Of a stretch of 64,000 nucleotides of DNA, positions 1-64,000 are shown in pieces; position 1 is the stretch's first letter, and every line of letters begins with the position of its first letter. Below the pieces are notes generated by a model. It had not been told where the DNA came from and ran no database searches. It saw nothing but the letters and a program-made list of their open reading frames with translations. The position numbers and the translations under genes are program-made. Origin of the DNA: Heterodontus francisci. Lineage: Eukaryota. The DNA lies in NCBI RefSeq assembly GCF_036365525.1, contig NW_027141363.1, positions 186,001 to 250,000 on the forward strand. Reading direction: 5' to 3'.

Positions 1-47
1 CTGTACTTTATATTAACATTAAACATCTTTGTGTCACTCAATCACAG

Positions 48-674
48 ACTCTGCACTCACTGACCCGTGTGTAAATCATACAGTCCTGGACCAGCCCTGG
101 AGGAGCATCGATTGTACAGGGACTGAGTGCTCCGGTCAGGTGAAGTGTGATCGGTATCTTGTTCAAGGATGGTACAGATTTAACAGGTAATGTAAAGGAA
201 CAAATTCTGGGTAAATCAGTTAATGAGGGAGGATTAAGGGATTTCCCCCAGTTTCTGGTACTCTCTGCTGGTACCAGTCTCTCTAAAAATTAATATTTAC
301 CATCAGTTCAAGGACTGACTCTGTGATTGTTGTTTCAGTTCTGGTGGATGGAAGATTCCGGACACTGTTGTCCCAGATAGCCACTGCTCCACAAAGCGTC
401 CAGGCTGGTTACAGGGTAATTTCAGCCTTTATAATATCAGATTTACATTCACTGTCCAGCACTGTTCACATGGGTTACATTCTTCAATATTTATAAACTC
501 TCATTTCAGGTTCCCATCCCAGTGTGGGACAGGGGGAAGTAACACGGACAGTTTGTTTCAACAGGGATGGAAATCGCTGCCACAGGACCCAGAAAATAAA
601 GATCAAAAACTGCAGCAGTTATTTTGTTTATGCGCTGAAGCCTCCACCTGTCTGTAACGCTGCTTATTGCACAG
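48..674 (+). CDS. D8C/D10C (UMOD/GP2/OIT3-type) domain, copy 1 (exons 48-186, 339-415, 510-674)
   Basis: Spliced translation DPCVNHTVLDQPWRS..C..C....CD.....GWYRF...GGWKIPDT....HCST..PGWLQGSHPSVGQGEVTRTVCF.....C.....IKIKNCSSYFVYAL.....C..AYCT matches the GP2/UMOD decoy-domain motif pattern; canonical splice sites. Confidence 0.9.
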
Positions 675-3600
675 GTAGATTGCTGTTTGTATATGGTGCA
701 GATGGGTGATTCTGGGATGTCCCGTGTCACCCACAAAAATGAGACAGTTTACGCACTGCCCTCCTTTTTGTGAGGGACACAGTGAATATCGGATCTGTAA
801 AACAGGGTGAACACTTCACTAAAACTCTAGGGAACTGAACCAGATGCTCGCTGTCTGGAGAGAGGGCTGGCATGTCTGGGTATTATTCTGTCAAGAATGC
901 ACTTGAGGATTCAGGTTTTCTAGTGAGTGTCAGACACAGCAGCAGGATCCTGACAGACTCTATGTGAAGGGCAGTCACTCTCGTCTCACCTCTTGAGTTC
1001 CACTCTTTTGTCCGTGTTTGAACCACAGCTATGATGAGGTCTGGAGCTGAGTGACCCTGGCGGAGCACAAACTGACCATCACTGAACAGGTAATTGCTGA
1101 GCAAGTATCATTTGATAGCACTGTCGATGACACCTTCCATCATTTTACTGATGATAGAGAGTAGACTGATGGGACGGTAATTGGGTGGGTTGAACTTGCC
1201 CTGCTTTGACTTGTCATGCTTTTTATGCACAGGACATGCCTGAGCAGATTTACACATTGCAGGGTAGATGCCAGTGTTGTAGCTGTACCAGAATAGCTTG
1301 GCTCAGGATGCAACAAGTTCTGGAGCACAGGTCTTCAGTACTACTTCAGGGATATTGTCAGGGCCCATAGCATTTGCAGTATTCAATGCCTTCAGTCATT
1401 TCTTGATATCAGCTGGAGTGAATCGAATTGTCATCTGTGATGTTGGGGACTTCAGGAGCAGGCCGAGGTGGATCATCTACTCGGCACTTCTGGCTGAAGA
1501 TGGTTGCAAATGCTTGAGTCTTATCTTTCGCACTAATGTGCTGGGCTCCCTGATCTTTGAGGATGGGGATATTTCTGGGGCCTCCTCCTCCAGTTAGTTG
1601 TTTAATTATCTACTGCCCTTTATGACTGGATGTGGCAGGACTGCAGAGCTTAGATCTGATCCGTTGGTTATGGGATCGCTTAGCTCTGTCTATCACATGC
1701 TGCTTCTGCTGTTTGGCACGCAGATTGTCCTGGGTTGTAGTTTCACCAGGCTGACACCTCATTTTGAGGTATGCCTTGTGCTGCACTTTACATGCCCTCC
1801 TGCACTTTTCATTGAACCATGTTTGGTCTCCTGGCTTGATGGTCATGATAGAGTGGGGAATATACCGGACCATGAGGTTACAGATTGTGGTTGAGTACAA
1901 TTCTGCTGCTGTTGTTGTTCCCACAGCACCTCATGGATGCCCATTGTTGCATTGCTAGATTTGTTTGAATCTATCCCATTTAGCATGGTGATAGTGCCAG
2001 ACAACACGATGGATGGTATCCTCAATGTAAAGGCGGGACTTCGTCTCCACAAGGACTGTGCGGTGGTCACTCCTACCAATACTGTCATGGATATGTGGCA
2101 GGCAGATTGGTGAGGATGAAGTCAAGTATATTTTCACCTTTTGTTGATTCTGTCATCATCTGCCACAGTCGCAGACTAGCAGCTATGTCCTTTAGGACTC
2201 AGCCAGCTCGGTCAGGAGTGGGCGGCAGTGATTGAGGGGAGTGGGATGTAGTGAATGTGGGGAGTGGGATGTCGTGACTGAGGGGAGGGGGATGCAGTGA
2301 CTGAGGGGAGTGGGATGCAGTGACTGAGGGGAGTGGGATGCTGTAATTGAGGGAAGTGGGATGTAGTGACTGATGAGTGAGATGTGGTAACTGATGGGAG
2401 TAGGATGTAGAGATGCGGGGAGTGATGTGCAGTGCTTGAAGGGAATGGTACGGAATGATTCGGTGGACCTTGTGTGGTAACATAGAGAAGTGGGATGCAG
2501 TTATTGAGGGGAGTAGGATGCCGTGACTGAGTGGAGTGGGATACACAGACTGAGGGGAGTGGGATGCAGTGACTGAGGGGAGCTGGATGCAGTGACTGAG
2601 GGGAGTGTGATATAGTGACTGAGGGGAGTGGAATACAGTGACTGTGGGGAGTGTGATGCAGTGACTGAGGGGAGTGTGATACAGTGACAGTGGGGAATGG
2701 GATACAGTGACTGAGGGGAGTGTGATACAGTGACTGAGGGGAGTGTGATACAGTGACTGAGGGGAGTGGGATACAGTGACTGAGGGGAGTGGAATACAGT
2801 GACTGTGGGGAGTGTGATACAGTGACTGAGGGGAGTGTGATACAGTAACTGAGGGGAGTGTGATCCAGTGACTGTGGGGAGTGGGATACAGTGACTGAGG
2901 GGAGTGGAATACATTGACTGAGGGGAGTGGAATACAGTGACTGTGGGGAGTAGGATACAGTGACTGAGGGGAGTGTGATACAGTGACTGAGGAGAGTGTG
3001 ATACAGTAACTGAGGGGAGTGGAATACAGTGACTGAGGGGAGTGGAATACAGTGACTGTGGGGAGTGGGATGCAGTGACTGAGGGGAGTGTGATCCCTTA
3101 CATTTATCTTCACATCCTCCTCGCTTTCACTTGTCACTTGAACTTTTCCCAGTTCTGATGTCAGGTCACATATTAACATTAAACATCTTTCTGTCACTCA
3201 GTCACAGACTCTGCACTCACTGACCCGTGTGTAAATCACACAGTCCTGGACCAGCCCTGGAGGAGCAGCGATTGTGATGTCACTGGGTGCTCCGGTCAGG
3301 AGAAGTGTGATGATAATCTTCACTTCGGATGGTACCTATTTAAAAGGTAATGTAAAGGAACAATTTCAGGGTAATCTAGTCAATATGGGCAGAGTAAGGG
3401 ACTTCCCCCAGTTTCTGGTCCTATTTGCTGGTACCAGTCTCTCTAACAGTTAATATTTACCATCAGTTCAGGGACTGACTCGATGATTGTTATTTCAGTT
3501 CTGGTGGATGGAAGATTCCGGAGACTGCTGTCCCACATCATCGCTGCTCCACAAATGTTACAGGCTGGTTACAAGGTAATTTCAGCCTTTATAATATCAG

Positions 3601-6600
3601 ATTTACATTCACTGTCCAGCACTGTTCACATGGGTTACTGTCTTCAATATTTATAAACTCTCATTTCAGGTTCCCATCCCAGCGTGGGACAGGGGGAAGT
3701 AACACGGACAGTTTGTTTATACTGGGGTAGAAAACACTGCGACAAGGTCCATGAGATAAAGATCAAAAACTGCAGCAGTTACTTCGTTTATGAGTTGAAG
3801 TCGTTGTTTCGTTGTGCTGCGTATTGTACAGGTACTTTGATGCTTCTATATCATCCAGAGGGTGAAACTGGGATGTCCCGTGTCACCCACAGAAATGAGA
3901 CAGTTTACTCGCTCCCCTCCTTATTGTCAGGGACACAGTGAATAAAGGATCTGAAACACAAAGTGTACTTCACTGAAACTCTAGGGAACTGAACCAGACT
4001 CTGCTGTCCCTGTCTCTCAGGCACTCTGATCCCTGCAGTGTTCATGGCTCACGTCAGGTCCCCACTGCAGTGCTGGGCACCTCACACTCCCTCTCCAGGA
4101 AACAATGTTCATGAAGAGTCGGATTGGATGGTCGAGTGTTTGATAAAGATGAAAATCTGACACTGTCTGGACTCGAGTACTTAATACATGAGCTCTTTGG
4201 GTTTTCTCCACTCTGCCCTCTTCCTTTATTACAGATCCAGAGACTGTCGAAACTGAGGAACCCGAGGAACAAACAACTCGAGAATCCACGAGGGGATCAT
4301 CGTCTACCCCTGCGGTGTCTGGAACATCAGGTACCCCCCTTGTGGGTCCATTCGAAACAGGTTCCACACCCAATGTTACATCATAGAAGATCAGTCCTGG
4401 AGATCATCCAGTCTCATACTGAGGGAAGTGGGATGGAGTGATTGAGGGAATTGGGATGAGTGACTGAGGGGAGTGGAATGTAGTGACTGAGGGGAGTGGA
4501 TGCGGTGACTGAGGGGAGTGGGATGGGGTGACTGAGGGGAGTGGGATGGGGTGACTGAGGGGAGTGGGATGTAGTGACTGAGTGGAGTGGGATGTAGTGA
4601 CTGAGGGGAGTGGGATGTGAACAAAGAACAAAGAACAAAGAAAATTACAGCACAGGAACAGGCTCTTCGGCCCTCCAAGCCTACGCCGATCCAGATCCTC
4701 TATCTAAACCTGTCGCCTATTTTCTAAGGGTCTGCATCTCTTTATTTCCTGCCCATTCATGTATCTGTCTAGATACATCTTAAAAGACGCTATCGTGCCC
4801 GCGTCTACCACCTCCACTGGCAATGCATTCCATGCACCCACCACCCTCTGCGTAAATAACTTTCCACGCATATCTCCCCTAACCTTTTCCCCTTTCTCTT
4901 TGAACTCGTGTCCCCTTGTAATTGAATCCCCCACTCTGGGAAAAAGCTTCTAGCTATCCACCCTGTCTATACCTCTCATGATTTTGTGCACCTCAATCAT
5001 GTCCCCCCTCAAGCTCCTTCTTTCTAATGAAAATAATCCTAATCTACTCAACCTCTCTTCATAGCTAGCGCCCTCCAAACCAGGCAACATCCTGGTGAAC
5101 ATCCTCTGCACCCTCTCCAAATCATCCACATCCTTTTGGTAATGTGGCGACCAGAACTGCACGCAGTATTCCAAATGTGGCCGAACCAAAGTCCTATACA
5201 ACTGTAACATGACCTGCCAACTCTTGTACTCAATGACCCGTCCGATGAACGAAAGCATGCCGTATGCCTTCTTGACCACTCTATTGACCTGCGTTGCCAC
5301 CTTCAGGGAACAATGGACCTGAACACCCAAATCTCTCTGTACATCAATTTTCCCCAGGACTTTTCCATTTACTGTATAGTTCACTCTTGAATTGGATCTT
5401 CCAAAATGCATCACCTCGCATTTGCCCTGATTGAACTCCATCTGCCATTTCTCTGCCCAACTCTCCAATCTATCTATATTCTGCTGCATTCTCTGACAGT
5501 CCCCTTCACTATCTGCTACTCCACCAATCTTAGTGTCGTCTGCAAACTTGCTAATCAGACCACCTATACTTTCCTCCAAATCATTTATGTATATCACAAA
5601 CAACAGTGGTCCCAGCACGGATCCCTGTGGAACACCACTGGTCACACGTCTCCATTTTGAGAAACTCCCTTCCACTGCTACTCTCTGTCTCCTGTTGCCC
5701 AGCCAGTTCTTTATCCATCTAGCTAGTACACCTTGGACCCCATGCGCCTTCACTTTCTCCATCAGCCTACCATGGGGAACCTTATCAAACGCCTTACTGA
5801 AGTCCATGTTTCCGACATCTACAGCCCTTCCCTCATCAATCAACTTTGTCACTTCCTCAAAGAATTCTATTAAGTTGGTAAGACATGACCTTCCCTGCAC
5901 AAAACCATGTTGCCTATCACTGATAAGCCCATTTTCTTCCAGATGGGGATAGATCCTATCCCTCAGTATCTTCTCCAGCAGCTTCCCTACCACTGACGTC
6001 AGGCTCACCGGTCTATAATTACCTGGATTATCCCTGCTACCCTTCTTAAACAAGGGGGCAACATTAGCAATTCTCCAGTCCTCCGGGACCTCACCCGTGT
6101 TTAAGGATGTAGCAAAGATATCTGTTAAGGCCCCAACTATTTCCTCTCTCGCTTCCCACAGTAACCTGGGATAGATCCCATCCGGACCTGGGGACTTGTT
6201 CCACGTTAATGCCTTTTAGAATACCCAACACTTCCTCCCTCCTTATGCCGACTTGACCTAGAGTAATCAAACATCTGTCCCTAACCTCAACATCCGTCAT
6301 GTCCCTCTCCTCGGTGAATACCAATGCAAAGTATTCATTTGGAATCTCACCCATTTTCTCTGACTCCACACATAACTTTCCTCCTTTGTCCTTGAGTGGG
6401 CCAATCCTTTCTCTAGTTACCCTCTTGCTCCTTATATATGAATAAAAGGCTTTGGGATTTTCCTTAACCCTGTTTGCCAATAATATTTCATGACCCCTTT
6501 TAGCCCTCTTAATTCCTCGTTTCAGATTGTGCCTACAATCCCGATATTCTTTCCAAGCTTCGTCATTCTTCAGCCGCCTAGACCTTATGTATGCTTCCTT

Positions 6601-9600
6601 TTTCCTCTTAGCTGGTCTCACAATTTCACCTGTCATCCATGGTTCCCTAATCTTGCCATTTCTATCCCTCATTTTCACAGGAACATGTCTCTCCTGCACG
6701 CTAATCAACCTCTCTTTAAAAGCCTCCCACATATCAAATGTGGATTTACCTTCAAACAGCTGCTCCCAATCTGCATTCCCCAGCTCCTGCCGAATTTTGG
6801 TATAGTTGTCCTTCCCCCAATTTAGCACTCTTCCTTTAGGACCACTCTCGTCTTTGTCCATGAGTATTCTAAACCTTACGGAATTGAGATCACTATTCCC
6901 AGAGTAGTCCCCTACTGAAACGTCAACCACCTGGCCCGGCCCATTCCCCAACACCAGGTCCAGTATGGCCCCTTCCCGAGTTGGACTATTTACATACTGC
7001 TCTAGAAAACCCTCCTGCATGCTCCTTACAAATTCTGCTCCATCTAGACCTCTAACACTAAGTGAATCCCAGTCAATGTTGGGAAAATTAAAATCTCCTA
7101 TCATCACCACCCTGTTGATCTGACAGCTTTCCATAAACTGACTGAGTGGACTGTGATGTCGTGATTGAGGGGATTGGGATGTAGAGAATGCGGGGAGTGG
7201 CATGCAGTGATTGAGGAGAGTGGGATGATGTAATTGAGGGGAGTGGGATGTAGTGAAGGAGGGGAGTGGGATGACGTAATTGAGGGGAGTGGTATGCAGT
7301 GACTGAGGGGAGTGGACTGATGCAATTGAGGGGAGTGTGATTGAGCGACTGAGGGGAGTGGGATGCAGTGACGGAGGGGTGTGGGATGATGCAGTTGAGG
7401 GGAGTGGGATGATTCAATTGAGGGGAGTGGGATGCCGTGACTAAGGGGAGTGGGGTGCAGTGACTGCGGGGCGTGGGATGCATTGACTGAGGGGAGTGGG
7501 ATGCAGTGACTGAGGGGAGTGGGATGATGTAATTGAGGGGAGTGGCATGCAGAGACTGAGAGGAGTGGGATGCAGTGGCTGAGGGGAGTGGGATGGAGTG
7601 ACTGAGGGGAGTGGGATGGGCTAACTGAGGGGAGTGGGATGCAGTGACTGAGGTGCATGGGATGCAGTGACTGAGGGGAGTGGGATGATGTAATTGAGGG
7701 GAGTGGGATTTCGAGACTAAGGGGATTGAGAAGATATGATTGAAGGGAGTGTGATTCAATGACTGAGGGCAGTGACATTTTATGACTGGGTAAAATGTAA
7801 TGCAGTTCCTGTGCCAACTGGGATACAGTGAGTGTGGACATGTGGATTGTCTCACAATGGTTTTTATATACACTAGCATCTGTGATTTACTGTACTCTAA
7901 TCTATCCAGTTCGAACTTTCTCTCACTCCTTCCCTCCCCCATGTTTCTTTCCCTTTATTACACATCCAGAGACTTCAACAACCTCAAGAACCAAGGAGCA
8001 AACAACTCCACACTCCATTGAGAAATCACCATCTAACCCAATCGATACTTTCACCTCAGGTATCAGTTTTATGTTGTTCAATCGGGACGGGTTGATTCTT
8101 ACACTGACTGCCTGATTTGGGTGAATGGAATCTACCGCACAGGAAGAGGCCACTCGGCCCCTCTTGCTACTCCTCTTCATCTAACCTTTTCCTTCCTTTT
8201 CCTTTCTCCCTCAGGTGTTTAACCAGATTTACCTTAAATTTCATTTCCCTCGACCATTCAGGATTAATTCTACATTCTCACTACACCTTGGTGTACTTGT
8301 CCATAGTTCACTGAAGGCAGCAGCACAGGTCGATCATGTGGTTTGGAAGGTATATGGGATACTTGCCTGTCTTAGCCGAGGCACAGAATATAAGAGCAGG
8401 GCGGTTATGATGGAGCTGTACAAAACGCTAGTTTGGCCACAGCTGGAGTACTGAGAACAGTTCTGGGCACCACAATATAGGAAGGATGTGATTGCACTGG
8501 AGAGGGTGCAGAGGAGATTCACCAGGAGGTTGCCTGGGCTGGAGCATTTCAGCTGAGAAAAGAGGCTGGATAGGCTATGGTTGTTTACCTTAGAGCAGAG
8601 AAGGCTGAGGGGGGACCTGATTGAGGTATACAAAATTATGAGGGGCATTGATCGGTTAGATTGGAAGAAACTATTTCCCTTAGCGGAGGGGTCAGTAACC
8701 AGGAGGAATAGACTTAAGATAAAAGGCAAGAGGTTTATAGGCGATTTGAGGAAACAGATTTTCACCCTGAACACACTGTCTGAAGAGGTGGTAGAGGCAT
8801 GAACCCTCACAACATTTAATAAGTATTTAGATAAGCACTTGAAACGCCGCAGCATACATGATTACGGGCCAAGTGCTGGAAAATGGGATTAGAATAGCGA
8901 CGTGCTTGATGATCGGCATGGACACGATGGGCCGAAGGGCCTGTTTCCATGCTGTATAATTGTATGAGTCTAGGGCTGTGACGCACTTTTGAGTAAAGAG
9001 GCTTCCTCTGAAATCACCACTGGATTTACTTGTGACAGTTTTATTTTCTATCCCTCTCTCTCCACCCTCCTCTCCCACTACCTCTTTCTGCACTTCCTGT
9101 CAGTATCTCTTTTGCTCTCTGTGTATCTTTCTCTTTATATCTCTATATTTGCTCTCTCTCTCACTGCCATTTTCACTCAGTCTCTGTCTATCTCTATCTG
9201 ACAATTTCGTTTTCCCTCTGTCTCTCTCTTTATCTCTGTAACTCACTGCTCTCCCCCTTTCGCTTCTTCTCTCGCTGTCTGTATCTGTTGCTCTCACTCT
9301 CGGACTCTTTCTTGATCTCTCACATTTTCTATCGCTCTCTTTCTTCTCATTTTTCTCTCCCTCTGTTGCCCTCTTTCACTCTGTCTCCCACTCTCACTGT
9401 CTCTAACTCTCACACATTATCTCTCACTCGCAGTGACTGAGGGCAGTGGGATGCATTGACTGATGGGAGTGGGATGCATTGACTGAGGGGAGTGGGATGT
9501 AGTGACTAAGGGGAGTGCAATGTAAAGGCAGAGGGATGGTGGGGTGTAGTGACTGAGAAGAGTGGGATAGACTGATGGAGGTGAACGGGATGCAATGACT

Positions 9601-12600
9601 GAGGGGACTGGGATGGAGTGGCTGAGCGGAGTTGTGTGAAAGGTTTGAGGGGAGTGAGTTGCAGTGAATGAGGGGAATGGAATACTGTGACTGATATTAG
9701 ATCCAGAGAGTGAGGGAGAGTGGGATGCCGTGACTGAGGGCAGTGCGATGGCCTGACTGAGGGAGTGGGATGTTGTGACTGAGGGAAGTGGGAGTGCGAG
9801 TTAGAGCCTGAGAGGAGTGGGATGTAGTGACAGAGGGAGGTGGGATGCAGTGACTGAGGGGAGTGGGATAGACTGACGGAGCTGAGTGGGATGTAGTGAC
9901 CTATGGGAGTGGGATGCGGTGACTGAGGGGAGTGGAATGTAGAGACCGAGGGTTGTGGGTTACACAGGCTGAGGGGAGTGTAATACAGTGACTGAGGGGA
10001 GTGTGATACAGTGACTGAGGGGAGTGGGATACAGCGACTGAGGGGAGTGGGCAAAAGCGACTGAGGGGAGTGGGATACAGCGACTGAGGGGCATGGGACA
10101 CAGCGACTGAGGGGAGTGGGATACAGTGACTGAGGTGAGTGGGATACAGTAATGTAGTGATAAGGATGGAAGATGATGGATTTATAAAGATTGATATCTC
10201 ACTTTCTCCTGACACTCGTACCATCCTGTTGAAATGTTGTGTTTTTCTCCATCTCTCACTCTGCAATGTTTGCCTCCCTTTCTAACAGAGCCCATGACTT
10301 CCCAAACTCAGGAATCCGAGGAACAATCGACTGGAGAATCCATTGAGGTTTCATCCTCTATCCTAGTGGGCTCTGGAACCCCAGGTATCTGCCGTGCCGG
10401 ACTATAATTACAGAATGATGGAATCAGAGACTGGTTACAGCACAGAAAGAGGCCATTCAGCCCATCGTCACCGTGCCAGCTCTCTGCCAGAGCAATCCAC
10501 CTACTCGCTCTCCTGCCATTTCCCCATCACCCAGCAGACTGTTTCTCCTATGATAATTTTCCAATTCCCTTTTGAAAGCCTCAATTGAACCTGCCTCCAG
10601 CGCACTCTCAGGCAGTGCACTCCAGACCCTAACCACTCGCTGTGTGAAAAGGTTTTCCTGTCTCTGTTGCTACTTTTACCACTCACCTAAAACCGGTGTC
10701 CTCTGGTTCTGGATTCTCCCACCAATGGGAACAGTTTCTCCCTGTCTGCTCTGTCCACATCCCTCGTGATTTTGAAAACCTCGATCAAATCTTCTCTTAA
10801 TCTTCTCTTCTCCAGGGAGAACAGCCCCATCTTCTCCAATCTATCCAAGTAACTGACGTCCCTCATCCTGGGAAACATTCTTGTAAATCATCTCCGCACC
10901 CTCTCGAATACCTTAACATCCTTTCTAAGTATTAACCGCTCTCTCGACCTGTCTTGCCACCTTCAATGATCTGTGCACATGTGCCCCCAGGTCCCTCTGC
11001 CCCTGCACCCCTTTACAATTGTATCCTTTATTTTATATTGCCTCTCCTCCTTCTTCCGACCAAAATGCATCACTTCACAATTCTCTGCATTAAATTTCAT
11101 CTGCCACTTGCCTGCCCATTCCACAGGTCTGCCTAAGTCCACTTGAAGTCCATCACTATCCTTCTCACTGTTCACAACACTTCCAGGTCTTGTGCCCTCC
11201 ACAAATAAGGTTGTTGAGCTGCAGGCGCAGATAGCCACGTGGAAATATGCTGTTGTGGCAATAACCGAGTCCTGGTTCTAAGAGAGGCAGGACTGGGTAG
11301 TGAATATTCCTGACTACAAGGTGTTCAGGAAAGAGAGGGGAGGAAGGAAAGGAGGAGGGGCATCAGTATTGTTTAAGGGGAGAATTACAGTGCTGGAAGG
11401 AGATGATGTCGCAGAGGAACCAAGGATAGAATCCATCAGATTAAAGTGAAACAACAAAAGAAATACCATGACCTTTCTGGGTGTATGTTCTAGGCCAACA
11501 ACTAGTGGGAAAGATATAGATGAACAGATTTGCATAGAGCAACCAAGAGATGCAAGAGTTAAAGTGTAGATATATCATTGGGCAATAATTATCTGAATAT
11601 AGTCTGGAATAGTAATAGTGTAAAGGGCACAGAGGGACAAGAGTTTCTCGAATATGTTCAGGAGAATTTCCTACGTCAGTTTGTTTCCAGTCCAACGAGG
11701 AAGGAGGCATTGCTGGATCTGATTCTGGGAAATGAGGTTGGACAAGTGAATTAAGGGTCAGCCGGGGAACATTTGGGGACAGTGACCAGCGTATCATATG
11801 GTTTAGGTTGGCAATGGAAAGTGACAAGGAGAAATCCAGAGGAAAGATAATTCATTGAGGGAGAACCAATCTCAATAGAGTGAGAACAGATCTGACCCAA
11901 ATAATCTGGAATCATATTACAGAGTCCCACACTGTGACGCCTGAAGTGCTCATTCCAAGAGACGCATCCAGTCTCTTAATGATGGAGTGTGGGGCAATGA
12001 TAGAGGGCAGTTGGAAAACAGTGACTGAGGGGAGAGGGATCTCGTGACTGAGGGGGGCGGGGTGGGATGCAGTGACCGAGGGGATTGGGATGCAGTGACT
12101 GAGGGCAGCGGGACATAGTGACTGAGGGCAGTGGGACATAGTGACTGAGGGCAGTGAGATTTAGTGACTGAAGGGAGTGTGATGTATTGACTGTGCGCAT
12201 TGGGATACAGTGACTGAGGAGATTGGGATACAGTGACTGAGGAGATTGGGATACAGTGTCTGAGGGGAGTGTGATGCAGCAACTGAGGGGAGTGTGATAC
12301 AGTCAATGAGGGGAGAGCGATACAGTGACTGAGGGAACGGTGATACAGTGACTGAGGGAAGTGTGATACACTGACTGAGGGAAGAGCGATACAGTGAGAA
12401 AGGGGAGTGTGATACAGGGACTGAGGGAGTGTGACATAGTGACTGAGGGGAGAATGATACAGCGACTGAGGGGAGTGTGATACAGCGACTATGGCAGTGT
12501 GATACAGTGACTGAGGGGAGTGTGATACAGGGACTGAGGGGAGTGGAATACAGTGACTGAAGGGAGTGTGATACAGTGACTGAGGGGATGGGACACAGTG

Positions 12601-15600
12601 ACTGAGGGGAGTGTGATACAGTGACTGAGGGGATGGGACACAGTGACTGAGGGGAGTGTGATGCAGCGACTGAGGAGAGTGTGATACAGCGACTGAGGGG
12701 CGTGTGATTCAGTGACTGAGGGGAGTGTGGAACAGTGACTGAGAGGAGTGTGATACATTGACTGAGGGGAGTGCGATACAGTGACTGAGGGGAGTGGGAT
12801 CGGGCGACTGAGATGACTGTGATACAGTGACTGAGATGAGTGTGATGCAGTGACTGAGGGGAGTGTGATAGAGACAGAGGGGAGTGTGACGCCGTGACTG
12901 AGGGGAGTTTGACACAATAATGTAGTGAACAGATGGAAGATTATGGTTTTATAAAGATTGATATCTGACATTCTCCTGACACTAGTACCATCCTTTTGAC
13001 CTGTTGTGTGTTTCTCCGTGTCTCACTCTGCAATGTCTCCCTCCCTTTATTACAGAACCCGTGACTTACGAAACTCAAGAATCCGAGGAACAATCGACTG
13101 CAGAATCCACTGAGGGGCCCTCCTGTATCCCAGCGGGCTCTGGAAGCTCAGGTATCTGCCTTGTGGGGTTATCATCGCAGAATCATGGAATCATAAACCG
13201 GTTACAGCACAGAAAGATGCCGTTCAGACAATCGTCACCGTGCCAGCTCTCTGCCTGAGCAACTCAACTGCTCCCACTCCCGCTCCCACTCCCACTCCCA
13301 CTCATTTCCCCATCTCCCTGCAGATTGTTTCTCCTATGATAATTATCCAATTCCCTTTTGAAAGCCTCAATTGAACCTGCCTCCAGCACACTCTCAGGCA
13401 GTGCATTCCAGACCCTAACCACTCGCTGTGTGAAAAGATTTTCCTGACTCTGTTGCTACTTTTACCACTCACTTAAAGCCAGTGCCTTCTGGTTCTGGAT
13501 TCTCCCACCAATCGGAACAATTTCTCCCTGTCTACTCTGTCCACATCCCTCGTGATTTTGAACATCTCGGTCAAAACACCTCTTAATCTTCTCTTCTCCA
13601 GGGACAAGAGCCCCAGTTTCTCCAATGTATCCATGTAACTGACGTCCCTCATCCCAGGAACCATTCTCGTAAATCATTTCCGCACCCTCTCGAATACCTT
13701 CACAGCCTTCCTAAGTATTAACCGCTCTCTCGACCTGTCTTGCCACCTTCAATGATTTGTGCACACGTCCGCCCAGGTCCCTCTGCCCCTGCACCCCCTT
13801 TGCAATTGTATCCTTTATTTTCTATTGCCTCTCCTCGTTCGTCCGACCAAAATGAATCACTTCACAATTCTCTGCGTTAAGTTTCATCTGCCACTGTCTG
13901 CCAATCCCACCAGCCTGTCTATAACCCCCTGACGTCTATCACTATCCTCCTCACAGTTTACAATACTTCCAGGTTTTGTGTCATCTGCAAATTTTGAAAT
14001 TGTGGCATGTACACCCCAGTCTATGTCATTAATATACATCAGGGAAAACAGGGGTCCGAGCAATATTACAGAGCAAAACACAGATGTACAGAGAATTAGG
14101 AGGGACAGATAACACTGGAGTAGAAAAGAGTAACGTATTAGACAGGGACAGTGTAAGAGGGAAGGTGATGAGCTGTAAATTCAGTTCAATGTGTGTGTAT
14201 ATGAGAATGCAATGAGAGTGGTAAAAAAGGTTGTTGAGCTGCAGGCGCAGATAGCCGTGTGGAAATATGCTGTTCTGGCAATAACAGAGTCCTGGCTCTA
14301 AGAGGGGCAGGACCTGGTAGTGAATATTCCTGACTACAAGGTGCTCAGGAAAGGGAGGGATGGAAGGAAAGGAGGAGGGGTATCAGTATTGATAAAGAGG
14401 AACATTACAGTGCTGGAAAGAGATGATGTCGGAGAGGAACCAAGGATAGAATCCATCAGATTAGAATGAAACAACGAAAGAAATACCATTACCTTTCTGG
14501 GTGTATTCTATAGGCCAACAAGTAGTGGGAAAGATATAGAGGAACAGATTTGCATGGAGCAACCAAGAAGTGCAAGAGTTAAAGTGTAGATATATCGTTG
14601 GGCTTTAGTTATCTGAATATAGACTGGGATAGTAATAGTGTAAAGGGCAGAGAGGGACAAGAATTTCTAGAGTGTGTCCAGAAGTATTCCCTCCGTCAGT
14701 TTGTTTCCAGTCCAACGAGGAAGGAGGCATTACTGGATCTGGTTCTGGGAAATGTGGTTGGATAAGTGAATTATGGGTCAGTCGGGGAACATTTAGGGGA
14801 CAGTGACCATCATATCATGTGGTTTAGGTTGGCAATGGAAAAGGATAATGAGAAATCCGGAGGAAAGATAATTCATTGAGGGAGAACCAATCTCAGTAGA
14901 GTGAGAACAGATCTGACCCAAATAAACTGGAATCATATTATAGACACACATAGTGTGATACCTGACGTGCTCAGTCTCAGTGACCCATCCAGTCTCTTAC
15001 TGATGGAGTGTGGGGAAATGACAGAGGGCAGTGGGATATAATGACCGAGGGGAGTGGGATGTACTGTCTCAGGGGTGAAGGATGTAATACTGAGGGGAGA
15101 GGGATATAGTGACTGTGGGCAGTGGGATATAGTGAGTGAGGGGAGAGGGATGCAGTGACTGAGGGGAATGGGACATCGTGACTGAGGGGAGTTGGATATA
15201 GTGACTGTGGGCAGTGGGACATAGTGATTGAGGGTACTGTGATAAAGTGACTGAGGGGAGTATGATACAGTCACTGAGGGGAGTGGGATGCTGCGACTGA
15301 GGACTGTTTGATAGTGTGACTATGGGGAGTGGGATACAGTGACTGAGAGGAGTGTGAAACAGTGACTGAGAGAGTGTGATGCAGTGACTGAGGGGCGTGT
15401 GATGCAGTGACTGAGGGGAGTGTAATACAGCGACTGAGGAGAGTCTGATACAGCGACTGAGGGGAGTGAGATACAGCGACTGGCGTGTGTGTGATACAGT
15501 GACTGAGGTGAGTGTGATACAGTGAGTGAGGGGAGTGTGATATAGGGACTGAGGTGATTGTGATAGAGTGACTGAGGGGAATGTGATACAGTGACTGAGG

Positions 15601-18600
15601 GGAGTGTGATATAGTGACTGAGGTGAGTGTGATGCAGTGACTGAGGGGAGCGTGACGCCGTGACTGAGGGGAGTGTGACACAGTAATGTATTGAACAGGA
15701 TGGAAGATTATGGATTTGTAAAGATTGTTATCTGTCATTCTCCTGACACGAGCACCATCCTGTTGACCTGATGGGTGTTTCTCCATGTCTCACTTGGCAA
15801 TGTCTCCCTCCCTTTATGACAGAACCCGTGACTTCCCAAACTCAGGAATCCGAGGAACAATCGACTAGAGAATCTACTGAGGTTTCATCCTCCACCCCAG
15901 CGGGCTCTGGAAGCTCAGGTACCTGCCTTGTGGGGTCATCATTGCAGAATCATGGAATCAGAGACTGGTTACAGCACAGAAAGAGCCTGTTGAGCCCATC
16001 GTCACTGTGACAGCTCGATGCCTGTGCAACTAACCTACTCCCACTCCTGCTATTTCCCCGTCGCACTGCAGATTGTTTCGCCAATGACAATTTTCCAATT
16101 TCCTTTTGAAAGCCTCAATTGAACCTACCTCCAGCACACTGTCAGGCAGTGCATTTCAGATCCTAACCACACGCTGTGTGAAAAGGTTTTACTGTCTCTG
16201 TTGTAATTTTTACCACTCACCTAAAACCGGTGCCCTCTAGTTCTGGATCCTCCCACCAATGGGACTTAGGGCTGTGGGATATAGTGAGTGAGGGGAGAGG
16301 GATGTAGTGACTGAGGGGAGTGGGACATAGTGACTTAGGGTAGTGGGATATAGTGAGTGAGGGGAGAAGGATGTAGTGACTGAGGGGAGTGGGACATAGT
16401 GACTGAGGGGAGTGGGATGTAGTTACTGAGGGCAGTAGGACATAGTGATTGAGGGCAGTGGGAAATAGTCATCGAGGTGTGCGGAACATAGTGACTGAGG
16501 GCAGTGGAATATAATGAATGAGGACAGTGGGACATATTGTCTGAGGGCAGAGGGATATAGTCATTGTGGGGAGTGGGATATAGTCATTGGGGGCAGTGGG
16601 ACATAGTCACTGAGGGCAGTGGGACATAGTGACTGAGGTCAGTGGGATATAGTCATTGAGGGGAGTGGGATATAGTCATTGAGGGCAGTGGGACATAGTC
16701 ACTGAGGTGAGTGTGATATAGTGACTGATGGGATAGGTATGCAGTGATTGAGGGCAGTGGGATATAGTGACTGAGGGCAGTGGTATGTATTCACTGCACG
16801 GAGTGGGATGTGGTAGCTGCGGAGAGTGGGATGCAGTGACTGAGGTGAGTGGGATACAGTGACTGAGGGGAGTGGGATACAGCGACTGAGGGTAGTATGA
16901 TACAGTGACTGAGGGGAGTGTGACACAGTGTCTGAGGGGAGTATGATACAGTCACTGAGGGGAGTGTGATGCAGCGACTGAGGGTAGTGTGATCCAGTGA
17001 CAGAGGGAGTGTGAAACAGTGACAGAGGGGAGTGTGATGCAGTGACTGAGGGGAGTGTGATGGAGACTGAGGGGAGCGTGACGCCGTGACTGAGGGGAGT
17101 GTGACATAGTAATGTAGTGAACAGGATGGAAGATAATGGTTTTATAAAGATTGTTATCTGTCATTCTCCTCACACGAGCACCATCCTGTTGACCTGATGT
17201 GTTTTTCTCCATGTCTCACTTTGCAATGTCTCCCTCCATTTATAACAGAACCCGTGACTTCCAAAACTCAGGAATCCGAGGAACAATCGACCAGAGAATC
17301 TACTGAGGTTTCATCCTCCACCCCAGCGGGCTCCGGAAGCTCAGGTACCTGTCTTGTGGGGTCATCATCGCAGAATCATGGTATCAGAGACTGGTTACAG
17401 CACAGGAAGAGGCCATTGAGCCCATCGTCACCGTGACAGCTCTATGCCTGTGCAACTCACCTACTGCCACTCGGGCCATTTCCCCGTCGCACTGCAGATT
17501 GTTTCTCCTATGACAATTTTCCAATTCTCTTTTGAAAGCCTCAATTAAACCTGCCTCCAGCACACTCTCAGGCAGTGCATTTCAGATCCTAACCACACGC
17601 TGTGTGAAAAGATTTTCCTGTCTCTGTTGTGACATTTACCACTAACCTAAAACCGGTGCCCTCCAGTTCTGGATCCTCGCACCAATGGGACTCAGGGGAG
17701 TGGGACATAGTTACTGAGGGGAGAGGGATGCATTGACTGAGGGGAGAAGGTTGCACTGACCGAGGGGAGTGGGATATAGTGACTGAGGGAAGTGGGACAT
17801 AGTGACTGAGGGCAGTGGGATATAGTGAGTGAGGGGAGAGTGATGTAGTGACTGAGGGAAGTGGGACATAGTGACTGAGGGGAGTGGGATGTAGTGACTG
17901 AGGGAAGTTGGACATAGTGATTGAGGGCAGTGGGATGTAGTGACTGAGGGGAGTGAGACATAGTGAATGAGGGGAGAGGGATATAGTGACTGTGGGGAGT
18001 GGGACAAAGTGACTGAGGGGTGTGGGATATAGTTATTGAGGGCAGTAGGACATAGTGATTGAGCGCAGTGGGATATAGTCAGTGAGGGGCGAGGGATATA
18101 GTGACTGAGGGGAGTGGGACATAGTGACTGAGGACAGTGGGACATAGTGACTGAGGGCTGTGGGATATAGTGACTGAGGGGATTGGGATATAGTCATTCA
18201 GGGCAGTGGGACACAGTGACTGAGTGCAATGGTACATAGTGACTGAGGGCAGAGGGACATAGTGACTGAGGTGAGTGGGACATAGTCACTGAGGTGAGTG
18301 GGATATAGTCATTGAGGACAGTGGGACATAGTGACTGAGGGCAGTGGGATACAGTGAGTGAGGGGAGAGGGATATAGTGACTGTGGGGAGTGGGACAAAG
18401 TGACTGAGGGGAGTTGGATTTAGTTACTGAGGGCAGTAGGACATAGTGATTGCGCGCAGTGGGATATAGTCATTGAGGGGCGAGGGATATAGTGACTGAG
18501 GGGAGTGGGATATAGTCATTGAGGGCAGTGGGACACAGTGACTGAGGGCAATGGTACATAGTGACTGAGGGCAGTGGGACATCGTGACTGAGGTGAGTGG

Positions 18601-21600
18601 GACATAGTCACTGAGGTGAGTGGGATATAGTCATTGAGGACAGTGGGACATAGTGACTGAGGGCAGTGGGACATAGTGACTGAGGGAAGTGTGATATAGT
18701 GACTGAGGGCATTAGGACATAGTGACTGAGGGGAGTGGGATATAGTCATTGAGGGCAGTGGGACATAGTGACTGAAGGCAGTGGGATATAGTGACTGAGG
18801 GCTGTGGGACATAGTGATTGAGGGGAGTGGGACACAGTCACTGAGGTGAGTGGGATATAGTGACTGATGGGAGAGGGATGCAGTGATTGAGGGCAGTGGG
18901 ATGTAGTAACTGAGCGGAGTGGGACGTAGTGACTGAGGGCCGTGGGATATAGTGACTTAGGGCAGTGGGATGCATTGACTTTGCGGAGTGGGATGTGGTA
19001 ACTGCGGAGAGTGGGATGTAGTGACTGAGGTGAGTGGGATACAGTGACTGAGGGGAGTGGGATACAGAGACTGAGGGTAGTATGATACAGTGTCTGAGGG
19101 GAGTGGGATACAGCAACTGAGGGGAGTGTGATACAGTCACTGAGGGTAGTGTGATACAGTGTCTGAGGGGAGTATGAAACAGTCACTGAGGGGAGTGTGA
19201 TGCAGCGACTGAGGGTAGTGTGATACAGTGTCTGAGGGGAACTTGACACAGTGACAGAGGGTAGTGTGATGCAGTGACAGAGGGAGTGTGATACAGTGAC
19301 AGAGGGGAGTGTGATACAGTGAGTGAGGGGAGTGTGATACAGTGACTGAGGGGAATGTGATACAGTGACTGAGGGGAGTGTGATACAATGACAGAGGAAG
19401 TGTGATACAGTGACAGAGTGGAGTCTGACACAGTGAGTGAGGGGAGTGTGATACAGTGACTGAGGGGTGTGTGATGCAGTACAGAGGGAAGTGTGATACT
19501 GTGACTGAGCGAGTGTGACACAGTGACTGAGGGGAGTGTGATACAGTGTCTGAGGGGAGTGTGATGCAGTGTCTGAGGGGAGTGCGATACAGTGACTGAG
19601 GGGAATGTGATACATGACTGAGGGGAGTGTGATACAGAGTCTGAGGGGAGTATGAAACAGTCACTGAGGGGAGTGTGATGCAGCGACTGAGGGTAGTATG
19701 ATACAGTGTCTGAGGGGAACTTGTTACAGTGACTGAGGTTAGTGTGATGCAGTGACAGAGAGAGTGTGATACAGTGAGTGAGGGGAGTGTGATACAGTGA
19801 CTGAGGGGAGTGTGATACAATGACAGAGGAAGTGTGATACAGTGACAGAGTGGAGTCTGACACAGTGAGTGAGGGGAGCGTGATACAGTGACTAAGGGGA
19901 GTGTGATGCAGTGACAGAGGGAAGTGTGATACTGTGACTGAGCGAGTGTGACACAGTGACTGAGGGGAGTGTGATGGAGTGACTCAAGGACTGTGATACA
20001 GTGTCTGAGGGGAGTAGGATACGGTCACTGAGGGGAGTGGGATGCAGCGACTGAGTGTACTGTGACACCGTGAGTGAGGGGAGTATGATACAGTCACTGA
20101 GGGGAGTGGGATGCAGCGAATGAGGGTAGTGTGATCGAGTGACTGTGGGGAGTGGAATACATTGACTGAGAGGAATGTGATATAGTGACTGAGGGAAGTG
20201 TGATACAGTGACTGAGAGAGTGTGATGCAGTGACTGAGGGGAGTGTGATGCAGTGACTGAGGTGAGTGTGATACAGTGACTGAGGTGAGTGGGATACAGT
20301 GAGTGAGGGGAGTATGATATAGTGACTGAGGTGAGTGTGATGCAGTGACCGCTGGGAGTGTGATGCAGTGACTGCTGGGAGTGTGATACAGTGACTGAGG
20401 GGAGTGTGACGCAGTAATGTAGTGAACAGGATGGAAGATAATGGTTTTATAAAGATTGTTATCTGTCATTCTCCTGACACGAGCACCATCCTGTTGACCT
20501 GATGTGTTTTTCTCCATGTCTCACTTTGCAATATCTCCCTCCCTTCAATGCAGAACCCGTGACTTCCCAAACTCAGGAATCCGAGGAACAATCAACTAGA
20601 GAATCTACTGAGGTTTCATCCTCCACCCCAGCGGGCTCTGGAAGCTCAGGTACCTGTCATGTGGGGTCATCATCGCAGAATCATGGTATCGGAGACTGGT
20701 TACAGAACAGGAAGAGGCCATTGAGCCCATCGTCACCTTGACAGCTCTATGCCTGTGCAACTCATCTACTCCCACTCCTGCAATTTCCCCGTCGCTCTGC
20801 AGATTATTTCTCCAATGACAATTTTCCAATTCCCTTTTGAAAGCCTCAATTGAACCTGCCTCCAGCACACTCTCAGGAAGTGCATTTCAGATCCTAACCA
20901 CTCGCTGTGTGAAAAGGTTTTCCTGTCTCTGTTGTGACTTTTACCACTCACCTAAAACCGGTGCCTTCCAGTTCTGGATCCTCCCACCAATGGGACTTAG
21001 GGGAGTGGGGCATAGTTAGTGGGGGAGAGGGATGTAGTGACTGAGGGGAGAAGGTTGCACTGACCGAGGTGAGTGGGATATAGTGACTGAGGGCAGTGGG
21101 GCATAGTGACTGAGGGCAGTGGGATATAGTGAGTGAGGGGAGAGGGATGTAGTGACTGAGGGGAGTGGGACAGAGTGACTTAGGGTAGTGGGTTATAGTG
21201 AGTGAGGGGAGAGTGATGTAGTGACTGAGGGGAGTGGGACATAGTGACTGAGGGGAGTGGGATGTAGTTACTGAGGGCAGTTGGACATAGTGATTGAGGG
21301 CAGTGGGATGTCGTGACTGAGGGGAGTGAGACATAGTGAATGAGGGGAGTGGGATATAGTGAGTGAGGGGAGAGGGATATAGTGACTGAGGGGAGTGGGA
21401 TATAGTTACTGAGGGCAGTAGGACATAGTGATTGAGGGCAGTGGGATATAGTCATCGAGGGGTGCGGAACATAGTGACTGAGGGGAGTGGGATATAGTCA
21501 TTCAGGGGAGTGGGATATAGTCATTGTGGGCAGTGGGACATAGTGACTGAGGGCAGTGGGACATAGTCACTGAGGTGAGTGGGATATAGTGACTGATGGG

Positions 21601-24600
21601 ATATGGATGCAGTGATTGAGGGCAGTGGGAGATAGTCACTGAGCAGAGTGGGTCGTTGTGACTGAGGGCAGTGGGTTATAGTGACTGAGGGCAGTGGTAT
21701 GTATTCACTGTGCAGAGTGGGATGTGGTAACTGCAGAGTGTGGGATGCAGTGACTGAGGTGAGTGGGATACAGTGACTGAGGTGAGTGTGATACAGTGAC
21801 TGAGGGCAGTGGGATACAGTGACTGAGAGGAGTTGATACAGTGACTGAGATATTGTGATGCAGTGACTGAGGTGAGTGTGATGCAGTGACTGCTGGGAGT
21901 GTGATACAGTGACTGAGGGCAGTGGGATACAGTGACTGAGAGGAGTTGATACAGTGACTGAGATATTGTGATGCAGTGACTGAGGTGAGTGTGATGCAGT
22001 GACTGCTGGGAGTGTGATACAGTGACTGAGGGGTGTGTGACGCAGTAATGTCGTGAACAGGATGGAAGATAATGGTTTTATAAAGATTGTTATCTGTCAT
22101 TCTCCGGACACGAGCACCATCCTGTTGACCTGATGTGTTTTTCTCCATGTCTCACTTTGCAATGTCTCCCTCCCTTTAATACAGAACCCGTGACTTCCCA
22201 AACGCAGGAATCCGAGGAACAATCGACTAGCGAATCTACTGAGGTTTCATCCTCCACCCCAGCGGTCTCTGGAAGCTCAGGTACCTGCCTTGTGGTGTTA
22301 TCATCGCAGAATCATGGAATCAGAGACTGGTTACAACACAGAAAGAGGCCATTGAGCCCATCGTCACTGTGACAGCTGTATGCCTGTGCAACGCACCTAC
22401 TCCCAGTCCTGCCAATTCCCCATCTCCCAGCAGATTGATTCTCCGATGACAATTTTCCAATTCCCTTTTGAAGGCCTCAATTGAACCTGCCTCCAGCACA
22501 CTCTCAGGCAGTGCATTTCAGATCCTAACCACTCTCTGTGTGAAAAGATTTTCCTGTCTCTGTTGTGACTTACATCACTCACCTAAAACCGGTGCCCTCT
22601 AGTTCTGGATCCTCCCACCAATGGGACTGAGGGGAGTGGGACATAGTTACTGAGGGGAGAGTGATGCAGTGACTGAGGGGAGAAGGTTGCACTGACCGAG
22701 GGGAGTGGGATATAGTGACTGAGGGCAGTGGGACATAGTGACTGAGGGTAGTGTGATACAATGACAGAGGAAGTGTGATACAGTGACAGAGGGGAGTGTG
22801 ATACAGTGTGTGAGGGGGGTGTGATACAGTGACTGAGGGGAGTATGATACAGTGACTGAGGGGAGTGTGATGCAGTGAGTAAGGGATTGTGATACAGTGA
22901 CTGAGGGGATAGCGATACAGTTACGGAGGGAGTGTGATACACTGACTGAGGGGAGAGGGATACAGTGACTGAAGGGAGTGTGATACAGTGACTGAGGGGT
23001 GTGGGATGCAGTGACTGAGGGGAGTAGGATACAGTCACTGTGGGGAGTGGGATGCAGCGACTGAGGGTAGTGTGATACGGTGACTGAGGGGAGTGTGATG
23101 CAGTGACTGAGGGGAGTGAGATACACTGACTGAGGGGAGTGGGATACAGTGACTGAAGGGAGTGTGATCCAGTGACTGAGGGGTGGGGCATGCAGTGACT
23201 GAGGGGAGTAGGATACAGTCACTGAGGGGAGTGGGATGCAGCGACTGAGTGTAGTGTGATACAGTGACTGAGGGGAGTATGATACATTCACTGAGGAGAC
23301 TGGAATGCAGCGACTGAGTGCACTGTGATAGAGTGACTGAGGGGTGTGGGATGCAGTGACTGAGAGAGTGTGATGCAGTGACAGAGGGAAGTGGGATACA
23401 GTGACTGAGAGACTGTGATACAGTGACTGAGAGAGTGTTACACAGTGACAGAGGGAAGTGGGATACAGTGACTGAGGGGTGTGTGATACTGTGACAGCGG
23501 GGAGTGCGATACAGTGACTGAGGGAGTGTGATACGGTGACTGGGGGAGAGTGCTACAGTGAGTGATGGGTGTGTGATACAGTGACTGAGGGGAGCATGAT
23601 ACAGTGACTGAGGGGAGTGTGATACAGTGACTCAGGGAGCGTGATACAGTGACTGAGGGGAGTGTGATACAGTTTCGGAGGGGCGTGTGATACACTGACT
23701 GAGGGGAGTGGGATACAGTGACTGAAGGGAGTGCGATATAGTAACTGAGGGTAGTATGATACAGTGACTGAGGGGAGTGTGATACAGTGACTGAGGGGAT
23801 AGCGATACAGTGACTGAAGGGAGTGTGATACAGTGACTGAGGGGTGTGGGATGCAGTGACTGAGGGTAGTGTGATACGGTGACTGAGGGGAGTGTGATGC
23901 AGTGACTGAGGGGAGTGTGATAAACTGACTGAGGGGAATGGGATACAGTGACTGAAGTGAGTGTGATACAGTGACTGAGGGGTGTGGGATGCAGTGACTG
24001 AGGGGAGTAGGATACAGTCACTGAGGGGAGTGGGATGGAGCGACTGAGGGGAGTGTGTTCCAGTGACTGAGGGGAGTTGGATACAGTCACTGAAGAGACT
24101 GGAATGCAGCGACTGAGTGGAGTGTGATAGAGTGACTGAGGGGAGTGGGATACGGTGATTGAGAGAGTGTGATACAGTGACAGAGGGAAGTGGGATACAG
24201 TGACTGAGAGAGTGTGATACAGTGACTGAGAGAGTGTGACACAGTGACAGAGGGAAGTGGGATACAGTTACTGAATGTGTGGGATACAGTGACTGAGGGG
24301 ATTGTGATACTGTGACAGCGGGGAGTGTGATACAGTGACTGAGAGAGTGTGATACGGTGACTGGGGTAGAGTGATACAGTGACTGTGGGGAGTGTGATAC
24401 ACTGTCTGAGGAGAGTGGGATGCAGTGCCTGAGGGGTGTAGGATACAGTGAACTGAAGGGAGTGTGATCCAGTGACTGGAGGAGTGTGATACAGTGACTG
24501 AGGGGAGTGTGATACAGTGTCTGAGGGTAGTATGATACAGTCACTGAGGGGAGTGCGATGCAGCGACTGAGGGTAGTGTGATACAGTGTCTGAGGGGGAT

Positions 24601-27600
24601 GTGATACAGTGACAGAGGGTAGAGTGATACAATGACAGAGGAAGAGTGATACAGTGACAGAGGGGAGTGTGATCCAGTGGGTGAGGGGAGTGTGATGCAG
24701 TGACTAAGGGGAGCATTATACAGTCACTGAGGGGAGTGTGATACAGTGACTCCGGGAGTGTGATACAGTGATTGAGGGCAGTGCGATAAAGTTACGGAGG
24801 GGAGTGTTATACACTGACTGAGGGGATTGGGATACAGTGACTGAAGGGAGTGTGATACAGTGACTGGAGGAGTGTGACACAGTGACTGAGGGGAGTGTGA
24901 TACAGTGTCTGAGGGTAGTATGATACAGTCACTGAGGGGAGTGCGATGCAGCGACTGAGGGTAGTGTGATACAGTGTCTGAGGGGGATGTGATACAGTGA
25001 CAGAGGGTAGAGTGATACAATGACAGAGGAAGAGTGATACAGTGACAGAGGGGAGTGTGATACAGTGGGTGAGGGGAGTGTGATGCAGTGACTAAGGGGA
25101 GCATTATACAGTGACTGAGGGGAGTGTGATACAGTGACTCCGGGAGTGTGATACAGTGATTGAGGGGAGTGCGATAAAGTTACGGAGGGGAGTGTTATAC
25201 ACTGACTGAGGGGATTGGGATACAGTGACTGAAGGGAGTGTGATCCAGTGACTGGAGGAGTGTGATACAGTGACTGAGGGGAGTGTGATACAGTGTCTGA
25301 GGGTAGTATGATACAGTCACTGAGGGGAGTGCGATGCAGCGACTGAGGGTAGTGTGATGCAGTGTCTGAGGGGGATGTGATACAGTGACAGAGGGTACAG
25401 TGATACAATGACAGAGGAAGAGTGATACAGTGACAGAGGGGAGTGTGATACAGTGGGTGAGGGGAGTGTGATGCAGTGACTAAGGGGAGCATTATACAGT
25501 GACTGAGGGGAGTGTGATACAGTGACTCCGGGAGTGTGATACAGTGATTGAGGGGAGTGCGATAAAGTTACGGAGTGGAGTGTTATACACTAACTGAGGG
25601 GATAGGGATACAGTGACTGAAGGGAGTGTGATACAGTGACTGAGGGCTGTGGGATGCAGTGACTGAGGGGAGTAGGATACAGACACTGAGGGTTTGGGAT
25701 GCAGCGACTGAGGGTAGTGTGATACAGTGACTGAGGGGAGTGTGATACAGTCACTGAGGAGAGGGGAATGCAGCGACTGAGGGGAGTGGCATACAGTGAC
25801 TGAAGGGAGTGTGATACAGTGACTGAAGGGTGTGGGATGCAGTGACTGAGGGGAGTAGGAAACAGTCACTGAGGGGAGTGGGATGCAGCCACTGAGGGTA
25901 GTGTGTTACAGTGACTGAGGGGAGTATGATACAGTCACTGAGGAGAGTGGAATGCAGCGACTGAGGGGAGTGTGATAGAGTGACTGAGGGGAGTGTGATA
26001 CAGTGACTAAGGGGAGCATTATACAGTGGCTGAGAGAGTGTGATACGGTGACTGGGGGAGAGTGATACAGTGACTGTGGGGAGTGTGATACGCTGTCTGA
26101 GGAGAGTGGGATGCAGTGACTGAGGGGAGTGTGATGCAGTGTCTGAGTGGTGTAGGATACAGTGAACTGAAGGGAGTGTGATACAGTGACTGAGGGGAGT
26201 GTGATACAGTGTCTGAGGGTAGTATGATACAGTCACTGAGGGGAGTGCGATGCAGCTACTGAGGGTAGTGTGATACAGTGTCTGAGGGAGATGTGATACA
26301 GTGACAGAGGGGAGAGTGATACAATGACAGAGGAAGAGTGATACAGTGACAGAGGGGAGTGTGATACAATGGGTGAGGGGAGTGTGATACAGTGACTAAG
26401 GGGAGAATTATACAGTGACTGAGGGGAGTGTGATACAGTGACTCAGGGAGTGTGATACAGTGATTGAGTGGAGTGCGATAAAGTTACGGAGGGTAGTGTT
26501 ATACACTGTCTGAGGGGATTGGGATACAGTGACCGAAGGGAGTGTGATTCAGAGACTGAGGGGTGTGGGATGCAGTGACTGAGGGTAGTAGGATACAGTC
26601 ACTGAGGGGAGTGGGATGCAGCGACTGAGGGTAGTGTGATGCAGTGACTGAGGGGAGTATGATACAGTCACTGAGGAGAGGGGAATGCAGCGACTGAGGG
26701 GAGTGGGATACAGTGACTGAAGGGAGTGTGATACAGTGACTGAGGGGTGTGGGATGCAGTGACTGAGGGGAGTAGGAAACAGTCACTGAGGGGAGTGGGA
26801 TGCAGCCACTGAGGGTAGTGTGTTACAGTAACTGAGGGGAGTATGATACAGTCACTGAGGAGAGTGGAATGCAGCGACTGAGGGGAGTGTGATACAGTGT
26901 CTGAGGGGGATGTGATACAGTGACAGACGGTAGAGTGATACAATGACAGAGGAAGAGTGATACAGTGACAGAGGGGAGTGTGATACAGTGATTGAGGGGA
27001 GTGTGATAAAGTTACGGAGGGGAGTGTTATACACTGACTGAGGGGATTGGGATACAGTGACTGAAGGGAGTGTGATCCAGTGACTGGAGGAGTGTGATAC
27101 AGTGACTGAGGGGAGTGTGATACAGTGTCTGAGGGTAGTATGATACAGTCACTGAGGGGAGTGCGATGCAGCGACTGAGGGTAGTGTGATGCAGTGTCTG
27201 AGGGGGATGTGATACAGTGACAGAGGGTAGAGTGATACAATGACAGAGGAAGAGTGATACAGTGACAGAGGGGAGTGTGATACAGTGGGTGAGGGGAGTG
27301 TGATGCAGTGACTAAGGGGAGCATTATACAGTGACTGAGGGGAGTGTGATACAGTGACTCAGGGAGTGTGATACAGTGATTGAGTGGAGTGCGATAAAGT
27401 TACGGAGGGTAGTGTTATACACTGTCTGAGGGGATTGGGATACAGTGACCGAAGGGAGTGTGATTCAGAGACTGAGGGGTGTGGGATGCAGTGACTGAGG
27501 GTAGTAGGATACAGTCACTGAGGGGAGTGGGATGCAGCGACTGAGGGTAGTGTGATGCAGTGACTGAGGGGAGTATGATACAGTCACTGAGGAGAGGGGA

Positions 27601-30600
27601 ATGCAGCGACTGAGGGGAGTGGGATACAGTGACTGAAGGGAGTGTGATACAGTGACTGAGGGGTGTGGGATGCAGTGACTGAGGGGAGTAGGAAACAGTC
27701 ACTGAGGGGAGTGGGATGCAGCCACTGAGGGTAGTGTGTTACAGTAACTGAGGGGAGTATGATACAGTCACTGAGGAGAGTGGAATGCAGCGACTGAGGG
27801 GAGTGTGATACAGTGTCTGAGGGGGATGTGATACAGTGACAGACGGTAGAGTGATACAATGACAGAGGAAGAGTGATACAGTGACAGAGGGGAGTGTGAT
27901 ACAGTGATTGAGGGGAGTGTGATAAAGTTACGGAGGGGAGTGTTATACACTGACTGAGGGGATTGGGATACAGTGACTGAAGGGAGTGTGATCCAGTGAC
28001 TGGAGGAGTGTGATACAGTGACTGAGGGGAGTGTGATACAGTGTCTGAGGGTAGTATGATACAGTCACTGAGGGGAGTGCGATGCAGCGACTGAGGGTAG
28101 TGTGATGCAGTGTCTGAGGGGGATGTGATACAGTGACAGAGGGTAGAGTGATACAATGACAGAGGAAGAGTGATACAGTGACAGAGGGGAGTGTGATACA
28201 GTGGGTGAGGGGAGTGTGATGCAGTGACTAAGGGGAGCATTATACAGTGACTGAGGGGAGTGTGATACAGTGACTCCGGGAGTGTGATACAGTGATTGAG
28301 GGGAGTGCGATAAAGTTACGGAGTGGAGTGTTATACACTAACTGAGGGGATAGGGATACAGTGACTGAATGGAGTGTGATACAGTGACTGAGGGCTGTGG
28401 GATGCAGTGACTGAGGGGAGTAGGATACAGACACTTAGGGGAGTGGGATGCAGCGACTGAGGGTAGCGTGATACAGTGACTGAGGGGAGTGTGATACAGT
28501 CACTGAGGAGAGGGGAATGCAGCGACTGAGGGGAGTGGGATACAGTGACTGAAGGGAGTGTGATACAGTGACTGAGGGGTGTGGGATGCAGTGACTGAGG
28601 GGAGTAGGAAACAGTCACTGAGGGGAGTGGGATGCAGCCACTGAGGGTAGTGTGTTACAGTGACTGAGGGGAGTATGATACAGTCACTGAGGAGAGTGGA
28701 ATGCAGCGACTGAGGGGAGTGTGATAGAGTGACTGAGGGGAGTGTGATACAGTGACTAAGGGGAGCATTATACAGTGGCTGAGAGAGTGTGATACGGTGA
28801 CTGGGGGAGAGTGATACAGTGACTGTGGGGAGTGTGATACACTGTCTGAGGAGAGTGGGATGCAGTGACTGAGGGGAGTGTGATGCAGTGTCTGAGTGGT
28901 GTAGGATACAGTGAACTGAAGGGAGTGTGATACAGTGACTGGGGGAGTGTGATACAGTGACTGAGGGGAGTGTGATACAGTGTCTGAGGGTAGTATGATA
29001 CAGTCACTGAGGGGAGTGCGATGCAGCGACTGAGGGTAGTGTGATACAGTGTCTGAGGGGGATGTGATACAGTGACAGAGGGGAGAGTGATACAATGACA
29101 GAGGAAGATTGATACAGTGACAGAGGGGAGTGTGATACAATGGGTGAGGGGAGTGTGATACAGTGACTAAGGGGAGCATTATACAGTGACTGAGGGGAGT
29201 GTGATACAGTGACTCAGGGAGTGTGATACAGTGATTGAGTGGAGTGCGATAAAGTTACGGAGGGTAGTGTTATACACTGTCTGAGGGGATTGGGATACAG
29301 TGACCGAAGGGAGTGTGATTCAGAGACTGAGGGGTGTGGGATGCAGTGACTGAGGGTAGTAGGATACAGTCACTGAGGGGAGTGGGATGCAGCGACTGAG
29401 GGTAGTGTGATGCAGTGACTGAGGGGAGTATGATACAGTCACTGAGGAGAGGGGAATGCAGCGACTGAGGGGAGTGGGATACAGTGACTGAAGGGAGTGT
29501 GATACAGTGACTGAGGGGTGTGGGATGCAGTGACTGAGGGGAGTAGGAAACAGTCACTGAGGGGAGTGGGATCAGCGACTGAGCATAGTGTGATGCAGTG
29601 ACTGAGGGGAGTATGATCCAGTCACTGAGGAGAGTGGAATTCAGTGGCTGAGGGGAGTGTGATAGAGTGACTGAGGGGAGTGGGATACAGTGACTGAGGT
29701 GAGCATGATACAGTGAAAGAGGGAAGTGGGATACAGTGACTGAGAGAGTGTGATACAGTGACTGAGAGAGTGTGATACAGTGACAGAGGGAAGTGGGATA
29801 CAGTGACTGAATGTGTGGGATACAGTGACTGAGGGGTGTGTGATACTGCGACAGCGGGGAGTGCGAAACAGTGACTGATAGAGTGTGATACAGTGACTGG
29901 GGGAGAGTGAGACAGTGACTGAGGGGAGTGTGATACACTGACTGAGAGAGTGTGATACAGTGACAGAGGGAAGTGGGATACAGTGACTGAATGTGTGGGA
30001 TACAGTGACTGATAGAGTGTGATACAGTGACTGGGGGAGTGTGGTACATTGACTGAGGGGAGTGTGATACAGTGACTGATAGAGTGTGATACAGTGACTG
30101 GGGGAGTGTGGTACATTGACTGAGGGGAGTGTGATACTCTGTCTGAGTAGAGTGGGATGCAGTGACTGAAGCGAATATAATGCAGTGACTGAGTGGAGTG
30201 TGATACATTGAATGAGGGGAGTGTGAGACTCTGTCTGAGGGGAGTGGGACACAGTGAACTGAAGGGAGTGTGATACTGTGACTGGGGGAGTGTGATACAG
30301 TGACTGAGGAGAGTGTGATACACTGTCTGAGGGGAGTGGAGTGCAGTGACTGAAGGGAATATAATGCAGTGACTGAGGGGAGTGTGATACAGTGCCTGAG
30401 GGGCGTGTGTTGCAGTGACTGAGGGGAGTGTGATACAGCGACTGAGGAGAGTGTGATACAGTGACTGAGGGGAATGTGATAAAGTGACTGAGGTGAGTGT
30501 AATGCAGTGACTGAGGTGACTGTGATAGAGACTGAGGGCAGCATGATGCTCAAACTCAGGAATCCGAGGAACAATTGACTAGAGAATCTACTGAGGTTTC

Positions 30601-33600
30601 ATCCACTACCCCAGCGGGCTCTGGAAGCTAAGGTATCTGCTTTGTGGGGTTATCATCGCAGAATCATGGAATCAAAGACTGGTTACGGCACAGAAAGTTT
30701 CTGTTCAGCCCATCTTCACCGTGCCAGCTCTCTGGCAGTGCAACTCACCTACTCCCACTCCTACCATTTTCCTGTCGCCCTGCAGATTTTTTCTGCCATG
30801 ACAATTATCCAATTCCCTTTTGAAAGCCTCAATTAAACCTGCCTCCAGCACACTCTCATGCAGTGCATTTCAGATCCTAACCACTCACTGTGTGAAAAGG
30901 TTTCCCTGCCTCTGTTGTGACTTTTACCACTCACCTAAAACCGTTGCTCTCTAGTTCTGGATCCTCCCACCAAGAGGAACAGTTTTTCCCTGACTACTCT
31001 GTCCAGTTCCCTCTTGATTATGAACATCTTGCTCAAATCTCGTCTTAATCGTCTCTTCTCCACGGAGAACAGCCCCAGCTTCTCCGATCTATTCATGTCA
31101 CTGACGTCCCTCATCCCGGGAACCATTCTGGTAAATCTTCTCTGCACCCTCTCGAATACCTTAACATCCTTCCTAAGTATTAACCGCTCTCTCGACCTGT
31201 CTTGCCACCTTCAATGATTTGTGCACATGTCCCCCCAGGTCCCTCTGCCCCTGCACCTCCTTTAGAATTGTAGCCTTTATTTTATATTGCCTCTCGTTCA
31301 TCCGACCAAAATGAATCACTTCACAATTCTCTGTGATAAATTTCATTTGCCAGTGTCTGCCCATCCCACCAGCCTGTCTATAACCTCCTGACGTCTATTA
31401 CTATCCTCCTCACAGTTCACAATACTTCCAGGTTTTGTGTCATCTGCAGATTTTGAAAGTGTGCCCTGTAATATACATCAGGAAAAACAGTGGTCTGAGC
31501 ATTATTAGAGAGCAGAACAGAGATGCACAGAGAATTAGGAGGGACAGATAACACTGGAGTCGATAAGAGTATCGTATTAGACGGGGGCAGTGGAAGAGGA
31601 AAGGAGATAAGCTGTCAATTCAGTTTAATGTGTGTGTATATGGATGCACGGAGAGTGGTAAATAAGGTTGTTGAGCTTCAGGCACAGATAGCCACGTGGA
31701 AATATGATGTTGTGGCAATTACAGGGTCCTGGCTCGAAGATGGGCAGGACTGGCTAGTGAATATTCCTGACGACAAGGTGTTCAGGAAAGAGAGGGGAGG
31801 AAGGAAAGGAGAAGGGGTATCAGTATTGATTAAGGGGAACATTACAGTGCTGTTTTCTTTTCTCTCTATTGTTCTCACTCATTCCAGATCTCCCTTACTC
31901 TTTTCTGTCTCACTCCTGTCGCCTTCCCTCCTTTTCTCTCACTCCTGCTCTCTGTTGTTCTCTGACTCCACTTTCCCCCTGTCGTTTCACTGATCACTTT
32001 GATAATCTCCTGAGTTTTCTCTGTTAGTTTTCTTTCCTTGTCGGAGTAGTAACTGATTCTGCAGCCGATGATATCTTGTGTCTCCCCTCAGTAAAGGCTG
32101 GTATACATTGATTCAGTGTGGCGAGGGAGTTAGATTACAAACGAGAGGAGGTTCTGTGTTAAAACACTTCTGTCCACTCATCCAGCGTTCTGAATCCCAG
32201 TGAAATTCCTCTTGTCTTTATTTGATCCTCTCAGACTCGGGGATTCCGTCTACTCCCGAGGAACCTCCCGACTCCCAGCCTGTTTCTGATGATGGTGGGA
32301 ACATTTCAGATTCTCCACATTTCAGAAATATTAAATCCCTCCTCCTGTCTCAGTCTGGCACAAATATATCAGGACCGAGGGCCTCCAAACAGCTGTGTGA
32401 TCGTTCTGTGTAGGGAAACCCATCGTTCTCACTCTCTCTCTGTCTCTCTCTCTGTCTTGTCTGTGCTGTCAGACAAGAGTTGCAGTCGCTTGTGTTCAGT
32501 ATGACTGGATACATTGGGAAACAAAGAAACGTAAACGTTCAGAAATTCCTTCAGAAATATCTTTGAGCTTCTATCTCACATCCCTCTCTCTGTAACTCTC
32601 AGTTTTATCTCTGTCTCTCTGTTTCTCCTTTATCTGCCTTTCACACGCATATATAAATATATTTCATTTCTGTAACCGCCTCTCTCCGATGTGGGTCTCA
32701 GTTTCTCCAGCTCCCTCTTTCGCCTCACTCTGTCTCCCACTCTCTCTGATGTTCTGTCTCCCTGTCTGTCTCTCTGACTCTCACTTTCTCTTTCTCTGTC
32801 TCTCTCACAGATGCTCTTTGTCTGTCTCTCTGTCTTTGTCTTTGTCAGAGGGACAGAGAGCATCAGAGAGAGAGAGAGAGAGAGAGTGAGAGTGAGAGAC
32901 AGAGACAGAGAAAAGGGCAGTGAGACCGGAGTAAACACGGAATGCAAATGATCTCGGGAGATGGAACAAGGAGGCAACAGAGAAGAGAGTGCAGGATAGA
33001 GGATGATAACACAGAGAGGTCAGATTATAGACAAGACGAGTTGAGATAGAGAGAATAACAGAGACAGATGAACAAACGAGTGGATGACAAACTGGAGGAA
33101 AGAGAGTTTAAATTAGAGAGGAGAGTTCATTCGAAATACGTCCCGTGCCCTGTGCTAAACTCTGGGTGTGTTCAACCTGTTGATGTTGTGACTGTTGTGT
33201 TTAGATACTAAATACACGAGGATTAATGTCAAGATCACTTCAATGACTGATCTGGATGAAGAAACTGCAAAGAGAATCGTTGTGGAGAGGGTGAGAGACT
33301 GAACTGTACTGAGGAGAAACACGGGAGACAACAGATCCTCCCTCTCACTGTCTGTATTCACTGAATGGGAACTCCTGATAATTATTTCAACAGCTCTAAT
33401 TCCCCCTCTGCTTATCTTCTCGTCCCCCAGATCAGGCTTGTGAGGGGCTTCCTCCTGAGCCTGTGTGAAAGGCTCGAGAGGGTGGGAGGGGGCTGAATGG
33501 CCTCTTCCTGCTCCTGTGTAACATACTCGAGGGGATGAATGGCCTATTCGTTTAACGGTAACCTCTCTCTGATCTTCCCTCTCACTCTCCCCATTCTCTC

Positions 33601-34032
33601 TTTATGTCCTTTCTATCTCTGTCTCTTTCTCTGCCTCGCTCACCCAATCTGTATTTCTCTTTCTGTGTCTTGCTTTCTGTCTCTGTCTGTCCCTCACTGC
33701 ATCTCTGACGACCTCTCGCTCTCACACCCTCTGTTTCTCTACCTCTGTCTCAATCCCTGTAGCTCTCCCACCCTCCCTCTCCATCTCTCCCTCTATCTGA
33801 GTATCTTTGCCTCACCCTGTATCTCACTGTCTTGCCCCCACCCTCTCTCCCGGTCTCTGTCTGTATCCTCTCTGTCTCTTTCTATTCACTCCTCCCCTTG
33901 CAGTAATAATCATCGTTTCTCCTCTCTGCCATGCAGATGAAGCACATGTTCCAGGATCAGTGTCCACACACGAAGCTCGAATTGGATCCAGAAGACGTTC
34001 AGTGCTCGGCTAGTGCGCCTGTGGAAGTGTGA
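48..34032 (+). CDS. GP2/uromodulin-like secreted protein, 5'-partial spliced model: 2x D8C domain, mucin-like stalk, short C-terminal module
   Basis: GT-AG exons with compatible phases: 48-186, 339-415, 510-674, 3208-3346, 3499-3575, 3670-3831, 4235-4330, 7970-8059, 10289-10384, 13056-13151, 15823-15918, 17249-17344, 20554-20649, 22185-22280, 32235-32294, 33205-33290, 33937-34032 (TGA). The start lies upstream of the window. Confidence 0.78.
1000..2215 (-). mobile_element. Degenerate non-LTR retrotransposon (LINE) fragment
   Basis: Broken ORFs with endonuclease/RT-like peptides: IGRSDHRTVLVET, VWHYHHAKWDRF, KPGDQTWFNEKCRRAC, HSAPDLI. Confidence 0.75.
2216..3094 (+). repeat. 23-bp G-rich minisatellite (cagtgactgaggggagtgtgata)n
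   Basis: Visible tandem array; the minus-strand ORFs cycle the 23-aa pattern HTPLSHCITLPSVTVSHSPQSLY. Confidence 0.95.
3208..3831 (+). CDS. D8C/D10C domain, copy 2 (exons 3208-3346, 3499-3575, 3670-3831)
   Basis: Tandem duplicate of 48-674 with the same exon structure (139/77/162 bp vs 139/77/165 bp); all cysteines retained; open frame. Confidence 0.9.
4235..4330 (+). CDS. Mucin-like stalk exon 1 (DPETVETEEPEEQTTRESTRGSSSTPAVSGTS)
   Basis: ttacag| acceptor, |gtaccc donor, 96 bp, phase 1-1. Confidence 0.8.
4417..4618 (+). repeat. 23-bp minisatellite, interrupted by a CR1 insertion
   Basis: gtgactgaggggagtgggat units; the array resumes at ~7136. Confidence 0.9.
4619..7135 (-). mobile_element. 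CR1-clade LINE, 5'-truncated, nearly intact ORF2 (end of endonuclease + reverse transcriptase)
   Basis: ORF 6091-7203 (GDFNFPNIDW, LDLVLGN) and ORF 4950-6053 (NYRPVSLTS, QHGF, DFSKAFDKVPH, GVPQGSVLGP, FADDTK); 3' short tandem tail (gaacaaa)n at ~4619-4640. Confidence 0.95.
7136..7780 (+). repeat. 23-bp minisatellite (more diverged)
   Basis: Tandem gcagtgactgaggggagtgggat units. Confidence 0.9.
7970..8059 (+). CDS. Mucin-like stalk exon 2 (ETSTTSRTKEQTTPHSIEKSPSNPIDTFTS), shifted acceptor
   Basis: Homologous to the 4235 exon. The ancestral acceptor AG is now AC, but an in-frame tccag| lies 6 nt downstream; donor |gtatca. Confidence 0.6.
8290..8970 (+). mobile_element. CR1 LINE 3' fragment
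   Basis: Peptides LYKTLVWPQLEY and LEQRRLRGDLIEVYKIMRG; typical 3' end gggccgaagggcctgtt. Confidence 0.85.
9040..9430 (+). repeat. CT-rich low-complexity tract
   Basis: Degenerate (ct)n runs. Confidence 0.8.
9431..10150 (+). repeat. 23-bp minisatellite
   Basis: Tandem units as above. Confidence 0.9.
10289..10384 (+). CDS. Mucin-like stalk exon 3 (EPMTSQTQESEEQSTGESIEVSSSILVGSGTP)
   Basis: taacag| acceptor, |gtatct donor, 96 bp, phase 1-1. Confidence 0.8.
10410..11910. mobile_element. Composite CR1 fragments (minus-strand RT 3' part joined to plus-strand endonuclease part)
   Basis: Minus: LEKRRLREDLIEVFKI, WQMKFNAENCEVMHFG. Plus: ELQAQIATWKYAVVAITESW. Confidence 0.8.
11990..12915 (+). repeat. 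23-bp minisatellite
   Basis: Tandem units. Confidence 0.9.
13056..13151 (+). CDS. Mucin-like stalk exon 4 (EPVTYETQESEEQSTAESTEGPSCIPAGSGSS)
   Basis: ttacag| acceptor, |gtatct donor, 96 bp. Confidence 0.8.
13180..14930. mobile_element. Composite CR1 fragments, paralogous to 10410-11910
   Basis: Same RT(-)/EN(+) arrangement; ISKFADDTK peptide in ORF 13884-14081. Confidence 0.8.
15823..15918 (+). CDS. Mucin-like stalk exon 5 (EPVTSQTQESEEQSTRESTEVSSSTPAGSGSS)
   Basis: gacag| acceptor, |gtacct donor, 96 bp. Confidence 0.8.
17249..17344 (+). CDS. Mucin-like stalk exon 6 (EPVTSKTQESEEQSTRESTEVSSSTPAGSGSS)
   Basis: taacag| acceptor, |gtacct donor, 96 bp. Confidence 0.8.
20554..20649 (+). CDS. 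Mucin-like stalk exon 7 (EPVTSQTQESEEQSTRESTEVSSSTPAGSGSS)
   Basis: atgcag| acceptor, |gtacct donor, 96 bp. Confidence 0.8.
22185..22280 (+). CDS. Mucin-like stalk exon 8 (EPVTSQTQESEEQSTSESTEVSSSTPAVSGSS)
   Basis: atacag| acceptor, |gtacct donor, 96 bp. Confidence 0.8.
22625..30545 (+). repeat. ~7.9-kb 23-bp minisatellite array with higher-order repeats
   Basis: Continuous tandem array; identical ORF translations recur at a 916-bp offset (26499/27415, 26668/27584, 26852/27768). Confidence 0.95.
30551..30632 (+). pseudogene. Dead stalk exon copy
   Basis: Homologous to the 96-bp exons but lacks the acceptor and 5' codons, and has TCA>TAA just before the donor. Confidence 0.8.
30660..31850. 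mobile_element. Composite CR1 fragments, paralogous to 13180-14930
   Basis: ORFs 30935-31147, 31173-31364 and 31523-31993 carry CR1 RT/EN peptides. Confidence 0.8.
32235..32294 (+). CDS. Linker exon (DSGIPSTPEEPPDSQPVSDD)
   Basis: Pyrimidine tract + tctcag| acceptor, |gtggga donor, 60 bp, phase 1-1; Pro/Ser/acidic composition like the stalk. Confidence 0.65.
33205..33290 (+). CDS. Penultimate exon (DTKYTRINVKITSMTDLDEETAKRIVVER)
   Basis: tgtttag| acceptor, |gtgaga donor, phase 1 to 0, open frame. Confidence 0.65.
33937..34032 (+). CDS. Terminal exon (MKHMFQDQCPHTKLELDPEDVQCSASAPVEV*)
   Basis: Pyrimidine tract + atgcag| phase-0 acceptor; TGA at 34030-34032. Confidence 0.6.
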   Translation: MKHMFQDQCPHTKLELDPEDVQCSASAPVEV

Positions 34033-34639
34033 AGGAGTTTGGACATGTCAACAAGTACCCGACACGTGTGCTCCAGTCTCTGTGTGTTTTACATCCTCAC
34101 TCAATCACTGCACCATCTTATCTTCACCTTGTTTAACTCAAGGAAATTGTCAGCAAAGGGTTAATCTCCGACTAGAAGTATGCTAATGTTATACTGTAAT
34201 TGGTGTGTCTTTATACTGCAGGGGTGTGGGAGCTTTAAGCTATTGCTTTGTTAAATAGAGAAGTACGATCCCATTTGTATACAGTGACCACTGGTCAGCT
34301 GAACCCAGACTAACCTGACAGCTCTGGCCACTTTCAGGATGAAGTGATCTCAGGTTTAATGAGGGAGTTTCTTTAAAGATCTACCATTGAGTAGAGGTCC
34401 CGAAGTTTCATGGAGCTGTCAGCACTGAGGATTGGGGCAAGGAAAACAGTTCGTCCTTGTCCAAGGAGAACCTCAGGGTAGATAACATCTTTTAAATTGA
34501 GGGTTCATGCAGAATGGGGGATCGGTTAATGCTGAACTTTGCAGAATCAAAATATATTGAAAAGGAAAGCTTTCAGAGAGTACAAAGCATTTATGTGTGG
34601 CATATGTCAAATGTTTAATAACAAAGGAAGGGAGTTATA

Positions 34640-35160
34640 CTGAGCTCAGGAACCTAATGTCGACAACACTCCATCTCAATAACACCTCTGTGAACGCTTC
34701 CATTGTCTCTGCTCTGCCACACTGCTTGTCTAACATCCAATACTGGATGAGCAGTTATTTTCTCCTACTAAATATTGGGAAGACTGAAGCCATTGTCTGT
34801 GGTCCCCGACACAAATGTCATTCTTGGACCACCGACACCATCTCTGGTACCTGTCTGAAACTGATCAAGACAGTTTTTAGCCTTTGTTGTTGTGTTTGAC
34901 CCCGAGATGAGTTTCCGACCACATATCCACACCATCACCAAGACTGTCCATTTCCACCTCCATACCATCTCTCGACTCCGACCCTGCCTCAGCTCATCTG
35001 CTGCTGGAACCCTCATCAGTGCCTCTGTTACCTCCAGACTGGACTATTCCAATACTCTCCTGGCCAACCGCACATCTTTCACACTTCCTGATCTTATCCT
35101 CATACAAACATTTGCTGTCTGTGTCTTAACTCACTCCGAACCCTGTTCAAACATAACCCC
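34640..35160 (+). mobile_element. L2-like LINE RT 3' fragment
   Basis: Peptides LNIGKTEAIV and FDPEMSFRPHI...FHLHTISRLRPCL...VTSRLDYSNTLL. Confidence 0.8.
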
Positions 35161-35548
35161 TGGAACTATTGCCATTCACTGACTCCCTGCTCCTCTCCAA
35201 TTTCCCAATATTAACATCCTGATCAGTCTGTTGAACTGTTGTGAAATGACTCATTGGTCACAACTCTCCAGTGTAACAATGTAAAACGTCTGCAATAAGT
35301 GAACATGGCTGCGTATCTTCCATTGATGGACATTCAAACAAGGAGAGCTGCAGCATGGAAAGGCCTTTTATCGTGTTTGACTCCCTGACCACCCAGTGTG
35401 ATTGTAAAGCTGATTGTAAACTGTGTGTTTACAGTTTTATTGCATTCTCTGTCTGCTCAATATATCTGTGAACGCTAAACCTGACCGTCTCAAGAAGCTG
35501 ATTGATTTTGCTGGAATGGCTTTCCCATCTGATCATGGAAATCCAGTG

Positions 35549-35626
35549 TTTTTTTGTTCTGGGAGGGAACACTCACTGTTAAATGATTGCTGAGGGCTGA
35601 GATCAGAAGGGATGTGACTGTACGTG
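35549..35626 (+). pseudogene. Degenerate J-like segment with broken RSS (inverted duplicate of 47031-47108)
   Basis: tttttttgt / 16-bp spacer / cactgtt, then LLRAEIRRDVTVR and a phase-1 |gtggga donor. Confidence 0.35.
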
Positions 35627-35744
35627 GTGGGACTGCCCAGCATTCCCCAAACCTTGTGCTACTCCATTCTATTCTGGTCTGTGCTTCCACCCTGGATAAT
35701 CCAGCTCATTCAAGGCCTGACAGAGGAAAATGAGAAATCCTGAC

Positions 35745-37345
35745 CTTTCAAAAGGCATTTGATACAGTTCCACACATCAGACTTGTGAGCAAACATGTAG
35801 CTCTTGGAATGCATAGGACGGTAGCAACATGGATTACGAAATTGGCTGAGTGACAGGAAACAGAGAATAGTGGTTAATGGATGTTTTTCGGGCTGGAGGA
35901 AGGTTTGTAGTGGACTTCCCCAGGGATCAGTGTTGGGACCCTTGCTTTTCCTGATATATATTAATGTCCTAGACCTCGGAGTACAGGGCACAATTTCAAA
36001 ATTTGCAGATGAGACGAAACTTGGAAGCATTGTGAACTGTGAGGAGGATAGTGTAGAACTTCAAAAGGACATAGACAAGTTGGTGGAATGGGCGGACAAG
36101 TGACAGATGAGGTTCAATGTGGAGAAATTTGAAGTGATTAATTTTGGTAGCTAGAACATGGAGAGACAATATCGAATCGAGGTTACAATTCTAAAGGGGG
36201 TGAAGGAGCAGAGAGACCTGTGTGTATCTGTGCATCAGTCATTGAAGATGGCAGGACTGGTTGAGAGAGTGGTTGATAAAGCATACAGTATCCTGGGCTA
36301 TATTAATAGGGGCATAGATTACAAGAGCAAGGAAGTTATGTTGAACCCGTATAAGACACTAGTTTGTCCTCAGCTGGAGTATTGCCTCCAATTCTAGGTG
36401 TTGCACTTGAGAAAAGATGTGAGGGCATTTGAGAGAGTACAGACGAGATTCACAAGAATGGTTCCAGGGATGAGGAATTTCAGTTATGAAGATAGATTGG
36501 AGAAGTTAGGACTGTTTTCCTTGGAGAAGAGAAGGCTGGGAGGTGATTTGAGAGAGCTATTCAAAATCATGAGGGGCCTGGACAGAGTAGACACTGTTCC
36601 CACTCGTGAAATTATCGAGAACGAGAGGGCACAGATTTAAAGTATTTGGTAAGAGAAGCAAAAGTGACATGGGGAAACAAGTTTTCATGCAGCGAGTGGT
36701 TAAGGTCTGGAATGCGCTGCCTGGGAACATGGTGGAGGCAGATTCAACTGAAACATTTAAAATAAAATTAGACAGTTACATGAAATGGAAGAATTTGCAG
36801 GGTTACAGGAAGAGGCCGGGGGAGTGGAACTGAGGGAGTTGCACTTTCAGAGAGCCGGTGCAGACACGAGGGGCCGAATGGCCTCCTTCTGCGTGGTCAC
36901 AATTCTGTGATTCTATGATTATTATGAGGAATGTTTGAAGAGGTTGGGCAGATACTCATTGGAGTTTAGAAAAATGAGCCACGTAAGATTCTGAGGGGGC
37001 TTGACTGGGTAGATGCTGAGTGGATGTTCCTTCTCGTTTGGGAATCTAGAACGAGGCGTAACAATTTCAGAATAAGGGGGTCTCCCATTTAAGACGGAGA
37101 TGCGGAGGATATTTTTCTCTCAGAGGATTGTGAGTCTGTGGAACTCCGTTCTCTGGAGAGCAACGGAGGCTGGGTCATTGAATAAATTCAAGCCTGAGTT
37201 TGACAGATTTTGATTCTACAAGGGTGTCATGGTTATGGAGGGCAGAAAGGAAAGTGGAGTTAAAGCTGCAATCAGATCAGTCATGAACTTATAGAATGGC
37301 TGAGCAGGCTCGAGGGGCCGAAAGGCCTACTCCTTGCTCCCATTT
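35745..37345 (+). mobile_element. CR1 LINE fragments (35745-36920 and 36925-37345)
   Basis: Peptides GLPQGSVLGPLLFLIYIN, FADETK, LEKRRLGGDL; CR1 3' ends. Confidence 0.85.
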
Positions 37346-37548
37346 CTTATAACCTTACTGACTGCCCAATTCAATATCAGGGTCGTTAAAGTCTCAAATC
37401 ATCACATAATTTTTTTCACCCCTCAGTTATTTCTTTACAGCTCTGCTCCTCTATGTCCTTCCTGCTCTATGGCAGCTGATAAAATACCTGCAAAGTAAAA
37501 ATGTTTTTCAGAAGATGCTCACAGTCGGAGAACAGTGGACTGTTCATA

Positions 37549-37723
37549 TCAGAGGCACAGACAAGATCTCCCACAGGCCACAGGTACACATTCAGCAACA
37601 TATGCAAACAACAATGAGCAAAGCCAGAGAGCTGGGAGAAGGCTTTTGTAGGCAGGACACGCGACATTGTGAGGCCCCTGAGCAGATATCAATGTCCCTG
37701 CTGCTGTGCCCCTGACATTGGGA
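37549..37723 (-). pseudogene. Degenerate connecting-peptide/transmembrane-like exon, copy A
   Basis: atttcag| acceptor; peptide HNVACPAYKSLLPALWLCSLLFAYV; paralogous to 42522-42727. Confidence 0.35.
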
Positions 37724-38029
37724 CTGAAATGAATTTGCATTTACAGTCAAGCATTGCCCAGATTACATTGCAGAAAGATGAATGAATTCTGCCCACTTGA
37801 GGGAGTTATTGAGAGATCCCTCGCCCACGACTGACACATTGCACCAATGGGAAAATACTGCAGATGCTGGAACTCTGAAACACAAACAGAAGATTGAGTA
37901 GGTCTGGCAGCATTTGTGGAGAGAGAAACAGAGTTAACGTTTCAGCTTGGTCAGCCTTCTTCAGAACGGCAATGGTGAGAGATGGTACAAATGTTAATAA
38001 AGTACAGAGGCAGGGAAAGGGACAAAACA

Positions 38030-39980
38030 GCAATTTATAATACTGTCGCACCTTTAATGTAATAAAACCTGCCAAGGCTCTTCACAGGAGCATTATAAAC
38101 ACAGTATGAAACTGAGTGACATAAGGAAAGATTCGGTCAGACAATCAAAATCTCAGTCAAAGAGGTAAGTTTTAAGGAGAATTTTAAATTGAAAAGTGAG
38201 GTGGAGAGGCGGAGAGGTGTAGCGACGCAATTCCAGAGCTTAGGCCGCAGGCAACTGAAGGTGTGACCACCAATGGTTGAACAATTAAGGTCGGGGATGC
38301 TTAAAGGGCCAGAATTAGAGGAGTGCAGAGATTCCGGAAGGTTGTAGAGGCTGGAGGACGTTACAGCGATAGGGAGGGCTGTAGGTGCTGATGAAGGTTA
38401 CAGAGAGAGGGATGGCTGTCGGAGCTGGTGGATGTTACAGAGATAGGGAGGGTTGTAGGAGCTGGTGGAGGTTACAGAGATAGGGAGGGATGTAGGAGCT
38501 GGTGGAGGTTAAAGAGATAGGGAGTGCTGTTGGAGCTGGTGGAGGTTACAGAGATAGGGAGTGCTGTAGGAGCTGTTGGATATTACAGAGATAGGGAGGG
38601 TTGCAGAGACTGGTGGAGATTACAGAGATAGGGAGGGTTGTTGGAGATGGTGGAGGTTACAGAGATAGGGAGGGTTGTAGAGACTGGTGGAGGTTACAGA
38701 GATAGGGAGGGTTGTAGGAGCTGGAGGAGGTTAACGCGATAGGGAGTGTTGTAGAGACTGGTGGAGGTTACAGAGATAGGGAGAGCTGTACGAGCTGGTG
38801 GATGTTACAGAGATAGGGAGGGTTGTTGGAGCTGGAGGAGGTTAACGCGATAGGGAGGGTTGCAGAGACTGGTGGAGATTACAGAGATAGGGAGGGTTGT
38901 TGGAGATGGTGGAGGTTACAGAGATAGGGAGGGTTGTAGAGACTGGTGGAGGTTACAGAGATTTGGAGGGTTGTAGGAGCTGGAGGAGGTTAACGCGATA
39001 GGGAGTGTTGTAGAGACTGGTGGAGGTTACAGAGATAGGGAGAGCTGTACGAGCTGGTGGAGGTTACAGAGATAGGGAGGGTTGTAGAGACTGGTGGAGG
39101 TTACAGAGATAGGGAGAGTTGTAGAGACTGGTGGTGATTACAGAGATAAGGAGGATTGTTGGAGCTGGTGGAGGTTACAGAGATAGGGAGGGCTGTCGGA
39201 GCTGGAGGAGGTTAACGCGATTGGAAAGGTTGTAGAGACTGGTGGAGGCTACAGAGATAGGGAGGATTGTTGGAGCTGGTGGAGGTTACAGAGATTGGGA
39301 GGGCTGTTGGAGCTGGAGGAGGTTAACGCGATAGGGAGGGTTGTAGAGACTGGTGCAGGTTACAGAGATAGGGAGGGCTGTAGGAGCTGGTGGATGTTAC
39401 AGAGATAGGGAGGGCTGTAGGAGCTGAGGAGGTTAACGCAATAGGGAGGGTTGTAGAGACTGGTGCAGGTTACAGAGATAGGGAGGGCTGTAGAAGGTCA
39501 ACGCGATAGGGAGGGGAAGGGCCATGGGGGATTTGAGGACAAGGACAAGAAACTTAAAATGTGGATGTTGCTTGACTGGGAGACAATGTAGGGCAGTGAG
39601 AGCAGGAGTGACAGGGGATCAGGACTTGGAGCAACTTAAGACACAGGCAGAAGAGTTTTAGATGACCTCAGGTTTACAGAAATTGGGTGAGCATCAGGAC
39701 TGCCTTGACATTGTCAAGTCTAGAGCTGACAATGTCTTGAATGAGGGTTTCAGCCACATTTCAGCTGAAATTGGGGCGCGTTCGGGTGATCTTACAGAGG
39801 TGGAAATGTGCAGCGTTAGTGATGGTGCCTACATGAGGTCAGAAGCGCATCTCGGCATCAAATGTGGCACCAGGATTTCGAACAGACTGGCTTAAACTCA
39901 GACCGCTGCCGGGGAGAGAGGTAGAGTCAGTAGTTAAGGAATGGAGTTTGGAGCGGAAACTGAAAACAGTAGCTTCAGTT
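38030..39980 (-). mobile_element. L2-like LINE fragment split by a 37-bp tandem array
   Basis: LSQSVRNPGATFDAEMRF peptide at ~39840-39900; L2-like 3' sequence at 38030-38340. Confidence 0.65.
38340..39510 (+). repeat. 37-bp tandem repeat (ggttacagagatagggagggttgtagagactggtgga)n
   Basis: About 30 visible units. Confidence 0.95.
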
Positions 39981-39982
39981 AT

Positions 39983-41490
39983 GAGGGCAGTACTGAGGGA
40001 GTGCTGCACTGTCGTAGGGTCAGTACTGAGAGAGTGCTGTACTGTCAGAGGGTCAATACTGAGGGAGTGCTGCACTGTCAGAGGGTCTGTACTGAGGGAG
40101 TGCTGCACTGTTGGAAGGTCAGTACTGAGGGAGCGCTTCACTCACAGAGGGTCAGTACTGAGGGAGTGCGGCACTGTCGGAGGGTCAGTACTGAGTGAGT
40201 GCTGCACTGTGACAGGGCCAGTACTGAGGGAGTGCTGCACTGACAGAGGGTCAGTACTGAGTGAGTGCTGCACTGTCAGAGGGGAAAACTGAGGGAGTGC
40301 TGCACTGTCGGAGGGTCAGTACGGAGGGAGTGCTGCACTGTCCGAGGGTCAGTACTGAGTGAGTGCTGCACTGTCAGAGGGGCTAACTGAGGGAGTGCAG
40401 CACTGTGCGAGGGTCAGAACTGAGGGAGTGCTGCACTGTCAGAGGGACAAACTGAGGGAGTGCTGCACTGTTAGAGGGTCAGTACTGAGTGAGTGCTGTA
40501 CTGTCAGAGGGTCAGTACTGAGGGAGTGCTGCACTGTCAGTGGATCAGTACTGAGGGAGTGCTGCACTGTGAGAGGAGCAGTACTGAGTGAGTGCTGCAC
40601 TGTCAAGGGTCAGTACTGAGTGAGTGCTGTACTGTCAGAGGGTCAGTACTGAGGGAGTGCTGCACTGTTATTGGGGCAGTACTGAGTGAGTGCTGCACTG
40701 TCAGAGGGTCAGTACTGAGGGAGTGCTGCCCTGTCAGAGGAGCAGTACTGAGTTAATGCTGCACTGTCAGAGGGTCAGTACTGAGTGAGTGCTGTACTGT
40801 CAGAGGGTCAGTACTGAGGGAGTGCTGCACTGTGAGAGGAGCAGTACTGAGTGAGTGCTGCACTGTCAAGGGTCAGTACTGAGGGAGTGCTGCCCTGTCA
40901 GAGGAGCAGTACTGAGTGAGTGCTGCACTGTCAGAGGGTCAGTACTGAGGGAGTGCTGCACTGTGAGAGGGTCAGTACTGAGTGAGTGCTGCACTGTTAT
41001 TGGGTCAGTACTGAGTGAGTGCTGCATTGTCTAGGGTCAGTACTGAGTGAGTGCTGCACTGTCAAGGGTCAGTAGTGAGTGAGTGCTGCACTGTTATTGG
41101 GTCAGTACTGAGTGAGTGCTGCACTGTCAAGGGTCAGTACTGAGGGAGTGCTGCACTGTCAGAGGGTCAGTACTGAGGGAGTGCTGCACTGTCAGTGGAT
41201 CAGTACTGAGGGAGTGCTGCACTGTTATTGGGGCAGTACTGAGTGAGTGCTGCACAGTCAGAGGGTCAGTACTGAGGGAGTGCTGCCCTGTTAGAGGAGC
41301 AGTACTGAGTGAGTGCTGCACTGTCAGAGGGGCAGTACTGATTGAGTGCTGCACTGTCAGAGCGGCAGTACTGAGGGAGTGCTGCCCTGTCAGAGGAGCA
41401 GTACTGAGGGAGTGCTGCACTGTCAGAGGGGCAGTACTGAGTGAGTGCTGCACTGTCAGAGCGGCAGTACTGAGTGAGTGTTGCACTGTC
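39983..41490 (+). repeat. 33-bp tandem repeat (gtactgagggagtgctgcactgtcagagggtca)n
   Basis: About 45 units; translates as the VLRECCTVRGS pseudo-repeat. Confidence 0.95.
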
Positions 41491-42170
41491 AGGAGCCCTC
41501 TTTCAGATGTGACGTTAAACAGAGACTCCATCCTGCACAGTGGCGCAGTGGTTAGCACCGCAGCCTCACAGCTCCAGGGACCCGGGTTCGATTCCGGGTA
41601 CTGCCTGTGTGGAGTTTGCAAGTTCTCCCTGTGTCTGCGTGGGTTTTCTCCGGGTGCTCCGGTTTCCTCCCACAAGCCAAAAGACTTGCAGGTTGATAGG
41701 TAAATTGGCCATTATAAATTGTCACTAGTATAGGTAGGTGGTAGGGAAATATAGGGATAGGTGGGGATGTTTGTTGGGAATATGGGATTAGTGCAGGATG
41801 AGTTTAAAATGGGCGGTTGATGTTCGGCACAGACTCGGTGGGCCGAAGGGCCTGTTTCAGTGCTGTATATCTAATATAAATAATATAAAAAAATCCTCTT
41901 ACTCCCGTGGATATAAACAGTCCCATTGGACTATTTTGAATAACAGCAGGGGAGTTCTCCTTGGTGTCCTGGCCAATAATTATCCCTCAATTAACGTCAC
42001 TAAAACAGATTACCTGGTCATTCTCACATTGCTGTTTGTGGGAGCTTGCTGTGGACAAATCAGCTGCCATGATTCTTACATTACAACAGTGACTGCACTG
42101 CAGCAAAACAAGCATTTCATTGGCTGTGACGCACTTTGGCAGGTGGTCGTGAGGGACGATATAAAATAGC
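41490..42170 (+). mobile_element. Deu-domain SINE (SacSINE1-like) remnant interrupted by the HE1-like SINE
   Basis: Deu-domain-like motifs tctttcagatgtgacgttaaac, gcaggggagttctccttggtgtcctggccaat, cattgctgtttgtgggagcttgctgtg. Confidence 0.7.
41535..41885 (+). mobile_element. HE1-like tRNA-derived V-SINE
   Basis: A box tggcgcagtgg, B box ggttcgattcc, V-domain-like tgtgtggagtttgc...tctgcgtgggtttt, CR1-like tail gggccgaagggcctgtt. Confidence 0.85.
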
Positions 42171-42521
42171 CTGTCAATAACTCCCTCTTTCTATTTGATA
42201 TTGAAAGTCCAAGTGAATCGCTGTTTCACCTGGAAGGAGAGTTTGGGGTCCTGGACGGTTGCTGACATATTGAAGCAATTTATCATGAGAATGATCTGTC
42301 TGGGACACTCAGTGTCCATTTATGATCTAATATAAACAGCCTATTGCTCAATACTGACACATTACTGATATGGGAGGTATTTATCCTGTGAATATTTTCT
42401 GTCGGATACTCAGTGTCCATTAATCTGAGAGGATACAGAGCACATTGCCCCAATATGACCCAGTACTGATGTCGTGCTTGTCAGATGAGTCTCACAGACT
42501 GAGGACAATGGACTGTTTCGA

Positions 42522-42727
42522 TCAGAGGCACAGAGAGGATCTCCCGAAAAGGCACCGGTACATATTCAGGGACATAGGCAAACAAGAGTGAAGACAGCCA
42601 GAGAGAGAGAGAGAGAGGGAGAGAGCTGTGAGAGTCGCTGTGTAACCAGGAAACGTGACATTGTGAAGCCTCTGCCCAGCTATCAATGGACCAGAGACTG
42701 ACTGCTGGTCACACCCTAACATTGGGA
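42522..42727 (-). pseudogene. Degenerate connecting-peptide/transmembrane-like exon, copy B
   Basis: VPMLGCDQQSVSGPLIAGQRLHNVTFPGYTATLTAL, then a (tc)n expansion shifts the frame; the continuation reads WLSSLLFAYV as in copy A. Confidence 0.35.
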
Positions 42728-43039
42728 CAGTGATGGGACTGCGATGGGCTCTGTATTTAAATGTCAAGTCAAACATTGCCAAGGGTGTATTTCTCGAAGC
42801 ATTAGTCTGTATATCTGAGGGAGTTATTGACAGGCTATTGTCAAATACTGACCCATTACTGATATGGCTGGGATTAATATCAGAGCCATAGCAAGGGGCT
42901 GATGGATTCAAACATGGAATTCTGGGAAAGATGGGCACAGCTTGTTCCAGGATTTCGGAGAGGAAAGGGATGTTGGAGATGGGACAGTATTTTGTAAGGA
43001 CAGAGGAGTCAAGGGTTGCTTCTTTTGAAGGAGGCATCG

Positions 43040-44750
43040 AGCCATTTACGGCACTGAAGAAGGCCATTCGGACCATCGAGTTCATGCTGGCTGTCCACGG
43101 TGCTGTGAAGTAAGTCCACTCCCCAAGCTCGATCCCTGTAGCCCTGCAAGTCTATTTCTCTCAGGTGGAAATCCAACTTCCTCTTGAAGTCATTGATCAT
43201 CTTCGCTTTCACCACCCTGTGGGCAGCGAGTCCCAGGTCATTAACACCCGCAGTGCCAAAAAAGTTCTTCCTCATATTCCCCTGCATCTCTAACCCAAAC
43301 CTACAACCTCCCTATTGTACCATTAGTTAATGGGAACCGTTTTTTCTTGTCTGAGTTATCTAAGTCTGTCATAATCTTGTACATTTCTGTCAAACCACCT
43401 TTGTTCTAAGGAGAACAAACCCAGTTTTTCCAACCTAACCTTGCAACTAAAGTCCCCCATCACTGGAGCCATTCTGGTAAACCTTCTCTGCACCCTCTCA
43501 AGGACCCTCATATCTTTCCTGAAGTGTGGTGATCAGAACTGGACACAACTCTCCATTTGGGGCCGAACCAGAGCTTTATAAGGTTCACAATGGCTTCACT
43601 GCTTTTGTGCCCTATGTCTTTATTTATGAAGCCCAAGATCCCACCTGCTTTCCTAACCACTCTCTCACGATGTCCTGCCACCTTCAAAGATGTGTGCACA
43701 TACACCCCCAGGTCCCTCTGTCCCTGCACAATCTTTACAACTGTGCCATTAAGTATATATTGCATCTCCCTATTCCTTCTGCTAAAATGCATCACCTCAC
43801 ACTTGTCAGTATGAAATTCCATTGACCACCTCTCTGTCCATTCTGCTAGCCTATCTATGCCCTGATCCAGGCAGTTCATATCATCCACACTGTTTGCCGC
43901 ACCTCCAAGTTTGGTGTGGAGAGCAAAGTTTGAGATTCTGCTCTGTATTTCAAGATCCAAGTCATTTATATATAGCAGAAAAAGCAGTGGTCCCAGCACT
44001 GACCCATGGGGGAACACCACTGACTACCATCCCTCAGTCTAAAAAGCAACCATTTACTACGATTCGCTGTTTCCTGTCCTGACGGCACTTTTTCACCCAA
44101 TTGAACACTGACCCTCTCATCCATGAGCCTCAGTTGTGTTAACCAGCCTTTTATGTGGTACCTTGTCAAGCGCTTTCTTAAAATCCACATATACAACATC
44201 CACCACATTCACTCCATTGACCTTCTCTGTCGCTTCATCAAAGAATTCAATTAGATTAGTCAATAATGTCCTGCCTTTTGAAAATCCATGCTGGCTATCC
44301 TTAATTAAACTCGAACCTCTCTAACCGTCTATTGATTTTTCTCTGATTATTGTTTCTAGAACCTTACCCATAACTGATGTTAAACTAAGTGGCCTGTCGT
44401 TGCTCGGACTGTCCTTACACCCTTTCTTGAATATGGGTTTGCCACTCTGTCATCCTCTGGCACCTCCCCCATAACCAGGGAAGATTTGAAGATTACGGCA
44501 AGCCCTTCTTCTATCTCTACCCCCCACTTCCTTTCGCAAACTGGGATACAAGTTATCTGAACCAGGTGACTTATCCACCCAAAGCATAGCCAGCCCTTTT
44601 AGTACCAGCTCTCAATTGTTATCCTATCCATTGCCTCTACTCGCTCTGCTTCTACAGATAATTTTCAGCCTCCAGTTCCTTCGGGAACACTGATACAAAG
44701 TTCTCATTAAGTATATTAGCTTTGCCCTGTGCCTCAAAGCACATATTACT
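43040..44750 (-). mobile_element. CR1 LINE fragment
   Basis: Peptides PHGSVLGPLLFLLYINDL and CEVMHFSR. Confidence 0.85.
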
Positions 44751-44989
44751 CTCTCCGTCCTTACTTGACCCCTCTTTACCTCTTACTACTCACTTACTAT
44801 TTACGTGCTGGTAGTAGATCTTTGAGCCCCTTTTATGAATCTCCCTCTCCGCTTTCCACATTGAGGCTCAAATGGGCTTTGTTTGCAACGATTACATCAT
44901 CCAGGTCTGATCAGATACTCGGAGCTTTTGTGAACGAATTCCCATCAACCTCAACAAGTTGTACTATTTCCCCATTTGTCAGTGTTTTA

Positions 44990-45405
44990 CCCCCTTCTGA
45001 TGTTGTTCAATTTGTTAATGCTTTTCCCCTGCTGAAGTTGTTGCTGTATTTATTGTCTTTTTTTCACTGAAGTTGTTGTTGAACTTGTTGGTGTCTTTCC
45101 CCAGCTGAAGTTGCTGCTGCATTGCTTGATGTACTTCCCTAAAGTTGTTGGTGAAGTTGTAGGTGTTTCCCCTGCTGACGTTGTGAGAATATTAGTTGTT
45201 TTCTTTACTCCCCCCTTCCCCTAAAGTTGCAGGATTTGTTGGTGATTGCTTCCTGAAGTTGTTGTTGAATTTGTTGGTGTAATTTTCCTGTTGAAGTTGT
45301 TGTGATGTTTGTTTTTAATTCTCCTGAAGAAGTTGTTGAATTTGTTGGTGTCTTTCTGCTCCTGAAGTTGTTGTATTTGTTGTTCTTTTTCCCCCTCCTG
45401 AAGTT
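44990..45405 (-). repeat. CAA-rich degenerate tandem repeat (TTG orientation)
   Basis: gaagttgttgttgaatttgttggtg units; same family as 50330-51350. Confidence 0.8.
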
Positions 45406-46073
45406 ATAGAACATAGAAAAATACAGCACAGAACAGGCCCTTCGGCCCACGATGTTGTGCCGATCCTTTGTCCTCTGTCAAGGACAATGTAATCTATACC
45501 CCATCATTCTCCTTTATCCATATACCTATCTAAAAGCCGTTTGAAAGTCCCTAAAGTTTCTGACTCAACAACTTCCCCAGGCAAGGCATTCCATGCCCCG
45601 ACCACTCCCTGGGTAAAGAACCTTCCCCTGACATCCCCCTTATATCTCCCACCCTTCACCTTAAATTTATGACCCCTTGTAACGCTTTGCTCCACCCGGG
45701 GAAAAAGTTTCTGACTGTCTACCCTATATATTCCCCTGATCATCTTATAAACCTCTATCATGTCACCCCTCATCCTTCTCCGTTCTAATGAGAAGAGGCC
45801 TAGAATGTTCAGCCTTTCCTCGTAAGACTTATTCTCCATTCCAGGCAACATCCTGGTAAATCTCCTCTGCACCCTCTCCAAGGCTTCCACATCCTTCCTA
45901 AAATGAGGCGACCAGAACTGCACACAGTACTCCAAATGAGGCCTTACCAAGGTCCTGTACAGCTGCATCATCACCTCACGGCTCTTAAATTCAATCCCTC
46001 TGCTAATGAACGCTAACACCCCATATGCCTTCTTCACAGCCCTATCCACTTGAGTTGCAACTTTCAACGATCT
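45406..46073 (-). mobile_element. Young CR1 LINE 3' end
   Basis: Uninterrupted 187-aa ORF 45504-46067 (LYRTLVRPHLEYCVQFWSP); (tagaa)-type tail. Confidence 0.9.
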
Positions 46074-46119
46074 AGTTGTTGTTGAATTCCCCTGTTCCTC
46101 CTGAACATGTTACACTCAC

Positions 46120-46282
46120 CACCCCTCATGACTCAGCTTACACTATAAGTGTATCCCTGAGTGAAATCTCTCTAATGTGCAGGTAATATCTGCTTCCAGC
46201 GTCTCCCTGGGACCCTGTTCCACAGAGCGACCTCCTGCTCATTGAAATAACCTTTCTGCAGGTTCGTTTCCAGGTCAAATAA
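46120..46282 (-). pseudogene. Degenerate Ig-superfamily (C1-like) exon remnant
   Basis: Reads YLTWKR...SRYYLHIREISLRDT then, frameshifted, CKLSHEG followed by |gtgagt. The 5' part is lost at a CR1 insertion. Confidence 0.35.
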
Positions 46283-46299
46283 TTAAAAAATTAAGTAAC

Positions 46300-46910
46300 T
46301 ATTACAACAAAGAGTATTGTCCCTTTTCCCTCAAGGGGGCTGGAATAGAAAGCGCTGGATGTTGTGTTACTGTTGTATGCAGCTCGGATTAGTCCCCTTC
46401 TGGAGAAACCATCTTCAGTTCTGTGCATCAAAACTCAAGAAGGATGTCTCAGCCTTGGAGGTAATGACACCAGGTCTAAAAGGGTTAAATTAGCTTCACA
46501 GTTTGCATGGCCTAATGTCATATTCTCTTAAGTATAGGAGATTAAAGGGTGATCTCATTGAAATATTTAGGACGATTAAAGGATTCGATGGTGTTAATGG
46601 ACAGAAACAATTTCCTCTGCTGGGGGAGTCCAGGGCAAGGTGGGGTGGGGCTGTTCAGGAGTGATGTCAGGAAACGCTGGTTCACACAGCAGGTAGTGGA
46701 AATCTGGAACTCTCTCCCTCAAAAAGCTCTACAGATGGGGGTGTGAGGGGGGTTAATCAGACATTACAAAGCAGAGCTTGCTAGATTGATGTTAGGTGAG
46801 GGTATTAAATGATATGGAACCCAGATGGGCAAATGGTAATAAGTTGTAGATGATCCATGATCTCCCTGAATGGCGGAGCGAGCTCGAACGGGGCGAATGG
46901 CCCACTCCTG
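46300..46910 (+). mobile_element. Degenerate CR1 3' fragment
   Basis: FTQQVVEIWNSLP peptide and CR1 3' end. Confidence 0.7.
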
Positions 46911-47030
46911 TTGCCAGGATTTCTCATTTTCCTCTGTCAGGCCTTGAGTGAGCTGGATTATCCAGGGTGGAAGCACTGACCAGAATAGAATGGAGCAGCA
47001 CGAGGTTTGGGGAATGCTGGGCAGACCCAC

Positions 47031-47108
47031 CATGCACAGTCACATCCCTTCTGATCCCAGCCCTCAGCAATCATTTAACAGTGAGTGTTCCCTCCCAGAA
47101 CAAAAACA
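47031..47108 (-). pseudogene. Degenerate J-like segment with broken 12-RSS
   Basis: Nonamer acaaaaaca (47100-47108), 16-bp spacer containing a ggga duplication (12 bp if collapsed), heptamer aacagtg (47077-47083); coding LLRAGIRRDVTVH with a phase-1 |gtgggt donor. Confidence 0.4.
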
Positions 47109-48573
47109 CTGGATTTCCATGATCATATGGGAAAGCCATTCCAGCAAAATCAATAAACTTCTTGAGACGGTCATGGTCAGCGTTCATAGATGTATTGAGC
47201 AGACAGAGAATGCAATAAAACTTTAAACACACAGTTTACAATCAGATTTACAATCACACTGGATGGTCAGGGAGTCAAACACGTTAAAAGGCCTTTCCAA
47301 ACTGCAGCTCTCCTTGTCTGAATGTCCATCAATGGACGATACCCAGCCATGTTCACTTATTGCAGACGTTTGACATCGTTACACTAGAGAGTTGTGACCA
47401 ATGAGTCATTTCACAACAGTTCAACTGACTGATCTGGGTGGAGATGTAAACATGTGCTTTTCACTTCCTCAGGAATACAATTCCGTGTCAGGAGAATCTC
47501 ATCGGGCTCGCTGCTGATCAGTAACGTCAATTAATAAAGCTGGTCCCCTTACTTTTTCCGTTACACCAACAACAACTTACATTTAAATAGCACACTTAAT
47601 GCAGCAAAATGTCCCAAGGTGCTTAGCAGCAGTGATACCAATAAGAACATTTCTGACGTTTTTGGAAATCGAGCCACAGAACGATATTTCGGGCGAGATA
47701 ACCAGAGGCTTGATCAAAGAGAGAGTTTTTAACGGAGCATTTTAAAAGAGGAGAGAGGGAGGTCGAGAGGTGGAGAGGGTTAGTGAGATAATTCAGGATC
47801 TTAATACCAAGTCAGCTTAAAGCATGACCGCCAATGGTGGAGTGTTAAAATCGGGGATACACAAGAGGCCAGGAATTGGATGAACACAGAAGATGTCAAT
47901 GTCTTGTGGGGCTGGAGGAGGCAACAGAGATAGGGAGGGGTGAGGCCATGGAGGGATTTGAGAACAAGTCTGAGGAAGTTAATATTGGGAAATTGGAGAG
48001 GAGCAGGGAGTCATTGGATGTGGGTGTCACTGGCTAGGCTAGGCCAGCATGTATTATTTTTCGTTAATTGACCTCTGAGAAGGTGGTGGTGAGCTGCCTT
48101 CTTGAACCGCTGCAGTCCATGTGGGGTATGTACACCCACAGTGCTGTTAGGAAGGGAGTTCCAGGATTTTGACCCAGCGACAGTGAAGAAACGGCCGATA
48201 TAGTTTCAAGTCAGGATGGTGTGTGGCTTGGAGGGGAACTTGCAGGCAGTGGTTTCCCCATGCGTCTGCTGCCCTTATCCTTCTAGTTGGTAGAGTTCGT
48301 GGGTTTGGAAGGTGCTGTCAAAGGAACCTTGGTGCATTACTGCTGTACATCTTGTAGCTGGTACACACTGCTGCCAATGTGCGTCGGTGGTGGAGGGAGT
48401 AAATATTTAAGGTGGTGCTTGTTTGGTTTGATTATCCCAGCTGCTGTGGTGGGATTTGAGCTCCAGTGCTCTGCATCATTCGGTCGAAGCCTCTGGATTA
48501 CTAGTCCCAGTAACATAACAGCTATGCTACCGTACCCCCAGAGACTGGGGTAAGATGTATTACACAATTCCCA

Positions 48574-48612
48574 AGTTTTTGCCCTGTTTCCTTCCATTCT
48601 AGTTACACTGTG
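48574..48612 (-). other. 23-RSS (cacagtg / 23 bp / gcaaaaact)
   Basis: Heptamer 48606-48612, spacer 48583-48605, nonamer 48574-48582. Confidence 0.85.
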
Positions 48613-48912
48613 TGTATCCTTGTGAGCCCTGCAGTAGTAAGCGCTGTTGTCTTGGACCCAGGAGCTTTTCAACGACAGAGGGAAAGTGTTGGCCTGAGTC
48701 TCGTGCTGGGTTTCAATCCATTTCCTGTTGTTAGATGCAGAAAGTGCACTCCATCTGATCCATCCCAGGCAGTCACCAATCTGCAAGTACCAGTCCAAAC
48801 AACACTCAGTCATGTTGCCCTGCCCAATTCTGCTGTGGAACGTGGTTTCCTCCCCAGGAAGCAGGGCGTTGGCCGCCGGGGACTGGAGAACCATCTAACA
48901 TCTGACAAGATT
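48613..48912 (-). pseudogene. Antigen-receptor V pseudogene, not clearly TRBV-like
   Basis: VLQSP...ETTFHS (first Cys lost)...WYLQ...LGWI...NTFPLSLKSSWVQDNSAYYC directly followed by the 23-RSS; acceptor degenerate. Confidence 0.75.
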
Positions 48913-49574
48913 CTTCATACAGGATGGCAGATCAATGGGGAGAGAACGATAGAGGGTTACAGGGAGGGACAGAGGCAAAAGCAGAGGAGACAAATTATTT
49001 TCCTCCAGTCACGCTGCTACCTTCACGCTTATATTTGCTCCATAGGTTAAGCCCAATTATAAATCAGATTTTTGACAGTGGTAAAACTATAAAAGCGCCA
49101 AACTCGGAAGGATGAATGCAAACCAGCTCAGTCTGCATCTGAGCAAAAGGAAAATAGGTAATGTTTAACGATGATACTCTGTTAAAATAATCCTAACTGC
49201 TGTTCGGATCAAGCAGCAGTGAATTATTTCAGTTTGGTTGACGAGGTGATTACATATAACAATGCATAAAGTAACTATTACGAACATTAATTTCATCAAC
49301 AATGGTACCAAATGGGGACAGTGGTGTTTCCTGTCTTAAAGGTGGAAAGCAGGAATATGGAAAGGGAAGGAATTGTGACCAGTATCTCCGAATAACACTT
49401 CAGTATCTTCTGTCAGCAGATCTTTAACTACTTTGAGATTCTTTTCAGAGGAGGAGGCTCGTTGTAAGCAGTGTGATCAAACCGCCCCTGCTGCTGTGGA
49501 AACTGCAGACAGGGCGAGTAATCACTGTCTCTGGCGTTGTATTCCTTACGGAGCACCCTCTGACCAGATCATAC

Positions 49575-49619
49575 CAACAAAAGCTTAGCAGGGATCAGCG
49601 CCGTACAGGCAGAGGCCAT
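49575..49619 (-). pseudogene. Probable degenerate leader exon of the 48.6-48.9 kb V
   Basis: gggATGg start, MASACTALI(L/P)... hydrophobic peptide, |gtatga donor, ~660 bp upstream of the V; preceded by a strong acceptor at 49631. Confidence 0.4.
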
Positions 49620-49659
49620 CCCAGGGATCCCTACATAGGGAAAAATAAAGAGAAAATGA

Positions 49660-50220
49660 GAGAGAGAGAGAACAGCTGAGAGGGAGCAAGGGAGAGGTAG
49701 AGTGAGGCAGAGACAGAGAGAAAGAGAGACAGACTGATCGACAAAGCCACTGAGAGATGGAATGATTCAGGCAAAATAAGTTAGACAGAGAGAGAGAGAG
49801 AGAATGAGAGACATAGTGACAGATAGAGAGAATGAAGCAGTAGGAGGTGTAGAGACAGACAAGGAGAGACAGAGCGACACAGAGACAGGAAATGAGAGGA
49901 GATTGTCAGAATTAATGAGAGAGAGAGAGAGAAAAATGAGTGAGTGTGTGTGAGAGAGAAATAGAGACAGACAGCAAGAGTAAGTGAGAAAATGAGAGGC
50001 GAGAAAGAGAGGGGAAGGATAGAAGACAGTGAGATAAAGAGAGAGAATGAGAATGTGTGTGTGTGTGAGAGACAGAAAGAGCAACAGAGCAGAGAGGAAC
50101 TGAGAGAAAGAAAGACAGACAGGGATAAAGAAAGAGAATGAGAGTGAGTGTGTGTGAGAGAGGAAAGATAACAAGGGCAACAGAGACAAAGAAACAGACA
50201 TGAAGAGAGAGAAAGGAAAC
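49660..50220 (+). repeat. GA-rich low-complexity tract
   Basis: (ga)n and (gt)n runs. Confidence 0.8.
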
Positions 50221-50329
50221 AATTTTACAGAACAATGAAAACCATGTTTTTTTAATCAATATTGGTGAAGTCTGATGGGTTTCCTGGTCCTAGCTCGCCC
50301 TCTGCTGTCCCCCTGGAGGAGAAAACCCC

Positions 50330-51350
50330 CAAAAAGACAAAAACAACTGCAGCAGAAAAAAACACTCACAAATTCAACAACAACCTCAACAGGGAAAACG
50401 CCAACAAATTCAACAACAACTTTAACAGAAGAAAAACACCAACAAATTCAACGACAACCTCAACAGGAAAAACACCAACAAATTCAACAACAACCTCAAC
50501 AGGAAAAACGCCAACAAATTCAATAACAACTTCAGCAGGAGAAAAACACCAACAAAGTCAACAACAACTTCATCAGGAGAAAAACACCAACAAAGTCAAC
50601 AACAACTTCAACAGGAGAAAAACACCAACAAATTCAACAACTTCAACAGGAAAAACACCAACAAATTCAACAACAAATTCAGGAGAAAAACACCAACAAA
50701 TTCAATAACAACGTCAGCAGGTGGAAAAAACACCAATAAATTTAACAACAACTTCAACAGGAAAAACAACAATAAATTCAACAACAACATCGAGAAAAAA
50801 ACACCAATAGATTCAACAACAACTTTATCAGGAGGCAAACAGGAAAAAATACAAAAATAACTGAAGCAGAAAAATAACCCACTAACAAGCTCAGCAATAA
50901 CTTCAACAGGAGAAATATAAAATACTAATAAAATCAACAACAACTTCAACAGGAGAAAAACACCAACAAAGTCTACAACAACTTTAGCAGGAGAAAAACA
51001 CCAACAAAGTCAACAACAACCTCAAGAGGAAAAGCACCAACAAATTCAACAACAAGAAAAACACCAACAAATTCAACAGCAACTTCAGCAGGAGAAAACA
51101 ACAACAAATTCAATAACAACCTCAACAGGGAAAACGCCATCAAATTCAACAACAACTTCAACAGGAAAAACTCCAACAAAGTCAACAACAACTTCAGCAG
51201 GAGAAAAACACCAACAATTTCAACAACAACCTCAGCAGGAAAAACAGCAACAAATGCAACAACAACTTCAACAGGAAAAACACCAACAAAGTCAACAACA
51301 ACTTCAGCAGGAGAAAAAAACCAACAAATTCAACAACAACTTCAGCAGGA
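50330..51350 (+). repeat. CAA-rich ~36-38-bp tandem repeat (aaaacaccaacaaattcaacaacaacttcagcagga)n
   Basis: Visible degenerate array. Confidence 0.9.
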
Positions 51351-51479
51351 TCTGCACATTGTCTGTTCGTGGGATCTTGCCTTGTAGAAACTGGCTGCCA
51401 CACTTCCTGCATTACAGCAGTGGCTGTACTTCGAAACAGTAGCAAAGAGTATGGGAATAGCAAAACATATGAGATTAGC

Positions 51480-52370
51480 AAAACTGTGAGATCTTGGGCT
51501 TCATAAATAGAGGCACTGCCTACAAAATATGGGAAGTTATGCTGAATCTTTATAAAGCTCTAGTTAGGCCACAACTGGACAATTGCATCCAGTTCTGCGC
51601 ACCACACTTTAGGAAGGAGGTGAGTTTCCTTGAGAGGGTGTAGAGGAGATTTACCAATATGATTCCGGGGATAGGGGATTTTAATTACAAGGTTAGGTTG
51701 GAAAACCTGGAGAAAATGAGATTGAGTGGAGACCTGATAGAGGTGTACAAGATTGTGACAGGTTTAGATGAGGATCACAAAGAAAAGCTGCTCCTCACCC
51801 AGGAGTCAGTTCCCCAGCTCCACTGACTAGTCCCACAGTGTTGGTGTTCCTGCTCCTCGCTCCAGCTGCAGGGAAGTTACAGCACAGAAATAGATCATTC
51901 GGCCAGACACGTCCATGCAGGCCTTTTTGGTCCACACGAACGTCGTTCCACGCCCACTTCATCTCGCCACAAGCCACATCTCCTTCTGTTCCTCTCTCCC
52001 TCATGTCCTATGCAGCTTCCCCACCCCCACCCCCCAGCTTAAATACATCTTGCCTATTCCCCTCAGCCTGTGGTAATGAGTTCCACATTCTCCCCACTCT
52101 CTGGGTGAAGATGTTTCTCCTGAATTCCCAATTGGATTTATTGGTGACTGTCTTATATTGATGACCCCTCCCCCTTTTTCTGGACTCACCCGCAAATGGA
52201 AAAAATCTTCTCTACATTTATCTGATCAAAACCACTTTCATAATCTTAAAGAGCTCTATCAGGTCACTCCTCAGCCTTCTCTTTTTTGGAGAAAAGAGAC
52301 CCAGTCTGTTCAGTCTTTTCCTGATCATTATAACCTCTCAGTTCTGATATCATCCTTGAACATCTTTCTG
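51480..52370. mobile_element. CR1 fragments (+ 51480-51790; - 51880-52370)
   Basis: ctttataaagctctagttaggccacaactgga and typical CR1 3' sequence. Confidence 0.7.
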
Positions 52371-52467
52371 TGTCTTCTTCATGTCGAAGACATGTTCACA
52401 CTGCAATAGATAAACCAAACAGGATACAGAGCTGCGGGCTTTTATCTGAAACAGGTGTTTCTGTTGG

Positions 52468-52506
52468 TGTTTTTGTTGAACTGCTCCGTCTCTCTGAGTC
52501 ACTGTG
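52468..52506 (-). other. 23-RSS (cacagtg / 23 bp / acaaaaaca)
   Basis: Heptamer 52500-52506, spacer 52477-52499, nonamer 52468-52476. Confidence 0.92.
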
Positions 52507-52999
52507 CTGACTCCAGGCACAGAAATACGGGGCCGAATGATTCTCCCGCAGGCTGGTGGACTCCAGGTTGAAGTGGGAGCCAGTCGGTCGCTTGGCTGTG
52601 AAACCCTCCACAGTTCCCTCTGAGTTCACACTTGGTGTAGCTGCGGAGTAAAACATCAGCCGCGGCTCCTTCCCCGGGTCCTGTCTGTACCAGAACATGG
52701 AACCGCTGCTCTCACCCTCCACACGGCACTCCAGTCCCACTCCCTCCCCAGGAAATCTGGAGACGGCGGTGGGAGCCTGGCGGACCCTCACTGAGATTGC
52801 GCCTGGGGGAAGAGACCGGGAGAGAAGAAGGTCAGTGAACAGGGACAATCTGGGATGTGAAGAATGAAACAAGGAGAGAAAGATAGAGAGAAAGAAAATA
52901 AGAAAGACAGCTGTTAACACAAATAATGGGGGTGTGGGGTGGTGGTGAGAAAGATCCCTTACTTTGAAATAAGACCATGAGACTCAGTAACAGATACAT
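52507..52999 (-). CDS. TRBV: T-cell receptor beta variable segment, apparently functional (leader 52963-52999, V exon 52507-52802)
   Basis: MYLLLSLMVLFQ-S-AISVRVRQAPT...LECRV...MFWYRQ...FTAKRP...SAPYFCAWS; in-frame phase-1 intron; Cys/Trp/Cys intact; 23-RSS. Confidence 0.88.
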
Positions 53000-53159
53000 C
53001 TTTCACTGGAAGCTGAACCTGCAATTGGGAAATCAGTGGAAAGAAGAGAGTTGAGTCTTGTGAGAAGCCACATGAAGACTCAAGCAAGTGATTGAGGTTT
53101 GCCCAACACCTCCCTCCCTGATGGGGAACCCACGCCCCTCTCTCTACCATTGGCTGCCA

Positions 53160-53760
53160 GTAGTTGCTGTTGCATTTGTTGGTATCATTCTGCTGCTGAA
53201 TTTGTTGTTGTATTTGTTGTTGTATTTGCTGGTGTTTTTCTCCGACTGAGGTTGTTGGATTTGTTGTTGCTTGAATCTCCTTCTGAGGTAGTTGTTGTAA
53301 TAAAAGCAAAATACTGCGGATGCTGGAAATCTGAAATAAAAACAAGAAATGCTGGAACCACTCAGCAGGTCTGGCAGCATCTGTGAAAAGAGAAGCAGGA
53401 TTAACGTTTCGGGTCTTCATCGGAACTGACAAATATTAGAAAAGTCACAGGTTATAAGCAAGTGACGTGGGGGTGGGGCTAGAGGTAACAAAGGAGGTCT
53501 AGATTGGACCAGGCCACATAGCTGACCAAAAGGGCACGGAGCAAAGGCAAACAATATGTTAATGGTGTGTTGAAAGACAAAGCATTAGTACAGATTAGGT
53601 GTTAATACACTGGTGGAGGTAGTTGTTGTGTTTGTTGGTGTTTTCCCTGCTGAGGTTTTAGTTGTACTTGGTTCCTTCCCTGCTTAAGTTGTTGTTCAAT
53701 TTGGTTTTTGCATGTTGAGGTTGTTGTTGTATTTTTTGGAGTTTTTTTTTCCCCTGCTGA
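53160..53760 (-). repeat. CAA-rich repeat (TTG orientation) interrupted by a Penelope-like fragment (~53300-53610)
   Basis: gttgttgt units on both sides of aaatactgcggatgctggaaatctgaaat...ctcagcaggtctggcagcatctgtg. Confidence 0.65.
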
Positions 53761-54994
53761 GTTTATTTTCTCTTTTTCAATTCATTCATGAGATTTTGGT
53801 TGAGGCCAGCATTTATTGTCCATCCCTAATCATCTAATTGAGAAGGTGGTGCTGAGCTGCCTTCTTGAACCGCTGCAGTCACGTGGGATAGGTAAACCCA
53901 CAGTGCTGTTAGGAAGGGAGTTTCAGGATTTTGACCCAGTGACAGTGAAGAAACTGTCTTGGCCCCAAAACAAGGCAGCAGGTTGACGGGTCTTATTGGG
54001 TCATAGTGTCATGCAGGTCAAATCCAGGCCATTCAGCCCATCGATCCTAGCCTGGCAGCTCGAAAGAGCGACCTCCTCCCATCTTTCTTCATCTTACCCT
54101 ATCAACAGATTCTTCTATTCCTTTCTCACTCATGTATTTATTCAGCTCCCCTTTAACTGCATCGTCTCTATTCGACCTCAACCCATTCCATTTGGTCTGT
54201 AATTCCACATTCTCACCGCTCCCTGGGAAAAAGAACCTTCTCCTGAATTCCCAATTGGATTTATTAAGGACTACCTTAAATTTATGATCCCTGGTTTCAT
54301 CTTCCCTGTCCAATTACTCCCACTCCCTGTTCTTTCTGAATGACCCTGCACTTGATCTTGCAGCTTGTCTGCCTCCTTCCCTACATTACAACAGTGACTG
54401 CATTTCAAAATGTATTTGACTGGTTGAGGCTTGAGTGAAGCAGAGAGCTGTGGGGCCGAATGGCGCGGATGTATGCATCAACTTCCATCTAGTTCTGGGC
54501 CACAAGCGCCAACACGAGTCGAGTAGGAGAATATAACTGATGACTGAAACAGGTTCAGGGTCTGACACTGAAACGCCTGCAGAATCGGTGCTTGCAGTTG
54601 CAGCTGGAGCCACTAGGTGCCAGTGGTACTCCACTGCATCCGCTGCCCAGCACATGCTCAGACAGAGTGAGCTTTACCCACAGCAGCTCCACAGGTCAAC
54701 TCGGCTGCTTCTGAAATGTTTCACTTCTCAACTATTTCACCCACACGGAAAAACGCAGTTAGACTTCATCATGTTTGGTCTTTAATATTGACCAGAGGCC
54801 CCCCGGATTCCCCTGAGGCCTCCTTAGCTCAGCCCCGGGAATGACCTGTCAACATGTCAACATGTGGGACCCAATGAACCATCAGGAATTTGCACCCCCA
54901 CCCTCCCCACCCCCAATGGGAACATGAAACAGTGGGGAGGAGGGGACAGTAAATGTCACTCAGAACATTGAGATATTCTGCAATAAAACAGCTC

Positions 54995-55004
54995 AGTGAT
55001 TTCA
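54995..55004 (+). promoter_or_regulatory. TRBV decamer (CRE-like) motif agtgatttca
   Basis: 9/10 match to AGTGAYRTCA, ~35 bp upstream of the leader ATG at 55039. Confidence 0.3.
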
Positions 55005-55038
55005 CACAATGAACACATGGATCTGTCTCCCTCCAGAG

Positions 55039-55277
55039 ATGACTGTGTCTCACCTCTTGGTTGTGTTCCTGGTGTTAAAGGGTAAGGTGGAACTGGACTG
55101 AGAGATGTCAGTCATCCTCACTGCTCTTTCCCTGTGTGACCCCACACCGCCAGGAGACCCAACAACACCCATTTTTACCTGGACTCCTCCAGCCTTTTGG
55201 CGAATCAATCAGCCGTGTATTACTGTGTCTGGAGACTGCACAGTGACTCATAAAGGCGCCGGAGTTCAGCAAAAACT
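55039..55277 (+). pseudogene. TRBV: TRBV pseudogene with internal deletion (leader 55039-55081, FR3 remnant 55146-55238, 23-RSS 55239-55277)
   Basis: Leader MTVSHLLVVFLVLK|gtaagg; remnant TARRPNNTHFYLDSSSLLANQSAVYYCVWR; RSS cacagtg/23/gcaaaaact. Confidence 0.85.
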
Positions 55278-55359
55278 CTGAAGGGGGAGGAAAGCACTTG
55301 TGGGAGATAAACCTGTCTGTCTATCTCAGTGTCTTTCTGTCTCTCGGATTATCTGCGAG

Positions 55360-55507
55360 NNNNNNNNNNNNNNNNNNNNNNNNNNNNNNNNNNNNNNNNN
55401 NNNNNNNNNNNNNNNNNNNNNNNNNNNNNNNNNNNNNNNNNNNNNNNNNNNNNNNNNNNNNNNNNNNNNNNNNNNNNNNNNNNNNNNNNNNNNNNNNNNN
55501 NNNNNNN
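55360..55507. other. Run of N (assembly gap or masked sequence)
   Basis: 148 Ns flanked by atct-rich simple repeats. Confidence 0.95.
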
Positions 55508-56371
55508 TATATTGCACCATTTATCTATCGATTTATCTCGATCATATATATATATTTGCCATCGATTTATCTCTCTGTCTCTCACCTCTCTAAATATCCA
55601 TCCACCATATATCTGACGTTTATCATCTATCTAACACCATTATTTACACCATACCAGTTTAATTATTGATATATCATGATTTGTATTTTACTGATAGTTT
55701 GATCCTCTTGCTCTCCTTCGACTCAGAGTACATCAATACATTATGAATTATTAAAAATGCTGCAGCAATGTGCTCAGATCCTTCTCGTTCAGGCAGCCTC
55801 TACCTGTAAAGAACAGATTCCGAGGTGGGGTAAATGGGCTCATGGTCCTGTTGAATGAGCTGTCGGTGGTATGTGACAAGAGTTACACATAGCTCCCTGT
55901 TGTACATGTCCCCAATGATTCAATCAATGCAAAAGTGAGACACCTCCCCAGATAGGTCTCTCACTGGAACACCTGCCTCCTGACGGCGGTTTGAGCATCT
56001 GTTCAAAACAGTTAACCCACTTCTTCATGACACTGTCTCTTTTCAAAGTATCTAAGATTTCACCCCAATGTAAAACATAACCCTTGAATTGTCGTTTAGC
56101 ACAGGGGAAATAACTTTTGATCTGCCGAATACAAACAAGCAACTTGATGTGTCTTATATATTTATAGAATCATACAGCAGAGCCGAGGCCATTCAGCCCA
56201 TCGAGCCTGGCCCGGCTGTTCGAAAGAGCTACCCTTCAACACCAATCAGACACAAGCAACGAGAGCCAGATACAGACGGGAAGCAGTTCCTTATTCAATC
56301 TCCTTTCGGCCAGGGGGTGTTATTATTCCGTCATACCCAGAAGTGAGGGGTCAGAAGGAAACCCTGATTCC

Positions 56372-56381
56372 AGTGCTGTCA
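56372..56381 (+). promoter_or_regulatory. TRBV decamer (CRE-like) motif agtgctgtca
   Basis: 9/10 match to AGTGAYRTCA, ~70 bp upstream of the leader ATG at 56453. Confidence 0.35.
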
Positions 56382-56452
56382 TTTCCGCTCTCTGCTTTAT
56401 CTTCAGCCGCCTGATATTGGTTCATGAACAGATTCAGCCCCCAGTCTGCAGG

Positions 56453-57267
56453 ATGCAGTTAGTCAAACTCTTCCTAATCGTCTGTTCTCTTCTTCCATGT
56501 AGGTATTCATCCTTCATAAAGATACCTCTGCTAAAATACATGCTGTGTTTTCATTCACTGCTAAGTTCTATCAAACTAGATTGATAAAACATCATTGCAG
56601 TCGATTTTCTGTCATTTCTTCACTACATTCTTTAATTTCACTGCAAATAATATTGGCTTAATGAAATTTTTGACTGAATGAAAGTAACTTATATATTCGT
56701 GACTCTACTACAGCTATCTTTAACTGATAAGTTTGCCCTAATTCTGGGTTAATTTGTCTGTCTCATGTCACTTGCTACATTATTTTTCAATCTCTATATC
56801 TATCTGTTTATTATCTATATATCTACAAATATATCATTTAACTATATATTGTTTGCCTATATAGTTATCTAGTATTATCTACTTATCTATCTGGACAGTT
56901 ATAGTTGGTTATCATATGTCACAATATGTTCCAAACTTTTTTAACTATTCTCCTTGTTTCTCAAGGCAAAACTCTAGCAGAGGTGATACACCAGTGGCCA
57001 ACTCTGGTGGCAGTGAAGGGAGGCGAACCAGCAGAATTAAACTGTTACCAGAATGACAGTAGTAAGAGCGTTATGCTGTGGTATCGGCAGTACGCCGGGC
57101 AGGGGCTCACCCTAATGGGCTATTCTTACACTGGAAGCTCACCCACGTACGAAGGAAAATTTGAAGAGGAGGTGAAGATTATAAGGCCCGAGGACAAACG
57201 ATGCAGCCTGAGGGTCCTCAAGGTTAAGGCTGCGGATGCGGCGGTGTATTACTGTGCAGCCAGGGAG
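56453..57267 (+). CDS. TRBV: T-cell receptor beta variable segment, apparently functional (leader 56453-56498, V exon 56966-57267)
   Basis: MQLVKLFLIVCSLLP-C-KTLAEVIHQWP...LNCYQ...MLWYRQ...LMGYSY...YEGKF...DAAVYYCAARE; in-frame phase-1 intron. Confidence 0.9.
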
Positions 57268-57306
57268 CACAGCGCTGCAGACTGCCTTAGTGCCAGTACA
57301 AAAACC
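57268..57306 (+). other. 23-RSS (cacagcg / 23 bp / acaaaaacc)
   Basis: Heptamer 57268-57274, nonamer 57298-57306. Confidence 0.92.
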
Positions 57307-57669
57307 AACAGGGTGAACAACACAACTGACTGACATACAGGAGCAGTGACAATGGTTAATGTCTCTCCCTGCCTCACCAGCCGTTTTCCAAGCTGGTGAT
57401 TCCCGGATTCCTGAACCTTCATCAAGGGCTGAATGACAGGGAATAGCAGAAGGTCCGAGGAAGAGAGAGAAGGAAAGAGAGAGATGTGTCTCAGATCCCC
57501 TGCAAAATTTCAAAGTCCTCGTCTACACTGTTTAATTTCTGGCACTGTGGATGTTAAAACTAAATCACTGTCGCTGTCTCATACTTGATTAATTAAAAGG
57601 TTAATTAATGATGTAAATAAGACAGATAGTTAACATCACCATTGTGAAGTGATCGATAGAGTATCAATC

Positions 57670-58195
57670 ATCTACAAGGTACAAGTCAGGAGTGTGATGG
57701 AATACTCTCCACTTGCCTGGATGGATGCAGCTCCAACAACACTCAGGAAGCTCAACACCAGTTCGGAAAAAGCATCCCGCTTGATCAACACCCCATCTAC
57801 CACCTTCAACACTCACTCCCTTCAGCACAGTGGCAGCAGCGTGTACCATCGACAAGATACATTGCAGCAAAGCATCGAGTGTCCTTAGACAGCACCTTCC
57901 AAACCCACCAACTCTACCACCAGAAGGACAAGTGGAGTAGACTCATGGGAACACCACCACCTGCAAGTTCCCCTCCAAGCAACACACCATCCTGACTTGG
58001 AACTATATCGCCGTTTCTTCACTGTCACTGGGTCAAAATCATGGAACTCCCTTCCAACAGCACTGTGGGTGTACCTACCCCCCATGGTTCAAGAAGGCAG
58101 CTCACCACCACCTTCTCAAGGGCAATCAGTGTTGTGAAATAATTGCTGGTCTTGTGAAAGAAACTCACGTCCCATGAACGAATAAGAAAAAAAAA
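57670..58195 (+). mobile_element. LINE 3' end with A-rich tail
   Basis: IYKVQVRSVMEYSPLAW peptide; ends aataagaaaaaaaaa; related copies at ~48017-48400 and ~53780-53955 (minus). Confidence 0.75.
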
Positions 58196-58521
58196 TTATA
58201 AAAAGTCTTCCACGACTTCAAGACGTCCCAAAACAGTTAACAGCCAATTAAGAACTGGAAAATGATGGTCAGATCCTCTGCTATTTCTTCCCTTGCTTTG
58301 ATTTTTTTTTATTCATTCTGGGGACCTGGGTCCCTCTGAGAAGGCCAGTAGTTATTCAACATCGCTAATTGCATTGGAGAAGGTTTGTGCTGCCTTGTAG
58401 ATAACTGAAGGGCTTGCTAAGTCATTTCAGAGAGCAGTGTACTTAAAACACGGAATAGAATTGGTGTACAGCACCATGCCATGGGCAGCATAGACAGGCA
58501 GATAGATAGCTGGGAAGGCAG

Positions 58522-58711
58522 NNNNNNNNNNNNNNNNNNNNNNNNNNNNNNNNNNNNNNNNNNNNNNNNNNNNNNNNNNNNNNNNNNNNNNNNNNNNNNN
58601 NNNNNNNNNNNNNNNNNNNNNNNNNNNNNNNNNNNNNNNNNNNNNNNNNNNNNNNNNNNNNNNNNNNNNNNNNNNNNNNNNNNNNNNNNNNNNNNNNNNN
58701 NNNNNNNNNNN
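58522..58711. other. Run of N (assembly gap or masked sequence)
   Basis: 190 Ns within gata/gaca simple repeats. Confidence 0.95.
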
Positions 58712-59059
58712 TAGATCCGAAGACAGACAGACAAAATGATAGGTAGGTAGACAGACAGATGGATTCATACAGATCGAGAGACAAATTGACACAGATAGAC
58801 AGACAGACAGACAGCCATGCAGATAGATAGATAGAAAGAAAGATAGACAGATAGCCACAGAGATAGGCAGCTAGATAGCTATATAGATAGACAGGCAGGC
58901 ATATCTTTTTCTCCATCTCTCCATCTATCTCTATCACTATCTCTCTTTTTCTCTAACTTTGTTTTTCTCCATATCATCATCTCTGACTCTGTCTCGCACT
59001 GTGTCTCTCTGTCACTCCTTGGCACTTTCACGTACACTCTATCACTCTAATAGTACCAA

Positions 59060-60620
59060 AGAAAGTTTAAGGCACAGCAAGAGGCCACTTGGCCCATCAT
59101 GTCAGTGGCAGCCGAAAAAATGATCCACCTATTCAAATCCCACCTTCCAGCATTTGGTCCATAGCCCTGCAGATTACGGCACCTGTGGTGCATAACCAGA
59201 CTCCTTTTGAATGAGTTGAGGGTCTCTGCCTCAACTACCCATGGGTGAAAAAGAAAAAAAGATTTTCCTTATCTCCCCTCTAATTGTTCTACCAATCACT
59301 TTAAATCTATGCCCCCTCGTAACTGATGTTTCTGCCAAGATGAATTGACCCTTCACCTCCACTCTATCCAGACCCCTTCAATATTTTGTACATTTCAAAC
59401 AGACCTCCCCTCAGCTTTCTCTGTTCCAAGGAGAACAACCCCAGCCTATCTGATCTTTCCGCATAGCTGCATTTTCCAGTTCTGGCAACATCCTCGTAAA
59501 TCCCCTCTGTACCCTCTCTAGTGCAATTACATTCTTTCTGTAATGAGGTGACCAGAACTGCACACAGTACTCAAGTTGTGGCCTAACCAATGAGTTATAC
59601 AGTTCCAGCATAACTTCCCTGCTCTTGTATTCCATACCTCAGCTAATAAAGGAACGGATTCCATATGCCTTCTTAACCACCTTATCGACCTGTCCTGCTA
59701 CCTTCAGTGATCTGCAGACATTCACTCCAAGGTCCCTCACTTCCTCTGCACTTCTCAGTATTTTCCCATTAATCGTGTATTCCTTTGCCTTGTTTGACCT
59801 CCCCAAATGCATCACCTCACACCTCTCCAAGTTGGATTCCATTTGCCACTGTTCTGCCCATCTGACAAGACCATCAATATCTTCCTGCAGCCTACAGCTA
59901 TCCTCCTCGCGATCTACCACACCGCTCATCCTTGTGTTGTCTACATACATTTGGATTATGCCCCCCTACATTTACATCCAAATCGTTAATAAATACCACA
60001 AAAAGCAGGGAACCCAGTGCTGAGCCCTGTGCAACGCCACTGCAAACAGCCCTCCAGTCGCTAAAACACCCATCAACAATTACCCTTTGTTTCCTGCCAC
60101 TTAGCCAATTTTGTATTCACCTTGCTGCATTTCCCTGGATCCCATGGGATTTTGTTTTTTTAACCAGTCTGCCATGTGCAGCCTTTTCAAAAGCCTTGCT
60201 AAAATCCAGGTAGACCACGTAAACTGCACGACCCTCATCTATCTTCCTTGTTACTACTTCAAAAAATTAGATCAAATTGATAAAACAAGATCGTCCCTTA
60301 ACAAATCTATGCTGACTATCCTTGATTAACCCATGCCTTTCTAAGTGACAGTTTATCCTGTCTCCCAGAATAGATTGCAATAATTTGCTCACTACTGAGG
60401 TCAGACTGACTGGCCTGTAATTAGTCAGTCTATCCTTCTCTCCCTTTTTAAACGGAGGCACAACATTAACAATTCTCCAATCCTCCGGCACCACACCTGT
60501 GAGGACTGCAAAAAGATGGTCAGACCCTCTGCTATTTCTTCTCTTGCTTCTTTTTGCAGCTTCGGATTCATTTCATCCGGCCCTGGTGATTTATCAACTT
60601 TCAAGGATGCTAATCCAAAT
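59060..60620 (-). mobile_element. CR1 LINE fragment (RT and 3' end)
   Basis: Peptides VPEDWRIVNVVPPFKKG, NYRPVSLTS, LVRPQLEYCVQFWSP. Confidence 0.88.
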
Positions 60621-60639
60621 AATGTTTCCTCCCTCAGCT

Positions 60640-61032
60640 TCGCTCCCTTAAACCCAGAGCAACCAGCAGAAAGTGTCTTAGATCCGCCGCAAACATGCCA
60701 TTCAATTTCATCGACGTTTGCTATTTTCCTTCTGTCGCTGAGTATGTTTAAATTCTGTCACAATCACTGTTTTACATTTGATCAACTGATTAATGATCTC
60801 AACAAGACTGTGCGGCGGTGACTTGTGAAATCAGCAATCAATTATTGAATATAAGACATTGAACTCATTAATCTGTTCCCCCTTTTTTGGCAACAAAAGT
60901 GTGAAGAATATACTGTTAACCATATAACATCTACACCCACTTTTGCTCATGTAGATTTCACTCTTCTGCTTTACATCTGTACAGATACTGGCAGGAAATT
61001 AGGACAAAGACTGAATTTGTATCGTTAATTCT
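60640..61032 (+). pseudogene. Orphan duplicated TRBV leader + intron (frameshifted, no V exon)
   Basis: Homologous to ~61730-62135; leader 60695-60741 is 47 nt versus 46 nt in the paralog. Confidence 0.75.
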
Positions 61033-61785
61033 GCGGGTAATAATCCTCTGCAGGAGAGGATGAAACACTGAGAAGGAGGATGAATTTCGGGAATTGTCTT
61101 GAAGAAGCCCACAGCATGGGTTTCACTGGGAAAGTAACAAACACAGCTTGTTGCAGTTGCACCATGCTGCCACTGGTCGGCGCAGTGGCTCCACTATATT
61201 TCGCGCCACCACAGGCTTTGGCGCCGCTGATCAATGAGTCAATTCCTCTGCTTCCGCAATCTTTTCACTTTAAAGGCTAAATGCAGTTAGATTTCCACTT
61301 TACAGTGATGTTATATGAGCCGCCTCCGCTGCCATCGAACTATCCACCTTCTCTTCCTCCACTACTGATTTTAATTTGCAAAAGGATGTTAATAATCCCC
61401 TGTTGTGCGCCATAAGCTCTGGAGTCACTCAAAGCAGCTATCGTTGCACCGCCCCTTGTTTTTTTCACCTACCCTCTCCAACACCTCGCTACCTTCAAAA
61501 TTTCCCTCGATTCAGCATGAAAGCAAGCTCACAAAGGGAAGAGAGTGAAGATATTGGCAGCAGAGTAGAAAGTGGGGTGGACGGAGGGAAATGGAGAGAA
61601 GAAACAAGTGGAAAGGGGCGGAAGGAAGCGAACAAAAGAATGGGAGACAACTTAAAGGTAGGGGCGGGGATCATTGCCTTGAGATAACTTCCTCTTATGA
61701 CGATCCGCTCTGCCTACACCTCATCTCTCTCCCTCCCTTAAAACCCAGAGTAACCAGCAGAAAGTCTCTCAGATCCACAGCAAAC

Positions 61786-62520
61786 ATGCCTTTCAGTTTC
61801 ATCCTCTTTGCTATTTCCCTTCTGGCGCTGAGTAGGTTAAAATTCTGTCCCAATCACTCTTCTACATTTGATCAACTGAAAGGGATGATTAATGATCTCA
61901 ATAAAACTGAGCGGCGGTGACTTGTGAAATCAGTAATCGATTATTTCATATCAGACAGTGAACTCATTAATCTGTCCCCTAGTTTGGGAAGACAAGTGTT
62001 ATTAATATGATGTTAACTCTTTAATGTTTGCACCCACTTGCAAACTTGTGGTTTCCACAATTCTATTTTACAGTTGTAAAGATCCAGGTTCTTGTCGGAA
62101 ATTGGGACACAGACCGAATTTCCGTCGTTAATTCGGTGCAACACCGACGCCCATCGTCGCAATTGTAACTCCATCGATACTAGTTCATTCCCTCCAATTT
62201 CTTTTTCTAGGTGTTTGCCCGGGGTGATGTGATATATCAACGGCCTCAGTCACTGGCTGTTAAACAACCAGGACCCGTGGAAATGAACTGTCTGCAGGAA
62301 GGAAAGATTCACAACTACATGTACTGGTATCGTCAGTCCCCCGGCAGAGGATTCCTCTCAATGGGCTCTGTTTACCGAGGCAGTGAACCTCAGTATGAAG
62401 AGGGTTTTAAGAGCGGGTTTGTTATTACCAGGACTCTGAACAATAAGAAATCCACTCTGACGATCGAGAGTGTGAACGCCACGGACGAGGCGGTGTATTT
62501 CTGTGCAGCTGGTGATGGGA
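61786..62520 (+). CDS. TRBV: T-cell receptor beta variable segment with a leader/V frame conflict (leader 61786-61831, V exon 62211-62520)
   Basis: Leader MPFSFILFAISLLAL|gtaggt (phase 1). V domain GDVIYQRP...MNCLQ...MYWYRQ...YEEGFK...DEAVYFCAAG is intact, but the exon start has one base too many for phase-1 splicing. Confidence 0.8.
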
Positions 62521-62559
62521 CACAGCGGTTCAGAGTCATTGGCCGCCTTGACAAAAACC
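62521..62559 (+). other. 23-RSS (cacagcg / 23 bp / acaaaaacc)
   Basis: Heptamer 62521-62527, nonamer 62551-62559. Confidence 0.92.
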
Positions 62560-62899
62560 ATCACACGTCTCCCTTCAAACGGGTGCATTTAACCCAGCAT
62601 TCGGTGAAGAGCAGCCCTGGCTGATCGGATGCGGATCTGCACCTGTTCAGTGCCCGTTCGAGTGGCAGAACGCCCATGTTCTAACTCCCCACAACCTCCA
62701 GACAGGCAACACACACTGTCTGTGCCCACACCTGAATAATGGCCCTTTGAAATACAATTCAACCCGAACCTCAGATAGACCACACCTGGACAATTGTGCA
62801 TACTGTGCACAATTCTCAGCTCGATATGCCTTGTGTAGACGGCGCCTGAAGTGCTGAGGACAGTTCATACTTACAAATACCTTACTTAGAGCTCTTCTG

Positions 62900-64000
62900 G
62901 AGCCCTGTGCACTGTTCTGGTCTCCATCGACCTTGGTTGGACCAAATCTGCAGTGCTGTGCACAGTGCTGGTCTCCATATTACACAGAGAGGTAATGAGC
63001 AGAAGTGCAAAATCGATTTACAAGAATGATACCAGAGCACAAAGGTTATAACTATCAGGAAGGATTGAAAAGTCTGGGATTCCTTTCCCCAGTCAAGAGA
63101 AGGCTGAGGGGTGACCTGATAGAGGTGCTCAAGATTATGAAGGAATATGATAGGGTAGAGGTGCGAAGATGCCTGCACTTGTAGGGAAGGTCAGGAATAC
63201 ATCATACTCACTAATAACTCCAAGAAATGAATTTACACAGAGTGGTAAGAATGTGGAATTCACTAGCACACAGAAATAAATGATGTGTATAACCAGATAT
63301 ATGTAAATGGATGCTGGATAAAAACATTAGGGAGCAGGAAATAGCACGTCATACTGATAGGGCTGGATGAAGACATTGTTTATGTTCTTTCATCGGATGT
63401 GGGAATACAATATGAGAATAAGCTAACCAGCAATATAAAAACAGATGGTCGGAGCTTTTACATAACAAGCAAGAGTGCAGCTGAAGCTGACGTTGTTTTC
63501 TTCGAGGTAAAGACAGGAAAAATCATCATGGGGAATGGGGAAATGGCAGGGGAATTGAACTAATATTTAGTGCCTGTCTTCACAGTTGAAGACACAAGTT
63601 CCATCCCAGAAATAGGCAGTAATCTGGGGCCTAAAAAGAGTGAGGAAATTAAGGATATTCATATCAATTGAGAAAAAGTTTTGGAGAAACTTGGGGGATT
63701 AAAATCTGACAAGTCCCCTGGAACAGATGGATTATATACCAGAGTTCTAAAAGAGATAGCTGCAGAGAGAGTGGAGGCGCTGGCTATGATTTTCCAGAAT
63801 TCCTTAGATTCAGGAATGGTCCCATCGGATTGAAAGCTGACAAATGTTCCACGGCTTTTCAAGAAAAGAGGTAATGAAAAATCTCAGGATAAGGGATCAA
63901 TCATTCCGGACTGAGATGAGGAGAAATGACTTCACTCAAAGGGTTGTGAAACATTGGAATTCTCTATCCCAGAGTGTTGTGGATGCTCCTTCATTGATTA
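62900..64000 (+). mobile_element. CR1 LINE fragments
   Basis: aaggctgaggggtgacctgatagaggt; DKSPGTDGLYTRVLKE and IFQNSLDSGMVPSD peptides. Confidence 0.8.

What the first reader, a model, noticed from the sequence alone, without database searches (positions are those of the whole stretch)
48..3831. Two tandem D8C domains: near-identical introns, strongly diverged protein
The 94-bp intron between the 2nd and 3rd exons differs at only 2 positions between copies. By manual count the domains differ at about 36 of ~127 residues with only ~8 purely synonymous codon changes. Changes cluster in inter-cysteine loops (FNRDGNRCHRTQK vs LYWGRKHCDKVHE; PPPVCN vs SLFRC; DSHCSTKRP vs HHRCSTNVT). Inference: diversifying selection on a ligand-binding surface, as expected for a microbe-binding or immune decoy protein. 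Mammalian GP2/UMOD carry a single such domain.
Basis: partly seen in the sequence, partly recalled or inferred. Interest (0 to 1): 0.78.

Follow-up and report, generated by a model that had tools for sequence, protein, structure and literature searches.

The report
Diverged twin D10C heads, shark gene
Two neighbouring uromodulin/GP2-type "head" domains of an intact horn-shark mucin-like gene share a strictly conserved framework but differ sharply in four short blocks; this hints at selection for new binding surfaces but does not prove it.

Summary
Intron 2 is 92 of 94 identical. There are 36 amino-acid differences and 8 purely synonymous codon changes in 123 whole aligned codons. "Near-identical introns" holds for intron 2 only: intron 1 is 133/151 and the downstream intron 143/167 identical, like the exons.

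The two units are the D1 and D2 heads of an intact Heterodontus francisci gene: two D10C heads, eight 90-96-nt stalk exons and a 3-exon tail ending at 34032. It belongs to a large shark-and-ray family without a ZP module, predicted in databases. This scan had already found the family on four other pieces of this genome.

Whole-domain dN/dS is 0.70 (bootstrap 0.42-1.23), so it is not above 1. I then classed sites independently, by variability in 120 domains of other species:
- The variable class has dN 0.62, 4.6 times the intron divergence (p=4e-9) and 2.8 times the dS of conserved codons (p=0.006). Against its own dS, omega is 1.56 and not significant.
- The framework has omega of about 0.1.
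- Blocks L2 and L3 fit positive selection. L4 and part of L1 look like segmental replacement.

Intron 2's identity is local (permutation p=0.016), so either a short conversion tract or constraint. No paralogue DNA could be fetched, so site models were not run. Verdict: partly supported.

The parts
48..186 (+). D1 head, exon A (139 nt). The family-typical acceptor 6 nt upstream reads AA instead of AG at 40-41. An in-frame AG at 46-47 remains.
   Evidence: The peptide aligns to GP2 7p6r (E 1.8e-5) from the DPC motif to GWYRF. Paralogue contigs read G at position 41 (table 3).
339..415 (+). D1 head, exon B (77 nt); holds block L2
   Evidence: Weak Pfam D8C_UMOD match, 12.8 bits, profile positions 11-30.
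416..509 (+). D1 intron 2 (94 nt), 92/94 identical to 3576-3669
   Evidence: No RNA structure (z +0.62) and no Rfam match.
510..674 (+). D1 head, exon C (165 nt); holds blocks L3 and L4
   Evidence: Pfam D8C_UMOD 28.0 bits, cut-off 27. UMOD 6tqk E 1.5e-7 and GP2 7p6r E 2e-7.
3202..3346 (+).
   Evidence: paralogues read ...YCT-VT-DSALTDPC across the D1-D2 joint.
3499..3575 (+). D2 head, exon B (77 nt); gains an N-V-T sequon
3576..3669 (+). D2 intron 2 (94 nt)
3670..3831 (+). D2 head, exon C (162 nt, one codon shorter than in D1)
   Evidence: Pfam D8C_UMOD 21.9 bits.
4235..22280 (+). Acidic Ser/Thr/Pro stalk. Eight phase 1-1 exons: 4235-4330, 7970-8059, 10289-10384, 13056-13151, 15823-15918, 17249-17344, 20554-20649, 22185-22280. 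A dead remnant lies near 30552-30648.
   Evidence: The first four exons are in RefSeq model P0108.
32234..34032 (+). Conserved C-terminal tail, three exons (about 32235-32296, 33205-33290, 33937-34032 with the stop codon)
   Evidence: tblastn with the tail of paralogue P0010: 21/21, 26/30 and the last 31 residues matched. Splice sites were read. No Pfam family.
870..3094 (.). Intron between D1 and D2: a high-copy interspersed element (about 870-2220) followed by a 23-nt minisatellite (2215-3094)
   Evidence: summed word depths up to 1.36 million in run X1.

Best explanation
The two units are the first (D1-type) and second (D2-type) D10C heads of one intact horn-shark gene. The predicted protein is secreted. 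It has two uromodulin/GP2-type heads, an acidic stalk that is probably O-glycosylated and is built from repeated 96-nt exons, and a small conserved tail. It has no ZP module.

The heads are old duplicates. The same D1-type and D2-type blocks recur in at least four paralogous genes of this genome. The framework is under strong purifying selection: 66 codons, including all 10 cysteines and a sequon at the place of GP2 Asn65.

Four blocks carry nearly all the change, and the same columns are hypervariable across sharks and rays.
- Blocks L2 and L3 flank the positions of the C3-C6 disulfide, which this family has lost. L3 is the beta-E/beta-F hairpin. In these two blocks, amino-acid-changing point substitutions run about 2.5-3 times ahead of synonymous and intron divergence. 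I read that as positive selection on one surface patch.
- Block L4 and part of L1 carry a codon deletion, whole-codon changes and high synonymous divergence. They look like segmental replacement by complex mutation or micro-conversion.

The near-identity of intron 2 is a local feature, most likely a short conversion tract of about 110 nt. It is not a general contrast between introns and exons.

Shown: the anatomy, the counts, family membership, the fold of a paralogue, and the rate contrasts.
Inferred: selection, secretion, glycosylation and any binding role.
For: Anatomy
- All 17 exons are open and have AG/GT sites.
- Paralogues P0010 and P0161 show signal peptide, D1, D2, stalk and tail.

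D10C identity
- Pfam; PDB sequence matches.
- The AlphaFold model of paralogue P0161 (mean pLDDT 82.7) matches GP2 7p6s (TM-target 0.83, rmsd 2.0) and UMOD 9nu1_S (0.91, rmsd 1.3).

Rates by block
- Framework: pN 0.02 against pS 0.15, with introns at 0.124.
- L2: pN 0.32, pS 0.10.
- L3: pN 0.40, pS 0.15. Twelve of 13 codons are replaced, 10 of them by a single base. The third position differs synonymously in 1 of the 12 replaced codons.
- L3 pN against framework pS p=0.017; against introns p=2e-4.

Variable site class, set in advance from other species
- pN 0.42 against introns p=4e-9, and against conserved-class pS p=0.006.
- Columns that differ between the heads have mean entropy 2.44 bits against 0.90 for the rest, over 120 domains of other species (Mann-Whitney p=3.5e-12).

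Segmental replacement
- Seven codons differ at all three positions, against 0.23 expected at the intron rate (p=5e-9).
- L4 has pS 0.70.

Age and structure
- D1/D2 type blocks are shared by P0010, P0161, P0164 and P0108.
- C3 and C6 align to Val and Arg. Cys is present at those columns in 0 and 1 of 127 family domains.
- In GP2 this disulfide joins the L2 and L3 regions, and the UMOD hairpin is a known protein-binding epitope (PMC8930769, passages).
Against: - Whole-domain omega is 0.70 with an interval that spans 1.
- No block's pN differs significantly from its own pS: p=1.0, 0.25, 0.39 and 0.10. L3 has only 6.5 synonymous sites.
- The tests against framework synonymous sites and introns assume equal age and mutation rate along the unit. 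Conversion would break that assumption.
- I drew the four blocks after seeing the data. Only the entropy class is independent.
- Two sequences allow no site model.
- Replaced positions are not enriched in coil, and exposure was not measured.
- The D1/D2 types are old, so the changes may be ancient specialisation rather than continuing diversification.
- RNA-like runs carry letters of a paralogue, not of this copy. Expression of this gene and the D1-to-D2 splice are therefore not shown.
Confidence: 0.5

Rival explanations
1. Relaxed loops plus concerted evolution. The loops are merely unconstrained and much older than they look. Gene conversion between D1 and D2 keeps resetting the introns and framework. 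Strongly diverged loop segments block or escape conversion. The excess of loop change over 'neutral' divergence is then a clock artefact, and no positive selection is needed.
For: - Intron 2 with its flanks is nearly identical.
- Paralogue P0161 has almost the same L1 and L2 in its D1 and D2, which shows D1-D2 exchange in this family.
- Synonymous divergence inside the variable class is raised (pS 0.31 against 0.19), and in L4 it is 0.70.
- In the ML tree the D2 type groups with the last domains of Mustelus and orectolobiform proteins (UFboot 94 / SH-aLRT 97). That would make the split far older than 12-15% divergence suggests.
Against: - Framework pS (0.15) and intron divergence (0.12-0.14) agree with each other, and outside intron 2 they show no mosaic of young tracts.
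- L2 and L3 have background-level synonymous change (pS 0.10 and 0.15).
- The AU test does not reject a single horn-shark clade (p=0.18), so the great age is not established.
- The loops keep their length and their cysteine register across 127 domains.
Confidence: 0.25
2. Mutational artefact. Clustered multi-base changes arise from complex events such as small indels with compensating shifts, template switching, slippage, or micro-conversion from other family members. They are merely tolerated in loops. Codon-based rates then overcount events.
For: - 14 of 44 changed codons differ at 2 or 3 positions, 7 of them at all three.
- L4 carries a codon deletion, and the D2 version there contains a short direct repeat (read).
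- A gapped nucleotide alignment of the exon A cluster and of L4 places paired indels.
Against: - L3 shows the strongest contrast, and 10 of its 12 replaced codons change by a single base.
- The same columns are hypervariable in 120 domains of other species. That points to site-specific tolerance or selection rather than chance events.
Confidence: 0.15
3. This particular copy, or at least its D1 head, is decaying or unused. The divergence would then be early pseudogene drift.
For: - RefSeq model P0108 omits D1 and starts inside a repeat element.
- The family-typical acceptor before D1 reads AA instead of AG.
- D2 has Leu for the 92%-conserved Arg of GWYRF. The matching UMOD residue R204 is a disease site (PMC8930769, passages).
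- RNA-like contigs match a paralogue, not this copy.
Against: - All 17 exons are open, an in-frame AG lies 6 nt downstream of the lost acceptor, and all 10 cysteines are present in each head.
- Only 2 replacements fall in the 66 framework codons. That is purifying selection, not drift.
Confidence: 0.05

Closest known systems
D10C (formerly D8C) domain of the decoy module of human GP2 and uromodulin (PDB 7P6R/S/T, 7PFP, 7Q3N; Pfam PF23283)
   Same: - Sequence matches exon by exon.
- A paralogue's predicted fold superposes at TM-target 0.83-0.91.
- Cysteines C1, C2, C4, C5, C7, C8, C9 and C10 are in register.
- An N-x-T sequon sits at the place of GP2 Asn65 in both heads.
   Different: - There are two heads in tandem.
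- No beta-hairpin precedes D10C; paralogue D1 follows the signal peptide directly.
- The C3-C6 disulfide is lost, and a new cysteine pair sits in a 4-residue insertion of the loop before C2.
- No sequon stands at the place of UMOD Asn275 (0 of 127 family domains).
- There is no EGF domain, ZP module or anchor.
Zebrafish omcin family (omc5: five D10C + EGF IV + ZP + GPI; PMC11415648, abstract and sections 2.2 and 2.6 read)
   Same: - Tandem D10C domains.
- Lineage-specific expansion into clusters of paralogues.
- A proposed role in mucosal defence against bacteria.
   Different: - Omcins keep the ZP polymerisation module and a GPI anchor, and the authors describe them as teleost-specific.
- The shark gene instead has a mucin-like stalk and a small tail. 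It lies among V-set gene segments.
ZP-less D10C-stalk genes of sharks and rays. Database models are named 'uncharacterized', 'uromodulin-like', 'GP2-like', 'OIT3-like' or 'mucin-5AC-like', e.g. XP_067884563.1. The family was noted in four other windows of this scan.
   Same: - Same architecture and exon plan.
- The tail matches paralogue P0010 at 21/21 and 26/30 residues in its first two exons, and over the last 31 residues of its final exon.
- D2 is 92% identical to D2 of P0161.
   Different: This is one more copy. What this report adds is the D1-against-D2 rate analysis, the four hypervariable blocks and the disulfide rewiring.

Membership tests
D10C/D8C domain (UMOD/GP2/OIT3-like, Pfam PF23283) | Match to the Pfam D8C_UMOD profile above the gathering score (27 bits) | tested here: met
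   Searched exon by exon. D1 exon C scores 28.0 bits and D1 exon B 12.8 bits. D2 exon C alone scores 21.9 bits, below the cut-off. Paralogues P0161 and P0010 score 75.1 and 85.7 bits.
D10C/D8C domain (UMOD/GP2/OIT3-like, Pfam PF23283) | D10C fold as in GP2 7P6R/S/T | tested here: met
   Tested on database paralogue P0161, not on my own spliced model. Foldseek gives 7p6s TM-target 0.83, rmsd 2.0 and 39% identity, and 9nu1_S 0.91 and 1.3.
D10C/D8C domain (UMOD/GP2/OIT3-like, Pfam PF23283) | Ten conserved cysteines forming C1-C8, C2-C9, C3-C6, C4-C10 and C5-C7 (PMC8930769) | tested here: not met
   Eight of the ten are in register. C3 and C6 are replaced (Val/Ala and Arg/His). Two other cysteines lie in the loop before C2. 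Across the family, Cys stands at the C3 and C6 columns in 0 and 1 of 127 domains, and the extra pair is present in 116 of 127. The disulfide pairing itself was not tested.
Bipartite decoy module of GP2/UMOD | Disulfide-stapled beta-hairpin packed against D10C | tested here: not met
   In paralogues D1 starts right after the signal peptide. D2 follows D1 after two residues.
Bipartite decoy module of GP2/UMOD | High-mannose N-glycan in the groove (GP2 Asn65 or UMOD Asn275) | tested here: inconclusive
   Both heads have an N-H-T sequon at the GP2 Asn65 position; so do 53 of 127 family domains. None has a sequon at the UMOD Asn275 position. Glycan occupancy and type cannot be tested here.
ZP-module filament proteins (UMOD, GP2, omcins) | EGF IV plus ZP module plus a membrane anchor or cleavage site | tested here: not met
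   Pfam finds only D8C_UMOD in P0161 and P0010. The window's two larger tail exons, of three, match no family. The stop codon is at 34030-34032.
Shark and ray ZP-less D10C-stalk family | Signal peptide, then 1-5 D10C, an acidic Ser/Thr stalk of repeated phase-1 exons, and a conserved tail | tested here: met
   D1, D2, eight stalk exons and three tail exons are in the window. The signal-peptide exon lies before the window's start and could not be seen.
Genes under diversifying selection | dN/dS significantly above 1 for the gene or for a class of sites | tested here: inconclusive
   Whole domain 0.70 (0.42-1.23). The variable class set in advance gives 1.56, not significant against its own dS (p=0.32), but pN exceeds conserved-class pS (p=0.006) and introns (p=4e-9). 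Site models were not possible with two sequences.

The most novel reading that the evidence does not exclude
Sharks and rays may carry a germline-diversified family of soluble recognition or decoy proteins. After loss of the C3-C6 disulfide, the L2 segment and the beta-E/beta-F hairpin of the D10C head would have become a hypervariable protein-binding patch. Heads are stacked in D1/D2 types, shuffled by exchange between units, and amplified together with T-cell-receptor V segments. That would be a non-immunoglobulin diversified binder family living inside an antigen-receptor locus.
Probability: 0.2. Interest if true: 0.75.

Novelty: new variant of a known kind. Interest (0 to 1): 0.42.

Why it matters
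D10C is the part of uromodulin and GP2 that catches bacteria, and in mammals it is a single conserved domain. Here the same fold appears with a rewired disulfide pattern, in tandem, on a mucin-like stalk without the filament-forming module. Four blocks are hypervariable across a large shark-and-ray family.

If the L2/L3 patch is truly under positive selection, the family would be a candidate mucosal recognition or decoy system in the oldest jawed vertebrates. The D10C fold would then count as a scaffold that can evolve protein-binding diversity, not only present a glycan. Its position among T-cell-receptor V segments, with which it appears to have been copied, adds a question about how such loci grow.

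If the pattern is only relaxed loops plus conversion, this is an ordinary fast-evolving secreted glycoprotein.

Tried and rejected
The other locus collections hold no shark DNA, so PAML/HyPhy-type site tests and GENECONV across paralogues were not run.

2. Reads.
- Read laying on 1-4400 was swamped by the high-copy element at 870-2220. Only 15 of 573 joints and 40 of 587 variant places were listed.
- None of the expected splice joints was among those shown. None of the 40 listed variant places lies in either intron 2.
- So there is no conclusion on splicing or on conservation of intron 2 among paralogues.
- Exon bins are covered and pure-intron bins are near zero (736-882 and 3970-4116 read 0 in both runs; 3823-3969 reads 0.24 and 1.74) in the two runs guessed to be RNA. 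The letters there are those of a P0161-like paralogue.

3. An RNA element in intron 2: rejected (fold z +0.62; no Rfam match in 1-4400 other than a chance hit at E 0.62 inside the repeat element).

4. Loops as coil: rejected. Replaced positions are no more often coil than unchanged ones, and L3 is a beta-hairpin.

5. Dating the D1/D2 split before the shark orders: the ML tree suggests it, but the AU test does not reject a horn-shark clade (p=0.18).

6. Exon B alone against PDB found nothing useful.

7. Literature. Six searches found no paper on shark D8C/D10C genes. Of 14 papers that hold 'D8C' and 'shark', the 10 listed are unrelated. Zero papers hold uromodulin + skin mucus + shark. Subscription journals are not covered, and supplements were closed, so the omcin supplementary alignments were not seen.

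8. YN00 in Biopython failed on all three exons.
Full report
**What is there**

Two three-exon units lie on the + strand of the window.
- The first has exons 48-186, 339-415 and 510-674.
- The second has exons 3202/3208-3346, 3499-3575 and 3670-3831.
- Each unit is symmetric in phase (1-1), 381 and 378 nt counted from the downstream acceptor. Each is open, has AG/GT borders and encodes 10 cysteines.
- tblastn of every exon peptide against the window finds only itself and its twin (E<=1.2e-8). All other hits have E>=0.19, so there are two copies here and no third.

- A global alignment of the two units gives these identities: upstream 37 nt 35/37; exon A 122/136; intron 1 133/151 (+2 gap columns); exon B 66/78; intron 2 92/94; exon C 133/159; downstream intron 143/167 (+3 gap columns).
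- The two differences in intron 2 are adjacent (479-480).
- A codon alignment made exon by exon gives 123 whole aligned codons. It shows 36 amino-acid differences, a one-codon deletion in the second unit and exactly 8 purely synonymous codon differences.
The title overstates the contrast: only intron 2 is near-identical, and the other noncoding parts are as diverged as the exons.
- Intron 2 is more alike than chance allows. The binomial gives 4e-4 at the rate of the other introns. Permutation over 454 noncoding columns gives p=0.016 for such a window and p=0.007 for the longest identical run, 69 columns.
- Intron 2 has no predicted RNA structure (z +0.62) and no Rfam match.

**What the units are**

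I searched exon by exon and left the joined step out throughout.
- Exon C matches Pfam D8C_UMOD: 28.0 bits in the first unit, at the 27-bit cut-off, and 21.9 bits in the second.
- Exon C matches human uromodulin and GP2 chains at E 1.5e-7 to 8e-7. Exon A matches GP2 at 1.8e-5.
- A phmmer search of 1.84 billion representatives with exon C found 1143 proteins at E<=0.001. Many have several matched stretches, up to 17.
- The closest proteins are from sharks and rays. One of them, P0108 (XP_067883189.1, Heterodontus francisci), is RefSeq's model of this very locus. It starts inside a repeat element, omits the first unit, and runs through the second unit into four stalk exons.
- Other horn-shark proteins on other contigs (P0010, P0157, P0161, P0164, P0167) show the full plan: signal peptide, D1, D2, acidic Ser/Thr/Pro stalk, and a conserved tail of about 70 residues.
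- The window holds eight stalk exons of 90-96 nt in phase 1-1, from 4235 to 22280, and a dead remnant near 30552.
- It also holds three tail exons that match the P0010 tail: 21/21, 26/30 and the last 31 residues. The stop is at 34030-34032.
- The signal-peptide exon must lie before the window's start.
- Pfam sees nothing but D8C_UMOD in P0161 and P0010, and nothing in the window's tail exons. There is no EGF domain, ZP module or anchor.
- An AlphaFold model of paralogue P0161 (60-row alignment, mean pLDDT 82.7) superposes on the GP2 decoy module (7p6s: TM-target 0.83, rmsd 2.0) and on UMOD D10C (9nu1_S: 0.91, rmsd 1.3).

**How the domain departs from GP2/UMOD**

- The paper that defined D10C gives five disulfides: C1-C8, C2-C9, C3-C6, C4-C10 and C5-C7 (PMC8930769, passages read).
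- In the alignments, eight cysteines are in register. C3 and C6 are replaced as a pair (Val/Ala and Arg/His). Two new cysteines sit in a 4-residue insertion of the loop before C2.
- In 127 close family domains, Cys stands at the C3 and C6 columns in 0 and 1 cases. The extra pair is present in 116.
- Both heads keep an N-H-T sequon at the place of GP2 Asn65, the glycan that FimH binds. No family domain has a sequon at the place of UMOD Asn275.
- The beta-hairpin half of the GP2 decoy module is absent.

**Rates**

- NG86 counts summed over the three exons give S 79.0, N 290.0, Sd 17.5, Nd 47.5, dS 0.263, dN 0.185 and omega 0.70 (bootstrap 0.42-1.23; Fisher p=0.25).
- Per-exon ML gives 0.76, 2.02 and 0.66.
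- The average hides two very different site classes. To class sites without using this pair, I aligned 120 close D10C domains of other species and took the column entropy.
- Columns where the two heads differ have mean entropy 2.44 bits, against 0.90 for the rest (Mann-Whitney p=3.5e-12).
- The 36 codons with entropy >=2 bits give dN 0.617, dS 0.395 and omega 1.56. The other 87 give omega 0.26.
- The variable class's pN (0.42) exceeds the divergence of the introns other than intron 2 (44/355; p=4e-9) and the pS of the conserved class (0.19; p=0.006). It does not exceed its own pS (p=0.32).

**Four blocks, two kinds of change**

I split the domain into four blocks (L1 columns 20-39, L2 54-67, L3 88-100, L4 113-123) and a framework. 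This split was drawn after seeing the data.

| Part | Codons | Replaced | pS | pN |
|---|---|---|---|---|
| Framework | 66 | 2 | 0.15 | 0.02 |
| L1 | 20 | 9 | 0.29 | 0.30 |
| L2 | 14 | 8 | 0.10 | 0.32 |
| L3 | 13 | 12 | 0.15 | 0.40 |
| L4 | 10 | 5 | 0.70 | 0.34 |

- Framework synonymous divergence agrees with intron divergence (0.124).
- In L3, 10 of the 12 replaced codons changed by a single base. Only one shows a synonymous third-position difference. That is what point substitutions driven by selection would give.
- L4 and part of L1 look different. L4 has a codon deletion. Seven codons in the domain differ at all three positions, against 0.23 expected (p=5e-9). Synonymous positions there are as changed as the rest. 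This suggests segmental replacement or older ancestry.
- None of the block-wise contrasts with the block's own synonymous sites is significant. L3 has only 6.5 such sites.

**Where the blocks lie**

- In the P0161 model, L1 is a long coil before the GWYRF strand.
- L2 is the coil around C4.
- L3 is a beta-hairpin.
- L4 is the loop before the last strand.
- Replaced positions are not enriched in coil: 19 of 35 against 46 of 87, p=1.0.
- The tool returns no coordinates, so exposure could not be computed.
[quoted passage not shown] In UMOD that region is the epitope bound by Bence Jones light chains.
- L2 holds the C3 position and L3 the C6 position. In GP2 these two segments are tied together, so here they probably form one patch.
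- L4 begins at the column of UMOD Asn275, next to the glycan groove. These placements are inferences from alignment and the paper's text.

**Age and exchange**

- The D1-type and D2-type versions of L3 and L4 recur in P0010, P0161, P0164 and P0108. The split of the two heads is therefore older than the spread of the gene in this genome.
- L1 and L2 are mosaic. P0161 has nearly the same L1 and L2 in both heads. P0167 joins a D1-type exon A to D2-type exons B and C; that could be exchange or an exon-skipping gene model.
- A tree of 127 domains splits sharks from batoids. It puts horn-shark D2 with the last domains of Mustelus and orectolobiform proteins (SH-aLRT 95; UFboot 94 / SH-aLRT 97 in a 62-row careful tree).
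- The AU test does not reject a single horn-shark clade (p=0.18).
- The first head of the window is not in these trees, because I made no joined row. The second is represented by P0108.
- Rows below 140 bits (207 of 334 unique near-full domains) were left out.

**Reads**

- The best holders are runs of one sample of the same species. Two small runs are guessed to be RNA.
- Laid on 1-4400 at 80% likeness, those two runs cover the exon bins. In the pure-intron bins they read 0 at 736-882 and 3970-4116 and only 0.24 and 1.74 at 3823-3969.
- At every listed variant place in the exons, all of their depth carries the other letter. Those letters spell a P0161-like paralogue.
- The output was dominated by the repeat element at 870-2220. 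None of the expected splice joints is among the 15 of 573 joints shown.
- So family expression is likely, but expression of this copy and the D1-to-D2 joint are not shown.

**Reading**

- The anatomy is certain and ordinary for this family. The scan had already met the family on four other pieces of this genome. Those notes agree with what I found independently.
- New here is the rate picture: a frozen framework, four family-wide hypervariable blocks, and a rewired disulfide pattern.
- In L2 and L3, amino-acid change outruns every available neutral yardstick by 2.5-3 fold.
- I favour positive selection on that patch plus segmental replacement elsewhere (0.5).
- Relaxed loops with a conversion-reset clock (0.25), purely mutational clustering (0.15) and decay of this copy (0.05) remain open.
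- Intron 2 is best read as a short conversion tract or a constrained short intron. Its flanking exon ends each carry a synonymous difference (412 and 521), so any tract is only about 110 nt long.

**Known and new**

- Mammalian GP2 and UMOD have one D10C (PMC8930769).
- Zebrafish omcin5 has five, with EGF, ZP and a GPI anchor, and confers resistance to bacteria (PMC11415648; abstract and sections 2.2 and 2.6 read). Tandem D10C is therefore not new.
- The ZP-less stalked architecture is predicted in databases for many sharks and rays (95 proteins at E<=1e-20).
- I found no paper on it in six searches. Subscription journals and supplements were not searchable.
- Three V-set segments lie downstream in the window (52519-52728 minus strand; 57043-57255 and 62289-62504 plus strand). 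Earlier notes place the window in the TRB locus.

Noticed in passing
window 2215-3094, 4418-4618, 7139-7774, 9430-10150, 12018-12916, 15019-15684, 16263-17110, 17689-30538: A 23-nt G-rich minisatellite fills almost every intron of the gene. The last array spans 12.8 kb and encloses two stalk exons. It gives the region a GC skew of up to 0.6.
   Followed up: partly
window 870-2220: A very high-copy interspersed element lies in the intron between the two heads (summed word depth up to 1.36 million in one run). RefSeq model P0108 takes its first 37 residues or so from its end (about 2120-2225) and omits the first head. That looks like a mis-annotation.
   Followed up: partly
An in-frame AG remains at 46-47. 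Paralogue contigs read G at position 41.
   Followed up: partly
window 3336-3338: The second head has Leu in place of the Arg of the GWYRF strand. That Arg is conserved in 92% of 120 domains of other species. The matching UMOD residue R204 is a kidney-disease site (PMC8930769, passages). The change is unique to this copy among the horn-shark paralogues seen.
   Followed up: no
family alignment (127 domains), columns 22, 27, 33, 56, 94, 120: Disulfide rewiring across the shark and ray family. C3 and C6 are absent. An extra pair is present in 116 of 127 domains. C2 and C9 are present together in 49 and absent together in 61.
   Followed up: partly
window 3554-3562: The second head gains an N-V-T sequon in block L2 where the first head has K-R-P.
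   Followed up: no
window 52519-52728 (-), 57043-57255 (+), 62289-62504 (+): Three immunoglobulin V-set segments with the C...WYRQ...Y(Y/F)C pattern lie downstream of the gene (Pfam V-set, 32.5-37.6 bits).
   Followed up: partly
window 7970-8059 and about 30552-30648: One stalk exon is strongly diverged. Its ancestral acceptor is lost and an AG 7 nt further in is used. Another stalk exon has lost its 5' part to the minisatellite and is dead.
   Followed up: partly
protein P0167 (another contig of the same genome): Its single head joins a D1-type exon A to D2-type exons B and C. This is either a recombinant gene or an exon-skipping gene model.
   Followed up: no
window 38336-39493, 39983-41492, 50317-51350: Further tandem arrays of 37-nt, 33-nt and 36/110-nt units, the last A-rich.
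   Followed up: no
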